A DNA stretch of 64,000 nt, from positions 566,555 through 630,554 of the forward strand of contig JABFOP010000159.1 in assembly GCA_016618385.1 (NCBI GenBank), written 5' to 3'. Within the stretch, counting starts at the first letter, position 1. Each line of letters starts with the position of its first letter. The notes below the pieces were generated by a model. The model did no database searches. It worked only from the letters and a program-made list of their open reading frames with translations, and had not been told where the DNA came from. This DNA comes from Nymphon striatum (Eukaryota). The position numbers and the translations under genes are program-made. Shown here piece after piece: positions 1 to 64,000 of the stretch.

Positions 1-3000
1 CTGGACCTCTCCACTCAAGTAACATCTTCACATATCGAAGATTTCCCTCCCAATAACAAGTCATTCATCCCATTTCCTGAACAGCTATCCTAGAAACACC
101 AAGACTTGTACATACTGATCTTAAATCCTGCTTCATCTATTATTGCTGTGGCCTGTGTGTATGTGAGAAATTTAGAGTATTTAACGCAAGTGGCCAAGGT
201 TTCACCTAATATATTAGAATATAATATTTAGAGAGAGTTGTGGTGACCATTATGTTTTTTTTTTGTTTTTTTCAAGGTTAGACAAAGTTTTGTTTCACCA
301 TCTCGGATATGTGAATGTGAAGTCACGGTCAAGAAGCAAGTGACAAAATACTAAGTTTGTATTCCCAATCGATAATCTATTCTTTTTGGAAGATAACTAT
401 AGAAGTACTATTATTTACTTTGTGCGTTGAATGATAAATTTCAGGAAAGTTATGTTCAGTAAATGGAAAGAATTAATCAGCCAGTACTCCGAAAAGGGGC
501 CAAATCTGCATTTAAGATTATTGATCTATAGACTTTTCTCATTGACCTCGTATTTATCGTTGAAACGGTGGCCAGAATAATGTTTTCAACGCACTTGCAT
601 TTTGTCCTCATATATTATGAACTCAAATTTAAATATATACATTAAAATGAGCTAACTCTATGCTTTAATTTGAGCCGTAGAATATGACACTGCTTCTCTC
701 CAGAGATATGAGTGACGAATTTAAGTTGTAAAGAAAGTACTTTTGTTTTGAGTGATCAAGTTGCATGACAACACGGCATAACTCATAGTGGGTACGTGAA
801 TGAAAACATTTTAAATTAAAAAATCTCCCCCCCCCTCCCTGGATAGAGCTTGAAGTAAATAAGAGAACAATGCCAATTTTATAGGAGGGTCATTCCATGT
901 CAAATCAACCAAAAATCGGAAGGTTTGACACCACACCATCTTAGAATTTGCTGATTTTTTGTGTACAAGCTCATATTCTCATATTCATGAAAGAAATTTA
1001 TGCTGAGAATTTCAGCTTCTAACGATGTACGGTTCCGAAGATATAGATACTTTAATCCAGGCCCTTTTTAGGCCCTTTTTCTCGGCGCCGTTCAAATATT
1101 GATCGAACCGCGTCACATAAATAGCTATAATTTCTGTTCTACTGGGGCTGTAGTCATAAAACTTTGTATTTGACTATTTGTGAGGCTGTAGAATCCAAAA
1201 ATAACACTTTAAACATCTTTAAAACATGTCTACTCAGTGAATTTTCCAATTTAAATAAATCTATAACTTTCTATTTATTTTCCGACAACCTCAACTAAAT
1301 GGCAAATATCTCAAGACGATGAAATAAAATTGCTCTGAACTTTTTTCCCATGTTAGCACATATAATAAACATCAACATATAAAAAAATTGAGGTGGTTAT
1401 TTTTGTTATAATGATTTAATAAACTTTAATAACTCTGGAAGTGCAGCAGATCGGAATCGACAGAGCTTCAAGTGTAAACCGCTGCTAGCATAGGTAGGGA
1501 CTTTTATATTTTTTCAAATATCAATGAAATAAAATTTAAATAGTTACATTAAAATGAGCTAACTCTAAGCTTTAATTTGAGGCATAGAACATGACATAAC
1601 ACTACTTAGTTCTCAAGATATGGTGAATTAAAGTTGTGAAAAATAGCACTTTTTCCTATCCATTTATATGACAACACGCATAGGCAAAAATGGCAAATTG
1701 CATGCATATTTCAAAGGGAAAAATAAACATTTTTAAAAAGAAAAAAAAGAAAAGAACAATTTACAAGTAACACAATTGCGAAAATTATTAATACTAAGTA
1801 ATAATTAACAAAAAAAGGTAATAATATCATTGACTTCTTCTAAAAATTGGGAAGCCGCTGCTAAGCACTGGTGTTCGCTATTTGGTTTTGGTAGACTTGG
1901 AAAGCAGCAGATGTTGACAGAGCAGCTTGAGCTAAAGACCGCTGCTAAGCACGAGCGTTTGGACCTGAGTTTGCCGTGGATGTTCGGGGGTACTCCGGGA
2001 CGGAATTTTGTACCTTGCGTCAACTACCCCGTAGAATTTTTACCGCTTAAATACCTCTTTTTTTTTTAGACTGGATTGGCAAAGAAATGATTTTCATATT
2101 CTTGCCGAGTGTTAAACTCTGCACCTATGTAAGTATTCATGGAAAACATCTGAATATATTTTCCTATAAAAAATAATTACCGAAAACTTGACCGCGCTGT
2201 TTAAATAATAAATTCCTGTCCTGTGCAGTTGAATTGGGGATCAATTGGGTATCTATGGCTGTCTGCTTTTAGAATTGACATTCATGAGAATCGGTGCTGG
2301 TCATTTCGCGACAACAAACAGACTTTTGCTGCATCAGCCTGCACGTTTTTTTTTTCCAGCCAAAAATCCATAGGCGGTTTTCCCGGTAACGAAAACGCAG
2401 CGTCCTCTCACGATTTGCAAGTACCTAGCATAGGGCAATCACGGAAATTCTACACTTTAGCTCTCCCAAAACTTAGATTAGCCTCTCGGACTTCAAAACG
2501 TCTCAGATGACATGTCACATCGCAACACATTTTACTCATAATTACACAAAATAAGAAGCGAAATCAGATATATCGGTCAGCCTACATAATGGGTTAAGTT
2601 AATAATTATAATGATGGATGGAAGATAATAATAACTGGGTATTATAACAGAACAAACCTTACCTAACCTATTCTGACCTAGGCTGATCTAGTTTACATGT
2701 AGTCCGAGAGATTTAAAAGTTTTGGGAGAGCTAAGGTGTAGAATCGCCGCAATCGCTACTGAAGTTCACCTCAGTTGTTAGGGGAACTCTGGGCTGGAAA
2801 TTTGTGCATTGTGCGAAAAAATCCCCTGCAAAATTGTTTCCGCTGGACTATCAAAAATATCATTTTCTTGTAGAACATTAAAATCTTGGTTTAAATAAGT
2901 ATTCATGGTAATCAGATAACACTAGTAAACTAAAGAAAATATGTACCCAACACTTGACCGCGTTGTTTAGACAAAAAATTCCTGTCGCGTGGAGCTGAAT

Positions 3001-4142
3001 TGGGTATCACTGTGTAGCTATGGCTGTCGTCTTTCAGAATTGACATTCATGCGAATCAGTGGAGGAACGATTTCACAACTAACAACTTTTGCTGTGATGT
3101 CAAGCAACTTTTTTATCACAAGAATCCATAAGCGATATTGTATCACCGATAAGCGCAGCACCCTTTTGGTTTTGTAAATACCTAGCTAATTTATTGTTTT
3201 TATTTTAAATAATTTTCTGTAACTTTGGAAAAAATTAGAGAAATTCATTGACTCGCACTCTTTATCTACTAAACTTCAATCAAATTTAAATTCATTTATT
3301 TCAGCAACAAGTACAGGTTACGACATTATAACAAAATTATAAAAATATTATAACAAGAAAAAAGTTGCCTAGGATGTTGGGAGGAACCGAAACGGTTTTC
3401 GAGCCCAGCGCCCTATAATTGTTGTTATTTAGTTAAGTGTTAGTGTTGTGAATAAGTGAATTTAAGTATAAAGAGAACAGAACAGATAAAAAAATACAAA
3501 TAGATATAATACAAAGGGGTTAAGGGAAGAGGAAAATAAGCGGGAGTTTGTGTTTGGAAATCGAACAATGAGATATTGGGGTAGTTAATGAAATTTTACA
3601 ATAAGTACAAGAGAAAGTAGAATAATATTCCTATTAAATAAAATTAAAATATTTTTCAGTATTTTGTTGACTTTTACGTCATTTGTCTCGGAGACCCATT
3701 CCTCAAGTCTGCATTTCTTTTCTTTTCTTATGTTCTATTTATTTTATCACTATTTAGTTATACGTTTATGAATGATTTCTTTTGATAAGTAAGTTGACAT
3801 GCAGTGGACTTTTAGCGGATTTTGGATATGTTATTCTAAATAAAATTGTGCTTCTTTTGATACCAAATTCATTAGTATTGGATTTTATTCCCGGTTTTCC
3901 TATTTATTGACCTAATTTTACTAGACTAGTAGTGCTGTCAGCAAGTTAGCATCTCTGCAATCACCATGTAGGAAAAAGTAAAAGGTATTGATGTGAACAG
4001 CAATATTTAATTGTGCTTATAAGAATGAAGCAAATATTTCATTTTGAGTTTTGAAAAGAATTTCTTACTTATTAGTTGTAATAATTGGCTAAAAAATTTG
4101 AAAAGAAAAAGAATGATGCTCACAATTTGTTTTTGATTTCAG

Positions 4143-4308
4143 ATATACAATGTGGCAGTTACGAAAGCGGAAAAATCTTAATTACACATATAGTGATGAT
4201 GATGATCCAGATGATCCTGATGCACTTTCTGACCTAAGTGACGATTCTAATTCATCTGAGTTGGATAGTGACTCAGAAAAGGAGAGGCAAAGAAAGAAGA
4301 AGTTATCT
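4143..4308 (+). CDS. Candidate internal coding exon (acidic/Ser-rich, ...SDDDDPDDPDALSDLSDDSNSSELDSDSEKERQRKKKLS). Bounded by acceptor tttgatttcAG and donor TCT|gtaatc, ending in phase 0.
   Basis: ORF track 4150-4335. Canonical splice sites seen in sequence. Phase is compatible with the next candidate exon at 6763. Confidence 0.3.
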
Positions 4309-4485
4309 GTAATCAAATTTTTATTTCATATATGATTAACGCATTCCGATGCATTCATTTTCTGTTACTAGGAAATTAGCCTAAGTACTAGATGAGATTC
4401 AACCAAGAGAATTGTGGAATTTAGAAGACCATATTCACACAATTAGGGAAATCTGCCCTAAAATATCATTTACCACCATGCCTAC

Positions 4486-4950
4486 TGTATATACAGGCGT
4501 ATAAGACGACCCCCCAAATTTCACTCTAATTTTTTGGTTTTATCTCATATCGGGCGCATTAGACGACCTCCCAAAAAGCTGTGGTTAAAATTTTACATTT
4601 TCTGAAAATAGATATAAATTGTAAAGTAAACAAAAAATAAAGGAAAAAACCCAGTGGAAAAACCCCAGTAAAATTTTGACAAAAACAAAATTTAACAAAC
4701 AAAACTGAAGTAGAACTCACAAAAAATAACAACACATGAAAAAAGTGAAAAAGTCCACTCCTTTTGACGCAAAAAGCCTTAAAAACTAACTCTGACCATT
4801 TCTCGACCTCATTCCAATTTGCTGATTGCTGATTCATCATTTAGTAAAAAATATCACAATTTTATAATTTTTGGGTCGGGCGCATAAGACGACCCCTTGT
4901 TTTTGAAGTTTTTTTGGGTTGTTCAAGGGTCATCTTATACACCTGTATAT
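4486..4950. mobile_element. Small non-autonomous TIR element (~465 bp) in the intron. Termini CTGTATATACAGGCGTATAAGACGACCCC / GGGTCATCTTATACACCTGTATATACGG. A subterminal direct repeat gggcgcat(t/a)agacgacc is present.
   Basis: ~28-bp terminal inverted repeat seen in sequence. TSD not resolved. Confidence 0.4.
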
Positions 4951-6762
4951 ACGGTAAATGTTTCATCATAAGAGGCTTTCAAATTAGTCTAGAATCAGCC
5001 CACTCTCAAAATATGTGGGTGTCCAAATGAAATCAGCAAGTATAGTGTAGTCATAATAAGCTAAAATATTATCCTAACCAGAAAATAATTATGATATAAA
5101 CTAATTAGGTATCAAAAGAAGCTCACTTTTGTGTAGATAAAACATATCCAAAACCCGCTTAAAAGTCTTTGAGAAAAATATTTACAGCGATTTATATCAT
5201 GGGGAGTATTTCAGTGAAAATTAGCAAAATTCAAAATTAACTTTCTGTTGACTCTAATGCTGCTATTAATTACAGAGTAACAATATTTTACATAAAAATA
5301 TAATTTATTATTCATATAACGTTATCACATGATCTCTGAGTAATTTACAGACCAGATTAAGTATATTTTACAGAACATTTTACGGTAACATTTTTTTTCT
5401 TTGTGTATCTGATTTAAAGTAAAGCACAATCAAACCAATATAGGTTACTTTATTTTCTACACATTACTATAATAGCACACAGGAAATCTATACATGTGAA
5501 CTGAGATTGGTCTCCCTGTGGACCTCTCCCCTCCCCCATTAGTACGGTACTGCATCCCCTGAAGCTTGATCTCTTGGCACTGACATAGCTGCCAACTCTC
5601 CCGGATCCTGCGGGAGACTCCCGCAAAATATCCCTGTCTCTTGGATTTCAATGTTTTTAATGAGAATTTTGTAAAATTTTATTTTTGCAATGTTTTATCA
5701 TCAAAATTCTTCTTTTTGAAATCAAACTAAGAGAAAAAACTAAAATATTATGTGGTGATCGACTGCCACTGTGTTAAATGTCGAGTAAAATTGATGGAAC
5801 ATAAAAATATGCAGCTGTGTTTGTTTGCCACGTCTACAGTTTCTGTTTGATTAAATCAAAATTTGGTGACTTTTCCTAAAATATTATACCAAAAATTTTG
5901 CTATGAAATTTGAATACATTTGTCTATTCTTGTTGCCATAACAACCAATAAATGGCATGCATGTTTTTCATATTTTGGAGTTTTTTGGTTTTCTTGATAT
6001 GAACAAGTCTAAAATGTAATTGCTCAGGAATCATATAAATATTATGTTTCATTCTAGGAATACTACTTTCAAAAAAGTTCTTTTGTTTTCTTTGTTTTGT
6101 ATGAAAAAATGGCGCTAAAACAATAAAAATAATTAAAAATATTTAAAAAATTCTGTGAAAGGCCAATAATAAAAAATTGTTTGTTTAGGGTAACCCGACC
6201 GACCGTAAAAAATGGCCCGACTCATATTTTTTTTTTCCAACTTTTTTGAGTGAAATAATTTTATTTCAACTGTAGCAAAAAACCAAATATTATCGGTAAT
6301 TCCCCCCCCCCCCCCATTGTTTGATTGAAGCGATGTAAGCCAATCTCACTCAAGTATCGTGAGAGGAGGAAATAAAAAAATAAAAAAAACTGACCGACCC
6401 ACATTTTTCATGTGATGGATGTCATCATAATCGATTATCTGTGATTAATAAATTTAATCTTGTATTTTTACCTATGGCATTTTTCCCTTTGGTATTTTTT
6501 TGGCACCGAATTGACCTAGACCCATGTTGAAGATGATGATGATGAAATATGTGTGTTTATATTCCTTAATCCGTAATCCTGTTTCTTTTTTGCGAATTTT
6601 ACTTTCATTTATTAATCTTTATCCCATGTACGTCTGTAAATTCTTGGTTTTTATTAGCACTTGTTACTGAGCACTTATTTATTTCTTTAATAAATTATCT
6701 TTTTTAAAAATGTATTTTCGAAATTTTTTTCTAATTCTCAATCTCATGTATATTTCATTTAG

Positions 6763-7367
6763 ATCAATGACCCTGAAGTTGAAATAATAAAAGTGAAGAA
6801 AGCATCTTCTGCTTTTCCTGAAAATGGTTTACCTGAACATTCGAAGAATAAAAATGTTTCCAAACAAGACTCTATTACTATTATCCCGGTACCTGAAAAA
6901 ATGAAGAACGATAAAGTTTCTGCAGAATGCTCAAGTAGTAAAGTTCAAGTTCAAGCACCTGAACAATTAAAAAATAAAGAAGTTTCCAATAAAGACTTGA
7001 GTGATGAAATTCAAATACTTAAACAATCTAAAGATAATCCAGCTTTCAAAGGAGAATCGAGTCGTAAAGCTCAATTACTGGAACAATCAAAGGATACTGA
7101 AGCATCCAAAAAAGAGTCGGGTCTTAACATTAAAGTTACTGAAAAATCAAAAAATATCGAAGTTTCCAAGAAAGACTTCGAGTAGTAAGGTTCCTGCGAA
7201 ATCGAAAGATGATAATTTGAAAAGAAAATCAACTGGTAAAGTCGAGGTACTTTTCACTGACAGTGCAGAAGCTAACGATTCTAATAAACCTTTTACCTCT
7301 GAATCAAACCAACAAGAATGTGGTGACATTTCAGAATTGGGATATGAATCTTTCACTGATGACTCAG
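6763..7367 (+). CDS. Candidate internal coding exon. Lys-rich repeated KVxEKSKNxEVSKKD-like peptide, then an acidic tail ...FTDDS. Acceptor tttcatttAG|ATC, donor CAG|gtaaat. An apparent 1-nt frameshift lies near 7170-7190 (TAG TAA in frame 1, frame 2 continues).
   Basis: Two overlapping ORFs (6793-7185 frame 1, 7001-7396 frame 2) with the same composition. Splice sites read from sequence. The exon ends in phase 1 (g), and joining to 12963 (at) restores the frame of the big ORF. Confidence 0.3.
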
Positions 7368-8699
7368 GTAAATTGATTTTACAATTTTTTGTGTAACAGG
7401 CCTTAAATTTTAACATTTTAGGGGCTATACTAGGCCACTTTGGCATTGAAGAACTCAAAATTTGTAAGGGCACCAAGGCCAAAAAATACACGGCGTGTTT
7501 TGTTTGTCAGTCGGGGAACAAAATTAGTATAGCGGACAGATGGTCACAGTTTTAAAGCAATTTTACAGAAAAAAAACCACGACAGCCAACCATGAAATAC
7601 ACTGGCCGTTATGAGGGTAATTTCTCAAAGGGCTCCTCGGCCAGTAAGAAAGGCCACATTCGCCTTTAAATTTAAGCCCTGAAGTTGTGAATATTCAGTG
7701 TTTGCAAAAGCATGATGTATTTATAAAATATTTCCTGAAAAATATGTTCAAAAATATATAAAAATTGGCATAGGCTGGTTATGGTTGAAAGAGCACCTAT
7801 GCAGATGCCTCTATATAGCTGCTCTGTAGCCTTATAGTCAGGTCAATATATGAAAATTATGGCTGAACCCCAAAATAATTTATACAAAAGGTTCCCAAAA
7901 AAAAGTCTCCAAAAATTTACCTCTGGGAAGGTGGTTAATTTGCATAAGTTCAAGATGATGACCCATTAAACTTTCAATGTACTACAAACTTTTCACTGGA
8001 TCAATTTAGACCCTATACATGTACTAACAGATGGAAACATGATGCCTATGGGGGATCCCGGCCAAAGCTGGCGTCTCATCATGCAAGTTTATGTAGTCTA
8101 CACTTCCCCTTACTTCAATGCTTATTCAATACCAGGTTGGTTGTTTTCATCAAAATCCTGGTCAGTGAAAGGCACTGCACTTGCACACAACGTGACCTTA
8201 CCTGCACCTTACACACAACTGAGTTGCGTGTAGGCTGCTATCTATCTCTTTTGATAACCTGCACCACTTCTGTCGTACAGCAGGATCTGTTGGGAATTTA
8301 TGTACTCCATTCCAATTATGGCACCCGGGAACAGAACAGTCAGTACAACAGTACGTTGGCATTTCAAAAAGTTACTATCATATGACCGCTTAGTATACAC
8401 ACTGATATACACACAAATAATGGCATATAGGAAACTCACATGACCGCATGCCTACTTTTGCCCCCTGGTGTCGAGTCGGCTGGGTTGCCCCATTAACAAA
8501 ATAGACATATCAAAATTGTTGTGACGTCAAATTGATGTCACGTGACATCTTAGGTGCAATTTACTGCAAATAATGCCCCAAAAGTTTTAACAGGCCGCTA
8601 TCTGAATTATTTTATAGAAGCGTTATCTTTTAATTCCTTGCCAAGAAGCATGTGAAATTTTGTTTTTTTTTTTTTTTTTTTTTTTTTGGACATAAACCT

Positions 8700-9345
8700 T
8701 CTGCAAGCGAAAAAATTCATTTTCGTACATGATCTATGAATGGCTATAACTCGCCCAAATTATGAAGAATCGTTTAAAGTTTATATCATTGTCTTCCTTA
8801 CTTTAAGCTCTATAACGTGAACAAATTTTTAATTCGATTACGATTAATAGGTGACTAAAAATCGACTTTTTAATCAAATGACAAATGAAATTTAAGCGTA
8901 AACCTTCATTTTCATACCTGATATAAGAATGGCTGTAACTCGCCGACATTTTGGAGGATTGTTTCAAGACACACATCGTTGTCTTCCTTACTTCAAGCTC
9001 AATATATAACATGCACAATATTTAAATTTGATTACGAACACTAGGCAACTCACAATCGACTTTTTAATCGCATGACAAATGAAATTCAGGTGAAAACCTT
9101 CATTTTCATACATGATCTAAGATTGACTATAACTTGCCCAAATGCAGGACGATTGTTTCAAGACACACATCGTTGTCCTCCTTACTTTAAGCTCTATAAC
9201 GTTAAAGAAATTTAAATTCGATCAAGATCAATAGGCGACTCATAATTCGACTTTTTAATCGAATGACAAATTAAATTCAAGCCGGAACGTTCATTTTCAT
9301 ACATGATCTAAGAATGACTATAACTCCAGACATGCCAACTATTCC
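8700..9345. repeat. Satellite-like tandem repeat, ~183-bp unit × ~3.5 (ttcattttcatacatgatctaagaatggctataactcgcc...gacaaatgaaattcaagc).
   Basis: Unit starts at ~8713, 8905, 9087 and 9270 (spacings 192/182/183 bp). About 85-90% identity between units. Confidence 0.8.
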
Positions 9346-10201
9346 GATATCGCTGTAATCATTACGTTTTCAGGCCAATGAATACAGTGTTACGCTGGTC
9401 AACAGAAAAATACGATTTGGAAGATATTTCGTTTTTTTGTTTTTTGTTTTTTTTTGAAAACTTTTTTTTGTTGACATTTTAAAAAATTTCAGAAATCAAC
9501 GAAGCGGTTCTTTTATTCATTACTTATTACAAACAAATTTATTTATGTTTGATATTTTGACATTATCTATGTATGAAGAAGTTAAGATCAGGATCATGTT
9601 TTCTCTTAACTATAGGTTCATGAAAATGTATTGCATTTTCAAATATGTATTACTGGGATAGCAGCTAGAGATCAGATATCAATCACTGTAAAAACGGAAT
9701 GGTTGTTTTAACCAATAAGTTGGTTGGTTCAGACATTGGATCTAAAACAACCAAAAGAGTTGTGCATAGTCTGTAGAGAATAAATAAATCATTTAATAAA
9801 ATAGATAAAACGTTTCGGCTTCATAACAGCCATCGTCAGAAAACAAATGAAACTGATTTAATTGAAGGTAGTAATTGATGGTATATGTGGGGAAAAAAAA
9901 GAAAAAAAGGAAAAGAAAGGAATATATTAAATAACTGAAAAGACTATTAAAATTGTAAAAGTAGCCTGAAAGCAGACTGCGGTTGCGGTATTATGCGGTA
10001 TTATTTTTAATCAAGTTATGGAAAAATTCATCTTTAGACTAGAATAAATAAATAATATATTAAATATAAGGACTACAATAATATATTATCACAATATTTA
10101 TTTGAAAGTCGGAGTTTCCATTACCTTGTTTTTTTTATTTTTATTTTCTCCAGGTATATTTTAGTGTGTTATTGCATAATTATATTTTACTGTATGGCTA
10201 T

Positions 10202-11483
10202 CAGGGCTCGAAATTAGCAGTTGTCCGCTTGTCCCGGACAAGTCAAAATTGAGAAGGACAACCAACCTCTGTCACTGCAGTTGTTCAGGGACAAGTACTC
10301 AAATATTGTGTTGTTCTCGTAACAGGCTGTTAACTAGGAATTGAGAACAGGCCGTCCAAATTTACTAGGGGGAGGAGGGTCCATTTTTTTTTTTTTTTTT
10401 TTTTTTTTCTATATTTAGACTTAATCTTTTCATTTTTCTTGAATTTTGAAATTCCTCATTGAAATAAAATATAAACATTTTAACTTTTAATTAAGGTTCT
10501 AATGCCTAAAATGGAATGAACGACTGGTTACATGTAGGCATGTGCAATAAAGAAACTAGTTACATTTGAAGAATTTCTATATTCACACTTACATAAAGTC
10601 AAGTTATAACTAAATCAAAAGAGAAGTGAAATGGTTGGTGCTTTAATTCCGTATAAAGGAAATCTAAGCAAAGCTGTCATTTGTTACTTAGACAGGGGGC
10701 GGACTTGGCCAGACACACCCCTACCCCTATTAACACTATGTAACACTAGTGTGGACACCACACCCCTCCGGCATTACGTAATTTCTGAATGGCCCCTAAG
10801 CTGTAACAATGTTAAAATTAGAAAATAAAATTGAAAATAAAAAAAAAAACTAAAGCAAAACTCCTATCCTGAAGTAAAATCATCACTTGGAGTGAGTGAG
10901 ATCTCCGTAGAATAAAGAAAAATGATTTTTATTTTATTTAGCGCAATATATATTTTTAAAAAAGAAGAAAAATGGTTCCTTCTTCCTGTGAGGTAATCTT
11001 TTCTGAGTTTCGAAATAGACTAATCCAAAAAAGGGGGCCAGCTTATTATGTACGCACGCAAACGGTCTTCCAAACTTCGTGTATTTTACTGTTTCTTTGG
11101 AATAAAATTCCATGTACAACATCAGGATTTTAGAGGACGATATTGGACAGCTTATATAAACGAGTATAAAATATATTTATTATTTGGGCGCCTTATATAG
11201 ATTATAAGAGGACGGCCTAGGACAGCAATTTCGATATATTTTGGCCGTCTACTTTCGTGACTTGGCCGCCCCAAGGACGGCTGGACGTATAGCTGGCTAA
11301 CAGCCTGTCTCGTAATAAGTTACACAAATTCATAAATTAGGTGAACTGGTCAATTTAAGCAACCCTTTGAGAGCAGGAATCTTAACAAATCTTGGGGCAA
11401 GCAATTTTATTTTGGGACAACTAAATGATTATAGGTGCTTGTCCCTGGGACAACCACCTCTAAAATTTTAATTTCGAGCCCTG
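10202..11483. mobile_element. Non-autonomous DNA transposon (~1.28 kb). Perfect 15-bp termini CAGGGCTCGAAATTA, imperfect ~170-bp subterminal TIRs, flanked by the 5-bp direct duplication GCTAT (10197-10201 / 11484-11488).
   Basis: Inverted termini and TSD read directly. A subterminal segment (ttacacaaattcataaattaggtgaactggtcaatttaagcaaccctttgagagca) recurs at 21880-21950, so this is a dispersed family. No transposase ORF. Confidence 0.6.
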
Positions 11484-11654
11484 GCTATGTAAGCTGCTTT
11501 GTTTTTTTTTATAAATAAAGTTTGTATAAAATGAATTTAATGCTTGTGCTTGGACTAATCTGGAATTCTAGTGAATCGCTGTGGACGTTTCGAAAAAATT
11601 AGGCAAGCGGAGTGAGCCAAAATTTTTTTCCTTTTATTTTATTATTTGTCTGTC

Positions 11655-12560
11655 TCATGTATTATGGATGGTTTTATTTAGATCCCTCTTTTCTAATAAG
11701 TCCTCATTATTTCTTATAATAAGGTCATTCCTATGATTCATTAGTGCTAAAGTTGTGGCAGAAAACTTATTCAGCGATTGACTGCAAGTTAGATTTGCTT
11801 TTTTCGCTGCATCTTTCATGGTCTTAATTAATTGGGAGTTTGCCTGATCTACATCTTCATCTATTTCAACTAAAACCTGAAAACTGTTGATTAATTCCAA
11901 TCTATATTGGTCTATTTGGTCCTGCGTGGCAACATCCGGTATGTGCCTTTTCATATCAGTTTTCTGCAATCATACTTGACATTTATGCATAGGGTCGCTT
12001 CCTGTAACTCGGTTCAAAGCCTCTATGTTGGTCAGTTTAGTATGTTTATTAGCTAAGATATAATCTACTTGATTTTTAGCTCTATTGCCCAAGTCCATTT
12101 ATGACTGTCTGATTTCTGGAAAAAAAATATTCATTATTCTGAAATTGTGGGATAAAAATTTTATTAAGGTCTGTCCTTTGTCATTTCGGTCTCCAAGACC
12201 GAAGTTACCTATACAGTCTTCCCCTATCTGTTTATCACCTACTTTGGCATTAAAATCTATAATCAAAGTGTAATAACTGTTTTTATTATTTATTAATGGT
12301 TTTAATTTAAGTCGTCATAGAATTTATTTATTTATTTCGACTACTGTGGATTCTGACGTAGATGCATATACCTGAATAATGGTTAGGGTGTGTCTACTGC
12401 TAATTTTTAATTTATTAATTTATTATTTATTATTTATTATTTCTAATTTATCTGTCTCATGTATAGTAGTAGCATATAGCAGCGTAGTAGTATATCCCAA
12501 TGTGGTTGCAGGTTCCATCTTGTCAAGCGATGAAAGGAAAATGTGTGAAGAATCACGTCA
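11655..12560 (-). mobile_element. 5' fragment of a non-LTR retrotransposon: APE-type endonuclease C-terminal half plus the EN-RT linker (IQVYA.TS, DFNAKVG, GNFGLGDRNDKGQTLIKF, VDYILANK, SDPMH, then NSFQVLVEIDEDVD...). No RT or 3' end is present.
   Basis: Minus-strand translation of 11655-12400 gives the characteristic LINE endonuclease motifs (ORF 11655-11969 plus upstream frames). Bounded by ~20-bp direct repeats ttatttRtctgtctcatgtat at ~11640-11668 and ~12433-12460. Confidence 0.55.
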
Positions 12561-12982
12561 GGGTCACCAATTATATATTTTTCGCAAGGTTGAACAATTA
12601 AAGAGTTTGTGAAGTTGCTTGAAGAGATGGAATGAATAAATCTTGAAAGTTGAATTTAAAGTTATATATACAGATTTATTCTTGGTTTAAAATGTTACCA
12701 TTACAGCAGCAATTGACCAGACATTTCCGAAAACATAGCGTCTGTTTACGGTGCGCGGTATAATATTTTATTAGGTCAGTATCAGCCTTCAAAAATTGTT
12801 ATGATGTTATTACACGTGTTGTAGATCAATCAATGTAATAACACAAATATTAAACGATATTATGCACTTGATAACACCTTTGTTATGAGATAAATATATA
12901 TTATTATATCTACGTTATTCAGTATGAAACTATCAACTCATGTTAAGAATTTTTTATTTCAGATGCAGATGGTGAAACTGAA

Positions 12983-15900
12983 ATGAAGCCTTCCTTTCCG
13001 ACAAATATCGCTCCTCTGTTTTCTCTTCAGGAATCAAAACGAAGCGCAGCTATTGAAGAAACTGAAGTGATGGAGAAACTCAAAGATTGTCTTCTGTCAA
13101 ATTATGTTTATGAGTTCATTTGTAAATTGGAAGAAAGTGATAAAAAAAGAAAATGCCCAAAGTGTCATTTTGAAACAACATCTTTTAAAAGAATGATTGC
13201 TCATGTAATTAAGCACAAAGTCTGGATTTGTCGATTTTGTTGCAGGGCATTCACCAATTACAAATTATTCCATTGCCATGTTCAAGAACACACTTGTGAA
13301 TTTGGGTACTATTGTTCATTTTGCTTTTTTTCTAGGTTGAAATCTGGAGTTTCTAGTCACATTGAAACAACTCATACAGCTTCAGAAAAAGCAGTAGTGA
13401 AACAGTGCCCGCTTCATGTCATTAATGGTATACTTTATGGATACCTTTGTTTAACTTGTGGAATTATTAAGCTTTCAGAAGATATTTTTCAAAACCATTT
13501 CCTTAAATGTAAAGGTTCTAAGTCTGTAAGGATCACTATGTCTAAACCAATTCACCGCAAGATGGCTGATCGTCGGTTCCTTAAGAAAATGAGTGCTGCC
13601 AAGGATGTGATTCAACGGATAAAAAGGAAGCGCAGATTTAAAGAAATTGGAAAATTTAAACTTCGCTCTCCTGGTGTAATAAAGTGTGAAATGTCACCAA
13701 ATGCTGATTCATCTGACTCTAAGAAATGTGTGAAAAAAATTGCAAATCTACCTGTGATATTGCCAAAAGATGAAAAGTCTATTTCATCTTCAACAGATAT
13801 AAAAAATATTATCAAAAAACAGAGTCCCAATACAATATCAGGTCCACAGTTATCAGCAGAGAAAACTGAAAGTAAAATTTTGGCTAATTTACCTTCATCA
13901 GAAATCAAAAATGTTGAAGAAATAATGAATACTAATGAAATGCCAGGTCCAGGAATGACGAACACTAATACGACGTCAGGTCCAGGAATGACGAACACTA
14001 ATACGACGTCAGGTCCAGGAATGACAAACACTAATACGATGCCAGGTCCAGGAATGACGAACACTAATACGACATCAGGTCCAGGAATGACGAACACTAA
14101 TACGATGCCAGGTCCAGGAATGACAAACACTAATACGACGTCAGGTCCAGGAATGACGAACACTAATACGATGCCAGGTCCAGGAATGACGAACACTAAT
14201 ACGATGTCAGGTCCAGGAATGACGAACACTAATACGATGTCAGGTCCAGGAATTACAAACACTAATACGATGTCAGGTCCAGGAATAACAAACACTAATA
14301 CGATGTCAGGTCCAGGAATAACTAACACTAATACGATGTCAGGTCCAGGAATGACGAACACTAATACGATGTCAGGTCCAGGAATGACGAATACAAATGC
14401 AATATCAAGTCCAGGAATGATGAATACTAATGCAATATCAAGTCCAGGAATGACGAATGCTAATGCAATGTCAGGTCCAGGATTGCTATTGTTACAAGGT
14501 CCTCAAACTTTTCAAGTCTCACCTTCGTTGGCTGTGTCACAAGCAGGTGCCACATTGCCTTCCATGAATTCTTCAGTGCAACTATCACAGGCAAGTATAA
14601 TAAATGTTCAAAATTCTCCTGTTTATGTTTTTCAACCGGCCCAGACTATATCTGTTTCATCTCTAGTGTCATCACTCCCAATAGTAAGTAGCTCTCAAGT
14701 TGTTCCTCATGCTGTGCTATATCCAGAACAAGTAGCAAATAATAATACAATTATGAATCTAAGAAAAATGCTTGGAATAGCTGAAGCGGGAGGAATAATT
14801 GATTTGAATAGTTCAATGTCAACTTTGCAGCCTTCTTTAATTCCTTCAATTGCTGAATTAGCTGTTAAACAATCTAATATTCCACAGTCTTCAACACTTT
14901 TGTGTGCCAATCCTGCTCCTGATGAAAACTTACTCCCAGCCTCCACATTTAAAGAAAATCATGGTGCAAGTGATAGCATAAATAAGCCCTCTGCTACTAT
15001 TAATCAAGCTATTACTTCACGAAAGGAAGTTTGTGATAAAGTCAATTCAGATGAGCTCTGCACTGTGTCCACCGAAACTGAATCAGATATTTCTATATCC
15101 AAAAAGCCTCATACTTCGGCAACAGATTTTGCAAAATCAACTAAATCTACAGATAGTATTAAAAATAAATCCCCCAATAATTTTATTTCCGAACATCCTA
15201 CTGTTAAATTAAAGGCTAAAAGTGACAAGTTGGATTCTTCTAAAATTTCAGCGAGTGAATCTCCATGCAAATCACAAAATGTAAGTCCTAATACTTCTGT
15301 TCGCGATTTATTAGATGATTGTGATAATGATAAACCAAATAAAGAATCTCAGTCAAACTACTTACCTTCCACTTTTGTCAGCCAAGATATTGTGATTCCT
15401 GACTATCAGGATAGCCAAGAAGACTCTGATGACAGTGACTTCCAATCCAATATTTCTTTTAGAAGCTCACGAAAACGAAAGAAAATTTCTGAAAATTCCA
15501 GTCATTCCATAGAATTCAAATCTCCTAAGTTTTCTTACGTTCCAGTTAAAAGTGAAAAATTTTCTCCAAAGAAAGTGGATACATCATCAGAAAGTTTTCA
15601 ATCGAGTAGTGTTACACTGCCTTCTAATATTTCTATGATTGACATAAATCAAACTACCCCATTACCAGAAAATGTGATTAGTACAGATGTTCGATGTCCA
15701 CAATGTAATTTGATGCAATCATTCACAGAATCTTCTCTCACCATGCATTTGTGTGAGCATTACAACCTCAATTGCTATGCCTGTGGTTTATGTGGTAAAG
15801 AATTGAAGGATCAGAAAGTTGTTGATTCTCATGCACTGGCAGAGCACAACCGTAAAGTAATACCGTATCGAGTTTTACGCTGCCCAGATTATATAAAGAT

Positions 15901-16480
15901 CATAGTTTCTGATGTCTTCTCTAAGCAAGAAAATATATCAGAAAGTCCACCGAGTGATCAAGAAGTAGCTCTGTTGAAATGCACAATATGCAAAGAAGAT
16001 TTTAAGACTAAACACACCCTTCGCTTTCATCTCAGAACATATCATTTTAAAAAAGCACGATGTGGTGTGTGTGGTGAGGCATTAGCATATCCTAGTACTG
16101 TAAGAAATCATCATGCCGTCAAACATGGTAGTCGTGTTCCAGTAAAGATTGCTGCCAATCCAAATTTTGATGATGAAGAATTCAAGAAGATCTTATCAGA
16201 AATGATTGCTTCATCCTTGAAGTCTTCAGGTGAAAGTTTGCCCCTTGCTTCAAGTCCGACTTCTTTGAAGAAGCAAAGAAAGGGTAAAACACATGACAAA
16301 GTTTTCATCCGTCAAAAAAAGAGCACATCTTCAACAAAATCTTCTGATGTAGATAATATTAATGAGAACAGTGATATTGTACGGATATCATTATCTGAAT
16401 TTCGGAAACGGTTACCTGAGTGTAAGGTTGTTCTCAAACCTTTGAGATTTCAGCTTGATAAAGATTTTAATTTTGCTTAA
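12983..16480 (+). CDS. C2H2 zinc-finger protein, 1165 aa, terminal exon. The exon probably begins at acceptor 12962/12963 (ttttatttcAG). N-terminal C2H2-like fingers (CPKCHF...H..H; CRFCCRAF...HCH; CSFCFF...H), a long S/T/N-rich low-complexity linker, then 4 C-terminal C2H2 fingers (CPQCNLM..HLCEH; CGLCGK..HALAEH; CTICKE..HLRTYH; CGVCGE..HAVKH). Stop TAA at 16478-16480.
   Basis: Longest ORF in the window, with no stops over 3.5 kb. C-x2-C...H-x3-5-H spacing read directly from the translation. AATAAA-like signal about 160 bp downstream (~16641). Confidence 0.6.
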   Translation: MKPSFPTNIAPLFSLQESKRSAAIEETEVMEKLKDCLLSNYVYEFICKLEESDKKRKCPKCHFETTSFKRMIAHVIKHKVWICRFCCRAFTNYKLFHCHVQEHTCEFGYYCSFCFFSRLKSGVSSHIETTHTASEKAVVKQCPLHVINGILYGYLCLTCGIIKLSEDIFQNHFLKCKGSKSVRITMSKPIHRKMADRRFLKKMSAAKDVIQRIKRKRRFKEIGKFKLRSPGVIKCEMSPNADSSDSKKCVKKIANLPVILPKDEKSISSSTDIKNIIKKQSPNTISGPQLSAEKTESKILANLPSSEIKNVEEIMNTNEMPGPGMTNTNTTSGPGMTNTNTTSGPGMTNTNTMPGPGMTNTNTTSGPGMTNTNTMPGPGMTNTNTTSGPGMTNTNTMPGPGMTNTNTMSGPGMTNTNTMSGPGITNTNTMSGPGITNTNTMSGPGITNTNTMSGPGMTNTNTMSGPGMTNTNAISSPGMMNTNAISSPGMTNANAMSGPGLLLLQGPQTFQVSPSLAVSQAGATLPSMNSSVQLSQASIINVQNSPVYVFQPAQTISVSSLVSSLPIVSSSQVVPHAVLYPEQVANNNTIMNLRKMLGIAEAGGIIDLNSSMSTLQPSLIPSIAELAVKQSNIPQSSTLLCANPAPDENLLPASTFKENHGASDSINKPSATINQAITSRKEVCDKVNSDELCTVSTETESDISISKKPHTSATDFAKSTKSTDSIKNKSPNNFISEHPTVKLKAKSDKLDSSKISASESPCKSQNVSPNTSVRDLLDDCDNDKPNKESQSNYLPSTFVSQDIVIPDYQDSQEDSDDSDFQSNISFRSSRKRKKISENSSHSIEFKSPKFSYVPVKSEKFSPKKVDTSSESFQSSSVTLPSNISMIDINQTTPLPENVISTDVRCPQCNLMQSFTESSLTMHLCEHYNLNCYACGLCGKELKDQKVVDSHALAEHNRKVIPYRVLRCPDYIKIIVSDVFSKQENISESPPSDQEVALLKCTICKEDFKTKHTLRFHLRTYHFKKARCGVCGEALAYPSTVRNHHAVKHGSRVPVKIAANPNFDDEEFKKILSEMIASSLKSSGESLPLASSPTSLKKQRKGKTHDKVFIRQKKSTSSTKSSDVDNINENSDIVRISLSEFRKRLPECKVVLKPLRFQLDKDFNFA
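13935..14478 (+). repeat. In-frame 33-bp coding minisatellite, about 16 tandem units encoding (S/P)GPGMTNTNT(M/T), inside the zinc-finger exon.
   Basis: Near-identical 33-nt units (ggtccaggaatgacgaacactaatacgatgtca) read directly. The protein shows GPGMTNTNTxS repeated. Confidence 0.9.
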
Positions 16481-16984
16481 CATAATTAAACTGTATTACC
16501 ATTGTCTTTTTTTTTTTTTTTTTTTATTAACTTGTTTTGTAAACCTATGACTGATAGTTTTTAAATTTTTTAAATTAAATTTAAATGCAAATATGCATAA
16601 AATAATTTTTGAAAAACAAAGAACATACGATATATTATAATAAAATGAAAAAATGTAATTTATGTCTTTTGATTGCAAACTGTTCATATTTGTTCCATAG
16701 CAAGTGGCACGTTCCCCACAAGTAAGCAACTATTCGAAATGTGTGTGAAAAATATAAGGATTGGACGAGATGAATACCTAATGTAGATTAATATTTTTAT
16801 CTTATTTATTAATTATTATTTTTTTGTTTGCCAGAAGCTATTAATGTTAGTAAATAAAAAAAAAATCTATTACATGAATTTTGAGTAGAATTAAATACAG
16901 CAATGTTAGGAATCAAACTAACTAAACATACCTGTGAACCATTTGTGCTGGTCATGAGGGAGATTTGTGACAAAAATGAGGGAG

Positions 16985-17075
16985 ATTTTTTTTCGGCTAT
17001 GGATTACTGTGTGTCGTACTTTGTTATGATTGAATTTTACTCCTAGTGACGTCATTCCCTGCAGAGGGCGATGAA
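16985..17075 (-). repeat. Internal fragment of the TA-TSD MITE family (see 51251-51921). It sits inside a local imperfect inverted repeat (16926-17285, catacctgtgaacc / ggttcacaggtatg).
   Basis: Reverse-complement match to 51270-51345. Confidence 0.5.
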
Positions 17076-17557
17076 TAATTGCAAAATTAATAATTGCAAA
17101 ATAGCCTAACCAGTCCAATAATTCTGCATCGGTAGATGGGTTTTACCTAGTTTATGTTGTTTATTGGTCATAAATCAGAGATTTTATAATTGCGGTAGAA
17201 ATCAATCTCCCACCGGGAGATTTTTTTTATCTTTAAATTCCGGTAGACTACCACACAAATCGGTAGGGTTCACAGGTATGACTAAATGCAGGGTAGATGA
17301 CACATGGTCTGTTGATGAAATTTTGCTGAATGTTTATCTGGTATCTGAACTTCAATGTTTATTAATTTTATTTGTGTAGCTTTCACAGAAAATTGATATG
17401 AAATCTTTCTCCTAACCTCTTTTATACTGTTAAGTGTAGCGGTGGAGCAGAGATCATTGCAAAAATCCATTGACTTCTCTGTAATGAGTAGTGAGTTTAT
17501 AGCCTATCATAAAGGTCAATGGAGTTTGAATGAGTCCTCTGCAGAGACTCTGACATC

Positions 17558-17817
17558 TTAATGGGTTATGCAGGTGTACCACTTCACAGGACCTTCAACC
17601 ATAGTCTTCTTGAAATAGTGAAACGAGTTCTTTAATGTGCAGAGAGTATGGCTCTTCTTTACACGGGACCTCCATTAACGTCATTTCTTAGGGACAGTAT
17701 TTTGTCATCTGATTCAGAGGGGATATCACCATAATACACAATGTAAATAAATAATAGCAAATGGGAGGTTCGAGTGAGATTCGAACCTGTGTCAAGCAGA
17801 TACATAAGTGGGAAGAA
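17558..17817 (-). mobile_element. tRNA-derived SINE copy (5'-truncated head).
   Basis: Matches the SINE family body (gtgggttctttaa.gtgcagag...gacctccattaacgtc...ggttcgagtgagattcgaacc). Confidence 0.7.
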
Positions 17818-17942
17818 GTGAAATTACCATAATACACAATCAGTAAAGAAATAATAGCAAATTGGAAGTTTGAGTGAGATTCGAACCTGTGTCAATCAGA
17901 TACATTGGGAAGAAGGTTTATCCACTCTGCTCTCCGGCGTCC
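17818..17942 (-). mobile_element. Partial SINE copy (tRNA-like head region only) abutting the previous copy. This is a local partial duplication.
   Basis: ggaagtttgagtgagattcgaacctgtgtcaatcagatacat...ggtttatccactctgctctccggcg. Confidence 0.6.
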
Positions 17943-18406
17943 TTAATATGAAATCAAATAATAAAACAGATCAGCATAAAGCCATCTGGCTAGAAGTGAA
18001 AGAGAAAGTAGATGACGAGTCTTGTTTTCTTAAGAAAGATCTTAGATCTTAGTCCGAGTCTAATGAAGATAAAAATTACATCCCATCTTCGTCTCCATGT
18101 TATGAATTGGGAACGGCCAGGAAGCGAATGTATGCTCTACAGATGTTGATTACAAATTGACTGTGGAATAGATTGTTTTGTTTTGCCAGGTTTAATTACA
18201 AGCCACTAGACTTGTCAAGAAAGCATATTGAACAATTTTTTTAATGTACGAGAGTTAGATGCTGGAAATTGCCGAAAATTACCTAATTCATGTAATGTTG
18301 CAGAACTTTTCAAATTTTTCATTATTTTACTTAAAATTTCTTCACATTTAAGCTTAATCTTTAATTTATGGTGAAAAAAAAATTCCATTGACATTCATGT
18401 GCAGTA

Positions 18407-19004
18407 GAGTGCCAAAGTGTGACGTCACGTTTTAGGCCTGGACCGTAATAAATTTTCATCCCAGCTGTTTCCTCATAAGAGATTTTTACTTAATCTTTCT
18501 TTCGTTATTTCCACCGAAATTTCGCACAGTTTTGTTGGTGATAGTTTATTTTTGTTATTTTCACCTGACTGACATAAAATCACATAAGACACTTTACAGA
18601 AATAAGAACATAACATTTTTCTATAGAATACTAATTAACCACAATGAAACAACATTGTAATTAATCATAAATGATAACAAAAATATTTGATTGACGTTTG
18701 CAGTCAGGAGCGAAACACTGACCCATACTTGTCGAGAGACCGACTGCATATGATACTAGCCGGTCTCTCGAACCACTTAATTAGCTATTTGAAGTTTGCA
18801 AGGCAAACAACGAATGAAAAAGCAATAAAATGTCACATTTTCGTATTATAAATAACAAAAATAAACTTTTACCAAAAAAACTGTGCGAAATTTCGGTGGA
18901 AATAACGAAAGAAAGCTCAAGTATGAATCTCTTATGGGAAAATTGCAGGGCTGAAAATTGTTTGCGGTCCAGGCCTGAAACGTAACGTCAGCACTTTGGC
19001 ACTC
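18407..19004. mobile_element. MITE (~600 bp) with ~190-bp TIRs (GAGTGCCAAAGTG...) and a TA target-site duplication. Tc1/mariner-type non-autonomous element. It carries an internal 10-bp-stem hairpin (cgagagaccg...cggtctctcg).
   Basis: TIRs at 18407-18590 and 18830-19004. TA at 18405-06 and 19005-06. Confidence 0.6.
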
Positions 19005-19654
19005 TATTGACTTGGTAATAAATGTTTTATAAATGCTTTTTTTTTTTTTGTTTTTTTTTTTTTTTGTCAACCCTGTATGTTCAAGAATTGGCCTATATAG
19101 CCATAGCTGAAATTTTATAGCACTCCCCGCTTCCTTGTGAGAGTCTGGTTAGCAAACTTTAAGAGAGTAAACCCTAACAGAAAATCTGAAGTAGTAGCCC
19201 CTAAGGCGGTTATCAGGACTCCCGACATCTTTTACAGCCAAATTGGTGCCAAACGTCATGCTCTGTGTGCCTTTAAACTAAACCGGCGAGACCGAGAAGG
19301 GGGCAATGAACAATGGTCAGCTCAATATCTCCATAGACTCTGCCTAGGTTTGTGCGCCACGAAGAAGACACTTCGTTGCTGCTGACGGCGCACAAACCCA
19401 AAGCCGTATGCGACAGAAAGTTGTTGTGTTCAAAGATTATAATGTATGTCCTTACTTCTTCTCCCCCCACTTCCTCTCCATCTATCTCTCCCTCACTTCC
19501 TTCCCCACCTGCTCAATTACATGTTATCTATAATTGTACTTTTGATATTAAAGGCATACTCCACTCATTGACACTCATTTTGAATAATCTCTGAAATGAT
19601 AGAACAGGGCGAGTTAAGCAGATCCTGAAATTTTTTCTCTTATCTGACATCGTT

Positions 19655-20566
19655 AAATATTTTTTTAATTGATAAAACATTAATTGTAACGAGAATTAGA
19701 GAGCGGCCATTTTATTATCTACATCCGTAAATACGTCACCCACGCGACCCTGCTTCCGACATTACCATGCTGATCAACATTTAACCTCCTCCTTTTCGGC
19801 TCGAATCGATACGGTTTTATTCCATTTTTACCAGCATAATTTTGAAAAATATCTTCATCACTTGAATCAATAGAAGCTTCAACCATCTTGGTAAATGTCA
19901 CAGCGTGCCTGACGTCACGCCTGATAAGTCACGTGACTTTGTCCAAAATGGCAGCTGCTCTAATATCCAAGATTGTGGTTTTTAAAATGAGTTTAAAAAT
20001 ATTAAATGAACTCGAAAAAAATTCAAAAAATCAGGAATTGTTATTTGATATATGTACTATGGATTGGGAATTTTTTTTTTTTTACACCCAATGAGTGGAG
20101 TACCCCTTTAAATATTTTTTTAATTGATAAAACATTAATTGTAACGAGAATTAGAGAGCGGCCATTTTATTATCTACATCCGTAAATACGTCACCCACGC
20201 GACCCTGCTTCCGACATTACCATGCTGATCAACATTTAACCTCCTCCTTTTCGGCTCGAATTGATACGGTTTTATTCCATTTTTACCAGCATGATTTTGA
20301 AAAATATCTTCATCACTTGAATCAATAGAAGCTTCAACCATCTTGGTAAATGTCACAGCGTGCCTGACGTCACGCCTGATAAGTCACGTGACTTTGTCCA
20401 AAATGGCAGCTGCTCTAATATCCAAGATTGTGGTTTTTAAAATGAGTTTAAAAATATTAAATGAACTCGAAAAAAATTCAAAAAATCAGGAATTGTTATT
20501 TGATATATGTACTATGGATTGGGAATTTTTTTTTTTTTACACCCAATGAGTGGAGTACCCCTTTAA
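19655..20566 (+). repeat. Recent tandem duplication: 455-bp unit × 2.0, >98% identical. The unit's 3' part is the LINE family-1 3' tail (…caatgagtggagta(c/t)gcctttaa).
   Basis: Units 19655-20109 and 20110-20566 are virtually identical. Duplicated ORFs 19719-19901/20174-20356 and 19888-20094/20343-20549 in the ORF track confirm this. Confidence 0.9.
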
Positions 20567-21568
20567 ATAAAGTCAGTCTTTACTCACCATCTGAAGAGGA
20601 CTCATCTCTTACTGTCTCCTAGCTAGACCCACAAACATAACAAAAGTGGTCAATCAATCATAAAATCCTGAGTGTTTCAAGACGTCTGCCTTTTCGGAAT
20701 TTCAGACATTTAGTTTTGGCTGTATTTACTGTCTTTGAGTTTCTTTGAGAAGATTTCGCCAATTGACACTTTTCAACTTGACCATTGATCTCGATTTGTT
20801 AAATTTAGTGTTAGATGATAACGAAACAAACTACACTCTAACCATTAAAGAGAAAAACAAGAAACATTTTAATATACTTTTTTAAATTCTATTATTATAT
20901 AATAGCCCCATTTAAATTTTAGTAACCTACCATTGACACTAGATTTAAAAGGAAGAGAGAAAAGAAATGATCCCAGCCCCCTCCCCCCAGTCCCAGCAAA
21001 CAGGAAGGAGCCACAGCTTGTACCCAATATTTCAAAGCACCCCCTATCGGCCCCTATCTAAGGCATTTGGCAATTTCTCTATCCCCCCCCCTATCACGGG
21101 CTTTTATCACAATTTTCCACCCACTTTCTAGGGGGTTCAGGGATTCAGGTACCCCCTTCCTAAGGAATTCAAATATGTTAACCCCCTTTCTAGGGTATCA
21201 AAAATATCAAGAATTTACAAGACCCAAGAATATGTGTGCAAGACACACCTGTACAAAAGCACAATTATGAGCCTTCTGTTTTATTTTGTGCCTAATGGTG
21301 GCGCATGGTAATTCATTCTAATTTCGATTTTATATGCGATTTATGCCATTTGGTGACATTATTTGCGTTTTGCCGGTTTATTTACATTCGGTGATAACCA
21401 CTACTCATTTTTAATAATTCTCACATTTAACATTTTTTTGAACTGATATCTGACATTGGCACCCCCTTACCTCCCTCATATAAGGATGCGTTAAAGTTTC
21501 AATTTTTAACAAAAAAAGGATAGGTGAAATTGGGAACAAAATCTCCCAAAATGTTGCAACTATGTAGG

Positions 21569-21846
21569 AACTAACTAAGGCCAAAAAAAAAAAATGTTGT
21601 GTTTCCGGTAACCCGACCGACCGTATAATTTTACCGCCGACTGAAATGTTTTTATGATGATTCGGGAAAAACATAGTAAAATGCATGAAATGGTAAAGAA
21701 AAAACGTCACAAAACTACCTCTTAAAATGTGTTGAATAAAAAAAAAAAATAAATAAAAAAAAAATAAAACCGACCTACCGACCCTCCCGTCTGTCAAGAC
21801 CGTTACCGGAAACACAGCCTTTTTTTTTTTTGGCCTAACTAACTCG
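21569..21846. mobile_element. MITE (~280 bp) with ~45-bp TIRs (AACTAACTAAGGCC-A12-TGTTGTGTTTCCGGTAAC). A related partial copy lies at ~6160-6420.
   Basis: Inverted termini read directly. Shares ggtaacccgaccgaccgta with 6181-6200. Confidence 0.5.
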
Positions 21847-22739
21847 GGCATGCATCTTTGAAATAACCCCCCTTCCCTCATAATAAATTACACAAATTCG
21901 TAAATTAGGTGAACTGGTCAATTTAAGCAACCCTTTGAGAGCAAATTTTCTCCAAAGCAGAAATTAAAATTAACTTAAAATTATAATCTTAAAATTAACT
22001 CCCTATTTTTGATTTCTCGGACATTTTTCATCCGAGTTTGGCCTTGGAAATACCCCGCCTTCCCCGAGAAAATCGGAACGCGCATGCGGCCCTTAAATGT
22101 ACTTGAGTGGGTGAGGCGGGATCCAAGCTCGCTGCATTATTCCCCCTGATCTTTGTTCCCCAATAGTTGATATTAGTGCTTGAAACATCACACTGAGCTA
22201 CTTATAGAATTATTTTCATTACTTCTATTTATCTAGTTGAGCGACCACTGACATATTTAGTTGAAGATCTTTTGTCAAGAAGGTCATTAATATTGGCGAC
22301 CTGTCATTGCTTTTATTATCCCCATTCACAGATTTCCTCTGTGTTCGTCTTGGCGGATTTATAACAAATGAAAAAGGGAAACTATCCGAGCGATTGCAGT
22401 TTAGATCTTGCGCAATTACCTGATTTATTATGCAAGGCTTCTTATTTTTGTATTACAGATTTGAGATTAATCTTGGCTTATACCATTAACCTTGCATAAA
22501 TGGCCTTCCTGTAAAACGGGATCTATCAAATAGAGCAGGGTGCCCGGATGGATAAGCAACTTCCTACCTGCGTGAGGAATCTGATTTATCCACGCATGGA
22601 TCTCACTCAAATCTTCTACTCATTTCTATAATATCTTTTTTTTTTTTATTTGCACATCGAAAAAATGGCACATATGTTTAGAAAATAGGTAAAAAACAAA
22701 ACAAAAGTTTACAAAAAGGCAGAAATATATACGTATATA

Positions 22740-25162
22740 TGTTACAGTCAATCTGTCAACCCAGACATTTGGCCAAATGCCTAGGCATTTGGTCAAATGC
22801 CCGTGGTAGTCAGGCATTTGATCAAATTCCTAAAAAATTCAGGCATTTGGCCAAATGACTAAAATATATGGTCAGGCATTTGACCAAAAGCCTGAAATAA
22901 TAAAAATAATAAAAAAATAACATTGACAATACAGCAAAATTATTTATTTTACTACAACCAGTGAAAAAATCATGAACAGATCTACTTGATCTAAGACCAT
23001 ACTACAGCACATACGAAATTCAGCACATGAGTAAGTTTTAAAGGTCGATTGTTAAGAAAATAGCAAGACTACTTGACAAAATACTTACATAAAGCAATAC
23101 CACATGCATCAAATAAAAACTGACATTCAAATAATTGGCAGACTAGACTAGCCCTAGGAGAGTCGGAACGTATCATTCCGAATAGGCAAGTCACATGTTA
23201 TGTCTTGGTAGTGAGTTACTTATTGGAGCAGTTCAAGCTGGAGTGACACCGACTGTTACATTTAAGATTGTTCTTGAAACACTTGCACCTGTTTGTTTTG
23301 CATCTAGAGGTACCAGAACAGTTGCACTTCACAAAGCCTTGGCCACCACTCTGGGACTCTATACCGACAGCAGAACGAAGAGACACGGTGATGTCGGTTT
23401 TGATGTCAGACAGGGTAAGGAGTTTCTGCGGGCACAGATCGAATTGGTTCCTGGAATACTTGCCATTCAAGACACCAGCAGGACAGGCAATGGAATACTG
23501 TTCACTGTCACTCACTTCAACGATTACACCAATGATGTTCCTTGGATCTCCACGGCCTCGATCTACAGATGGAATAGGCACGGCCACATTGTCGCCAACA
23601 ACTCCGGCTTTCATCACTACCTTACTCCGCTTCACCATTCTTTCTGCTTGCTGATGCTGTGCTTCTCTGGCTAGCTTACGTTTCCTGTTAATGTTCTGAC
23701 TATTTGGCAGGTCTGCTGAATTCGAGGGGGGCTGGTCAGTTGGTTGTGAGGTAGGCTGGTCTGTTGAATCTGAGGTGGGCTGGTCTGTTGAATCTGAGGT
23801 GGGCTGGTCTGTTGAATCTGAGGTTGGCTGGTCAGTTGGTTGTGAGGTAGGCAGGTCTGCTGAATCTGCTGAGTGGGGGCTGTCCACAACATTCAGGAGA
23901 TCATCCTCTGACTGTAGCTTGTGAAGGATGTCATGCGGAAGTGACGTCGAACTCAGCCCAACCTTGGCTTCAATGCCAAACAGAGCAGAGTATGGCGACT
24001 GCTTGATGCTGGCACTGTAGCTGGATTTCTTCATGAATTGGACAAACCGGATGCCAACTGACCAATCGGTGGTCTTGTTTTCGCTCATCCAGGCACACAA
24101 CATGTCCTTAATGTCGGAGTTTGCCCTTTCAACAGAGCCTTGACTCTGCGGATGTCGTGGCTTTCCATGAACAAGTAAGAGGCCTGTCCACAGCTCTTTC
24201 AGTTCACTGATCACTGCAGCTGTAAATTCAGATCCATTGTCACTCTGTAGGATCTGAGGAGCACCAAACAATAGAAAAATGTCCATCAGCTGATAGGCAA
24301 CCTCAGCAGCTCTCTTTGATGTAAGCGGGCGAAGGACACAGAACTTGGTCAGGTGATCTTGGTACACTAAAATCCACTTGTACGCACCTTGGGGTAAAGA
24401 CTGCATGTCAACCAGGTCGACTTGGCCGCGGGAAGTGAAGTCCTTGGAAAGAATCGGTCGAACAACAACCCCTTTGGTTGTAGGTCTTTTCCGTTTGCGC
24501 TGACAGTGGATGCACAGAGACAATTCCACAGAATCACGGGTGATGTTACAGTACTTTCTTGTGATTTCTTTCAACATACGATCCCTGCCGCCATGGCCAG
24601 TTGCAACGTGGGCTCTGTTGATGATATCGTATGTCTCTTCGATGTGAACGTAGTATAAGAGCTGCTCATCTGGGGATTCCCGCTTCTTGATAAGTCTCTC
24701 AGAATCACCGCACTGTAGCACTTCATACTTGGCCAAAAGGTAGTAGCCTTGGTGGGTCTTTGTTGATGGGTCACTGGTCAGACGCTTGACTTCTTCTATA
24801 ATGGAGTAGTACTGGTTCTTAGGAATGAGGACCTTCTTCAGCACCTCGTATTTATCAAACAGCGCTCTCTGAAACGTCTCTGCAGCGGTCGAATCTTCCT
24901 TAAAGTTAAAAATCTGCATATTTTTAACCACCTCATTTTCGTTTGCAAGTTACGGTGTTACGGTGTTTCGTTGAAATTAAGTGTTTGACATATTGACTAA
25001 AAGCATTCAGGCAATCCCTCTAACAATATGTCCAAAATTTCAGTCTTTTGGCCAAATGCCTACATTTTTTAGGCATTTGATCAAATGCCTGACCACAACG
25101 GACATTTGACCAAATGCCTAGGCATTTGGCCAAATGTCTGGTTTGACTGATTGACTGTAACA
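22740..25162 (-). mobile_element. Ginger-like cut-and-paste DNA transposon, apparently intact (2423 bp). Termini 5'-TGTTACAG...CTGTAACA-3'. TIRs ~125-145 bp (22740-22885 / 25020-25162) contain 3-4 copies of the palindromic motif AGGCATTTGGCCAAATGCCT. 4-bp TSD TATA (22736-22739 / 25163-25166).
   Basis: TIRs, TGTNR terminus and TSD read directly. A single uninterrupted integrase-type ORF lies between the TIRs. Confidence 0.8.
23216..24931 (-). CDS. Integrase-like DDE transposase (571 aa). N-terminal HHCC zinc-binding motif (HVATGH...C..C), then a retroviral-type DDE core (VDLVDMQ; ILQSDNGSEF; QSQGSVERAN) and an SPYSALFG motif (~PFELLYG). It has a PTSDSTDQ low-complexity repeat and a Cys-rich C-terminus (CNCSGTSRCKTNRCKCFKNNLKCNSRC).
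   Basis: ORF track. The motifs match the rve/integrase-core family by memory. The LLYYV stretch may correspond to the Ginger YPYY motif. Confidence 0.8.
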   Translation of the reverse strand: MVKNMQIFNFKEDSTAAETFQRALFDKYEVLKKVLIPKNQYYSIIEEVKRLTSDPSTKTHQGYYLLAKYEVLQCGDSERLIKKRESPDEQLLYYVHIEETYDIINRAHVATGHGGRDRMLKEITRKYCNITRDSVELSLCIHCQRKRKRPTTKGVVVRPILSKDFTSRGQVDLVDMQSLPQGAYKWILVYQDHLTKFCVLRPLTSKRAAEVAYQLMDIFLLFGAPQILQSDNGSEFTAAVISELKELWTGLLLVHGKPRHPQSQGSVERANSDIKDMLCAWMSENKTTDWSVGIRFVQFMKKSSYSASIKQSPYSALFGIEAKVGLSSTSLPHDILHKLQSEDDLLNVVDSPHSADSADLPTSQPTDQPTSDSTDQPTSDSTDQPTSDSTDQPTSQPTDQPPSNSADLPNSQNINRKRKLAREAQHQQAERMVKRSKVVMKAGVVGDNVAVPIPSVDRGRGDPRNIIGVIVEVSDSEQYSIACPAGVLNGKYSRNQFDLCPQKLLTLSDIKTDITVSLRSAVGIESQSGGQGFVKCNCSGTSRCKTNRCKCFKNNLKCNSRCHSSLNCSNK

Positions 25163-27559
25163 TATACACACATATTCTGCACAATTAAAATCACATACAG
25201 TGTTAAAATTATTATTATGGTTACAAAATTATTATAAATATTAAATTACAGAATTATTATTATTATAAATTTTAAATTACCAAATGGTGTTAAAAATCGA
25301 CATTATAAACGCAGATATGCATGTACAATTCAAAATAATTTCAACATTTCACTCATCTAAAGAAACTAATTTGTAGTAATTTTTCAAAAAGCTATTTATT
25401 TTCAAATTCTTTCATAAAATGTATAGTTCATAGAGTATGAATAATAACATTTCAACATTTACGACTAAATTTTGGTTAGAAATTGCAAAATTTTCATTTT
25501 GAAATTTTCATGCTATGTTTCGGGCTTCATTTCAAAATATATGCCATATTCACATATTTTGACAAAATTTCATATCAAATGGGAACTCATTACATATCCT
25601 CTATCAATAACATAAATCAAAATCCGGCTATACCAAATAAAGAAGGAAGCAATGAGATCGTACTATTTTTTTTTTTTAATTTGCGGACGTGACCGATACA
25701 TTTACTTCTTGCTTTTATAGGTCAATAATGTTTATCTAGCAATCACGTAGTGTAGAAACAGTCTAAGGTCATAAGCCCAATACACAGACCTACTCATCTG
25801 ATTTGGACCTTGTACCTAATCGTGTTGTGCGCAATCGGGTTGAGAACTTTCTCTTCGAGTGTGACAGACGTGTCAATTTTTGGAACTAAAAGTTTACTTT
25901 CTCAAAAGTTTTTCATTCATCAAAATACGACAGGTGCCCCAGCCTCGCCTACTAGTTGCTTAAAACCTGCCACATTTTTTTTTTTATCAAAATCCAATGT
26001 TTTTAAAGTGAGAAAGAAATGCATCTAAAAATTGCTATGCTTAGATCTCACTCAAATCTTCTACTCATTTCACTCATCTAAAGAAAATAATTCGAGTATT
26101 GCGTTGCGACAGGGTCATGTTGTCATGTGTAATATACATATATAGAGGATATCAAATTGGAACGAATTACATATCCTCTATATCACATAATATCTTAAAA
26201 ACATTGAAAATAATTAAAAAAACAATTTATGGATTCAATTTCCATTCTAACATTATTATATGTGACCAAACGACTCCTTTGTAGCATTGGTTTATTGTAT
26301 AGATTACAACAATCCGCGTAAAAATAGTTCCATTAATTAAGAGATATTCAACAGTTCCACAAGAAAATATGTTAATATCATATCATATCCAATACGGCTT
26401 TTATAGGATGGAATCCTGTAGCCGTTCATAACAAGTCTTCCGTGCTGCTCTGCTATGTGGCATATAATTTGAAATTAGTAATATCAATAACAGTTATGCC
26501 TGAAACATAGAATATTTAACAAATGCATATAGTCCATGAGCCAGCCATCAACATTTTGGAGTTGACTACCAGAAAGAAAATTGTGAGTAAAAAATTATTT
26601 ACAAAGTGACGTCAGTCATTCATAAATTTCTTCTGCTTTTTCTCATTCTCAAAACTGATCGGGCGCGGTTAGGTAAATATTTCTTTTATTATAATAAATA
26701 TTATAAATAATATGAATGTTTATATTAGCTAGTAAAACGTGGCATATAAATAAGTGTGTGTCGGTGTATAAGAAATGCAATTAAAATTTAAACGCCAAAG
26801 AAGTAATAAATTAATAAAAAAGTATTTAAAGTAATTAGTGCATGATCGTGGCATTCAAATCTAGAACATATCATAGGTCATAACCGTGATAACGCTTTAC
26901 AGTTTACGTGTTAATTAACTGCTTCACATTTTCGGATAAATACTCATCCAAAATGTTATAACAAAATGAATTCCTATTTGATATGAAATTTGTGAAACTA
27001 GCCAACATTGTATTTCAGCGAGCTAATCATAAATTCACACTCCTAATGTCAATATATAATATTTAACAACGATTTACGGTGTATTTAGCTAGCATTATCA
27101 AGAAAAAAAGATGGCACTTATTTTACTGTGAGCGGAGGAATATGTGATTCTTTTTCTTACTGTGATCATCATCATTCTCTCTGTCTTACAGTTTAATATA
27201 CATTTGTATAGGAATAACTTTGTTTTTTCAATCTTTTTTTATATTACACACGTGTAATATAAAATTGATTGGAAAAACAAGGTTAATCCTAAGCAAAGTC
27301 ATATTACACATGTTCACAATTATTAACCTGTAAAAACGCATATTATGTGATATACATATATATTTATTTGATCTACAAGCGTATGTGAAATGTAGTTATG
27401 AGATAATTGTGAAAATGAACACATACATACATTAAAATAAAATAAGGAACAAATTACAAAAGGAGTTTGAAGAAGTGAGCAGAAGCAGGGTGTCAAGGTT
27501 GACTCAAGGGTGACTCCAATTAAAAAGGAACTAATAACTAATTAATAATACAATACAAA

Positions 27560-27990
27560 ACTTATTTCTAATTAATTTTTGCAGTAAAAGATCCATATAA
27601 CTTGCTTTTGAGAGTCCTACAGCGGAGCAAAAGCCTCCAAATCGCAAGCCAAAGACCAGATATTGATTGCCCTAAGATGGGAGGTTGTTTCTGCATGCCT
27701 TTATGTATTGAGTTTGACAATCAAAATCAAAAAAATGCAATATCGACACCATTGATGCCCATAATATGTGTAATTTGTTTGCCAAATGGCATCCCAGATG
27801 ACATACAAGACAATTCTAGGTCTCCAGAATACATTTGATGAGTTATTAGGGCGTGCCCTTAGTGTGACGTCATACACTTATACATTATACTTTTTTTCGA
27901 CTTCATGTCAGTTTTGAGTTTAAAATTCACAGTATCTTTCATTCTTGTCCGGGAAAACCGATTTCGCAATTCGTTGGACTGATTTAACGG
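27560..27990 (+). repeat. Dispersed ~420-bp repeat, copy 1. Copy 2 at 57160-57625 is ~85% identical.
   Basis: Direct alignment by eye (…aaagcctccaaatcgc(a/t)agccaaagaccagatatt…tcatgtcagttttgagtttaaaattcacagtatctt). Confidence 0.7.
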
Positions 27991-29289
27991 AGTTTATGAC
28001 GTCACATTCCAGAGGTATTTATATTTATATATTTATATTAATTAATTAAGAGTTTGTGGGAATCCATGCAGTACTCACTTCTATCAAATATTTGCTGTTA
28101 CAGCTTAGACGAGAGGGTTTCATCTCTTCTCGTGAAATCAGTGCATTAATTAGCAACGATGTGCTGTAAGGTAGATTAGGCCCCCTGCAAAAAATGTCTT
28201 ATAGGATTTCTATACACTTGTAGCATCTGAATTCTGTAGAACTGCTCTATAGGATTCTCAGTTCAAAAATCCTATAGAAAATTTTGTGCAACGGGAGTTC
28301 TTCCTCTAACCCTTCTACAAGTCTTAATAGGAAGATGGAGGAAGACTCCGAATGAGCTTTTAAGCTATCGGTGGGTCGTCAAACCTAGCAAAACAAGATT
28401 TAGCGCTTAAATATTAGATACAGGAATGACTCACAAGCAACCTTGAAAGGAATCGAAGGCCACAGACGGAATTTCATACAATCCTTACACTCTTAAAACA
28501 AATTGGTTATCACAAACAATAAATTATTGTTTAAAATGACATTATTTACTTCAAACAATTAATTGTTTGCTTTTCCTAAACATTGAACAATCTTTTTTGT
28601 TCACATCAAACATTCGTCATTGCTTGGTCAAAATTCGTGTGCTGATAGGTGGAGAGGAATCACGTGCTTAAACTAAGCAGACGATTAAGATTAAAAATGA
28701 CTGATTTCACTCCGTACGCTTCAAATCCAGTCAATGAATGTAATGAGAAGAAAAGGTTGTTATATTTATCACATTTGATTTCAACTCATACACATATACT
28801 TTAAGATAATTCTCATAATCTAATCCAGTCAATTTTCCTTGGATAAACACAATAAATTCTTATAAAATTTGCGGTCCGAGAACTTTCCAACATGTCGTGT
28901 TATTCAGAATGAACAAGTTATTGTTTAACACAACACATATACATGTATTATCAAAACCAATATAAATTGTTTAGCATGAATAATTTTATAGTCGGCGCCA
29001 TTTTAAGTTAGAGAATTGTTTGTGTTGACTAATTTATTGTTTGTCGTAGGCTATTTGTTTTAAGAGTGTATGCACCTCTCAATTTCCACTTTGCAGCTTA
29101 AATTCTTGAGAAAGAAACGAACCCAAATTAGCCTTCTAAGGACTCGATGGGCTCACATGGAATTACAATTTGCCCATACAATCCTTTCAATAAATCCTAG
29201 AATCGCAAACATTCCCTATGATTCTGAAGACTTATCTGGCAACCCAAATACAATAAAAATAATGCAGTAAAAAGCTAACACAAAACACT

Positions 29290-29650
29290 ACTTTTTAGCC
29301 CTTTTTTAAAATAGACCTACTTCAACTTGCCACAGAAAGCACATTTCAAAAGATAATTAAATATTGGTAATTTTTTTTATTTCAAGGTATTTAACATATT
29401 TCAAGAAGAAAACAATAAATATTTCCCATATTCTATGAATACTAACGAAATACGCGAACAGGACACCGATTTTGAGCAAGGCCTAAAATTGATGACCTTT
29501 TGACCTCTAGTGACCTAATGAATTAACTAATTTACAAAATTTTATTTTTATCTGATAGAACAACCCAAGTCAATTATTTTGGTATATAATTTGTTGTGTT
29601 ATGTTTATTGGTTACTGAGTTATTGTTATTTAAGTTTCCCCTGCCCCTAA
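29290..29650 (+). repeat. Dispersed ~370-bp repeat, also present as ~1.5 tandem copies at 52190-52800 (…cttgccacagaaa.cacatt…aatactaacgaaata.gcgaacaggaca…ttgatgaccttttgacctct…).
   Basis: Direct comparison with 52430-52800. Confidence 0.65.
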
Positions 29651-30289
29651 ATTGTGCCCTCAATTTGGGCGACTAACGGTCAGATATACATGCGATTTTC
29701 TCAGTTAGTGCCGAGTTACGAAAAGTCTACACTCATTTTTTTTGACTCCACCAATAGTCTAGTTCATATATATGAAGAGTGACTTAGGGTACATCTCAGG
29801 TACACGAACCCCCCCCCCCCCAGCCTATGCACTATACCCCAAGTTCACTTCAGAAGGAATATGTAGAGTTCATCGGTCACAATGCTTGCAATTGCTGTAA
29901 CGTGTAAGCTAAATTGATTTTTTAAAATCCTCAGTAGGTGTTATTCATGTACAAATACTTAATATTATTTTGGAACCCTGTGTTTGAAAATTAAGGTGTT
30001 ACCCTGATATGACCCGAATTATCATTAATAAAAGCAAATGAATGTCGCTAATTGAATTATTTCCGACTGCAGTCCATTTACATGTGGTTTAGGTACTTCT
30101 GATCTAATTTTTTACCGCCCACTAATTTGACAAATAAATCTGAAAATTAGGCCAACAATTCACAAAGGGGAAACATGATCTCGTCAAGATATGCCAAATT
30201 ATCATTTTATTTTATTTGTTTTTAAATTTGTAAAATTTGAAAAAAGTTTGTTATGCTGAGGGTTAAATGTCCATCAAACCAAACGCCAA

Positions 30290-31500
30290 GATTTTCTGAA
30301 CGCTCTTCACAGCTGAAGTGTATCCAACAGTTTACTCTCAGTACTCTCCTACTCTTCTTAAACAAGTAAAAGTAGTACCTGTATTTAAGAATAAAGGCTC
30401 CCTTTTTGACTAAACAATTATCGACCAATATCTTTACTCTCCAATATTGATAAAATTTTTGAAAAGCTTGCACACAAAAGAGTAACATCATACCTTAATT
30501 TTAAGAAAATTATAAAAAATGAACAATTTGGTTTCCGCAGTAAACACTGAACTGTGCATGCTCTCATAAGCCTTAGAGAAAACATTCGTAAGGCTCTATA
30601 TAGACAAAGGTAAACTGTCATGTGGGGTTTCCATTGATCTACAGAAGGCTTTTGATACCGTTGATCACGAAATTTTACTAATCAAACTTAGGCATTATGG
30701 AATAAGGGGCGTTGCCAATATGTGGTTTAGATCCTACCTCTCTGAAAGCAAGCAACTTGTTTCCCTCTCCGGTTTTTCCTCTACTCTTATTTTAAATGGT
30801 GTCCCCCAAGGCTCTGTATTAGGCCCCCTTTTATTTTTACTTTATATCAACGATCTACCCAACTCCATCAAATTTTCCGAAACTTGCCTTTTTGCTGATG
30901 ACAATAGCCTACTTTATTCTGATTTTGACCTTAAATTGATAGAACAAATGATGAACCGTGATCTTGAACATCTTGTCAACTGGCTAAATGCCAACAAAAT
31001 TTCACTGAATGTTTCTGAAACTGAAGTTGTCCTCTTTCGAAATGCCCGTAAACGAGTCCACTATGATATTAATCTGAAAATAAATAATCAACCACTCATC
31101 ACTTCTTATGTTAAGTACTTATGATACTTACGATACTTATGATACTTACGATAATGATATTAAATGGGTCATGGTCCCATCATTTAATATCATTCTCAGC
31201 TCGAATCAATACAGTTAATAACACTAATAATCATTAAAGTATCCTTTCTCCACAAATGTATATACGCAAGAGCAGTGTGCAGCGACTGTGACGTAACGAC
31301 TTGTGGAAAGACACGTCACAGCGTGACGTATCCACAATGGCAGCTCCAGAGTAGTTGATTTTAAAATATGTTTAAAAATATTAAATGAACTAGAAAAAAA
31401 TTTTAAAAATCAGGATTTGTTGTTTGATATATGTACTATGGGTTGGGAAAGTTTTTTTTTATACACCCAATGAGTGGAGTATGCCTTTAAGTGATCAGAA
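30290..31500 (+). mobile_element. 5'-truncated LINE (family 1). Frameshifted RT domains 1-6 (…FIDLQKAFDTVDHEILL.KL; GVPQGSVLGPLLF; FADDNSLL; SETEVVLF) to 31125, an internal deletion, then the family-specific 3' tail 31160-31500 ending …CAATGAGTGGAGTATGCCTTTAAG.
   Basis: ORF 30720-31124 plus upstream frames carry RT motifs. The tail matches 62340-62660 and 19655-20566. Confidence 0.7.
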
Positions 31501-33065
31501 ACTTGTGGGTTTTCTACTCGAGCCTAGTGAAAGGTTAACTTTCACATTGCTTCTAGTTTCACGCACATGTCAATTCTATTAAATTTAATTTAAAATCTAG
31601 GTAAATATTTATACTTATGTCCGTTCTCTTCCCATTGATAAGTCCATGCATTCATTCACCATTTGGTCCTTCAGGCGACAGGTAACCAGTATCTAATTAG
31701 TATTATAAGATATCCTGCTGAGATGTACGTAAGGATGTAGTACATAGTACATACAGCTTTATGTGAATAAAATAAAAGGCTTTCAAGAAGCCTTCGACAC
31801 CTGCAAGGGGTTAGATGAGGTCATAAAACTATTTAAGTCTAAATTGACTCACCTAAATTTTTTGAAAAGAGGTGTATTGTGTTTGAAAATCTATACTGAT
31901 GATAACAACATTTTCATTACGATATGTTAATTGATAAAGAAAAGAGAAATTGAAACAGGTCCTCGATTTTAATCAGGTACATTCTTTTCATTTATCAAAT
32001 TTACTTTTAGGATAGGATTGGGAAGTTCCAGAGAGTTCTCTTGCATGGTGACCCACAGAAGAGGACCGTACAGGAGGCAGGTCTCTGGTACGGTTCACGG
32101 CCGAAAAAAAAAAATAGTGAATCACATATCACGGATATCAAAATATCATTTTCCCGAATCACGAAAATAAGAAAGTAACACACTCCTTTACCCTTCTCTT
32201 AGGGGCCATTCAAATATTATGTGACGTTGGAGGGGTGGGTGTCCAACCTAGTGTTACAGAGTGTTACTAGGGGGTAGGGGATCTGGTCAAGTGTTACGTC
32301 ATAATACCATGCATCTTGTTGACCTATATAATAATTTTTTGAGAGTGAGGGGGGTCTGACTGGTGTTACATAATTTTTAGGGGAGAGGAGTATAGTTAAA
32401 GGATTTGTGACACCTATTAACCTTACATTTTTTTTATTAAATTTTAAGCTTTAAAAAGAAGCTGATGTAAAATAAATTCAAAGGCTCCAAAACAGAAGTC
32501 TCGCTACTTAAAATCACGTCAAATAAGTGTCGAAATCCCGAATATCAGTTATTGATTCAAGTTCATTGCGGGTCACGCAAAACCTTTGGGTCGCGGATCA
32601 CAGAGAACGTTTTATTAACTGTCTGTTTCTCGGAAAATATAAATAGCTAATCACGCGTAACGAGAATACCCCTGTATATAGAAGATTGATAACATTTATA
32701 AATAAATTCATAAAATTCACAATTCTTTATATTCCAGTGATTGATAGATCAATTAAAAAGTGAGCAACAATAAAATTAGGAATCCTTATGATTATGGAAA
32801 GTTTGCTTTTATCCCTCTGTTGGACCACTATATCTTCTTCTTCATTTCCGCCTTTTTTGAAATTAGAGGTTGGCGCTTCTTATTAGGACTTTATTTCGTG
32901 GCGAAGAAGCCATTCATGATTGGAAGCCCTTCCTGGAACATCAATCAATGCCACTTATAGGAATTTAAATCGCGTTGAGAGTAGTTGCTGCTAAACTTCA
33001 CAAACGAGCTCTACCCGCTGTGCCACGGCAGCTTCATGGTACCTAATCAAATCCATCAGCTTAAG

Positions 33066-33368
33066 TTTTTTTTAATGTAATGCAGGTGTACGACTTCACC
33101 GGGACCTTCCATCCTACTCTTGTTCGAATAGTGATGTGGGTTCTTTAAAGAGGCTCTCTTTTACACGGGACCTCCATTAACGTCATTTCCGAGAGACGGA
33201 GTTTTTCTCATCTGAACCAGCCTGCATCTGATTTAAAGAGGAAGACACGATAATACACAACTTAAAGACAGAATAGTCAATGGAAGGTTCGAGTGAGATT
33301 CGAACCAACCTGTGTCAATCAGACACACAAGTGGAAAGATGTTTTATCCACTCGGCTACCCGGGCTCT
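33066..33368 (-). mobile_element. tRNA-derived SINE copy. The poly(T) at its plus-strand 5' end is a poly(A) tail on the minus strand. The tRNA-like head has an A-box TAGCCGAGTGG and a B-box GGTTCGAATCTCACTCGAACC.
   Basis: Read from the reverse complement. Confidence 0.75.
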
Positions 33369-33708
33369 AGTGGACTACTATATCAATAACATTAAAAGTA
33401 ACAACCTGAAAAGTTTCGAACTCTGAACTGTTTTCAGTTTTTATATATTTTCTACTTAGTCCTCGTTCTGTGATTTCATTGGCTCATTACTGTGCGTCAT
33501 TATCTTTAACATTAAGCAAACACAAGCAAAACCCAACGGCGCACTGCAATGAATAAATTGACTCCCTCAAAAATAAATTAACATGCTTGAATACAAGATT
33601 ATAAGATCGTGGCTAGAAAAATACTGAGTGAGCGACTTTTGTTGACTCATGTGAAATACATTTTTACACATAACGCTGGGGTTAGTAACATATTGGGTTA
33701 CCTTTAAG

Positions 33709-35425
33709 GTGTTTTTCTAAAGAGTCCTTCTCATCTAAAAGTTTCATGAATTGTCATTGTCAAAATATTTAAATTTCATCTGTTAAAATACGTGACGTAA
33801 CAGTGTAGTGTCACTTACTGTGAAGTCACGTAAGCTGACGATAGTTTAAAAATGTCAGCTCAAAGAAGGTTTACGTGTTTTTCTGGTGTTTAATTAAAGT
33901 TAAAAAGTCTTCTTTTATCAGTGTAGAAGTTGAAAAACACACCGGCAAACCTCCTCCTTTTATTTGCTCTAGTGTTTACATTTTGGAGAAAAACTTCAGC
34001 AAGTGTCCCCGTACAGAGCCAGGGGGGGGGGCAATTCTCCCCCTCTCTAGTGTTATCATTTGGGGAGTAAAATAAGGAGGAAAACTTTGCAGATCCTTGG
34101 CGTCCAATGGAAACAGATCCACAGTAGCAAACCAAAGAAGCGCTCAAAACCCACAATAGATAAACTGAATGAAATGAAAGAAAATACTTTAAAATACGTT
34201 TATTTGGTGTGAAAACATATAAAACAACAATTAGATGTTGATGTGAAACATTAAACAAATATTACATAGAAGTGAATGCCTTGCCACACACTCTATGTTG
34301 CACTCACTTCATATCAGGTTTTCTCAATGAGCAGTGCAACATCTAGTTCAGCTGCCGGCCACTGCGAAATTTTTTTTCCAAAACGAAAATTAGGTCGTCT
34401 GGAGCAAACCTCACGTGATTGGATGCCGTGAGGTTTGCTCCAGACGACTTAATTTTGATGAAATCGTATGGGAAAAAAATTTCGCGGCCGGCAGCTGAAC
34501 TAGGAGTCGCCCTTATCATAGAAAAATCCTGATAGGCACTAAAATCCACTTTCCCAAGCGAAATTGTGGTCAATTTTGAAGATTTTATTTGCAAAATGAC
34601 GACTGTTCCCCCCTCTATCGGAAATTGAATGAACAATTACTGCTCACTCGTCCAAATCGAGCCAAAACTGGGATTGCCGGAGACGCGCGAAAATCGTCGC
34701 TCAATTTGGTATCAGAAAATGAAAAAACACACCAACTTCAAAATGGTTTTCCCAAACGAAGAAAAGAGGAAAGTTAATGAAATTTTTTTCTTCAGAAAGA
34801 GGAAAGCGCAGTTGTTCCGAAAATGAATGAACAATGTGTGTCAAGTAACGGACAGTTTCTCAGTTTAAACTTGAAAATTTCCGTAATAGAGTTTCCCATT
34901 GATCTTTTGGGATGCTGAATCAGCCGAAATGAACGTTCGTTTCATCGATGCTGCCGTATGTTCCCATAAAACCTGATATGTCCATGCGATATTTCTTATA
35001 TTATGTACTCTATTTGTCGTGAAATCCACAAGTTTAATCAACTAATCGTCAGAAAAAGATATAAACTCAGATTAGTCTATAAGTTTCATATCAGAAAAGT
35101 CATCATCACCATACGTCTTCACATGACTATTTTCAATCAGATATTTTTCAGAATCCCGGAGTGATACTTTACCTTTGCGATATTTTTTTAGTCTTTCTTA
35201 TCGAAAAGCTTTATTAATTTATAATCAGAAAAAAGAAATAAATCGTCTTTGAGTTGACATATTTAAAAAAATTATCTGAAAAACGTGACGTCACAGCGTC
35301 GTGTCACTTGCTGTGACGTCGTGTTTTGCAGACGATTTTTAAACATTTATGTCAAAGAAGATTTATTTATTTTTCTGACTATGAATTAACGAAGCATTTA
35401 GATGAGAAGAACACCGTCAAAATAT
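33709..35425. mobile_element. Possible ~1.7-kb element. Inverted ~45-bp termini (ggtgtt.ttct..cttctcatctaaa.g.ttc / ...gaagcatttagatgagaagaacacc) and subterminal direct repeats (ACGTGACGT(A/C)ACAG…TTTTTCTG at 33791-33900 and 35281-35375). It contains a near-perfect 170-bp palindrome at 34335-34510.
   Basis: Repeat architecture seen by eye. Boundaries and TSD not resolved. Confidence 0.35.
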
Positions 35426-36899
35426 TTTACCCATCCCAGAGTTACATCACAAACTTTCTTTCACTTCGATAGACAAAAGTCACTCAGTAATATTTTTCTC
35501 ACGCTTGTTCCGCGATTCCATTGGTTCATTACCTCGCGACATTGGTTTTGCTAGCATTTTCTATTCTTTAGAGATAATACTGCATGGTAATAAACCAATG
35601 GAATCACAGAATTTGACATTTTTCACACATATATAACATATATAGTCACCCCATCGCTTCTGGGCAATTTAGATCTTTTTTTGTCACCATAGACAGGCCA
35701 GTGGGCAACCTCGTCCTGCGCAACTGTCATAGTAGGCGTTGGGGCACCAGGACCACGCTTCTGTTTAAGCTTATGTATATTTTCCATGCTAGTGGATGGA
35801 CATCCTATCTTTTAAGTTCTGCATTTTTCTTTATCCCAGGTTTTGTTTTGCATGGTTTAACAACCCAACCGTACCTTAAAGGCTCATTCGGAGTCGTCTC
35901 CCATCTTCCTATTTTAACTATTAGAAGGGTTGGAGGAAGAAGATATTATCCATATGAAAGATTCAGATGAGGGGGAAAATGCTCTCTGGTGAGAAGATGG
36001 GTCATGCCGAACCATCTGAAGACAATTTACGTGGCGAGTGATTCCTTTGTGAGGCTGATGCTTCTGGTTCTTGATACCCAATACTTTCCAGGTCATTAGG
36101 GAGAGCTGTAGGGACCTGGTAACACAGTGACTGCATACGATATAGGGACTCATGTGACTGTTGGCGAATTCGGTCCCGGATATTATGAATCTGCTGAAGT
36201 TTATCACTTGCAGCTATTTTGATTTTACTGAGAGAGGTAAAATGACTAAGACCACATTTGGATTTTGAGATATTGACTGAGATATTGTGAAAAATACCTT
36301 TTTCGGTAATGGCGAACAACTTTTTAACATAGCTCATCATTTTGTACACACGTTTCCATTCTAAAAACAATGATTATAAGTTTATTTCCGGGGGATGGGT
36401 GTATGATATCCACCTTTCCGACTAAATAGCCAATTTAAAATTAAAAAACCATGATTTTGATGACCTTTTGACCTGTTGTGACGTCATAAATGATGTAATC
36501 GAATTCTGAATGGCATAAATTAAGCAGCGTTTAATACCTTTCTAATGATATCAAACATGACTACATAGACTACATATGTATACATTCAAATCGCGATTTT
36601 GTTTCCTCTACTCCCTATTATTTGCCAAGAATTTGTACTGAAGAGTTCAACAATAGTTCACCTGTCGCATCCATTTGGGATGAGTGAGTTACCAGAGAGC
36701 ACTCCTTCTGGATTTGTTGTCGATTACCATGAGGACACATATGAAAAAGGTGTCCGCTCTGCCCCCTTCGGTGAAAATTTGTCCCTAAACCACCTGATTA
36801 CCGGGAACTTCTAGTATAAAGCTTCACACCCATACTAATAATATTAGATTGGAAAAAGTAGTAAGACAGGTAGAATCCATATCTCCAAAACTGTTTATA

Positions 36900-37705
36900 C
36901 CTAACCTTGCGTAGAAAGTGTTTTTTAATAGTCTAAACTTGACCTTTAAAGGAATCCCAATAGATAGAGATATACTGACCCACCTCAAATTTGCAGGCGA
37001 TGTAGTCCTGCTGCAGGAGTCCCCTCAGGAGCTTCAACTTCTTATGATTGAAGAACTGAGAACTGCTAATAATACAGTAGGTTTGGAGGTTAATTTGAGT
37101 AAAACAGAGGCCATGTTTAACAGAAATGTAGTAACCCAACCCATTAGCACAGGGAATGCGACCTAAGACCAAGTAAATAGATATACTTATTTAGGACAGC
37201 TTATCTCAATAGATAAAGACTGGAAGCCTGAAGTGATACGAAGTATTACCGTAGGTTGGCAAACTTTCAATCTATACCTATCTGCATGAACCAGAAGGCA
37301 TACGAAAAGCGTATCCTACCTGTTCTCACGTAAGAGTCGGAGACCTGGGAAATTTCAGACATCTTGAGAAAATTAGAAAATGCTCAGCACAGCCTGAACA
37401 GAAAGATCTTAGGTGTCATCTAGGAATAGAAAGACCAATGGTTGGGTGAAGACGCACACAAGGTGTACATATTTAATCCAAACAGTTAAGAATAGCAAAT
37501 GGAATTGGGCTGGGCACTTGACCCGTAGAATAGACAATAGATGGACCACTAAAACTACAATTTGAATGGGATGCAGAATAGGGTGTAACCGAAGAGAAGG
37601 TGAGTGGAAGATATGCAAAGTTTGACTGGAAAGCTATATGGGAGGCCTTTGCTCATCAAATGGTGATGATGATGGTGATGGTGATGGTGATGGTGCTGGT
37701 GCTGG

Positions 37706-37742
<37 letters not shown>

Positions 37743-37800
37743 AACATATAATGCAACAACCTTGATACTATTTTACTGTTCAATAAATAAAAAAAAAATT
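36900..37800 (+). mobile_element. 5'-truncated LINE (family 2, RTE/CR1-like). RT C-terminal domains (RFADDVVLL-type: FAGDVVLLQESPQELQ; GLEVNLSKTEAMFNRN) and the C-terminal KWNWAGHLTRRIDNRWTTKT…GCRIGCNRREGEW region. Ends with a (GAT)n microsatellite 37650-37745 and a poly(A) ~37785-37800.
   Basis: ORF 36918-37166 plus downstream frames. Motifs typical of the LINE RT thumb/C-terminus. A microsatellite tail is common for RTE/CR1-type LINEs. Confidence 0.7.
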
Positions 37801-39089
37801 AAATTGACTGAGTTACACGTTCGGAAACACGCCACCGATAGAATTAATTTCAAATTTATATTTACATACCTGCTAACCTGTGTAAGGTCAAATCAGGAAC
37901 ACCTCATCATGTGCGCGAAACTATAATTTTAAATAGGGTCTTCTACTAGGGCTCTCCTGGTTCAATTCTAGACTTAGAATCAGTCAAAATTCATATTAAA
38001 TTATTTATTTCAATAAAACCCCAAAATGGCCAGAAATTGGAATTTTTTTTACTAGTAATTAAAATCCGAAACTGCTTCCCGAAAATCATGACAGATAGCA
38101 GCTCTATATTTACTTTTTCATTATAATTTCTCTCTGTTTTTTAAAAATATTTTTTATTTAAATTTTGAATTAAACTGAAAATCTGCAAACATTTGCATGC
38201 GAAATGAAATGAAAAGATTTTAAGGTCTCATTGGCACTAAAGTGGGTTCCATACGAAAGGCACTATGCTAGTCTATAAACTCACACTGAAATATCTACCC
38301 ACAACATATTTCCACTACAGCAAGTATATTATTTTGAACATATCACAGTAAATTTGCATTACTTCAATATATATTCTGAACAATATATATTCGAGCATAT
38401 CTAATGAATAAAAGTAATTTGGGAATTGAAGAAGAAAAGACTGCCAGAAGCAAGAAGCAACAGAAGTATGTATGATACGTGCCATGACGTCTTCAATGTA
38501 GGCGTTACTTACTACTTGATGAATGGTTGAACATAATCCACAAGCAGACGATAGACGATAACACTTCGAGTCAAATCTTTACTGAAAGAGGTGCAACGAT
38601 ACAGGTAAGAATTTTATTTTATTTACTTCGTAAATAAGTGCTAATTAATTTTTCTGGGTGGATTCATACATTCTGAAAATAATTACATAAGCATCTAAAC
38701 ATACCAAAGCTTGTGAGCAGATGACAAATATTTTCCAAATTTAAAAATCGAAATGAACATTTTAAAAATATATAAAAATTAACAGATACAATATATTTGT
38801 TTATCTACTCGTATATGTCAACAAATTTATATAAATGCATCTGTTAAAATATTAACTTAATAAAGAAAAAAAAAATTAAATAAAAATAAAAATACATCGT
38901 CAAGCTTGAAACCAATGTGAAAGAAACAAATAATATGTATGACCTTGAAGTCCCGGGTTCGAATCTATCGTTATTCACTTATTTTTTTAAATTTTCTTTT
39001 TTCACTCTTCATCATTAAAAGTTTTGAAAATAACTTTTTATGGTTTTGTGATTAGTGTGTAAATTATTACTTAAACAATAATTTGATTG

Positions 39090-39440
39090 TTCTATTGTTT
39101 ATGACTGCTTTAAACTATTTTATAAAAAAAACAACAAAACAAATGTGCTGACTGCAACGTGCTGACAACACCAGAAACAGTCAATATAGGCACCATCTAG
39201 CGAATTGGTAGATATTATCTATGGTAAGCCAATTAATTGATAAATGTGAAGAACAACAACCAACAACAACATATTGTTTATGACTGTATTAAAATGTTTT
39301 GTAAAAATAATAAAACAAACGTACTGACTGCACTTGTTCAACACCGGGCAACACGTAAACAGTCAATAGGCACGATCTAGCGAATTGGTAGATAATATCT
39401 ATGGTAAGCCAATTAATTGATAAACGTGAAGAACAACAAT
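39090..39440 (+). repeat. Local tandem/direct duplication of a ~180-bp unit (…gtttatgactg…ctagcgaattggtagata.tatctatggtaagccaattaattgataaa.gtgaagaacaaca).
   Basis: 39090-39250 and 39270-39440 are about 85% identical. Confidence 0.7.
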
Positions 39441-40539
39441 GAAAAATAAATGAAATGAAATGTCGGGCATTATTAATCACTCATAGAGCCCGGGTCTAAT
39501 GCTTTTTATAACATGACACGTGACTGGTTTTAAGCCAATGAAAAGTCAGGGATTAATCCACGAGGTATAATAATTATTATCATTATGTTTTCTTTTATTA
39601 GTATCACAAATATTGACATGGCATGTCTTACAAACAATATACAATTAAATCATAATATAGAATTATATTACAAGGTGTTCTGTAAAAACAAAGAAAAAAT
39701 TCACAAATATGAAAAATATTAAATGATTTATATATATATACTTAAATTAAATGATAGAGGAAAATGACATTAAAATAATTCTGGACTTCTTTAATAGTTT
39801 GCAAAAATTTGTTGCACTAATATGAGAAACAGGAAATTTAGTCACAAAATGAAATATAACTTGTTCTTCTGGTGAGGTAATTGGTGCAAGGTAAGATGTA
39901 TTCACCCGCTCACATGTGAATATAAAATGGACCCAAAGATCGCCTTTTCTTGGAAAATGCTTGCACATTGGGCAATTAACATAATTACGCTTTATATTAG
40001 TAATTATTATAATGGTATATTTAATACTAACTACATTGAGTTTGAAATTTGTGTCTCAGCACACTAATTTTAAAAATTAAATCAAGATAAAATAAAATAA
40101 CTCAATTGTTATCATGTAGTTGGCTTGAAAAAAACTTCATTAATTTCATTGTCTATTTTGTAAATTCTTCTGACCCACTGTCACATTTGTGACCTTTTCG
40201 GGAATTTGTTCTTGGCAATCGAAGAGGAAAAAAAAATTAAAGCTGAAAGACTAGAACTCGACGAGCTTATAGGTTTATTCGTCATATATGTATTTTTTTT
40301 ATTATTTTTTTTAGAACTGCAAAAGCGCTTCAGAATTTAATTATCTCTTATAACTTACATTAATTAATTAATTAATTGTAAAACGCATTTTAATCAGCAG
40401 GTTAAAATAAACCAAAGATTCAAATCCTGGTAAATCGATTCTTATTATTTTCTTTCTTTCTTCTTATGGATTAAATACGTCTATATATCAATTTTTATAT
40501 GAGACAAAATCTTAAAAATGGGGTACTAATCCGATGGTA

Positions 40540-40745
40540 GCGCTGTTACCCCACTGCGCCGTCCATGATTTGTTTTCCCATAGAGTTAACCTTATTGAGT
40601 TTTTATTTTCTTTTCTTTGAATCAGTCAGGATCAAAAATTCAAAGAAAAGAATCTAAAAACTCGATAAGGTTAACTCTATGGGAAAAAAAAAAAATATAT
40701 GGAAATAGTGGGGTAAAAGCGCCACCTGTGTCAATAGTTTCCGCC
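40540..40745. repeat. Long hairpin/palindrome (~200 bp). Perfect 45-bp arms (ccatagagttaaccttattgagtttttattttcttttctttgaat / attcaaagaaaagaatctaaaaactcgataaggttaactctatgg) around a 15-nt loop. The flanking ttaccccact… arms are imperfect.
   Basis: Read directly. Confidence 0.8.
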
Positions 40746-41749
40746 GATACCCCATTAGAATATTTAATTAGATCAAGTAATTGTGAGACTTATGTAATTC
40801 ACGAATCTATTTTAATTCATTTTCAAAACTCACTATCTATCGATTATGTGATAAACAGAATACCGAATTCGTCTAGTTGAAAGTGAGATGTATGAAACTA
40901 GCTAACATTTATTTAATTTCTGTAAAAAATATCGCTGATTTGCAAAAATATTATCAAATTTTTTTTAAAATTATTTTTTCCCCACCGAAAACGCAATGTT
41001 TATTTCAAGTATTACGTTTATCACGTGGTCCGATGACAGTCACCTAGTCTGTGTCGACCAATCATATTGCTCGACGGGAAGTTTGTGACGAAATATAGTC
41101 TAAATTGATATAAAAAAAACACGTTTTCGGAGGGAAAAAATTATTATAAAAAAATGTTGATAATATATTTGAAATCTGTGATACTTTTTACATATAATAA
41201 CTTCAAGTCTAAAAGTACACAAAAATCATCAAAGTGCCCCAAGTTGCCCAACGGCCGACAGGCTATGGAAGTGACCTGATCTGACCTGACCTGACCTGAC
41301 CTAAAAGTACCTTAGCCTCCCTTTAACGATTTATTGATCAGCACTGACATACATGGTGGAAACATGCTTGGGTTTACTATATACCCTTGAGTTTACTTTA
41401 TTGCTGGTTGTCGATGTTGATTTTAAGAGCAAATGATTTAAAACATACTTGAAATTTGGTTTCGTTGACACTTGAAATGGCCGGCATATTATATATACAA
41501 CGGCATAATATAAGTGTACACAACAACTTTTCAATTTCATACATATTTCTGTTTGAAACGTCTATGATCTCACCGATAGTGCTGAATAATTCCAAATAAT
41601 TTAGCGAATTGTTGCCTTCTATACTAGTTTTATTGGCTTTAACATTTCTTTAAGCAGACAGGCTGCTATACAATCGTTATGTATCTCCGGTTATATTTTG
41701 AACTGAGACCAAAATCTAGCCACACTTTACAAAAATAGTTTGTGTATGT

Positions 41750-42420
41750 GATATAGAGGATATGGAATGAGTGCTCGTTGCTTACGAGTTCCATCTCATA
41801 AGCAACGGGCACGAATTTTATATTCTGTTTATCGCACAACCGACAGTATAGCTTCGAAAACGACTTTATTAATTAAATTAGATTTTAAAATTGATTCATT
41901 TTGTGCCAGTCAAGCTAAAAAGAAGAATAAATTGTGAAGAGGGGGAGGGAGAGGGGGAAAAGTTTCAACAATTTAATGAAATTCAAGACAGAAGTGAGTC
42001 ATGTTTCATGTTTTCTGATAAAATCCAACGAAATAGCTATGAAGCAACCGAAGATAAGTGAAACTGGAGAAGCGAGGGGTAATCAGATTCGGCTTGTTTG
42101 TAATATAACAAAGGGAAAATAAATTCGTGGTAGGCAAGATTCAAAAAGCTCAGACTTCCTGTGTCTATAATCGGACACCAATATAGAACGTGTCTTTATA
42201 TGATATATATAGGGACGTGTCCTAATACAAGAAATATACAATCCCCAAATGCATGCAGTAAAGCCAAGGTTGTGTGATAAATAGAGGATATGGAATGAGT
42301 GCCCGTTGGATATGAGGTGTTGGCGAGTTTCATTAAGCTCATATCCAACTGGCACGAATTTCGTGTTGTGTTTATCACACAACCGATAGCTTTGAAAATT
42401 AATTTAAAATATATTCAATT
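41750..42420. repeat. Copies of dispersed repeat family B (…atagaggatatggaatgagtgc.cgtt…cgaatt.tat.ttctgtttatc(g/a)cacaaccga.ag…). Other copies or fragments lie at 45150-45260, 53500-53560, 54100-54380, 58250-58290, 63050-63110 and 63800-63930. Units contain an internal hairpin (cgttgcttacgag / ctcataagcaacg).
   Basis: Recurrent 60-300-bp matches seen by eye in both orientations. Confidence 0.6.
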
Positions 42421-42728
42421 TGATACATGTAAGTGTAAGGTATATATCAAAAAATGTTGTTTTAGCCATTTAGAAGTTGATTGAAGCCCCAGGGCAAAGC
42501 TTTCAAATTAAAAAATCTTTCCCTCTCAGCTGAACAAAATAATTTAATTACATCTGAAAATTGTCTAAATATGCACTATTTCCAGGAAAAAAAAAAGAAA
42601 AAAAAAAGAAAGAAGCTATTAGATTATTCCGTCAGCGGAGAAAAATTGTCGTTTATTTAAAGTATGATATTTTAAAGTTTATCGAACTTGTGATTAAAAT
42701 TAAAACTATGTTGGCGAGTATGTTGGAG

Positions 42729-42962
42729 AGTGAAGTGGGTTCTTTAACGTGTTGGCTCTCCTTTACACAGGACCTCCACTTAACGTCCTATCCGAGGAAC
42801 GGAGTATTTCCTCTCTAAAATGAGCCTGCATCTAATATCAGAGAGAAGAGCACGAGCATACACAACGTAAACGGAGAAAAAGTGGTGGGGTTCGAATCAG
42901 ATTCGAATCTGAGTCCTTCAGGCACAGAATAGCGATCTTAACCACTCAGCCACCGCGCTCTT
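42729..42962 (-). mobile_element. tRNA-derived SINE copy (lacks the poly(A) end). It abuts the TIR element at 42971.
   Basis: Head sequence GCGCGGTGGCTGAGTGGTTAAGATCGC…GATTCGAACCCC on the reverse complement. Confidence 0.7.
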
Positions 42963-42970
42963 ATACATCC

Positions 42971-44162
42971 CATATGGGTCATTCCATAGTAAAGGCAGCC
43001 AAAGTGTGATACAAATGTAATTAAAATAATTTCATCATTTCCCAAAATGACAGCAATAGTTAGAATGAGAAACTCATCCACTTCAAGGGAAAAAAGGAAT
43101 GGGGACAATCAAAGCCCCCGTTTTTCTAGTGTACGCACATTTATACCAGCATTTGCTGTAGGTTGTGGATGTAACAGGAACAGAAAGGACATCTCATTCT
43201 AACCAGAAAAAAGATATCATATCAGCCCAAAATGTGACTAGTGTGTAAGACTGGAACATACTAATTTGCATCGTTCAAACTCAAACTGCAAAGTTATGCC
43301 TGCACATATGTTCACAGGTTACAGTACATATATACTAGTAGTTTTGAACAATATCCAATGAGAATGCTTGGTGTGGGCGTAACTAAACATGCTAAAGTGG
43401 ACACCAAGTTGGTAATTGTCTAAATCGACCTGTCTTCGTGAGTGATAATCACAAAAATGAGTTCTGAGCATGCGCGGAATGCCGTAGCCCGTTGGCAATG
43501 TCGTAAAACCGATGAACAATGGTGTACTGTTGCGCAATTTTTATTCGTATGAATACGGACGTAACTCAAAATATTGGACACGACAAAAATCATTTTATTG
43601 AATTAGCTTTTTCTGCCAATTGCTTTTATTAATCGTTAACGGCATGCAAGGACTCTTCATGGGTTTTAAAATAAAACATTTTGGGCACAATGGAATCTTC
43701 TAGTGGGGATTTCTCACTTGGGATTTCCCCAGGTTATGGATGTAACTGGAGGGGACACGAATCGTTACGTCCACAACCCTCTTTTCGGATAGCAATTCTG
43801 AGATAATGTAATATCTAGGAGTACTAAAGTTGCTGTTTCCAGTTAGATTATAGACCTTTCTATCACTTCCAAAACGATTATTTACATTTTATGTTTGTAT
43901 AGTGTGTGCTATAGATGACAATAGCAGCATGACTCTCGCATGTCACAAAACTGCTTCATCTGGACCCTATTTTTGCAATGGACTTTATTTTTTTTCCTGT
44001 CCTATTTAAATCTGCCCTTAAACCTTGCCTGTGTTGTTAGTCAGTTGTATTATAAAGGCCATAGAAGAGAGAAATTGCCAACATTTATTTCCAGTAAAAC
44101 TTTAATGAAATACAAAGTGATCCTGGTCGATTGGCTGCATTTACTATGGAATGACCCATATG
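42971..44162. mobile_element. Non-autonomous DNA transposon (1192 bp). 30-bp TIRs CATATGGGTCATTCCATAGTAAA(G/T)GCAGCC and a 5-bp TSD CATCC (42966-70 / 44163-67).
   Basis: TIR and TSD read directly. Only short ORFs inside. Confidence 0.6.
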
Positions 44163-46566
44163 CATCCTATTCAATACTTTTAGTATTTGGGCAGACGATG
44201 TTTTGATAACGCGTCCTTCCGGTCGAGCACCAGCAAATCTGTCAGCAAGCTGGGAACGCACATCCGCCATAGCGCGGTTATCTTGCTTACTGTCGTGCCA
44301 TAACTGAAAGGATAATGTATAGATAATAAAATGCATGCATACAAAGCATCTTTAATTCCATTGGCTCATTACATACATGACAATGTGATTAGTATTTGGA
44401 AATTAAATCTTCTGATACGTAGTGAATTTCGGCTCACCCTGTACAACTTGTTTCGAATTTTTTCGAAGGGCCTAAATTGCTGTCTTTCTGGACTATGCAG
44501 CTTTCAGATTATACTTTTACTTAAAAAATTCACCCAAGCTTTAAACGTTGTTGACGTTTTATTCAGTAACCAAGCGATTTCGGCATATAACTTGGCCATC
44601 ATCAGGGTTAAACGACGATATGAATGGATCAATCAAATCTTTTAAACCATTGAAAAATATTGAAAAAGGAATGACTTACATTTAAATAATAACTATGGTA
44701 TATTAGAAACGCAGTAAGGAATAAATAAAAAAATATATATACAGAAAATATGTTTGTAAATTGTAAAGCGTGGATTTTGATTTTGGTCTCAGTTCAAAAT
44801 ATAACCAGAGATACATAACGTAGTATTTTAAAATAAGCTGCTAAACTTGGCATAAACTTCCGTCAAACACTGTCTTCAATACATGCCCTCAGTGAGTGTG
44901 ATTTTACATCAGCTTTTCTGCGTCATAAAGGAAAGTTAAAGCCGATAAAACTAGTAGAAGGCATATCTGTTGGAGACTTCTATCTTCTATGCTCTCACCA
45001 ATAATGCTGAAGAATTCGAAAAAGTATTCGGAATTATTCAGCGTTATTGGTGAGAGCATCATGCCCGTAGCCAGGATTTTTTATGGGGCGGGGGGGGTGC
45101 CTCTTTCGAATATAAGGACCGGTTTCAACATAAAAGTATACAGAAGATACGACGTGGCGAGTTTGGTATTATGTTTATCACATAATCAATAGATAGCTTT
45201 GAAAATTAATTAAAATTAATTAAAAATAGATTCAGTTTGCACAAATGTATGAAGAAAATTGTAAGGTTTTATCAAAGAGCCCCCGGCCAAATCATTAAAG
45301 ACATTTTCCGATCTGTCTCCTCTTTAAAATGCTCGTAAATAAATTAAACTGACACTATTGAAGCCCCCGGTCAAGCCATTAAAAGTGGAACCCGGTCAAA
45401 TCAAATGCAATAAAAACATCTGAGTAAAGTGGAAAGCCATTAAGAAAACCATGAAGAGTCATTTGTCATTGTTCAAGATTATTGTCACTTTAAATCGGTT
45501 ACCCATTAAAATCATCTCTCCCCGTTAAGAAGTTTATCGTTTTATAACACGTTTTTACACGTGTGTTTATACCATTTTTATGTCCACTGAGATCGGCAGA
45601 ATAACCGCCCTATTATGTGATAAACATTATTATTTGCAATGATGACAAAGTCTAGGGATAAAATTGCAACTGCAGCTCAACTGGGCAAGCAAGCTTACGA
45701 CAGGAAATTAAAATTGACCAGAAACACAACGATATTTATTTTTGAAATATTTTTTAAAAGCGCATATTCAAGTGTAATTTTTCAAAGTGGACCTTTGGCT
45801 GTTTGGGGGGGGCACCCTAAACCCCCCCCCCCTGAAATTTAAAAGTGTGTATGTGCACTGTGTAATATGCCAGCGATTGTAAACATTAATTACTCCTAAA
45901 ATCGAGAACCAGTCGCTAAGTAAAATGAATTGTGAACCACCGAATGGTTTCCACCGTGTATGCCAGTGCTTGTAAATACATTATTTAGAGCTAATTACGT
46001 TTCTTATCCGGCAGAACATCCGGCAGATCCGGCAAATCTATGTCAATATATTGATCCAGTAGGTAACGGGGAAGTTACAGAAGGGGCGCTATAGCATCAA
46101 CTGGTGGTATGATGATGAACAAGTACCAGAAGAGGTTTGCTATTATTTGGATTAGAATGGTGGAATCTCTTCAGACACTGAAGTTGGATCGTGTGTGTTC
46201 TCTTGATTCAAATCATTCAGATATAGGTGAATAGACTTAGTTGTTGGATTTAAACCGCAAAGAAAAGTATTGAGTAGGGATTTCAGGTCACGTGATTTAT
46301 CGTCTGACAAGCTATGATGGCTACATCTTCATCAATTTTACTCGTTTTTCAACAGATAATTTAATTATATCGAGTTGATTATATGCATACAAACTTTACT
46401 TTATGTAAGAATAATATCTTTTTATATCACATAATATGGGCGTTTTTACGGTTTAATAATAGTGAACGTGTGTAATATAAATAAAATTGAAAAAACAAGG
46501 TTATTCCTATGCAGAGAGTGTACTATAAATTTCTTTCTCTCTCTATAGAGAGAACGCTGATAGTAG

Positions 46567-49500
46567 GGGAGCTAGCCCAGTTTCATTTACACTTTTGGGA
46601 ACGAAAGGTTTGATGGCTTCATACTATGAAAGGTACTTTGGTAATGAAAAAAACCCATTTCTTAAGTTCTGCATTCCCGGCCTTAAGGAGGTGCAGGGTC
46701 CTAATCCCCCCAAAAACGGGACCCTCATTTACACTTTTAAGAACGACACTGAAATTTATGTGGATTACAGCCCTCATATCACTTGTTCCGAATTAGCAAC
46801 TTAAGAAAAAATATTTCCAGGCAAAATGCACTTAAGAAGGGCCTAAAAAGAGTCCCAAAACGGGTCTCAATTACACTTTTGGGCACAAAGCTGAAATTGA
46901 TGGTGAAGTATCCCCTCATATCACTTATCACAAATGTGTAACTTAAGAAAAGATAATTCATGGCATTCTAGCTTAAGAAGGCTCAAATTTACCAAAATGG
47001 GTCTGAAAGGGTCCAAATTGCATTATTGAGAACAACATTGAAATTCATGTGGGTTACGCTCCTCATATCACTTGTTCAAAATTAGCAACTTAAGAAAAAA
47101 TATTTCCAGGCAAAATGCACTTAAGAAGGGCCTAAAAAGGTCCCAAAAGGGGTCTCAATTACACTTTTGGGAACAAGGCTGAAATTGATGGTGAGGTATC
47201 CCCTCATATCACTTATCACAAATGTGTAACTTAAGAAAAGATAATTCATGGCATTCTAGCTTAAGAAGGCTCAAATTTACCAAAATGGGTCTGAAAGGGT
47301 CCAAATTGCGTTATTGAGAACAACACTGAAATTCACGTGGGTTAGCAACTTAAGAAAAAATATTTCTAGGGGAAAGGCACTTAAGAAGGGCCTAAAAAGG
47401 TCCCAAAAGGGGTCTCTATTACACTTTTGGGAACAAAACTGAAATTGATGGTGAAGTATCTCCTCATATCACTTACCACAACTATATAACTTAAGAAAGA
47501 ATAATTCGTGGCATTCTGGCTTAAGAAGAGTCCAAAAAGGGACCCATACTTTTGAGAACACTGAAATTCACAATGGTTAAACCCCTCAATTCTCTTGTCA
47601 CAAAAAAATCAAGAGATTATAGGGTTGATCACAACATTTAATGTGGAACGTTATTGTATAAGAGGTACATGAATGGTAGATGATAAATTTAATTGAGTTA
47701 TCCTGCACAGGCCTACTGATCATGGCAAATATCAAATAAAGTCGCTTTAGCCAAATTTATCAATGTTACTTTCAACGTCTTCAGTGTCTCAATTGGACTC
47801 AGGCCTCCTCAGCATCTTCATCCTCTAGACCAGTGCTATCTGGAACAACTAAGTCTGGCATCTGAAGGCATATAAACCGCGCTGTTTGATATGAGTTGTC
47901 TACAAGTTCCCATCCTTGTTTATGTTATTTTGGGATGTTGCTATTGCAGGCAGCATGCCATGTCATTGCAACAAAGTTGCTACGATGAATTTTTTGTAAG
48001 ACTACATTTTCACAGGGAGGGATGTTGCTTGCATCTGCACCTTTCAATCTCGCAAAAGGATTCTTACCCCTCTTCAGGCCATACGATTTCGCGAACACCT
48101 GGTATCTGTGCTTGTTTAGTGGCAATGTCTGTTTTGCCCCATACAGCTTTGAAGTATTCTTCTAACGCCTCACATGTGGCTCGATCAACTTCACCTGTTG
48201 CCAAAGCTGCAAAAGCATCAAGAAAAGAATAATTTTCCTCTGCAATTTTCAGGGGGCGTTTCTTCCCCTTCCTAATACAAAATGAGGCGTAATCCCAACC
48301 TGTGAACACATGTATTCCTGGAAGGGATTTACATAGGCGTAACCTTGGTTGCAATTTCAGATATGTTAATGTAGCGCCTGCTATCCTTACCAGAAGTGCC
48401 AACATCCATCCATATCTTAGTCTATACACCATGGGAATAGTGTATACGAATTATTGATATATCTGTATCTGTTGCTCTAACAACTATGTCACCTGGTTGC
48501 TGGCAGGTTGAGTTAGCCTAAAATGCATGCAGGAATATTCTTGTGTCAGCATCTGGATGGTTGCACTCTAAACGAGGAACTTCTGACACATCCACAACTC
48601 CATCGGCCCCTCCAAACAGATAACAGTTGGTGTCAACGCCAATGCAGACCTTTGCCACTCAGACTAGCAGAATGACATGGTTGACTCCAATCTTTTACCA
48701 GAAAGCGGGGAAATTGCTGCTTGAATGAAGTTGACTTCAATGCCTTCTCAAGACTTCATGGACGAATTTGGTCTAGACCAGTAATGCGATACACAGAATA
48801 TTCTATACCTCGGCGTTCGTGTTCATTGCTCTTTATTCTGGGTTCCTCATATGTGTCAAAGAGTATGTCAACACGTTTGGAGGGGTACGACAGGATTGCA
48901 TGTAGCACAGAAGGTGACAGTTTCCCATACGTTGGAAGCAGGCAATGCATGAGAAAGTTACCATCTATAATAGTACTCTTCACTTTCGTTGGCGAACCAT
49001 GTTCTGCTACCCTGCTCTCCAGGTATTTGAACAGATCACTCTTGGTTCCATGGCTCATGGTCACCATTGTGCCGTCTGTTCTGCTCAAGGTTAGAGGAAC
49101 AGGAGTCAAGGGCCCACCTCAGGTGTCTATCCTGAGCTTTAAATAGTGATGTACTCACTCAGGTCTATTTATGCCTGAGGTACAGGTCCTTGAATTCTCT
49201 ATGGTCTACCGAAAATTCATAAGTATAACTTTTCCACCTTGTTTCAATTCCGCCCTACATTTTCAGCCTACAATACTCACTATACAGTTTCATGTTGTAT
49301 TGATACGAGTGCAAGGATTGCAATCTTACCATTGGAAATGCCCTTCTTAAGCCAGAATGCCACGAATTATTCTTTCTTAAGTTATATATTTGTGATAAGT
49401 GATATGAGGGGATACTTCACCATGAATTTCAGCTTTGTTCCCAAAAGTGTAATTGAGACCCCTTTTGGGACCTTTTTAGGCCCTTCTTAAGTGCATTTTG

Positions 49501-50044
49501 CCTGGAAATATTTTTTCTTAAGTTGCTAATTTTGAACGAGTGATATGAGGAGCGTAACCCACATGAATTTCAGTGTTGTTCTCAATAATGCAATTTGGAC
49601 CCTTTCAGACCCATTTTGGTAAATTTGAGCCTTCTTAAGCTAGAATGCCATGAATTATCTTTTCTTAAGTTACACATTTGTGATAAGTGATATGAGGGGA
49701 TACTTCACCATTAATTTCAGCTTTGTTCCCAAAAGTGTAATTGAGACCCGTTTTGGGACTCTTTTTAGGCCCTTCTTAAGTGCATTTTGCCTGGAAATAT
49801 TTTTTCTTAAGTTGCTAATTCGGAACCAGTGATATGAGGGCTGTAATCCACATAAATTTCAGTGTCGTTCTTAAAAGTGTAAATGAGGGTCCCGTTTTTG
49901 GGGGATTAGGACCCTGCACCTCCTTAAGGCCGGGAATGCAGAACTTAAGAAATGGGTTTTTTTTCATTACCAAAGTACCTTTCATAGTATGAAGCCATCA
50001 AACCTTTCGTTCCCAAAAGTGTAAATGAAACTGGGCTAGCTCCC
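46567..50044. mobile_element. Foldback-like element (~3.5 kb). The long inverted arms (46567-~47530 and ~49340-50044) are themselves tandem arrays of ~135/270-bp subrepeats (…ctcatatcacttatcacaaatgtgtaacttaagaaaagataattcatggcattctagcttaagaagg…). The 1.8-kb centre carries a PIN/FEN-like nuclease gene.
   Basis: Outer 150 bp of each arm are near-perfect reverse complements (gggagctagcccagtttcatttacacttttgggaacgaaaggtttgatggcttcatactatgaaaggtac…). Arm interiors are the same tandem array in opposite orientation. Confidence 0.55.
48064..49109 (-). pseudogene. Frameshifted PIN-domain / FEN1-XPG-like (H3TH) nuclease gene. N-terminal segment (49109-48756: TIIDGNFLMH…RVDILFDTYEEPRIKSNEHERRG), middle segments only in shifted frames (…CYLFGGADGVVDVSEVPRLECNHPDADTRIFLHAF; GDIVVRATDTDISIIRIHY) and a C-terminal segment (48432-48064: …GIHVFTGWDYASFCIRKGKKRPLKIAEE…).
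   Basis: ORFs 48756-49109(-) and 48064-48432(-), plus manual translation of the intervening 320 bp in two other frames. The motifs (IDG…, EADTR-like DADTRI, HAFTGCD…GKGK) resemble a widespread PIN/H3TH nuclease family by memory. At least two frameshifts are required. Confidence 0.4.
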
Positions 50045-51250
50045 TGACTATGATGATCACAGTACGAAAAGGAATCATATATTCCTGTGCGCACAGTAAA
50101 AGTACAGCCATTTTGTTTCTTAATAATGATAGCTAAATCGTTGTTAAATATTATATTATATTAGGAGTACGAATTTATGATTAGCTCGCCGAAATACAAA
50201 GTTGGCTAGTTTTATAAATCTCGTATATCAAATGGGAATTCATTTTGATATAACAATTTGGATGAATATTATACCGAAAAATTGTATTTACAATATTAAC
50301 TCACCTTGATTTGTTGATCAGTTTTGAGAATGAAAAAAGCAGCCGATATTTTTGGCCTTAGGAATTTGTAGTAAATGAATGCAAAATAGTATGAATGAAA
50401 TTATACAGCGCCATAGTTAACTGTTTTCATGTCTCAAAAGTACTAAGATAAATTTAGAAATATCAATTTGTTACATAATCTATGTTTCAGGCATAATTGT
50501 TAATGATATTACCAATATCAAAATATATGTCCTATTAACATATTTTCTTGTAGAACTGTTAAAACATCTCTTAATTAATGGGACTATTTTTATGCAGATT
50601 ATTGATATCTGAAGTATAAAATATTGCTACAAAGGTGTCCTTTGGTCACATGTAATATTGATGAAATGGAAATTGAATCCATAAGTTGTTTTTTTTAATT
50701 ATTTTAAATGTTTTTAAGATATTATGTGTTATAGTAGATATATCTTAGCTATGATATTTTAGAATATACCATACATTATCTTAATAAGTTCTGCGTTAGC
50801 CGGCACTTTAGGAATCGCTGTCTCGGGTATGCATAGGCATTTTTGTCGTGGCACCATGTTTTTCACTCGGGCAGCAAAGGATGGTTGTTGATTGATCAGG
50901 TCTTAAGATAACTTGTGAACAACTTACAGATCTGGAATTTATCAGAAATTTAGTCAGAACTTTTCCCTACATATTTCAATTCACGCATAATTTTTAAGAG
51001 GTCTGGTTGAAGAATGGCGACCATTTTTACTTGTAATTTCATTAGAATTAGATGATTTGTGGTGAGAATTTAATATGTGCATCCATGAATATAAAATATA
51101 AGTTATTCTGAACATTTTGATATATAATATAAATAAAATTTCATAAAAAATAAGCATCTTAAGGTATATTTGAATGACCCGGTGTGTGACTGATTCGTTG
51201 TCGGACTGGGAGTACTGCCATTAGCAACACAATATAATAACAACATAATA

Positions 51251-51921
51251 TAGATGACTTCCGAAACTGGCGCCCTCTGCAGGGAATGACGTCACTAGGA
51301 GTAAAATTCAATCATAACAAAGTACGACACACAGTAATCCATAGCCGAAAACAAATCAACAACATTTAAATTTCAAAATTAACGCAGAAATAATGTCAGC
51401 ATTTCTGCCAAAATTCACACAATCACAGTGAAGACTATCTAGAAGCGTTATAATCAAGGTAAAGTATGATATAGGCAGTTTTATCACAGTTGTATGCCTA
51501 TTTTAACAACTAAATTCGTATCTGTTCCGCAAGCAAGTTTCCCGAAAATTGACATTTACCACATAATCGAGACCTGTCTAGATTGAGAAATAAACACAAA
51601 AGGGTTCTGATAGAGAATAAAAATAAATCCATGAAAAACTATGAAAAAATTATGAAAATAAGATTATGAAAAAAATTAAAAAATTAAAAACTTTATAAAA
51701 TTATTTAACATTTTTTTAATTTATACATTTTTAACACGTATTAAACATGATAAACATAAATAAAAGTGTATTTTTTAAAAATTTCTTCAATTTCATTGAA
51801 ATATATAGTTAATTCTGGGACACCCTGTATAGCTAGCAGCTTAAACTGTGTTTTCTACCTCCTAATGATGCAATAGTGCTGTATTTTTCACTGTAGTTTC
51901 GCCAGTTTCGGAAGTCATCTA
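51251..51921. mobile_element. TA-TSD MITE (Tc1/mariner-type, 671 bp). 24-bp TIR TAGATGACTTCCGAAACTGGCGCC, TA duplications at 51249-50 / 51922-23.
   Basis: Read directly. Family also at 58960-59493 and 16985-17075. Confidence 0.65.
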
Positions 51922-52189
51922 TAAAATAGCCTAGAAAATGTAGAACTAGTAAATCATGAATTTCCTTCTCACTAGATTGCGCCAAATTGTGATATAAATT
52001 TTACCTCCACCATGTACCAACGAACGGCAAACTGTAAACGGATAACGAAAACGGGCAGAAGCCGTTACAGTCCAGTCAATAAAGTTCAAAAAGCACCAAA
52101 ACCGGTAACAAAATGGTGTAAAGCTGAAAATTTGCGCACAACTTCTACGTCAGGTTTAACATATCAAAAATCCGCAAAAATCCCTCTTT

Positions 52190-52800
52190 AGGGATTTTGG
52201 GAATTTGGGCCCAAAGTTTAGCCCCTCTAAAATTGATGACCTTATGACCGCTGATGACCTCTGATGACCTCTGATGACATCTGACGACCTAATTAATTAA
52301 TAAATTTGCATACTGTTGTTTTAGTTTGATTTTTGATAGACCAGCATCATACAATTATTTAGGTGTATAATTTGTTGTTTTATGTCTATCGGTCACCGAA
52401 TTATTTTCTTGTTAGTTTCTCTTACCCCAAAACATCACTTTTTATTGAAAATAGACTTTCTTCCACTTGCCACAGAAACCACATTTTAAAAGATAATAGG
52501 ATAATGGTCAAATTTGTTACTACGAGATATGCATCTAAATAAATTTCAAAAAGAAAACAGAAATATTGCCTATATTCTAAGAATACTAACGAAATATGCG
52601 AACAGGACAGTGATTTTGGGCAAGGCCAAACATTGATGACCTTTTGACCTCTGGTAACCTCATTAATTCGTTAATTTTCATAATGTTGTTTTAGTATGAT
52701 AGACCAGCCTAATACAATTATTTTGGTGAATAATTTGTTGTTTTATGTCCATCGGTCACCGAATTATTGTCATTATAGTTTCCCGTACCCCAAAACGAAA
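52190..52800 (+). repeat. About 1.5 tandem copies of the 29290-29650 repeat family, including the minisatellite (GATGACCTCT)n at 52238-52292.
   Basis: Direct comparison. Confidence 0.65.
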
Positions 52801-54418
52801 GCTCACAAAATTTATTAATGTATTGGCTGCTTTTGATTTTATATGCAGGTTCGAAAGCATAATGAATAAAGGGCATGCCATTTTTGGGCCATCTGGGTCA
52901 AAGGTTAAGGTCACACAAAAAATTTGGCTAATTTTGATGAAATTTTACAGAAATTTATCAAAATACAAAAAATTAACCTAAATTCAAAGTCGGGGTCATC
53001 AAACATGAAATTCCTTCATTTTTCCGTTAGTTTGTCAAAAATAGTGGAGAATTCTTGCAGTTCAGGGAAAAGTATTAGTTATACCTATATAATAACAGTT
53101 TTTATTTTTACAACATCGTGTCCGTCTTGCTTGATAATATTATACTTCTCCAGACGGAGTGTTTCTATCCATTCAATATATCTCTAAAGAATTTTAGCTT
53201 CATTCATGTTTCCAAATCAAACTCCTTTCAGATGACCTTTGAGATTTGAAAACAAAATTAAGCCAAATTGGGCTTCATTTTGGAATAGATGTAGTAGAAT
53301 TTTCTTTCGAAATTTTCGTAGTACATCTCTGACTGGCTGCTCTCGTAAAATGAGCTGAAGCACTCCACCCGACACCATCGTGTTACTTTCCAAATACGTT
53401 TCATAAGAATTTAAATGTCTGCTCTTATCTCAAAGCTGTTGGTTTCTATGGCGTAAAAAAGGAGGTGTATTAATGGTGGAATATCACTGACCATGTCTCC
53501 GTATATAGAGGATATGGAACGGGCTCGAATTTTATATTCTGTTTATCGCACAACCAGAGGCGTAGCTAAGGGAGGCGATGGGGTACATATGTCTCCGGGC
53601 GCTAAAGTACAGGGGCGCCAAAATGAGGCTTGCGGCAGTGAAATCAAGAAAAATAAATCTATTGTAGACTATGTAAATCATTCATCTTTGACAGTAACTG
53701 AGTGAGTCATATGCTATAATTTGTATAATGTTGCTTCTTCTTTAAATACAATGTTCTATTAAAATTTGAATTGTTTTTCTGTATAAAGTAAGGTATATTA
53801 TGTTAATGTAATAGAAAATGTGATTAAAGATGGAGGAGGGGGCGCCAATTTAATGAAATTTGAGACAGAAAAGTTTGGAAGTTGGATGTAAAAGAAATTC
53901 AAGATGGGTGAGAATACGTCACGAAATAAAGAATTTGGTCTAAAACAGCTGGTAAATAAATTCATGGTAGACAAAAATAGCTCATTTTACAGATAATAAC
54001 TTTATTTTTTTAAAAATATATAGCTTGATTATACATTATAGAAAGTTATGAAAAAATATTTTACATATGAAAAGTTATGAAGGAAAAATAAATTTGTGGT
54101 AAGCAACATTCAAAATCTCAGACTTCCTGTGTCTGTAATCGCCAATATAGAACGGGTCCTTATACGATATATATAGGGACGTGTCCTAATACAAGAAATA
54201 TATAACTTCCAAATGCATGCAATAAAGTCAAGGTTGTACGATAAATATAGAGGATATAGAATGAGTGCTCGTTGCTTACGAGATATATGGAACAAGTCAA
54301 CTTTGTTCCATATATCTGATGAGGAACGGGTACGAATTTTATATTCTGTTTATCGCACAACCGACAGGTAGCTTCGAAAAATACAAAATATTCAAATGTG
54401 AGTTGATTCAGGTAATGG

Positions 54419-54952
54419 TGCTGTCACATATCACCGGCTAAGCCCAACGGGCTCATACCGTTTGATTTAAATGACAAGCGGTGATAATCTCTCCGTCCGC
54501 GTTTTTTTAATTTTTTTAGACGTGTACTGAACGTTTCAATACCGTCTCCATGCCAGATCCTTACCGCGTACAGCGTCCTCGTACCAGCCAGTGTCACCGT
54601 GTTGGCCGTTTTCTTGCCGGGTTCACGACATGTAAATTGACACAACTGCAGTACCCGGCATTACCCTAATGCAGGGTAATGCCGGGTCTTGTCGGGTTTT
54701 CGTTTTCTTGCCGGTATGAATATGGAATCACGTCATCAACGGTTTTATAACGGCCTCGTACCGGCCCACCGTCCTTATACCGTCCTCATACCGGTTGTTA
54801 TCGGGTTCCACCGCCGGGTCTCGCCGACCACTAACGGGAACCAACCGTGTTCACCGATCGCTCAACGCCCCGCCGTGTGCCCTCATCGTGTTCCACCGGC
54901 CGCACAAAATTTACCACACGGTAGGCCTACCCGGCACTATGTGACAGCTACA
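54419..54952. repeat. GC-rich inverted-repeat element (~530 bp) in an AT-rich background. 17-bp inverted termini (CTGTCACATATCACCGG / CCGGCACTATGTGACAG), a central palindrome CCCGGCATTACCCTAATGCAGGGTAATGCCGGG, and many short internal repeats (cgtcctcgtaccagcc, ggcctcgtaccggccc, gttttcttgccgg).
   Basis: Read directly. ORFs 54424-54645(-) and 54689-54955(+) are likely spurious. Confidence 0.5.
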
Positions 54953-55080
54953 TAAAAACTTTTACTCGAATTGAGTCTGATTGAACATTCAGTGAAGGAT
55001 TTTAAATTTTTATCATAAGCATCTCGTTCTAATGTTTTTTGGATAATAGTTTCAGAGTTTTTTTTTTTTTTACTTGATAA

Positions 55081-55260
55081 TGACGATACGGCGTCGTCGA
55101 AAAGTTGCGTTATTTTATCTTATTTATTTTTAATAAAATTATTAAAATTAGTAGGTAAATCTCCATACACATAATAGAATGGCTGATAGTATTTGAAGTA
55201 TTTATTACATCACCTTCTACGTCACTATCATAAGATGTAAGAAAGAAATATCTTCTTTTT
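55081..55260 (+). repeat. ~170-bp direct repeat, copy 1. Copy 2 is at 55697-55870. The pair flank the minus-strand SINE copy.
   Basis: gacgatacggcgtcgtcgaaaagttgcgttattttatcttatttatttttaataaaattattaaa… vs …tcgaaaagttcgcgttattttagcttatttatttttaataaaattattaaa… (about 90% identical). Confidence 0.75.
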
Positions 55261-55697
55261 TTTTTGTTTTTTTAAACTGTTATTGCACTAAACTCACATG
55301 AGTTTATGGCAAGTTGGAGGCCGTGTCCATCCGACTGAGAGCAGTGCTTCTCTGTTAGAACTCCGCCATGGTGGGCGCTTTATGTTCTATTTCTGACACC
55401 GCAGTCAAGAATAGGCGTTCCTCGCAGGTGCCCCACTTCACCAGGGTATAGAGAAATGTGTTCTTTAACGTGCAGAGGGTGTGACTCTTCACTAAACGGG
55501 ACCTCCGTTTGACGTCTTATCCGAGGGACGGAGTATTTTCTCTCTAAAACCAGCCTACATCTAACATCAGAGAGGAGAGCACGAGAATACACAACGTAAA
55601 CGGTGAAAAAGTTGTGGGGTTCGAATGAGTTCAGATTCGAACCTGGGTCATTCAAACCCAGAATAAAGATCTTAACCACTCAGCCACCGCGCTTCTC
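55255..55697 (-). mobile_element. Full-length tRNA-derived SINE (~445 bp). tRNA head, body, ~130-bp 3' region and a poly(A) that appears as poly(T) at 55255-55275.
   Basis: Head GAGAAGCGCGGTGGCTGAGTGGTTAAGATC…GGTTCGAATCTGAACTCATTCGAACC on the reverse complement. Full-length partner at 56266-56725. Confidence 0.8.
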
Positions 55698-56265
55698 TAT
55701 CGAAAAGTTCGCGTTATTTTAGCTTATTTATTTTTAATAAAATTATTAAATTAATAGATAAATCTCCATACACATAATAGAATGGCTGATGGGATTTGAT
55801 GTATTTATTACATCATCTTCTACGTCACTATCATAAGATGTAACAAAGAAATATCATTTACACTAACGTTTGTACACTGATAGCAAGCAAGCAGTCTGCT
55901 GCAGTTGTCACTTAGCCCTTTCAACAAAGTTAGTGCTGATGAGAAAGTATCGAATGTCGCTTAATGGATATCCAGGATGTGTGCTGAGACGGCCAAAAAG
56001 CCGCCTCCAACTAAATGAGGATCTAACTGCATTTACTCTTGTCATCCAGCAACAGGGGATAACCGGGAGAAAAAAAAAAACAGTATTCATTCCATTAATA
56101 GAGTTATATGTGTTGCATCAATTTCAAAGTCTACACATAACTTTGTAGTAAATCTTGATAATAACATAGAATACATATATGAAGAGCTGCATTGTTATCG
56201 ATTGGTTCAATTCTGCATGGAAGGTTTGATTGTATTGAGAAAATGTACACTGTAAAACCGGAATG

Positions 56266-56725
56266 GGAGAGCACGGGGGCTGAGTGGTTAAGATCGTTAT
56301 TCTGGGCCGAAAGGACCCAGGTTCGATTCTGATTCGAACCCTACCACTTTTTCACCGTTTACGTTGTGTATTCTCGTGCTCTCCTCTCTGATATTAGATG
56401 TAGGCAGATTTTAGAGAGAAAATACTCCGTCCCTCGGATAGGACGTTAAATGGAGGTCCTGTGTAAAGGAGAGTCACACCCTATGCACGTTAAGTAACAC
56501 ACTTCACTATTCGGAATAAAGAGTAGGGTGATCCTGGTGAAGTGGAAGCACCTAGCGAGGTAGCGCCAATTCTTGACTGCAGTGTGAGGAATAGAAGTTG
56601 CGCCCTGAGTGGCTGCATTTCTGACAAAGAAGCACTGCATTTTCAGTCGGATTGACACGGCCTCCAACATGCCATAAACTCATTGTGTGTTTAGGGCAGT
56701 AAGGTAAAAAAAAAAAAAAAAAAAA
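56266..56725 (+). mobile_element. Full-length tRNA-derived SINE (~460 bp) with an A20 tail, in inverted orientation relative to the 55255-55697 copy.
   Basis: GGGGCTGAGTGGTTAAGATCG (A-box-like) … GGTTCGATTCTGATTCGAACC (B-box-like) … poly(A) 56706-56725. Confidence 0.8.
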
Positions 56726-56779
56726 CGGAATGGTTGTTTTAACCAATCGTAATTGGTTGTAATATCTGTAATATTCCAT

Positions 56780-57150
56780 ATCTCCAAAACTATTTACAGC
56801 TTGCTTGGAAAATGTATATAGATGCCTAAACTGGACTTCTAAAGGATTCCCCATAAATGGCGATAGACTGACCAACCTCAGGTTCGCCGACGATGTAGTC
56901 CTGTTCTCGGAGTTCCCTCAGGAGCTTCAACTTATGGTTGAGGAACTGAGAACTGCCAGTAATAAAGTAGGTTTAGAGATTAATTTGAGGAAGACTAAGG
57001 TCATGTTTAACAGAAATGTAGAAATCCAACCCATTATGACAGGAAATGTGGCCTTGGACCAAGTTGATAGATATATTTATTTAGGACAGCTTATCTACAA
57101 AGACGGGAGCCTGAAGTGAGGCGATGTGTTGCCCTAGGTTGGCAAGCTTT
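56780..57150 (+). mobile_element. LINE family-2 RT fragment (…RLTNLRFADDVVLFSEFPQELQLMVEELRTASNKVGLEINLRKTKVMFNRN…YLGQLI), truncated at both ends. It is followed by the 420-bp repeat 57160-57625.
   Basis: ORF 56805-57119. Paralogous to 36918-37166. Confidence 0.7.
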
Positions 57151-57663
57151 TGGTCGCCTAATTACTAATTATAAAATTCACTAATTATAAAATTAACTAA
57201 TTAATAATAAAATACGAAAATTACTTCTAATTAATCTGTGCAGTAAAATACCCATATAACCTGCTTTGGAGACTCCTCCTGCGAAGCAAAAGCCTCCAAA
57301 TCGCTAGCCAAAGACCAGATATTAATTGTCCTAAGATGGGAGGTTATTTCAGCATACCCTTATTTATTGAGTTTGACAATCAAAAAAATGAAAGTCAAAA
57401 AAATGCAATATTGACACCATTTCTGTCTATAATATTTGTAATTTTGTTGCCAAATGGCATTCCAGATGACATACAAGACAATTCTAGATCGCTAGAATAC
57501 ACTTGACGAGTTAATAGGGCGTAACCTCGGTATGACGTCAAATACTTATAAATTAGACTTTTATTTAACCTCATGTCAGTTTTGAGTTTAAAATTCACAG
57601 TATCTTCGCAGTAACTGTGCCAGAGCGGCTTCCTAAAAGCCTAATCAAATATATCAGAGTAAT

Positions 57664-58625
57664 TTTTATGTAATGCAGTTGTACCACTTCACCGGGACCG
57701 TTCATCCTACTCTTGTTCGAATAGTGAGGTGGGTTCTTTAACGTGCAGAGGGTGTGACTCTCCTTTACAAGAGACCTCCATTAACGTTATTTCCGAAGGA
57801 CGGAGTATTTTTCATCTGAACCAGCTTGCATTTGATTTAGGGGCGCCGGAAGAAATTTTGGGCGGGGGGCAGTTTTCATAAATGGCACTTTATGACATAT
57901 ATATGTTAATGTGTGGTTACAATATATAAGGCTTCTGCAAAAATGCTGGTGTACCAAGAGCCTACCAAGACGTGGAAATACCTTACTATCGCCAATACAA
58001 TCAATATTTATAAAATTCGAAACATAAAATAAGCCAGAGGTAAAAAGCAAAGTAATATTGCAGTGCTTTTCGAGCAATATAATATTTCTCCCTTTTTTTT
58101 TTGTCTTAATGGCAATATTACCACATTTCAAAATAGACAAATAGACAAAATAAAATAAATAAATGTTTTAATGGGTTGGCCCATCTTTGATGAAACCTTA
58201 CATTTTTCTTTGAAATTGAATCTATTTTAAATTAATTTTAATTAATTTCCAAAGCTATCTATCGATTATGTGATAAACAGAAGCCCAAATTGATAAATAG
58301 AAAACGAAAGTTTAAAAATTAACGGAATAGGAAGACATAAGAAAAGACACACATATTTATTCAATGAAAACGAAAATAACAAGAAGACATTTTCAAAATA
58401 CCTATTCTCCCTTTTTTCATAAAAGGTACAAAGCTGCCCCAGCAGCCTCTGTAGTAAGAACACCGGGAGGGCAGCTGCCTCCGTGCTTCCGGCGCCCCTG
58501 ATCTGATTTAGAGAAGAATGCACGATAATACACAACGTAAAGAAATAAGAGCAACAGAGGTTTGAGTGAGATTTGAACCGACCTGTGTCAATCAGACACA
58601 CATCAACTCGGTTACTTGGCTCTTT
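57664..58625 (-). mobile_element. tRNA-derived SINE copy split into 57664-57847 and 58498-58625 by a nested ~650-bp TIR element (57848-58497).
   Basis: The SINE body resumes exactly after the insert (…gcatttgatttag | insert | tgatctgatttagagaagaatgcacgataatacacaac…). Confidence 0.7.
57848..58497. mobile_element. Nested non-autonomous DNA transposon with inverted termini AGGGGCGCCGGAAG… / …CTTCCGGCGCCCCT. It duplicated about 8-9 bp of the SINE target ((C/T)TGATTTAG).
   Basis: TIR and duplicated SINE segment read directly. No transposase ORF (ORF 57787-58140 has no recognisable motifs). Confidence 0.55.
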
Positions 58626-58959
58626 ACTGTCCCTAAATCTTCAAGATTCAACATATTTTTGTAATGATTTGTCCACAAACCACATTATCCAACCTCCGAA
58701 TCCCCAGATCGAGAGTTTCCAATTAGTTCTACCCACCGTACTGATCTTCAAACATTACAAAAGGTTTTTGATCGTTAGCGCAAACGTTGGATTGAATTGG
58801 AATATTTGTCCAGTTGATATAAAAGGTTTTCTTTATTGATATATTGGTGAGAATACATTATATACAAGTTGCAACAAGTTGCAGGAGTACCATGAGTACG
58901 CCTGAATAAGTTTTATGAATGGAAGGTTTAGAATATAATTAGAAACAGGCTTCTATATA

Positions 58960-59493
58960 TAGATGACTTCCGAAACTAGCGCCACCTACAGAGAAAGGTA
59001 AGCGCGATGACTATTTCAATGAAATCCAAGAAATGTTTAAAAAACACACGTTTATTTATGTTTTTTCATAATTTTATTTTCGCAATTTTTCGTAGTTTTA
59101 TTTTTATTCTCTTTCAGAACCCTTTTGTGTTTATTACTAAATCTAGACAGATCTCTATTACGTGGTTAATGTCAATTTTCGGAAACTTGCTCGCGGAACA
59201 GATACACATTTAGTTGTTAAAATAGGCATAAAACTGCGTATATTATACTTTACCTTGCCTTAATGCTTCTTAACCTTAACTTTTTTTAACCTTAAACGCT
59301 TTTAGATAGTCTTCACTGTGATTGTGTGAATTTTGGTAGAAATGCTGTCATTATTTCTGTGTTTATTTTGTAATTTAAACGTTGTTGATTTTTGTTGGCT
59401 ATTGATTACTGTGTGTCGATACTTGTTATGATTGAATTTACCTCCCTTTGACGTCACTCCCTTATAGGTGGCGCTAGTTTCGGAAGTCATCTA
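58960..59493. mobile_element. Second copy of the TA-TSD MITE (534 bp). TIR TAGATGACTTCCGAAACTAGCGCC, TA at 58958-59 / 59494-95. Internally inverted relative to the 51251 copy.
   Basis: Read directly. Confidence 0.65.
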
Positions 59494-59554
59494 TAGGAAG
59501 GAAAGTCAGTATAGATCAAAATAAGAAGGGGAGAAATATGGCCTGAAGTTCATC

Positions 59555-59590
59555 ATCATCGTCATCATCATCATCATCATCAACTTTAAC
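59555..59590 (+). repeat. (CAT)n microsatellite.
   Basis: catcatcatcgtcatcatcatcatcatcatc. Confidence 0.9.
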
Positions 59591-59725
59591 AAGGCCCACT
59601 GCTGAGCAAAGGCCTCTCTTCTAGATATCCAGTCCTCTCTATCATCAGATGCTTTTAATTTAGAGGACTTCTAGTAACGTTACACTCACCACGCTGCCCC
59701 AATTACGTGTTGATGAGGGACTCAT

Positions 59726-60003
59726 TTTTTTTGTAATGCAAGTGTATCACTTCACCGGGACCGTCTACCCTACTCTTGTTTTAATAGTGAAGTGGGTTCT
59801 TTAACGTGAAGAGGGTGTGACTCTCTTTTACACGGGACTTCCATTAACGTCCTATCCGAGGGACGGAATATTTTCTCTCTAAAACTAGCCTGCATCCCGA
59901 ATCAGAGAGGAGAATACACAACGATAATGATGAAAACGTGGAGGGTTCGAATGAGTTTCGAACTCGAAATAGTCCGGCAGCCAAGCCACTGAACCTGCCT
60001 AAG
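59726..60003 (-). mobile_element. tRNA-derived SINE copy with a poly(T) at 59726-59733.
   Basis: Body match (gtgggttctttaacgtgaagagggtgtgactctc…ggagggttcgaatgagtttcgaac). Confidence 0.7.
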
Positions 60004-60105
60004 ATGTCCATAATTTTCTTTTTATCAGTGTTTTTTAAAGTACAGAGTATGGATGTTCAAAAAACACCGCGTGACATCTTGTCAACCTCGAGCATCTTGA
60101 TCACC

Positions 60106-60160
60106 CAAATATCACCCAAATATCACCCAAATATCACCCAAATATCACCCAAATATCACA
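60106..60160 (+). repeat. 11-bp tandem repeat (CAAATATCACC)×5.
   Basis: Read directly. Confidence 0.9.
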
Positions 60161-60228
60161 ACCCATTTTCACCCTAAAAATAATCTACCTGACATTTCTC
60201 GAACCTAGAAACGTTCTGTCATACTAGA

Positions 60229-61940
60229 CCCGCGTTTGCTTCGCGCACAGTCAGGTTATTGTATAAGTCATTGCAGAAATTTATTTATAGGCAATAATCT
60301 GTTACTAAGTAGATTAGTAGCAGCCAATTATATTAGACAACGTAGGGAAAAGGTAGAAAGCATTTTTAAAGTAATGTAGTGGTTATAATAAATTAATTAA
60401 ATAAATTAATAGAAAAATATATCTACAGTTAATTGAAGTTAACAAATCTTCACGTTTCTTGATTTCAAATAGAGTAATCCAAAAGGGGGGTGACGATGCC
60501 GACGGGAAAATCTCCCCCTCTCCCTCTCCTCTCTCTAGTGTGGGGTGGAAAACTTCGCACGAACAGACGGACGGACGGACGAACGCACAGGCAGACAATA
60601 ATATTTTAGTAGATAAGATGCACTTATTCTTGTTGATTTTTACTCTTTAGGGGTCCAATTAAGAACAAAACCAGATTAGTTGCATAATGTATAAAGTTTG
60701 GGCTATCGGATGATTTGCATAAATCTAAGATGGTCGCCAGACGCCATTTTGAAAATTTAACTTTTGAGCCATTTGTACCAGAATGATGTGTATAAGGGTT
60801 TTTAAGGGTTTTAGAGTACGTAGAATCCATTTCTGATGTTGGTTTTCCACTGTGAGCTCATGTTCAGGCCTAATTCCAATGTCTGTCCCTGTTCAAGTCA
60901 ACTTTAACATTATCATTTTTATTAGACGGCGTTGACAGTTTGCGTTCACAGTTAGCGTCATCTTCTGGTCACCCCTCTTTTGGATTATTCTATTTCGGAA
61001 TTCAGAAAAGATTCCCGCACAGGGGGACGAACTTTTTTTTCTTCATTTATTATTTTTTGTCATATTTTATTTTAATTTAAAATTTTTATATATTTTTTTT
61101 TATTTAGTTATTTCATATATTTATACAGGGTAGTGCATGTAGAGTGCAAGCAAATGTAGAGGAAGTGACTTTAAAAAAATGTTACCAATGCTCCCCAGTT
61201 TTAATCCCTTTGCTCGCCAAAATAATTCTCTAGTACCATCTAAATTTTGCTGCCAGCCGCCCCTGAAACATATATAAATGTTGTTTTCAAGTGACATTTT
61301 ATTTATGAGATTTCATGACATTACATGTAATATGTAGAAGAAACATCATTTCTACTAAAATACTATAGTCTGTCTGTTCGTTCGTTCGTGCGAAGTTTTC
61401 TACCCCACACTAGAGAGAGGAGAGGGGAGAGGGGGAAATTTATCTGTCGGCTTCGTTCAACACTGATAAAAAAAATCCCCCTGCTATGTTCATTTGATAC
61501 CAGTCATCCCCCTTTTGGATTACTCTATTTTGAAATTAAGAAACGTTTACCTCACAGCGGGAAAATCTTCCTTTTTTATGAATATTGAAAGAAATACTAA
61601 AGAAGATTTATTAACTTTAATTAACTGTAAATATATGTTTCTATTGATTTATTTAATCAATTTATTATAACCTTGCAATACATTGCTATACAATTGCTTT
61701 TCTACATTTTACTTACGTTGTTTAATATAACTGGCAGGTATTAATCTACTTAGTAACAGATTAATCAATTTATTATAACCTTGCAATACATTGCTTTAAA
61801 ATTGCTTTTCTACATTTTCCTTACGTTGTCTAATATAATTGGCAGATATTAATCTACTTAGTAACAAATTATTGTCTATAAATAAATTTCTGCAATGACT
61901 TGTACAATGTAACCTGACTGTGCGCGAAGCAAACACGGGC
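60229..61940. mobile_element. Large inverted-repeat (foldback-type) element, ~1.7 kb. Arms 60229-60600 and 61370-61940 share mirrored order: terminal segment (cgcgtttgcttcgcgcacagtcaggtta…), 115-bp unit (tandem ×2 in the right arm, 61645-61875), and a W repeat with (GAGAGG)n / GGACGGACGG tracts. A partial W copy lies in the centre (60960-61030).
   Basis: Terminal 70 bp are near-perfect reverse complements. The W family also occurs at 10960-11035. Confidence 0.5.
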
Positions 61941-62149
61941 CAGCCCAGTGTCTATTATAAATTGATATTGCTTTTATTATTGAACAAAACTAGCACATAA
62001 AATGTGTAGAATCATATCTAAACTATTTCTAAATGGTCATTCCATATATCCATGGTGACTCGCGTTACATAAATGAGGAATTTAAAAAAATAATTTCTCT
62101 CTTTCATCTATTGTAAACATCCGCCCACAATGTTGGCCTTCATGTAAAC

Positions 62150-62660
62150 GCCTCCAAATCAAAGTTTATATGCTTTAACCAACAAAGAGAAATCAGATCC
62201 ATCGATAATGAAAAAATAGAGCATATAACATTATTTTCCTATCTAGGTAGTGAAATGGAGTCGTCCAAAAAGATCTAAGCATAAGAACTGCTAAAGCATG
62301 GAATACCCTAAATAAAATGGGCATCATCTAGAAGTCTGACATGCCCGAATCGATACGGTTAATAACACCAATAATCATTAAAAGTATCTTCTTTCCACAA
62401 AGGTATACATGCTGGCCCATGCTAGTGTAACCAGTGTGCGGCGTCTATCGCTTATGACGTCATGACTTGTGGATTACACGTCACGGCTGTGACGTTTCTG
62501 TCCACAATGGCAGCTCCTACGTAGTTGTTTTTGAAATTCGTTTAAAAATATTAAATGAACTAGAAAAACATTTTAAAATCAGGATTTGTTGTTTGATATA
62601 TGTACTATGGATTGGGAATTTTTTTTTTTGACACCCAATGAGTAGAGTATGCCTTTAAGC
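62150..62660 (+). mobile_element. 3' end of LINE family 1. RT C-terminus (…YLGSEMESSKKDLSIRTAKAWNTLNKMGIIWKSD…) plus the complete 3' tail 62340-62660 (…cgaatcgatacgg…CAATGAGTAGAGTATGCCTTTAAG).
   Basis: Translation and tail matches to 31160-31500 and 19655-20566. Confidence 0.65.
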
Positions 62661-63015
62661 TCCTGAAGAGACTCTGACTGAATAACTACATCGTCTGAAA
62701 ATCTGAGGTCGTCCTCATCTTTTGAGATTAGTTTAGAAGTCCCATTTAGACTTATAAAAAGATTATTAAACAAACTGTAAACACTTTTGAAGATATTGAA
62801 TCTCCCTGTCTCACTCTTCACTCCATGGAAAATTCAAGATTTTGTATTAAATTGTAACGGTCATTGAATTCAGGGACTAAACCGTTTAAATATAACATCT
62901 GATTCCAGAAATCGAGGTGAAATCCTCTCGTCCATGCTGTAGAACTGGAAAAATAAAAATAAAATGAAAGAACTTTGTTTGCAAGGTATTGGAAAATATG
63001 TATTACTCCCCACAC
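62661..63015 (-). mobile_element. LINE family-2 RT fragment on the minus strand (…DLRFSDDVVIQSESLQELKGI…), truncated by the plus-strand LINE-1 3' end next to it.
   Basis: ORFs 62579-62821(-) and 62818-63015(-). Paralogous to 56805-57119. Confidence 0.55.
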
Positions 63016-64000
63016 ACAACTTGTCTAGCTTGCCTTTGTGGGTCATCATACATAGAGGATACGTGATGAGTGCCCGTCGAATATGGAATATATGAACAGA
63101 ATAAACCTTGATTTTTTTTATTTTAAATTAAATCAATGTTAGTAGCAACCCCAGTCAATTTTCAGATACATTTAAATATGTATTTAATTGATATTAGTTC
63201 ATAGACCTGTACAAGAGCAGCACAAAACAGTTTAGTTTTTGAAAATATCTCTACTAGAAAAAAAGTTATGCTATTTAGAAGTTCGAAAATATTAGCAACT
63301 TTTGTGAAGTTTTGCCTTATATATTTATGTCGATAACGACTTATCCGTGGAACCGAAAAGATGAATTGAGTGAACTTTAACGGACTATATCTTCGCGTAA
63401 TTAGGTCGTACGAATATGATTCAAATTCATGACCTATTTTTAAACTTCTTCTCTGATTGGATGTTACGAATCTCATAATTATTCATTAAGTGTCAATGAC
63501 TTGCAATTTGAAACAAAGACAACATATGTCACGCTTCCTGCTGTGTTTTAATTAGCCGATCGTAAATCATGCTAATTATTGGCATTATTAATTCGTAAAT
63601 CCGATAATTTTTAATGCAATAAATAAACAGAATATGCATTTTGTAGATAATTTTATTAGCTTTTAAAGGATGAAAGATTTATTTCAATCAGGGCAACAAA
63701 TAAAAAATTAATGAGAGAAAACATACAAGGAGGTGTGAATTTGTTCAGATTTCCAGATTAATTATCGGATTATGGTGCGTCACCTGGGGTTGCTAATGTT
63801 AGAGAGTTTCACATATTCTATATCCAACGTGGTCGAATTTGGTATTCTGTTTATCACATAATCGATAGATAGCTTTGAAAATTAATTTAATTTAATTTAA
63901 AATAGATTCAATTTGATACATAGTGTAAGGTTTTTATCACATAATTAGTTGTCACAAAATAACAAATTACCCACCCCAAGCAGTCCTTCACCATTTTGAA

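Follow-up and report, generated by a model that had tools for sequence, protein, structure and literature searches.

PRDM9 is a zinc-finger gene with a coding minisatellite that evolves via unequal exchange; there each 84-bp unit encodes a finger, and the repeat alters DNA specificity. Length-variable coding repeats occur also in Drosophila period (Thr-Gly repeats), in yeast genes of the FLO1 type (intragenic repeats) and in mucins (PTS VNTRs). The locus described here lies in a 64,000-nucleotide stretch of DNA, hereafter the window, and has in common with PRDM9 a coding repeat within a zinc-finger gene, but its unit is 33 bp long, fingerless, and placed in the linker between two finger clusters. 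It resembles the period, FLO1 and mucin repeats in its in-frame units rich in Thr, Gly, Ser and Pro, its lineage-specific copy number and its homogenised core. With the classical (Krueppel-type) C2H2 proteins, such as PRDM9, CTCF and the ZBTB proteins, the encoded protein shares the finger motif, the ligand spacing, profile similarity and, from finger 2 to finger 3, a linker that is TGEKP-like in part (HTCEFGYYC); in contrast to these it has just eight fingers in two distant clusters, several fingers with H-x4-H or with x11 or x13 spacing, and one C2HC finger. The regular TxTxT motif and the stacked strands modelled by AlphaFold2 recall the arthropod beta-solenoid antifreeze proteins with their TxT/TxTxTxT faces, although here no signal peptide is apparent, the array sits within a zinc-finger protein, and the fold is an AlphaFold2 prediction only. 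We consider it likely that the locus is the last exon, 3.5 kb long, of a C2H2 gene of nuclear type from a sea spider close to Nymphon striatum, with a fast-evolving linker in which the array has been amplified to 16 units and likely acts as a flexible spacer. The direct importance of the finding is modest.

The gene was delimited on the plus strand of the window, with the following parts upstream of and including its terminal exon:

4150..4308, plus strand: candidate first coding exon, proposed from sequence alone; joins in frame to 6763
6763..7367, plus strand: candidate second coding exon, Lys/Ser-rich, in two overlapping open frames
7368..12962, plus strand: 5.6-kb intron with repeat debris; acceptor ttttttatttcag followed by AT at 12962/12963
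8198-8362, minus strand: THAP fragment inside the 5.6-kb intron
8704-9326: 194-bp tandem repeat, 3.3 copies, inside the 5.6-kb intron
11658-12314, minus strand: open frames without a family match, inside the 5.6-kb intron
12963..16480, plus strand: terminal coding exon of the zinc-finger gene, with the 1165-aa ORF; acceptor conserved in L001 and L002

The 1165-aa ORF (12983..16480, plus strand) runs from an ATG at 12983 to a TAA at 16478-16480, and its frame stays open upstream as far as 12947. A polypyrimidine tract and CAG end at 12962, just 5' of the terminal exon, so that an exon start at 12963 fits. Two orthologous loci, L001 and L002, have an identical cag/AT acceptor in the same phase, with the homology beginning exactly there, and the start at 12963 given by the first-pass annotation is thereby upheld. 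That annotation had also proposed a splice of 7367 to 12963 and described a 1165-aa protein. The donor at 7367/7368 is in phase 1 and phase-compatible with the acceptor at 12962/12963, in favour of this splice, but the proposed upstream exon shifts frame near 7180; the ORF likewise exists, but the coding sequence is predicted to extend upstream of exon 12963, which makes the 1165 aa the product of the last exon and not the whole protein. The candidate first exon opens with an ATG at 4150, is acidic and Ser-rich and then basic, and ends in phase 0 before a GT donor at 4309. The second is read from the overlapping open frames 6763-7182 and 7001-7393, between which the frame shifts near 7179-7185. 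This change may reflect an insertion of 1 nt or, alternatively, a mini-intron of 79 nt at 7185-7263 (GTAAGG...ACAG); with either repair the exons read as one unbroken CDS, which is 1400 or 1426 codons long. The expression and exon joins of the zinc-finger gene are predictions. No dispersed repeat overlaps exon 12963-16480, which is thus not a transposon. Within the exon the following features were recognised:

13142-13153 and 15470-15484, plus strand: further basic, NLS-like patches
13154..13510, plus strand: N-terminal cluster of four C2H2-type fingers (motifs, ligand conservation, profile match)
13154-13216, 13229-13291, 13313-13375 and 13448-13510, plus strand: fingers 1-4, the last C2HC
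13612..14361, minus strand: antisense open frame, (VLVFVIPGPDI)n, 249 aa; a by-product of the repeat, not a gene
13622..13636, plus strand: basic KRKRR patch, NLS-like by composition only
13925..14482, plus strand: in-frame 33-bp minisatellite, with 16 full units at 13946-14473
14483..15694, plus strand: Ser/Pro/Lys-rich linker, unalignable with the distant orthologues
15695..16126, plus strand: C-terminal cluster of four C2H2 fingers (motifs, invariant ligands, profile match)
15695-15760, 15782-15847, 15980-16045 and 16061-16126, plus strand: fingers 5-8
15857-15922, plus strand: conserved RCPDYI segment within the C-terminal cluster
16391..16474, plus strand: conserved C-terminal motif LSEFRKRLPECKVVLKPLRFQLDKDFNF, common to P0006 and predicted helical

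The 1165-aa ORF encodes eight CxxC...H...H/C motifs, at aa 58-78, 83-103, 111-131 and 156-176 (C2HC) N-terminally and at aa 905-926, 934-955, 1000-1021 and 1027-1048 C-terminally, so that the two clusters previously proposed are found with four motifs each, flanking the array. The second Cys and first His are separated by x12 in five of the eight fingers, by x11 in one and by x13 in one, and one finger is C2HC. When three taxa were aligned, the zinc ligands of fingers 2, 3, 5, 6, 7 and 8 proved invariant, with all 16 ligands of the C-terminal cluster unchanged; finger 1 has Tyr in P0006 in place of its last His, and in finger 4 the fourth ligand sits at a shifted position. A single-sequence search (phmmer) returned PRDM9 fingers at 6e-6. 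Compared as profiles with solved C2H2 fingers, the N-terminal cluster matched PRDM9 at 1e-16 and the C-terminal cluster matched HIC2 at 2e-7, with fingers of ZBTB20 and CTCF among the weaker matches, which supports the earlier assignment to the C2H2 class. The Pfam C2H2 models stay under the gathering threshold, which for such very short domains is a curation convention and not a structural criterion (best zf-C2H2_4, 16.1 bits vs a cut-off of 27), and the orthologues fall under these thresholds likewise. AlphaFold2, run at an alignment depth of only 4 sequences, modelled strand-strand-helix with pLDDT of 70-87 for fingers 6-8, less than 50 across most of the N-terminal cluster, under 30 in the linker at 14483..15694, and a low-confidence helix at aa 1137-1163. 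Foldseek matches were almost all C2H2-DNA complexes, and weak (E of 0.004 or weaker). Searches of the protein for KRAB, BTB, SET and ZAD partner domains found none. The finger clusters presumably bind nucleic acid or DNA, the basic patches are putative nuclear localisation signals, and we infer a nuclear location for the protein.

The array was called by Tandem Repeats Finder at 13940-14482 (period 33, 16.5 copies, 92% matches, 0% indels, score 855). Its 16 full units, a count taken from one assembly, are preceded by a degenerate partial unit (13925-13945, MNTNEMP) and followed by a trailing GPG. The unit consensus, GGTCCAGGAATGACGAACACTAATACGATGTCA, encodes GPGMTNTNTMS in 11 codons, with neither Cys nor His; allowing up to 3 mismatches, it has 13 matches in the window, all within the array, and 0 in 100 shuffles. 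The frame is continuous with the conserved fingers on either side. The in-frame array of 16 units between finger clusters, as first observed, is confirmed, and it is an ordinary kind of lineage-specific coding repeat. The differences among units had been described as mostly synonymous or conservative, which does not hold: codon differences from the consensus are 9 synonymous and 19 non-synonymous, so that about two thirds change the residue. The examples offered, ATG/ACG and TCA/CCA, are indeed single-base changes but exchange Met with Thr and Ser with Pro.

Units 1-13 form a homogenised core, 0-2 nt from the consensus and each with TNTNT once, and units 14-16 form a decayed 3' edge, 5-6 nt from it; AAT stands at both array edges where the core has AAC. 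In units 3-7, identity is higher at a two-unit lag than between neighbours. The CpG columns of the unit are variable in five of six cases vs 7 of 27 for the other columns (Fisher p = 0.016). On the favoured reading, the 11-codon unit would have been amplified in frame within a low-complexity linker joining the conserved clusters. Point mutations would hit single units, mostly as transitions at the unit's CpG sites, and replication slippage or unequal exchange would then duplicate or delete blocks of one or two units. Together these processes would account for the 66-bp alternation of TS and MP, for three Ile units in a row, and for a homogenised core with decayed edges. The array contains no charged residues and lies on the Uversky order/disorder boundary. 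Most likely the protein tolerates it as a flexible spacer, rich in Thr, Asn, Gly and Met, uncharged and variable in length. At the most it would be a low-complexity, prion-like segment with weak self-association, and it is probably not a folded domain.

The closest protein is KAG1673798.1, hypothetical protein GQR58_015408 of Nymphon striatum, which is about 91-92% identical; the identity (~92%) extends from the array through the linker to the C-terminal fingers, with the flanking linker differing by ~7%. The GQR58_015408 records (KAG1673798.1, KAG1673799.1 and KAG1673800.1) are fragment models of 477-534 aa. The model is without the N-terminal fingers, skips fingers 5 and 7, and has a ligand Cys of finger 8 changed to Tyr; a dispersed repeat matches the model's first 33 aa, so that the start looks artefactual. 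The loss of fingers 5 and 7 and the Cys-to-Tyr change hint at decay or poor assembly there. The N. striatum array was compared as protein only, in a model that enters it part-way and leaves the 5' half out of view; the seven 3' units are collinear (M, I, I, M, M..AIS, S..AIS, S..MS, then GPGLLLLQG). Ile-type units number three here vs two in the N. striatum protein, a difference between taxa or assemblies and not between individuals. The N. striatum protein has unit variants of its own (ITNSNT, ITNSDT), and both of its Ile units carry the same private Ser variant. By this comparison the array's 3' half is older than the divergence from N. striatum, and "very recent" does not describe the array as a whole. 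The first-pass annotation had proposed very recent expansion with concerted evolution; recency is unreadable from 33-nt units and conflicts with the unit order shared in the 3' half, and for concerted evolution the homogenised core, the decayed edges and the private Ser variant of the N. striatum Ile units speak in favour, the seven positionally orthologous 3' units against.

Among the hits examined, the family was seen only in the Nymphon protein and in two Logan contigs, P0002 and P0006 (runs SRR30938156 and SRR30938155), which share both clusters; 16 further hits checked by name all proved to be either generic polydactyl zinc-finger proteins or unnamed ones, and matched the N-terminal cluster less strongly. 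The two distant orthologues are 30-38% identical, keep both finger clusters and the splice acceptor, range from 737 to 1553 aa in length, and have unalignable middles. In the alignment the 33-bp array is absent from both. P0002 has an independent coding repeat (141 bp, x3), and no coding tandem repeat was found in P0006. The array is therefore lineage-specific, a point the earlier reading had raised, and the linker fast-evolving. Across the family, the two clusters are conserved while the linker varies two-fold in length and gains independent tandem repeats by lineage.

It is improbable that the array, or its length, is an assembly artefact in which near-identical units were expanded or collapsed. 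Near-identical 33-bp units are difficult for assemblers, and there are three sets of two or three identical units here. The only other Nymphon assembly is of draft quality and derives from 40 pooled individuals (PMC12220506). Against an artefact stand the 12 distinct unit types, whose arrangement is ordered and non-random, free of indels and in frame throughout, and the same order of the seven 3' units in the independently assembled and annotated N. striatum protein. The array does mark a spot where sea-spider assemblies and gene models can err, as in the fragmentary N. striatum model, and provides a ready PCR-sized marker (~0.6 kb) for Nymphon population work.

We also think it unlikely that the gene here is decaying or non-functional, the repeat having grown once constraint on the protein was lost. 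Since the candidate upstream exon shifts frame near 7180, damage to the gene, in the assembly or in the individual, is possible, but that shift is removable by the 79-nt GT-AG intron or may be a single-base assembly error. The fragmentary N. striatum model, with two fingers missing and a zinc-ligand Cys changed to Tyr, points the same way as decay, yet in the window an open frame of 1177 codons at 34% G+C is well beyond chance, and the eight fingers and C-terminal motif are intact, with ligands conserved against orthologues only 30-38% identical.

More doubtful still is that the array is a folded module under selection for repeat number, either a beta-solenoid with a Thr ladder (TxTxT) or a domain that self-assembles in cross-beta form. 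AlphaFold2 models a 7-residue strand and a 4-residue turn per unit (pLDDT 70-88, in the whole protein and in the array alone), which at face value argues against disorder, but AlphaFold2 is known to over-predict solenoids for near-perfect repeats, and five models of the isolated array span pLDDT 44 to 75. The confident beta-solenoid is best read as this artefact, and serves as a worked example of a model on a near-perfect repeat that should not count as fold evidence. The array composition is uncharged and Asn/Thr-rich, and TNTNT conforms to the TxTxT motif that arthropod antifreeze proteins carry on their ice-binding faces (PMC13080227). Foldseek on the array gave only weak beta-helix matches, all with E >0.04, none of the 50 listed matches was an antifreeze protein, and the array is missing from both distant orthologues. 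The candidate N-terminus, MWQLRKRKNLNYTYSDDDD, is charged and not hydrophobic (judged by eye), with no signal-peptide-like start; given this and the NLS-like patches, the protein would not be secreted, and mucin-type glycosylation is unlikely. It is highly unlikely that the array adopts a beta structure, folded or self-templating, as a Thr/Asn-ladder solenoid or prion-like cross-beta module whose repeat number tunes self-association of a sea-spider-specific zinc-finger regulator; if true, an arthropod antifreeze-like TxTxT repeat architecture would be employed inside a nuclear protein.

It is hardly credible that the antisense frame at 13612-14361 is a real gene for a hydrophobic (VLVFVIPGPDI)n protein and not, as first annotated, an artefact, for despite its length (249 codons; 296 stop to stop) the 33-bp unit is itself stop-free in that frame, as in only 2 of 6 frames overall, the flanking 111 non-repeat codons are open antisense in 27% of sense codon-order shuffles, the start codon is GTG, and orthologue conservation falls in the sense frame.

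A tandem repeat with a 33-bp period was located at 13940-14482 using Tandem Repeats Finder (16.5 copies, 92% matches, 0 indels, score 855), and an identical 33-bp register was obtained with a gap-free repeat finder. The repeat lies within an open reading frame of 1165 aa (12983..16480, + strand), in the frame of which 16 full units can be read at 13946-14473 with the consensus GGTCCAGGAATGACGAACACTAATACGATGTCA, encoding GPGMTNTNTMS; the array is bordered by a degenerate unit, MNTNEMP (13925-13945), on the 5' side and by an extra GPG on the 3' side. With up to 3 mismatches allowed, the consensus unit has 13 matches in the window, all 13 within the array, and 0 in 100 dinucleotide-preserving shuffles. 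The 16-unit, in-frame 33-bp array reported in a zinc-finger reading frame by the first-pass annotation is thus borne out by Tandem Repeats Finder and in-frame reading. The accompanying description of unit differences as mostly synonymous or conservative does not hold, as the unit codons show 19 non-synonymous and 9 synonymous differences from the consensus, with ATG/ACG exchanging Met and Thr and TCA/CCA exchanging Ser and Pro. The array is composed of 27% Thr, 18% Asn, 17% Gly, and 14% Met, contains 0 charged residues, and falls on the Uversky order/disorder boundary; its unit pattern had no match in the metagenome contigs searched. We regard the array as genuine but unremarkable: a coding minisatellite, lineage-specific, situated in the variable linker of a C2H2 zinc-finger gene. 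The original observation stands, and its interpretation is supported in part.

Close relatives were sought by an exhaustive HMMER scan using the C-terminal 266 aa (window 15680-16477) as the query, and one was found, 91% identical: KAG1673798.1, hypothetical protein GQR58_015408 of the sea spider Nymphon striatum, which has three isoform models of 477-534 aa and differs from the window product at 7-8% of amino acids, a divergence that points to a different Nymphon species, or to a diverged copy, as the source of the window. Word-indexed protein searches with full-length, N-terminal, and C-terminal queries returned zero matches, and these negatives are uninformative because the exhaustive scan found KAG1673798.1 with the same C-terminal query. 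Five window ORFs, including the zinc-finger ORF, have no exact copy in a collection of 15 billion proteins, so the window comes from a genome whose proteins that collection does not include; exact look-ups of the N. striatum models likewise gave no match. Both finger clusters are also present in two distant orthologous proteins, P0002 (1553 aa) and P0006 (737 aa), from Logan assemblies SRR30938156 and SRR30938155; a local search pairs both with the N-terminal cluster at 1e-35 to 1e-39, and besides these two, none of the best 150 matches is nearly as strong against that cluster. Sixteen further matches looked up by name are generic polydactyl zinc-finger or unnamed proteins of fish, lamprey, scallop, and spider, and the fish, lamprey, and spider polydactyl proteins were rejected as orthologues, being generic finger matches. 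Among the matches examined, the gene appears to be limited to the Nymphon protein and the two Logan contigs.

The window product has eight CxxC...H...H/C motifs in two groups of four (aa 58-176 and 905-1048). Pfam returned zf-C2H2_4 only, below threshold (16.1 bits vs a cut-off of 27). Using phmmer against PDB sequences, the N-terminal cluster matches PRDM9 fingers at 6e-6 and the C-terminal cluster matches fingers of ZBTB10, HIC2, Aart, and SALL4; with three-orthologue profiles the matches improve to 1e-16 and 2e-7, respectively. Zinc ligands of fingers 2, 3, 5, 6, 7, and 8 are invariant across the three orthologous sequences. In an AlphaFold2 model built from a four-sequence alignment, fingers 6-8 adopt a strand-strand-helix arrangement (pLDDT 70-87) and the long linker has pLDDT <30; Foldseek matches to the model are weak and nearly all C2H2-DNA complexes. 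Three basic patches, KKRK, KRKRR, and RKRKK, resemble nuclear localisation signals. The possibility that the zinc-finger exon derives from a transposon was considered and rejected.

Whether the repeat is lineage-specific, a question raised in the first-pass annotation, was answered in the affirmative by the orthologue search: the GPGMTNTNT array is absent from both P0002 and P0006 and present in the N. striatum protein. The linkers of the two distant orthologues are unalignable and differ two-fold in length. The P0002 linker has its own coding repeat in a different part (141 bp x 3.0, 85% matches, units of ~47 aa, at 3175-3604 of its locus, L001), and the P0006 locus, L002, has none. Tandem repeats thus arise in the linker of this family separately from one lineage to another.

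The visible part of the N. striatum array reads x-NTNTMS, M, I, I, M, M..AIS, S..AIS, S..MS, GPGLLLLQG, the order of window units 9-16 when compared at the protein level. Ile-type units number two in the N. striatum protein vs three in the window, the private variants ITNSNT and ITNSDT are common to both Ile units of the N. striatum protein, and the linker adjoining the array differs by ~7%. The shared unit order implies that the 3' half of the array is older than the split of the two genomes, which leaves no basis for calling that half a "very recent expansion", as proposed earlier; in any case, how closely two 33-nt units agree bounds their age only loosely. In the KAG1673798.1 model, a first exon of apparent repeat origin leads into the array, of which only part is visible. 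Reading the first 33 aa of the model as collinear with the sequence just upstream of the window array, which would leave only ~7 units in N. striatum, was unsupported by local alignment. Those residues (YSLDERVS...) have short translated matches at window 28099-28143 (+) and 62915-62941 (-); the first exon of the model therefore seems to originate in a dispersed repeat element. The window holds copies of this element and has repeat families in common with Nymphon.

Units 1-13 are 0-2 nt from the consensus and units 14-16 are 5-6 nt from it, and AAT occurs at both array edges where the core has AAC. A homogenised core with decaying edges is the usual picture for such arrays, and we infer the same here. 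Within units 2-7, TS and MP types alternate, and units two apart are more alike (identity 0.94-1.00) than neighbouring units (0.88-0.91), which indicates that 66-bp blocks were duplicated in this part; an Ile block occupies units 10-12. Variable columns of the unit comprise 5/6 CpG vs 7/27 other columns (Fisher p = 0.016). Many variants, ACG/ATG and ACG/ACA included, have the appearance of CpG transitions, which slippage or unequal exchange would later have copied.

Our preferred reading is that the array is a flexible spacer, tolerated by the protein, that possibly self-associates weakly. That it forms a folded module has a low probability. AlphaFold2 predicts a 7-residue strand and a 4-residue turn per unit at pLDDT 70-88, whether the whole protein or the array alone is modelled, and TNTNT is similar to the TxTxT motif on ice-binding faces of antifreeze proteins in arthropods (PMC13080227). 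However, AlphaFold2 is known to draw spurious solenoids on near-perfect repeats, the five array-alone models range from pLDDT 44 to 75 and the beta-helix matches of the array model in Foldseek are weak (all E >0.04), so the predicted strands were set aside as evidence of a fold. As for the antifreeze resemblance, the window protein lacks an N-terminus of signal-peptide type and appears to be nuclear.

The 249-aa antisense ORF (13612..14361, - strand) is present, and its earlier designation as an artefact of the repeat is upheld. Of the six frames, exactly two read through the unit without a stop, namely the sense frame and that of the antisense ORF, and across the 111 non-repeat codons adjoining the array the antisense frame is open in 27% of codon-order shuffles; the ORF is therefore a by-product of the repeat.

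An exon start at 12963 is plausible from sequence and has comparative support. The ORF frame stays open upstream to 12947, and ttttttatttcag ends at 12962. In the window, L001, and L002, protein homology begins exactly where a polypyrimidine tract gives way to cag|AT, in identical phase, which supports this start and shows that the coding sequence extends upstream. The 1165-aa ORF described previously thus exists but is not the whole protein. The candidate upstream exons are as follows.

Candidate exons upstream of 12963
4150-4308, + strand: candidate start exon; joins in phase to 6763-7367
6763-7367, + strand: candidate upstream exon; donor 7367|7368 of the required phase, frame change near 7180

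The suggested splice from 7367 to the 12963 exon is phase-compatible, but the upstream exon shifts frame near 7180. The change falls at ~7179-7185 in a Lys/Ser-rich, loosely repetitive stretch, and may be an assembly error, a real frameshift, or a mini-intron. Removal of one base near 7179 yields an intact 1426-codon CDS, and a paralogous stretch, gacttgagtgatgaa, is without the C present in gacttcgagtag near 7179; alternatively, splicing out a 79-nt GTAAGG...ACAG intron (7185-7263) yields a 1400-codon CDS. The 5.6-kb intron contains a THAP-domain fragment (8198-8362, - strand, Pfam 1e-5), a 194-bp x 3.3 tandem repeat (8704-9326), and two open frames resembling transposon remnants at 11658-12314 (- strand), with 11658-11969 having no Pfam match.

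The window is eukaryotic, has a G+C content of ~34%, and is crowded with transposon debris; outside the zinc-finger gene it is largely transposon remains. Neither Rfam nor tRNA scanning gave any match in the window. Non-LTR reverse transcriptase fragments are located at 30570-31121 (+), 56772-57116 (+), 36915-37163 (+), and 62582-62833 (-); scanning of two gave RVT_1 at 9e-20 and 3e-11, and the other two are similar by eye. A 571-aa ORF at 23216-24931 (-) has an integrase core (rve, 2.7e-7), a weak integrase zinc-binding match, and a Cys-rich tail, and is probably a transposon-derived integrase; it contains its own coding tandem repeat of DQPTSDST units (23706-23868, 24/48-nt period). A 455-bp tandem duplication (19653-20569, 2.0 copies, 99% identity) carries an identical 82-codon open frame in each copy (19846-20091 and 20301-20546). 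Other repeats include a 288-bp x 2.1 tandem repeat at 46740-47344 (94% matches, weaker 141-bp sub-period) and an (ATG)n / (CAT)n microsatellite at 37660-37742, whose opposite strands hold open frames for poly-Met and poly-His.

What the first reader, a model, noticed from the sequence alone, without database searches (positions are those of the whole stretch)
22736..25166. Apparently intact Ginger-like DNA transposon: single 571-aa ORF, matching TIRs and TSD
All hallmarks of an autonomous, recently active element are present in one compact 2.4-kb unit.
- The uninterrupted ORF has a complete HHCC zinc finger, a D,D(35)E integrase core (DNGSEF…QGSVER) and the PFELLYG-like SPYSALFG motif.
- The ~125-145 bp TIRs are about 90% identical and begin 5'-TGTTA (the TGTNR terminus).
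- Perfect 4-bp target duplications (TATA) sit on both sides.
- The TIRs are built from iterated copies of a perfect palindrome (AGGCATTTGGCCAAATGCCT), a plausible repeated transposase-binding site.
- The protein ends in an unusual Cys-rich module (CNCSGTSRCKTNRCKCFKNNLKCNSRC) after a PTSDSTDQ repeat. This does not look like the PHD/OTU C-termini I associate with described Ginger transposases.
Integrase-type cut-and-paste transposons are rare, so an intact copy is a good candidate for an active element in this genome.
Basis: partly seen in the sequence, partly recalled or inferred. Interest (0 to 1): 0.75.

Follow-up and report, generated by a model that had tools for sequence, protein, structure and literature searches.

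The report
Ginger2 cut-and-paste transposon, complete copy
This is a complete copy of an already known kind of jumping gene (a Ginger2/TDD DNA transposon that uses a retrovirus-like integrase), probably in a sea-spider genome; it is real and well preserved but ordinary, and this copy carries two changes that may have disabled its enzyme.

Summary
A 2,423-bp element (22740-25162) has 132-nt terminal inverted repeats (89% identical) that start TGTTACAG, TATA duplications on both sides, and one uninterrupted minus-strand ORF.

The protein is an integrase-type DDE transposase. It matches PFV integrase in sequence (E 9e-22) and in predicted fold (E 2e-17). It belongs to Ginger2/TDD, not Ginger1:
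- The catalytic core is 78% identical to Repbase Ginger2-1_PMon and 28-33% to Ginger1.
- The rebuilt target ATATAC fits Ginger2's RTATAY preference.
- GPY/F and YPYY motifs are absent.

The "unusual" features are family-wide.
- The Cys-rich tail is invariant in about 50 homologues and gives sub-threshold tesmin/TSO1 CXC matches.
- Five related elements or element ends have 20-bp near-palindromes from nucleotide 24 at a 29-bp period. A sixth has only a partly visible array.

Corrections:
- The first ATG gives 567 aa, not 571.
- The triad is D,D(36)E.
- The quoted palindrome never occurs exactly.
- This copy alone lacks a conserved Phe-Lys in the zinc finger and has N302K, so its activity is doubtful.
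- Relatives are abundant in arthropods and molluscs, so the class is not rare there.

Verdict: a new member of a known kind, of low to moderate interest.

The parts
22736..22739 (.). Left target-site duplication, TATA
   Evidence: Read directly. It equals 25163-25166, and the match stops at the fifth base. The rebuilt empty site ...GTA[TATA]CAC gives A-TATA-C, which fits RTATAY.
22740..22871 (+). Left TIR. It lies at the 3' end of the element relative to the transposase gene and starts TGTTACAGTCAATC.
   Evidence: 132 nt, 89% identical to the reverse complement of 25031-25162. The repeat finder I1 gives 139 nt at 91%. The TGTTA start fits the TGTNR terminus.
22763..22893 (.). Array of five 20-bp near-palindromic units: 22763-82, 22783-802, 22812-31, 22841-60 and 22874-93. 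These are nt 24, 44, 73, 102 and 135 of the element.
   Evidence: The same kind of array starts at nt 24 with a 29-bp period in L001, L002, L004, L006 and L020; L003 shows only part of one.
23216..24919 (-). Transposase gene, from the first ATG (24917-24919) to the stop codon (23216-23218): 567 aa, in one exon. The ORF stays open upstream to a GTG at 24931 (571 codons).
   Evidence: Homologues align over 97% of its length with no sign of introns.
24647..24904 (-). N-terminal folded domain (aa 10-95 in 571-codon numbering): three helices and a beta hairpin. It is the most variable folded part of the protein.
   Evidence: AlphaFold pLDDT is 90-97 for this stretch. Mean identity to homologues is 36%. 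The full-length Foldseek alignment to PFV integrase spans about 470 columns.
24503..24610 (-). HHCC zinc-binding domain (H108, H113, C140, C143). The window-private 2-residue (Phe-Lys) deletion lies at the L137/S138 junction (24518-24523).
   Evidence: Pfam Integrase_H2C2 scores E 0.0034 here, and 45 of 50 homologues match it. The deletion is seen against P0001 and 15 homologues.
23942..24439 (-). DDE catalytic core with D172 (24416-18), D231 (24239-41) and E268 (24128-30), i.e. D,D(36)E. It also holds the SPYSALFG motif and the private N302K change (24026-28).
   Evidence: Pfam rve: E 2.7e-7, 31.2 bits, against a curated cut-off of 32.6. PFV integrase: E 9.3e-22 over aa 102-327. 78% identical to the Ginger2-1_PMon core. 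N302K.
23705..23872 (-). Disordered Pro/Thr/Ser/Asp-rich linker encoded by a 24-nt tandem repeat (TDQPTSDS units). Its length differs between copies.
   Evidence: the repeat finder D1 shows the 24-nt period. Pfam PT repeat. pLDDT is below 50. The Nymphon copies differ by 16- and 32-residue indels.
23435..23596 (-). SH3/Tudor-like beta-barrel (aa 446-499), the counterpart of the integrase C-terminal domain.
23219..23350 (-). C-terminal CXC-like zinc module (aa 528-571): C536, C538, C544, C549, C551, C558, C562, H563, C568, ending in N-K.
   Evidence: All nine candidate zinc ligands are invariant in 31 homologues. Scanned alone, it hits Pfam TCR PF03638 in 24 of 31 members (best E 7.8e-5; window E 0.01) and preSET_CXC in 22 of 31. 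805 cluster representatives carry it.
25042..25139 (.). Array of four 20-bp near-palindromic units: 25042-61, 25071-90 (a perfect palindrome), 25100-19 and 25120-39. Counted from the right end these are nt 102, 73, 44 and 24.
25031..25162 (-). Right TIR. It lies at the 5' end of the element relative to the gene and ends ...GATTGACTGTAACA.
25163..25166 (.). Right target-site duplication, TATA

Best explanation
The feature is a complete 2,423-bp Ginger2/TDD-superfamily DNA transposon inserted into an A-TATA-C site. The host is probably the sea spider Nymphon striatum or a close relative.

Its single gene encodes a retroviral-integrase-like transposase. The domains, in order, are: N-terminal domain, HHCC zinc finger, D,D(36)E core, disordered repeat linker, SH3-like domain and terminal CXC-like zinc module.

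Inferred mechanism:
1. Transposase multimers bind the phased 20-bp near-palindromes in both TIRs and bring the ends together.
2. The DDE site frees the conserved 5'-TG...CA-3' ends.
3. The ends are joined to target strands 4 bp apart, in an RTATAY site.
4. Gap repair produces the TATA duplication.

The anatomy and the family assignment are shown here. Every biochemical step is inferred from knowledge of retroviral integrases and Ginger2 elements.

This copy has an open reading frame but carries two private changes at conserved positions. It may therefore be catalytically impaired, and could then move only with transposase supplied by sister copies.
For: Anatomy:
- TIRs, TSD and single ORF.

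Integrase homology:
- PFV integrase E 9.3e-22 in sequence.
- The full-length AlphaFold model (pLDDT 79.6) matches PFV intasome integrase at E 1.9e-17 over about 470 columns, and Ty3 integrase.
- rve matches in 50 of 50 homologues.

Ginger2 assignment:
- The core is 78% identical to Ginger2-1_PMon, 55-70% to other arthropod Ginger2 cores, and 28-33% to Ginger1 and an LTR-type integrase.
- The terminus TGTTA, the 132-nt TIR, the 4-bp TSD and the RTATAY target match the published definition.
- The Bombyx/Rhodnius Ginger2 has TIR TGTTACGGTA, TSD TATA and a length of 2,442 bp.
- No GPY/F or YPYY motif.

Family-wide architecture:
- L001, L002, L003, L004 and L024 are complete elements with TGTTA termini and TATA flanks.
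- L006 and L020 left ends and the L005 right end show the same palindrome array.

Other copies:
- P0001 and P0002 from Nymphon striatum are near-identical outside the repeat linker.
- P0001 lies at a different locus.
Against: - No second DNA copy from the same genome could be fetched. Copy number, insertion age and empty sites are therefore untested.
- The rve and H2C2 Pfam scores of this copy fall just below the curated cut-offs.
- The two TIRs are 89% identical, against 96-100% in the related elements.
- The Phe-Lys deletion and N302K argue against full activity of this copy.
- The host identity rests only on 96%-identical annotated proteins.
Confidence: 0.9

Rival explanations
1. It is a structurally complete but dead copy. 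The ORF is open, yet the zinc-finger deletion and N302K have inactivated the transposase, so the element is at best non-autonomous. This rival concerns activity only, not identity.
For: - Phe-Lys is missing between the HH and CC pairs. P0001 and all 15 other homologues aligned there keep an aromatic residue at that position.
- Asn302 is present in 48 of 48 homologues and in P0001 and P0002. It also aligns with an Asn in PFV integrase.
- pLDDT dips to 66-84 around the deletion.
Against: - The remaining H-to-C spacing of 26 residues is, to my own knowledge, still within the range seen in integrase HHCC motifs.
- The ORF has no stop or frameshift.
- All three catalytic residues and all nine CXC ligands are intact.
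Confidence: 0.45
2. It is a domesticated host gene of the KRBA2/SCAND3 type, as the NCBI name of its closest relatives suggests, rather than a mobile element.
For: The closest database proteins are named 'KRAB-A domain-containing protein 2'. KRBA2 and SCAND3 do derive from Ginger2 transposases.
Against: - The gene sits between 132-nt TIRs with a TSD.
- No KRAB or SCAN domain is found.
- There are at least three near-identical copies at different loci.
- The database names are assigned by homology.
Confidence: 0.03
3. It is a Ginger1 element. The reader compared it with Ginger1 C-termini.
For: It shares the TGTNR termini, the 4-bp TSD, the HHCC finger and the DDE core with Ginger1.
Against: - The TSD is TATA, not CCGG or CCGT.
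- There is no YPYY or GPY/F motif.
- There is no OTU, Ulp1 or PHD domain.
- The core is 28-33% identical to Ginger1 but 78% to Ginger2.
Confidence: 0.01
4. It is an integrase remnant of an LTR retrotransposon or a Polinton/Maverick element that happens to lie between chance inverted repeats.
For: The protein resembles retroviral and Ty3 integrases in sequence and in fold.
Against: - There is no RT, RNase H, protease or polymerase B, and nothing but one ORF within 2.4 kb.
- The repeats are inverted, not direct.
- Nine palindrome units were found against 0.01 expected by chance.
- The same ends recur in unrelated samples.
Confidence: 0.01

Closest known systems
Ginger2/TDD superfamily of DNA transposons (Bao, Kapitonov & Jurka 2010); closest curated entry seen is Repbase Ginger2-1_PMon from Penaeus monodon
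   Same: - Integrase-type DDE transposase with an H2C2 finger.
- TGTNR termini, TIRs of 50-300 bp, a 4-bp TSD and an RTATAY target.
- Size of about 2.4-2.9 kb.
- No GPY/F or YPYY motif.
- 78% identity in the catalytic core.
   Different: - The host lineage is probably a pycnogonid.
- The family-specific palindrome is AGGCATTTGGCCAAATGCCT.
- The first spacer of the palindrome array is missing, so units 1 and 2 abut.
- I found no mention of the phased palindromes in the 2010 Ginger paper, and no paper in the library that holds both 'Ginger2' and 'CXC'.
Ginger2 of Bombyx mori / Rhodnius prolixus and its MITEs (Genome Biol Evol 2013, PMC3845634)
   Same: The terminus is TGTTAC-GT, the TSD is TATA, and the autonomous copy is 2,442 bp against 2,423 bp here.
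   Different: The TIR sequence diverges after about 9 nt. No MITE derivative is seen in this window.
Prototype foamy virus integrase and Ty3 integrase (solved intasomes)
   Same: The HHCC domain, DDE core and SH3-like C-terminal domain are shared. The predicted fold aligns over nearly the whole PFV chain. TG...CA ends and a 4-bp staggered integration are also shared.
   Different: - It acts on a DNA element bounded by TIRs, not on a reverse-transcribed copy.
- The D-to-E spacing is 36 residues.
- It has an extra repeat linker and a terminal CXC-like module.
Tesmin/TSO1 CXC domain (LIN54, Pfam PF03638) and the MSL2 / pre-SET CXC domains
   Same: The Cys spacing C-x-C-x5-C-x4-C-x-C-F-x5-C-x3-C is shared. 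There are nine candidate ligands, as in the Zn3Cys9 cluster of MSL2 (PMC3447885). Pfam matches cover almost the whole TCR profile. CXC domains of this type bind DNA (PMC4974476).
   Different: - There is a single copy at the extreme C-terminus, not a tandem pair.
- One ligand is His.
- Scores are below Pfam's cut-off.
- By my own pattern alignment, with the LIN54 sequence taken from memory, the residue at the position of LIN54's minor-groove Tyr is Arg or Lys.
Mammalian KRBA2 and SCAND3 (ZBED9)
   Same: Both derive from Ginger2 transposases. They are the source of the database names given to this protein's relatives.
   Different: They are single-copy host genes with KRAB or SCAN domains and no TIRs. 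This is a mobile element.

Membership tests
Ginger2/TDD DNA transposons | Encodes an integrase-type DDE transposase with an H2C2 (HHCC) zinc finger | tested here: met
   PFV integrase E 9.3e-22. Foldseek E 1.9e-17. rve E 2.7e-7 and H2C2 E 0.0034, both slightly below the curated cut-offs. HHCC and D172/D231/E268 are present.
Ginger2/TDD DNA transposons | The catalytic core groups with Ginger2 rather than with Ginger1, LTR-element or IS3EU cores | tested here: met
   Pairwise identity to published core alignments: 78% to Ginger2-1_PMon, 34-70% to other Ginger2 cores, 28-33% to Ginger1, and 32% to an LTR-type integrase. This is an identity ranking, not a bootstrapped tree.
Ginger2/TDD DNA transposons | Terminal inverted repeats of about 50-300 bp with TGTNR termini | tested here: met
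   132-nt TIRs that start TGTTA. Definition.
Ginger2/TDD DNA transposons | 4-bp TSD (5 bp in TDD-4 and TDD-5) | tested here: met
   TATA on both sides. The match cannot extend beyond 4 bp here, in L002 or in L024. Only one copy from this genome was available, and no empty site.
Ginger2/TDD DNA transposons | Preference for the AT-rich target RTATAY | tested here: met
   The rebuilt site is A-TATA-C. L001, L002, L003 and L004 also fit; L024 has C at the R position.
Ginger2/TDD DNA transposons | [quoted passage not shown] | tested here: met
   A pattern search of the protein finds neither motif.
Ginger2/TDD DNA transposons | Moves by cut and paste (excision and reintegration) | not testable with these tools
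   This needs empty sites in other haplotypes, or an experimental assay.
Ginger1 DNA transposons | CCGG or CCGT target-site duplication | tested here: not met
   The TSD is TATA. Definition.
Ginger1 DNA transposons | YPYY and GPY/F motifs, and a C-terminal OTU or Ulp1 (with or without PHD) domain | tested here: not met
   No such motifs. No OTU, Ulp1 or PHD Pfam match.
Tesmin/TSO1-like CXC domain (Pfam PF03638) | Sequence match to the family profile above the curated cut-off | tested here: inconclusive
   The window module scores E 0.01 and 16.5 bits against a cut-off of 23.5, covering profile positions 3-37 of 38. 24 of 31 homologues match, best E 7.8e-5. The whole protein shows no TCR match at E <= 1.
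Tesmin/TSO1-like CXC domain (Pfam PF03638) | Nine zinc ligands forming a trinuclear cluster, and DNA binding | not testable with these tools

The most novel reading that the evidence does not exclude
This Ginger2 clade may recognise DNA in a way not described for integrase-type transposases. Each end carries four or five 20-bp palindromes, starting exactly at nucleotide 24 and repeating every 29 bp. These would be read by transposase dimers.

The variable N-terminal domain (36% mean identity) would give family specificity. The near-invariant terminal CXC zinc module (68%) would contact a constant feature: the AGG/CCT arms, the TGTTACAG tip, or the narrow minor groove of the TATA target.

The same module also occurs as an eight-fold array fused to a caspase domain (P0121). 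That hints at exchange between transposases and host proteins.
Probability: 0.3. Interest if true: 0.5.

Novelty: new member of a known kind. Interest (0 to 1): 0.25.

Why it matters
- It supplies a well-bounded reference copy of a Ginger2 family in a chelicerate lineage (probably Pycnogonida), where annotation currently labels these genes as the host protein 'KRBA2'. One such gene model is a chimera with a transporter gene, so recognising the element improves gene annotation.
- Restoring Phe-Lys and Asn302 would give a consensus that is a reasonable candidate for an active integrase-type DNA transposon.
- The conserved phased-palindrome ends and the CXC-like tail give concrete, testable handles on how Ginger2 transposases recognise their ends. 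I did not find this treated in the literature I could search.

Tried and rejected
- Other copies in the same genome: the exact-sequence look-ups for P0001, P0002 and P0040 found nothing on record. Copy number, age and empty sites could not be addressed.
- Other copies, fragments or MITEs in the window: blastn and tblastn with the element masked found nothing.
- P0001 as the same locus: rejected, because its MFS-transporter part has no match in the window.
- PDB sequence search with a profile of the C-terminal 163 residues: only noise, E >= 0.28.
- Metagenome scan: 80 loci were returned, but most contigs are cut inside the element. Only L024 gave a clean new complete element, and L005, L006 and L020 gave single ends. 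L009, L012 and L030 gave other inverted-repeat pairs that I did not trust or pursue.
- TSD of 2 or 6 bp: more than 4 bp is excluded in three informative cases. Fewer than 4 bp cannot be excluded without an empty site.
- TIR divergence (89%) as an age estimate: rejected, because the two TIRs of a cut-and-paste element are not made identical at insertion.
Full report
**1. The observation**

The sequence shows a compact element from 22740 to 25162 (2,423 bp).
- The left end reads TGTTACAGTCAATC and the right end GATTGACTGTAACA.
- Ungapped, the two ends are inverted repeats over 132 nt at 89% identity.
- The repeat finder extends this to 139 nt at 91% because the TA-rich flanks are themselves partly palindromic.
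- TATA lies immediately outside both ends (22736-22739 and 25163-25166). The flanks stop matching at the fifth base, so the duplication is at most 4 bp.
- Joining the flanks rebuilds ...GTA[TATA]CAC, i.e. A-TATA-C.

One minus-strand ORF (23216-24931) fills the interior without interruption.
- The 571 codons are counted from a GTG, which reflects the bacterial start rule of the ORF tool.
- The first ATG is codon 5 (24917-24919), giving 567 aa.

Nine 20-bp units lie within 3 mismatches of AGGCATTTGGCCAAATGCCT, five in the left TIR and four in the right, against 0.01 expected by chance.
- None is an exact copy of that sequence.
- The only perfect palindrome is the GATC-centred variant at 25071-25090.

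With the element masked, no other copy or fragment is found in the 64-kb window.

**2. What the protein is**

Pfam results:

| Model | E-value | Bits | Curated cut-off |
|---|---|---|---|
| rve | 2.7e-7 | 31.2 | 32.6 |
| Integrase_H2C2 | 0.0034 | 17.9 | 25.5 |

- All 50 aligned homologues hit rve and 45 hit H2C2.
- Against solved structures, the best sequence match is prototype foamy virus integrase (E 9.3e-22, aa 102-327). That alignment lines up D172, D231 and E268 with the viral catalytic residues and shows one extra residue between the second D and the E, so the triad is D,D(36)E.
- An AlphaFold model built on 50 homologues (mean pLDDT 79.6) matches the PFV intasome integrase chain at E 1.9e-17 over about 470 alignment columns, and also Ty3 integrase.

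The domain order is therefore:
1. A folded N-terminal domain (aa 10-95, pLDDT above 90).
2. The HHCC finger.
3. The DDE core.
4. A disordered linker encoded by a 24-nt tandem repeat.
5. The SH3-like domain.
6. A 44-residue Cys-rich tail.

**3. Which family**

Bao et al. 2010 define two Ginger groups.

| Feature | Ginger1 | Ginger2/TDD |
|---|---|---|
| TSD | CCGG or CCGT | 4 bp (5 bp in TDD-4/5) |
| Target | GC-rich 4 bp | RTATAY |
| Motifs | YPYY and GPY/F | neither |
| C-terminal domains | OTU or Ulp1, sometimes with PHD | not listed |
| TIRs and termini | about 40-270 bp, TGTNR | about 45-300 bp, TGTNR |

Every testable Ginger2 criterion is met here, and the Ginger1-specific ones are not.

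I took the catalytic-core sequences from the published alignment of Kojima 2023 and compared them pairwise with the window's core:

| Reference core | Identity to window |
|---|---|
| Ginger2-1_PMon (Penaeus monodon) | 78% |
| Other arthropod and nematode Ginger2 | 55-70% |
| Most distant Ginger2 | 34-45% |
| Ginger1 | 28-33% |
| An LTR-type integrase | 32% |

The Ginger2 element published from Bombyx and Rhodnius has TIR TGTTACGGTA..., TSD TATA and a length of 2,442 bp, close to the values here.

The nearest database proteins are 'KRAB-A domain-containing protein 2' of the sea spider Nymphon striatum (96% and 90% identity in the hit table), followed by hundreds of 'KRBA2-like' proteins of crustaceans and molluscs. 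KRBA2 is itself a domesticated Ginger2 transposase, which explains those names.

**4.

*The Cys-rich tail.*
- All eight Cys and the one His are invariant, and the protein ends in N-K, in 31 diverse homologues.
- The tail is near-invariant across about 50 homologues spanning chelicerates, crustaceans, molluscs and Lepidoptera.
- Scanned alone, the module matches Pfam TCR (tesmin/TSO1 CXC) in 24 of 31 members. The best E is 7.8e-5; the window's is 0.01, over positions 3-37 of the 38-position profile. It matches preSET_CXC in 22 of 31. All scores are below the curated cut-offs.
- Nine ligands fit the Zn3Cys9 type of cluster described for the MSL2 CXC domain (PMC3447885). Tesmin-type CXC domains bind DNA through the minor groove of TT/AA steps. 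Both points are analogies, not tests.
- A profile of the module finds 805 cluster representatives at E <= 0.001. In almost all of them the module lies at the extreme C-terminus. Of ten hits scanned against Pfam, five showed rve, several below its cut-off.
- One hit (P0121) is a caspase domain followed by eight copies of the module.

*The palindromes.* I fetched related elements from unrelated assemblies and metagenomes. The complete ones are:

| Element | Size | First 16 nt | TIR length and identity | Flanks |
|---|---|---|---|---|
| L001 | 3,800 bp | TGTTACAGTAAGACTG | 140 nt, 100% | TATA / TATA |
| L002 | 7,464 bp | TGTTACAGTAAGAGTG | about 199 nt, 99% | TATA / TATA |
| L003 | 2,409 bp | TGTTACAGTAAGATAG | about 172 nt, 97% | TATA / TATA |
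| L004 | 3,202 bp | TGTTACAGGGTATCTG | about 148 nt, 96% | TATA / TATA |
| L024 | 2,465 bp | TGTTAAGCTCAAAGAT | about 47 nt | TATA / TATA |

- In L001, L002, L004, L006 (left end) and L020 (left end), 20-bp near-palindromes begin at nucleotide 24 and recur every 29 bp, at about 24, 53, 82 and 111.
- In L003 the scan picked out only the units at nt 24 and 144. AGG-led units are visible at the intermediate positions in its sequence.
- The L005 right end shows three units at the same 29-bp period.
- Examples are AGGGATTTCATGAAATCCCT, AGGGATTTGACTAAATCCCT, AGGGTAATTGTAATTACCCT, AGTAAATCTATAGATTTACT and AGGCATTCTATAGAATGCCT.
- The window element has units at 24, 44, 73 and 102 on both ends, plus 135 on the left. 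Its first 9-nt spacer is missing, so units 1 and 2 abut.
- The outer arms of the unit (AGG...CCT) are largely conserved, while its centre is family-specific.
- I found no mention of this architecture in the 2010 Ginger paper.

**5. Mechanism**

Shown here: the anatomy, the catalytic residues, the fold, the conserved termini and the target.

Inferred from retroviral integrase and Ginger2 knowledge:
1. Multimeric transposase binds the phased palindromes on both ends and synapses them.
2. The DDE site exposes the CA-3' ends.
3. The ends are inserted 4 bp apart into RTATAY.
4. Repair produces the TATA duplication.

Which domain reads the palindromes is not known.
- The N-terminal domain is the most variable folded part (36% mean identity). 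The core is at 71% and the CXC module at 68%.
- That fits family-specific recognition by the N-terminal domain, and a constant partner for the CXC module: the arms, the tip or the AT-rich target.
- This is a hypothesis only.

**6. Is this copy active?**

The family looks young. Outside the repeat linker, the window protein differs from the Nymphon proteins P0001 and P0002 at only a handful of positions. P0001 is a different locus, because its fused transporter part is absent from the window.

Two of the differences are private to the window copy and lie at conserved positions:
- Phe-Lys is deleted between the HH and CC pairs of the zinc finger. The aromatic residue is conserved in all 15 other homologues aligned there.
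- N302K replaces an Asn that is present in 48 of 48 homologues and in PFV integrase.

The ORF is therefore intact, but autonomy is unproven. I put the chance that this copy's protein is impaired at roughly even.

**7. Novelty and interest**

This is a new member of a known superfamily. In this part of the animal tree the superfamily is common rather than rare. The modest added value is threefold:
- a clean reference copy in a probable pycnogonid;
- the correction of 'KRBA2' annotations;
- the description of phased palindromes and a CXC-like tail as conserved features of the clade.

Noticed in passing
window 12983-16480 (+): A single 1,165-aa ATG ORF with several C2H2-like zinc-finger motifs and a long internal tandem repeat (GPGMTNTNT units, roughly aa 330-480). 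It is probably a host gene or a large exon.
   Followed up: no
window 30720-31124 (+): A 134-aa ORF that looks like a reverse-transcriptase fragment of a non-LTR retrotransposon (..[21 protein letters not shown]..FADD..).
   Followed up: no
P0121 (765 aa): A protein with a caspase domain (Pfam Peptidase_C14, E 3.6e-23) followed by eight tandem copies of the same CXC-like module that ends the transposase. The module therefore also exists outside transposases.
   Followed up: partly
P0001 (Nymphon striatum, 845 aa) compared with window 23216-24931: This public gene model joins the transposase, up to ...GGQGFV, to an MFS-transporter C-terminus. The join coincides with a GTGAAG donor-like site in the transposase ORF. 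It is most likely an annotation chimera between a transposon and a neighbouring host gene.
   Followed up: partly
window 23705-23872 (-): The 24-nt tandem repeat that encodes the TDQPTSDS linker varies in length between copies. P0001 has 16 more residues and P0002 has 32 more.
   Followed up: partly
L002 712-8175: A related element of 7.46 kb with about 199-nt, 99%-identical TIRs. It is three times the usual size, and its interior holds long (GTA)n and AT-rich microsatellites and further inverted repeats, which suggests nested insertions or expansions.
   Followed up: no
window 22763-22802 and 25100-25139: In both TIRs the first two palindrome units abut, with 20-bp spacing. In the related elements where the spacing could be read it is 29 bp. 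The loss of the 9-nt spacer is mirrored on the two ends.
   Followed up: partly
P0112 and P0113: Two distant homologues carry a Pfam Znf_SCAND3 zinc finger (E 3e-14). From the alignment it appears to lie in the variable linker region. It links this clade to the SCAND3 lineage.
   Followed up: no

Follow-up and report, generated by a model that had tools for sequence, protein, structure and literature searches.

The sea spider Nymphon striatum carries, within the 64,000-nucleotide stretch of contig JABFOP010000159.1 analyzed here (referred to as the window), an element of 3,490 bp (46561-50050) in which two inverted arms enclose a broken open reading frame (ORF) on the minus strand. The locus raises the question whether such an arrangement represents a mobile element of its own kind or a known one in unusual shape. 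The sequence-only reading had described it as a foldback-like element with a PIN/FEN-like nuclease gene at its centre, which could represent an uncharacterized mobile element or a captured host nuclease. The answer favored here lies with Academ, a superfamily of eukaryotic DNA transposons that reportedly goes back to Kapitonov and Jurka in 2010: very probably, the element is a non-autonomous copy, shortened by internal deletion, of a cut-and-paste DNA transposon of the AcademX lineage within this superfamily. The apparent new nuclease-bearing foldback transposon would thereby be resolved as a degraded AcademX, a lineage already known in the literature for its fused XPG-like nuclease.

The foldback-like architecture itself is real. 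Positions 46707-47269 and 49342-49904 form an inverted pair of 563 nt with 98% complementarity, and a second pair (46560-46715 and 49895-50051) reaches 97-99%, bearing out that the two arms are reverse complements of each other, well above chance expectation. The arms are indeed composed of tandem units, with periods of 141/142 bp nested in 288-bp higher-order repeats, for which the earlier estimate of ~135/270 bp was slightly too low; likewise, the arm lengths of ~965 and ~705 bp given at that time are replaced by the measured values (Table 1). Each arm unit contains two CTTAAG palindromes located about 30 bp apart, and 24 of the 29 CTTAAG sites of the window reside in the arms, corresponding to 13.5 sites per kb as compared to 0.08 per kb outside the element. 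No arm units were found elsewhere in the 64-kb window.

Table 1. Coordinates of the features of the element and its flanks (window numbering).
Feature	Position	Strand	Basis or remark
Left copy of the target site duplication, TGA (3 bp)	46558..46560		junction sequence and paralogous uninterrupted repeat
Left terminal motif TAGTAGGGGAGC, AcademX-type terminus	46561..46572	+	TAGT-N2-3-RGGAGC pattern
Left arm, 7 tandem units of ~141 bp	46561..47612 (end approximate), about 1,050 bp	+	288-bp higher-order repeats
Unique spacer downstream of the ORF remnant	47613..47798	-	no repeat, no protein match
Decayed XPG/FEN-like nuclease module from the C-terminal part of an AcademX transposase (very probable assignment)	47799..49118	-	tblastn with P0001 and P0025
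Unique spacer between right arm and ORF remnant	49119..49341	-	~790 transposase codons missing here (internal deletion)
Right arm, 5 tandem units	49342..50050, 709 bp	-	reverse complement of left arm; ends in TAGTCAGGGAGC read inward
Right copy of the target site duplication, TGA (3 bp)	50051..50053		junction sequence

Exact boundaries were obtained from the junctions. The ends had been placed at 46567 and 50044, where a target site duplication (TSD) was to be looked for. A TSD does exist, but the true ends are shifted outward by six bases on each side, adding TAGTAG on the left and TGACTA on the right. The TSD consists of the trinucleotide TGA, and the window also contains a paralogous copy of the host repeat without the insertion, where the sequences flanking the element on the left and on the right have exactly 3 bp in common (27169-27171). 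TGA lies in an (ATG)n-like stretch, where a difference of 3 bp might in principle also be produced by microsatellite slippage. The pattern TAGT-N2-3-RGGAGC is present in the 64-kb window at the two ends of the element only, while 0.2 matches are expected by chance.

The ORF remnant between the arms is heavily damaged. Proteins P0001 and P0025 matched it in four segments located in frames -3, -1, -2 and -3, and three frameshifts as well as four premature in-frame stops were counted, in agreement with the earlier remark that the frame is broken at least twice and the copy decayed. Identity amounts to 65% with P0001 and to 36-50% per aligned segment with the C-terminal module of P0025. Homology sets in abruptly at “PLTPVPL”, i.e. 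at about residue 790 of the 1,268 residues of P0025, and the transposase portion of this protein had no match anywhere in the element. Lack of an Academ-type DDE transposase in the window copy is what is expected of an internally deleted derivative.

All peptide segments on which the PIN/FEN-like nuclease reading had been based are present in the minus-strand ORF, and this reading stands. The fold is FEN/EXO1/XPG-like, with a PIN-like alpha/beta core followed by a helix-3-turn-helix and with conserved carboxylates, and a marginal sequence match to EXO1 covers the catalytic motifs VFD...ER.RR and GCDY. Compared to FEN1, EXO1, XPG and GEN1, the carboxylate motifs of the ORF occur in the same order, with FD and GCDY being aligned here, whereas sequence identity is only 8-14%. 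The DG, EAD and DTD motifs of the ORF presumably correspond to the remaining carboxylate motifs of EXO1. Unlike these cellular repair enzymes, the predicted nuclease forms one domain within a transposase polyprotein. It had been suggested that failure of the repaired translation to match PIN or XPG profiles would speak against a nuclease. A Pfam search with this translation returned no family at E<=10, including XPG_N, XPG_I and 5_3_exonuc, but this result is a false negative; the full-length proteins yielded only a weak match to DUF6589 in Pfam, which is located on the transposase part.

With 17,161 clusters at E<=1e-3, the metazoan family to which the nuclease ORF belongs is very large, and the matched module is found at the C-terminus of proteins of 1,200-1,700 aa, fused to a transposase. 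The N-terminal halves of P0025, P0030, P0137, P0099 and P0055 show end-to-end alignment with AcademX transposase domains from the literature (E 1e-56 to 1e-68), the nearest published references being Academ-1_CSa and Academ-2_Lgigantea (Data S3, PMC7165386). AcademX elements combine transposase, XPG nuclease and a Cys8 finger in one protein and generate 3-bp TSDs in animals (Kojima 2020, PMC7165386), the TSD size that is also observed for the window element. Further likenesses are the XPG/FEN-like nuclease module, the spread across animals, and the Academ DDE domain of the full-length homologues with its DN.D, TYDL, G.FH and terminal DL.LEQ motifs. Cys8 is present in many family members, the eight-cysteine motif C-x-C...C-x-C following right after the nuclease in the long proteins P0202, P0227, P0233, P0236, P0252, P0253 and P0271. 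However, the window copy is non-functional and devoid of the transposase part, its sub-lineage, i.e. the copy itself and its nearest relatives, possesses an acidic tail at the position expected for the Cys8 finger, and its arms have been expanded to 7 and 5 tandem units, resulting in the foldback look. The view that a nuclease of this type is unknown in any transposon superfamily has to be abandoned, as an XPG nuclease fused to a transposase defines AcademX (PMC7165386). The element adds a member to AcademX rather than representing a mobile element of a new type, because the transposases of this already known family carry an XPG/FEN-like nuclease domain.

The ends of the element provide a further comparison. 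The end motif TAGTNNRGGAGC is common to the window element, to transposase-encoding elements of a firefly and a hydroid and to the one captured end of a metagenome contig, so that the window element shares its terminal inverted repeats (TIRs), with TAGT-N2-3-RGGAGC at both ends, with autonomous AcademX members. The element of the firefly Pyrocoelia (locus L008, 3528-11021) has a terminal 12-mer identical to that of the window element and the TSD CTA, and contains an intact ORF of 1,377 aa, which aligns with residues 43-1214 of P0025 and thus covers the transposase and the nuclease parts. The element of the hydroid Hydractinia (L003, 5041-12133) carries the motif at its ends, has TIRs of 450 nt at 99% and is flanked by the TSD CTA, while the metagenome contig (L002) shows the motif at the right end. 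An arm period of 138-142 bp was found in all four elements (window, L002, L003 and L008). The ~140-bp units each contain a short palindrome, CTTAAG in the window element and L002 and CTCGAG in the firefly element. The terminal motif was absent from the other 7 of the 11 related loci fetched (L004-L007 and L009-L011). Six of these seven are contigs of 2.8-10.4 kb, several of which were probably cut before the element ends; L011 has >4 kb of flank past the protein match on the downstream side. The chromosomal fire ant locus L007, for which 8 kb of flanking sequence was available in either direction, exhibited neither the terminal motif nor bounding inverted repeats. Scanning metagenome contigs for exact matches to the TIR core gave no match, and a protein-guided metagenome scan yielded three loci, none with recognizable ends. 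Conservation of the terminal 12-mer extends from cnidarians to arthropods.

With the homologues and the termini at hand, the proposal that the element represents a separate Foldback-type or uncharacterized transposon group with a captured host FEN/XPG-family nuclease gene can be weighed. In its favor, about half of the element is taken up by arms composed of tandem units, as in Drosophila FB and Galileo, and the window copy encodes no transposase. However, the nuclease is no host gene, thousands of proteins containing it as the C-terminal part of an Academ transposase, homology begins mid-protein as an internal deletion would give, and both the termini and the TSD of 3 bp correspond to those of transposase-encoding AcademX elements of other phyla. 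Since the full-length homologues of the ORF carry the Academ transposase domain, we consider host capture or a separate Foldback group highly improbable, and largely refuted already. FB elements generate TSDs of 9 bp and Galileo elements of 7 bp; the foldback shape recurs in several superfamilies and is no evidence of kinship. Membership in the Drosophila Foldback family was rejected, as the TSD has 3 bp rather than 9 bp and termini and ORF are Academ-type. What the element has in common with FB and Galileo (P superfamily), namely long inverted arms of tandem repeats and a short unique centre, is an architectural resemblance only; it differs from them in superfamily, TSD, termini and the Academ transposase coding remnant.

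Another reading that starts from the nuclease holds that it forms a self-sufficient nuclease-only lineage, in which a FEN-like nuclease acts as transposase and of which the window copy would be a dead member. Many database entries are indeed nuclease-only proteins of 300-500 aa, and P0001 (458 aa) first seemed to be an intact stand-alone gene. This candidate was dismissed: the P0001 contig contains, directly upstream and on the same strand, a frameshifted Academ transposase region, so that P0001 represents a piece of a full-length gene. Moreover, the contigs behind most short homologue entries measure about 1-5 kb, no intact arm-bounded nuclease-only element was found, and inactivating mutations are common to the Nymphon copies, leaving very little credibility to a nuclease-only lineage as compared to an internally deleted AcademX. 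Specifically, the frameshift upstream of “LPGIHVFTG” is shared by the window copy with P0005, P0015 and P0017, and the family therefore multiplied after decay of the ORF.

Arm-derived and ORF-derived peptides are also joined in P0005 and P0017, two predicted proteins of N. striatum, which bears on the remaining alternative. The window is very repeat-rich and harbors other decayed Academ nuclease fragments nearby, but that two inverted 141-bp satellite blocks came to lie around an unrelated Academ fragment by chance is most unlikely, as the Academ terminal motif is located exactly at both boundaries together with a TSD and a paralogous empty site, ~140-bp periodic arms are also present in full-length relatives, the P0005 and P0017 loci join arm and ORF in the same order, and arm units are confined to the element within the window.

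For the AcademX derivative favored here, the following history can be envisaged. An autonomous AcademX encodes one large protein, in which a DDE transposase at the N-terminus is joined to an XPG/FEN-like putative 5' nuclease at the C-terminus, complemented by a Cys8 finger in many lineages. The present element would have lost the transposase-coding part and kept a broken nuclease remnant, presumably devoid of function in the window copy, between long inverted arms, to which unequal exchange within the arrays may have added units. Mobilization would occur in trans, the transposase of a full-length relative cutting out and pasting the element upon recognition of the terminal motif and probably of the repeated subterminal units. 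Tentatively, and with more doubt than confidence, we propose that the phased ~140-bp subterminal arrays could have a function that is conserved within this AcademX clade, serving as putative ordered binding sites for the transposase or its nuclease/Cys-rich modules, and that array expansion might allow coding-dead, foldback-shaped derivatives to keep multiplying. No description of an Academ element with foldback-like or subterminal-repeat arm organization was found in the searchable literature.

The analysis documents a foldback-shaped non-autonomous AcademX family of a sea spider with exact ends, TSD and empty site, and identifies a terminal motif and ~140-bp periodic arms as common to AcademX elements of a cnidarian, a beetle, a sea spider and a metagenome eukaryote. 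Both the common motif and the arm period could aid annotation of the poorly characterized Academ ends. Apart from the element, further decayed Academ nuclease fragments are located in the window at 41.3-41.6, 44.8-45.0 and 45.9-46.1 kb.

The two arms pair as inverted repeats, as detected by the repeat finder (46707-47269 with 49342-49904: 563 nt, 98% complementary; outermost parts 46560-46715 with 49895-50051: 97-99% pairing). Internally, the arms are tandem arrays: Tandem Repeats Finder places the periods at 141 and 288 bp, and a k-mer spacing count yields 141/142 and 288/289 bp for each arm. Inverted arms made of tandem units, as proposed from the sequence alone, were borne out; the proposed unit length, arm lengths and exact ends were slightly off. 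Each arm unit carries two CTTAAG palindromes ~30 bp apart, and 24 of the 29 CTTAAG sites of the 64-kb window fall in the arms. In the left arm, the inner two units duplicate the adjoining pair.

Terminal alignment reaches TAGTAGGGGAGC at the left end and TAGTCAGGGAGC at the right end, read inward, and the element therefore spans 46561-50050. The pattern TAGT-N2-3-RGGAGC occurs only at these ends in the 64-kb window, where 0.2 chance matches are expected. TGA flanks the element on either side. The flanks (46413-46560 and 50051-50741) are parts of another repeat, an uninterrupted paralogue of which occupies 27364-26171 of the opposite strand. On this paralogue the left flank stops at 27169 and the right flank begins at 27171; therefore, the flanks overlap by exactly 3 bp, TGA. 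Serving as a paralogous empty site, this locus lends support to a target-site duplication (TSD) of 3 bp, with the caveat that the site falls within an (ATG)n-like run. The host repeat is dispersed and at least 1.2 kb long, its uninterrupted paralogue being 19 kb away with ~80-90% identity.

The centre of the element harbors a minus-strand reading frame (47799-49118) containing every peptide segment quoted in the sequence-only reading. Using tblastn with the closest intact homologue, the ORF remnant was resolved into four segments (frames -3, -1, -2, -3) with three frameshifts and four in-frame stops, in agreement with the claim of at least two breaks. In a large protein collection we found close relatives (P0001, 65% identity) and several N. 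striatum predicted proteins that match in short stretches with identity as high as 100%. The family recovered by a profile search is very large, comprising 17,161 clusters at E<=1e-3, and its proteins of 1,200-1,700 aa carry the matched nuclease module at their C-terminal end. The repaired translation had no match in a PDB sequence search or in Pfam, the latter a check proposed along with the PIN-like plus H3TH fold, although this fold assignment is correct: the sole sequence-level PDB match, marginal at E 0.9, was to EXO1, and it pairs the family motifs 'vfD..PSiK..ER.RR' and 'ftGcDY' with the corresponding EXO1 motifs.

Kojima 2020 (PMC7165386) described AcademX as a lineage within the Academ DNA transposons in which one protein combines transposase, XPG nuclease and Cys8 finger, with 3-bp TSDs in animals and the speculative suggestion that the XPG-like domain connects transposition with DNA repair. 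The window ORF's long homologues were compared with Academ transposase-domain sequences from Data S3 of that paper. Over their entire length, Academ-1_CSa and Academ-2_Lgigantea aligned with the N-terminal half of each of P0025, P0030, P0137, P0099 and P0055 (E 1e-56 to 1e-68), and more distant Academ families aligned at E 1e-19 to 1e-45. In several long family members an eight-cysteine C-x-C...C-x-C motif immediately follows the nuclease. P0001 is not a stand-alone nuclease, as ORFs upstream on its contig represent a frameshifted transposase region. Taken together, the alignments and the P0001 contig show that the nuclease is an integral domain of AcademX transposases. The sequence-only reading described a real feature and its structure and fold rightly, but its claim of novelty was wrong: the nuclease is neither new to transposons nor a captured host gene. 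Pfam DUF6589 (PF20231) weakly covers the transposase core (22-28 bits on P0025, P0030 and P0099; cutoff 27 bits); because these matches fall where the published Academ core aligns, DUF6589 may correspond to the Academ-type DDE transposase domain or overlap with it. P0046, an 821-aa member of the same animal family labelled as a Desulfocapsa metagenome-assembled genome protein, is probably eukaryotic contamination within that genome bin.

Three relatives combine ORF and ends. In Hydractinia symbiolongicarpus (L003), two ORFs jointly covering the transposase-nuclease protein lie between 450-nt, 99% identical TIRs (5041-5490 and 11684-12133), which begin with TAGTCCAGGAGC and are flanked by the TSD CTA. 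L008, from the firefly Pyrocoelia pectoralis, has an intact 1,377-aa ORF that aligns to P0025 residues 43-1214; both ends of the element around it (3528-11021; TSD CTA) are TAGTAGGGGAGCC, identical to the left 12-mer of the window copy. On a metagenome contig (L002), the element of P0025 ends 590 bp past the stop codon with TAGTTGGGGAGC. The arm-repeat period is 138-142 bp in all four elements, and CTTAAG is common to the window and L002, CTCGAG replacing it in L008. Moreover, predicted N. striatum proteins combine arm and nuclease sequence, an association that the sequence-only reading had proposed to check: in P0005 an arm-derived peptide is fused to the beginning of the remnant, and in P0017 the remnant continues into arm-unit sequence. 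These data show that arms and ORF belong together in a single AcademX-type element.

The terminal motif TAGTNNRGGAGC with 3-bp TSDs is common to the AcademX elements of the metagenome eukaryote, Hydractinia and firefly, and periodic 138-142-bp subterminal repeats were located in L002 (5171-5592), L003 (5041-5490, 11684-12133) and L008 (3528-~4300, ~10300-11021); both could form a lineage-wide end structure. The evidence for both comes from four loci. Seven others are without the motif, six being contigs of 2.8-10.4 kb, several of them probably cut before the element ends. The seventh, chromosomal L007 of Solenopsis invicta, holds an intact 1,116-aa family member (8001-11351) enclosed by an ABC-transporter gene model, with neither recognisable Academ termini nor inverted repeats on its borders, and this copy could be old or domesticated.

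Homology to full-length proteins begins only at 'PLTPVPL' (~residue 790 of P0025) and the transposase part has no match anywhere within the element, and the window copy is therefore an internal-deletion derivative. The frameshift upstream of 'LPGIHVFTG' is common to the window, P0005, P0015 and P0017, and the one after 'CEALEEY' is seen in the window alone. The shared frameshift indicates that the family multiplied after the ORF broke, which points to mobilisation in trans; segmental duplication could also have produced the copies sharing it. Unlike architecture, termini, TSD, homology and fold, which are shown by the analysis, the steps of movement are proposed: a full-length AcademX transposase would recognise the terminal motif, and probably also the repeated subterminal units, excise the element and reinsert it at a cut staggered by 3 bp. 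The arm arrays would have expanded through unequal exchange, and the remnant would be inert in the window copy.

The foldback shape recurs in several superfamilies. The Academ termini, together with a TSD of 3 bp, rule out membership in the Drosophila FB family. The element itself belongs to the known AcademX type, in which the nuclease is already known. For AcademX, the searchable literature gave us no description of long, ~140-bp-phased arms with palindromes, nor of a 12-mer at the termini that is conserved between phyla; both may be new.

Arms of the element and further features of the window
Feature	Position	Strand	Remarks
Left arm	46561-~47612		7 units
Right arm	49342-50050		5 units
Decayed Academ-type nuclease fragment	44756-44980	+	tblastn
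Decayed Academ-type nuclease fragment	45948-46137	+	tblastn
Decayed Academ-type nuclease fragment	41330-41598	-	tblastn
1,165-aa uninterrupted ORF	12983-16480	+	Cys/His-rich stretches at both ends, zinc-finger-like
571-aa ORF	23216-24931	-	Cys-rich C-terminal tail
Reverse-transcriptase-like ORF fragment	30720-31124	+	GVPQGSVLGPLLF...
Short peptide, two copies	37113-37262; 57003-57145		matches N-terminus of N. striatum P0015
Tandem array	19653-20569		455 bp x 2.0, 99% identity
Tandem array	8704-9326		194 bp x 3.3, 79%

The three nuclease fragments just upstream of the element are short and derive from other, more divergent families (E 1e-5 to 1e-8); this region appears to be a nest of Academ debris. 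The reverse-transcriptase-like fragment and the P0015-like peptides are probably LINE debris. The middle of the 1,165-aa ORF is a tandem repeat (13940-14482, 33 bp x 16.5) encoding MTNTNT(M/T)SGPG. By its motifs, the 571-aa ORF is a candidate retroelement or Ginger-type integrase, and its tail CNCSGTSRCKTNRCKCFKNNLKCNSRCH resembles the Cys8/CXC motif after the nuclease of some AcademX proteins.
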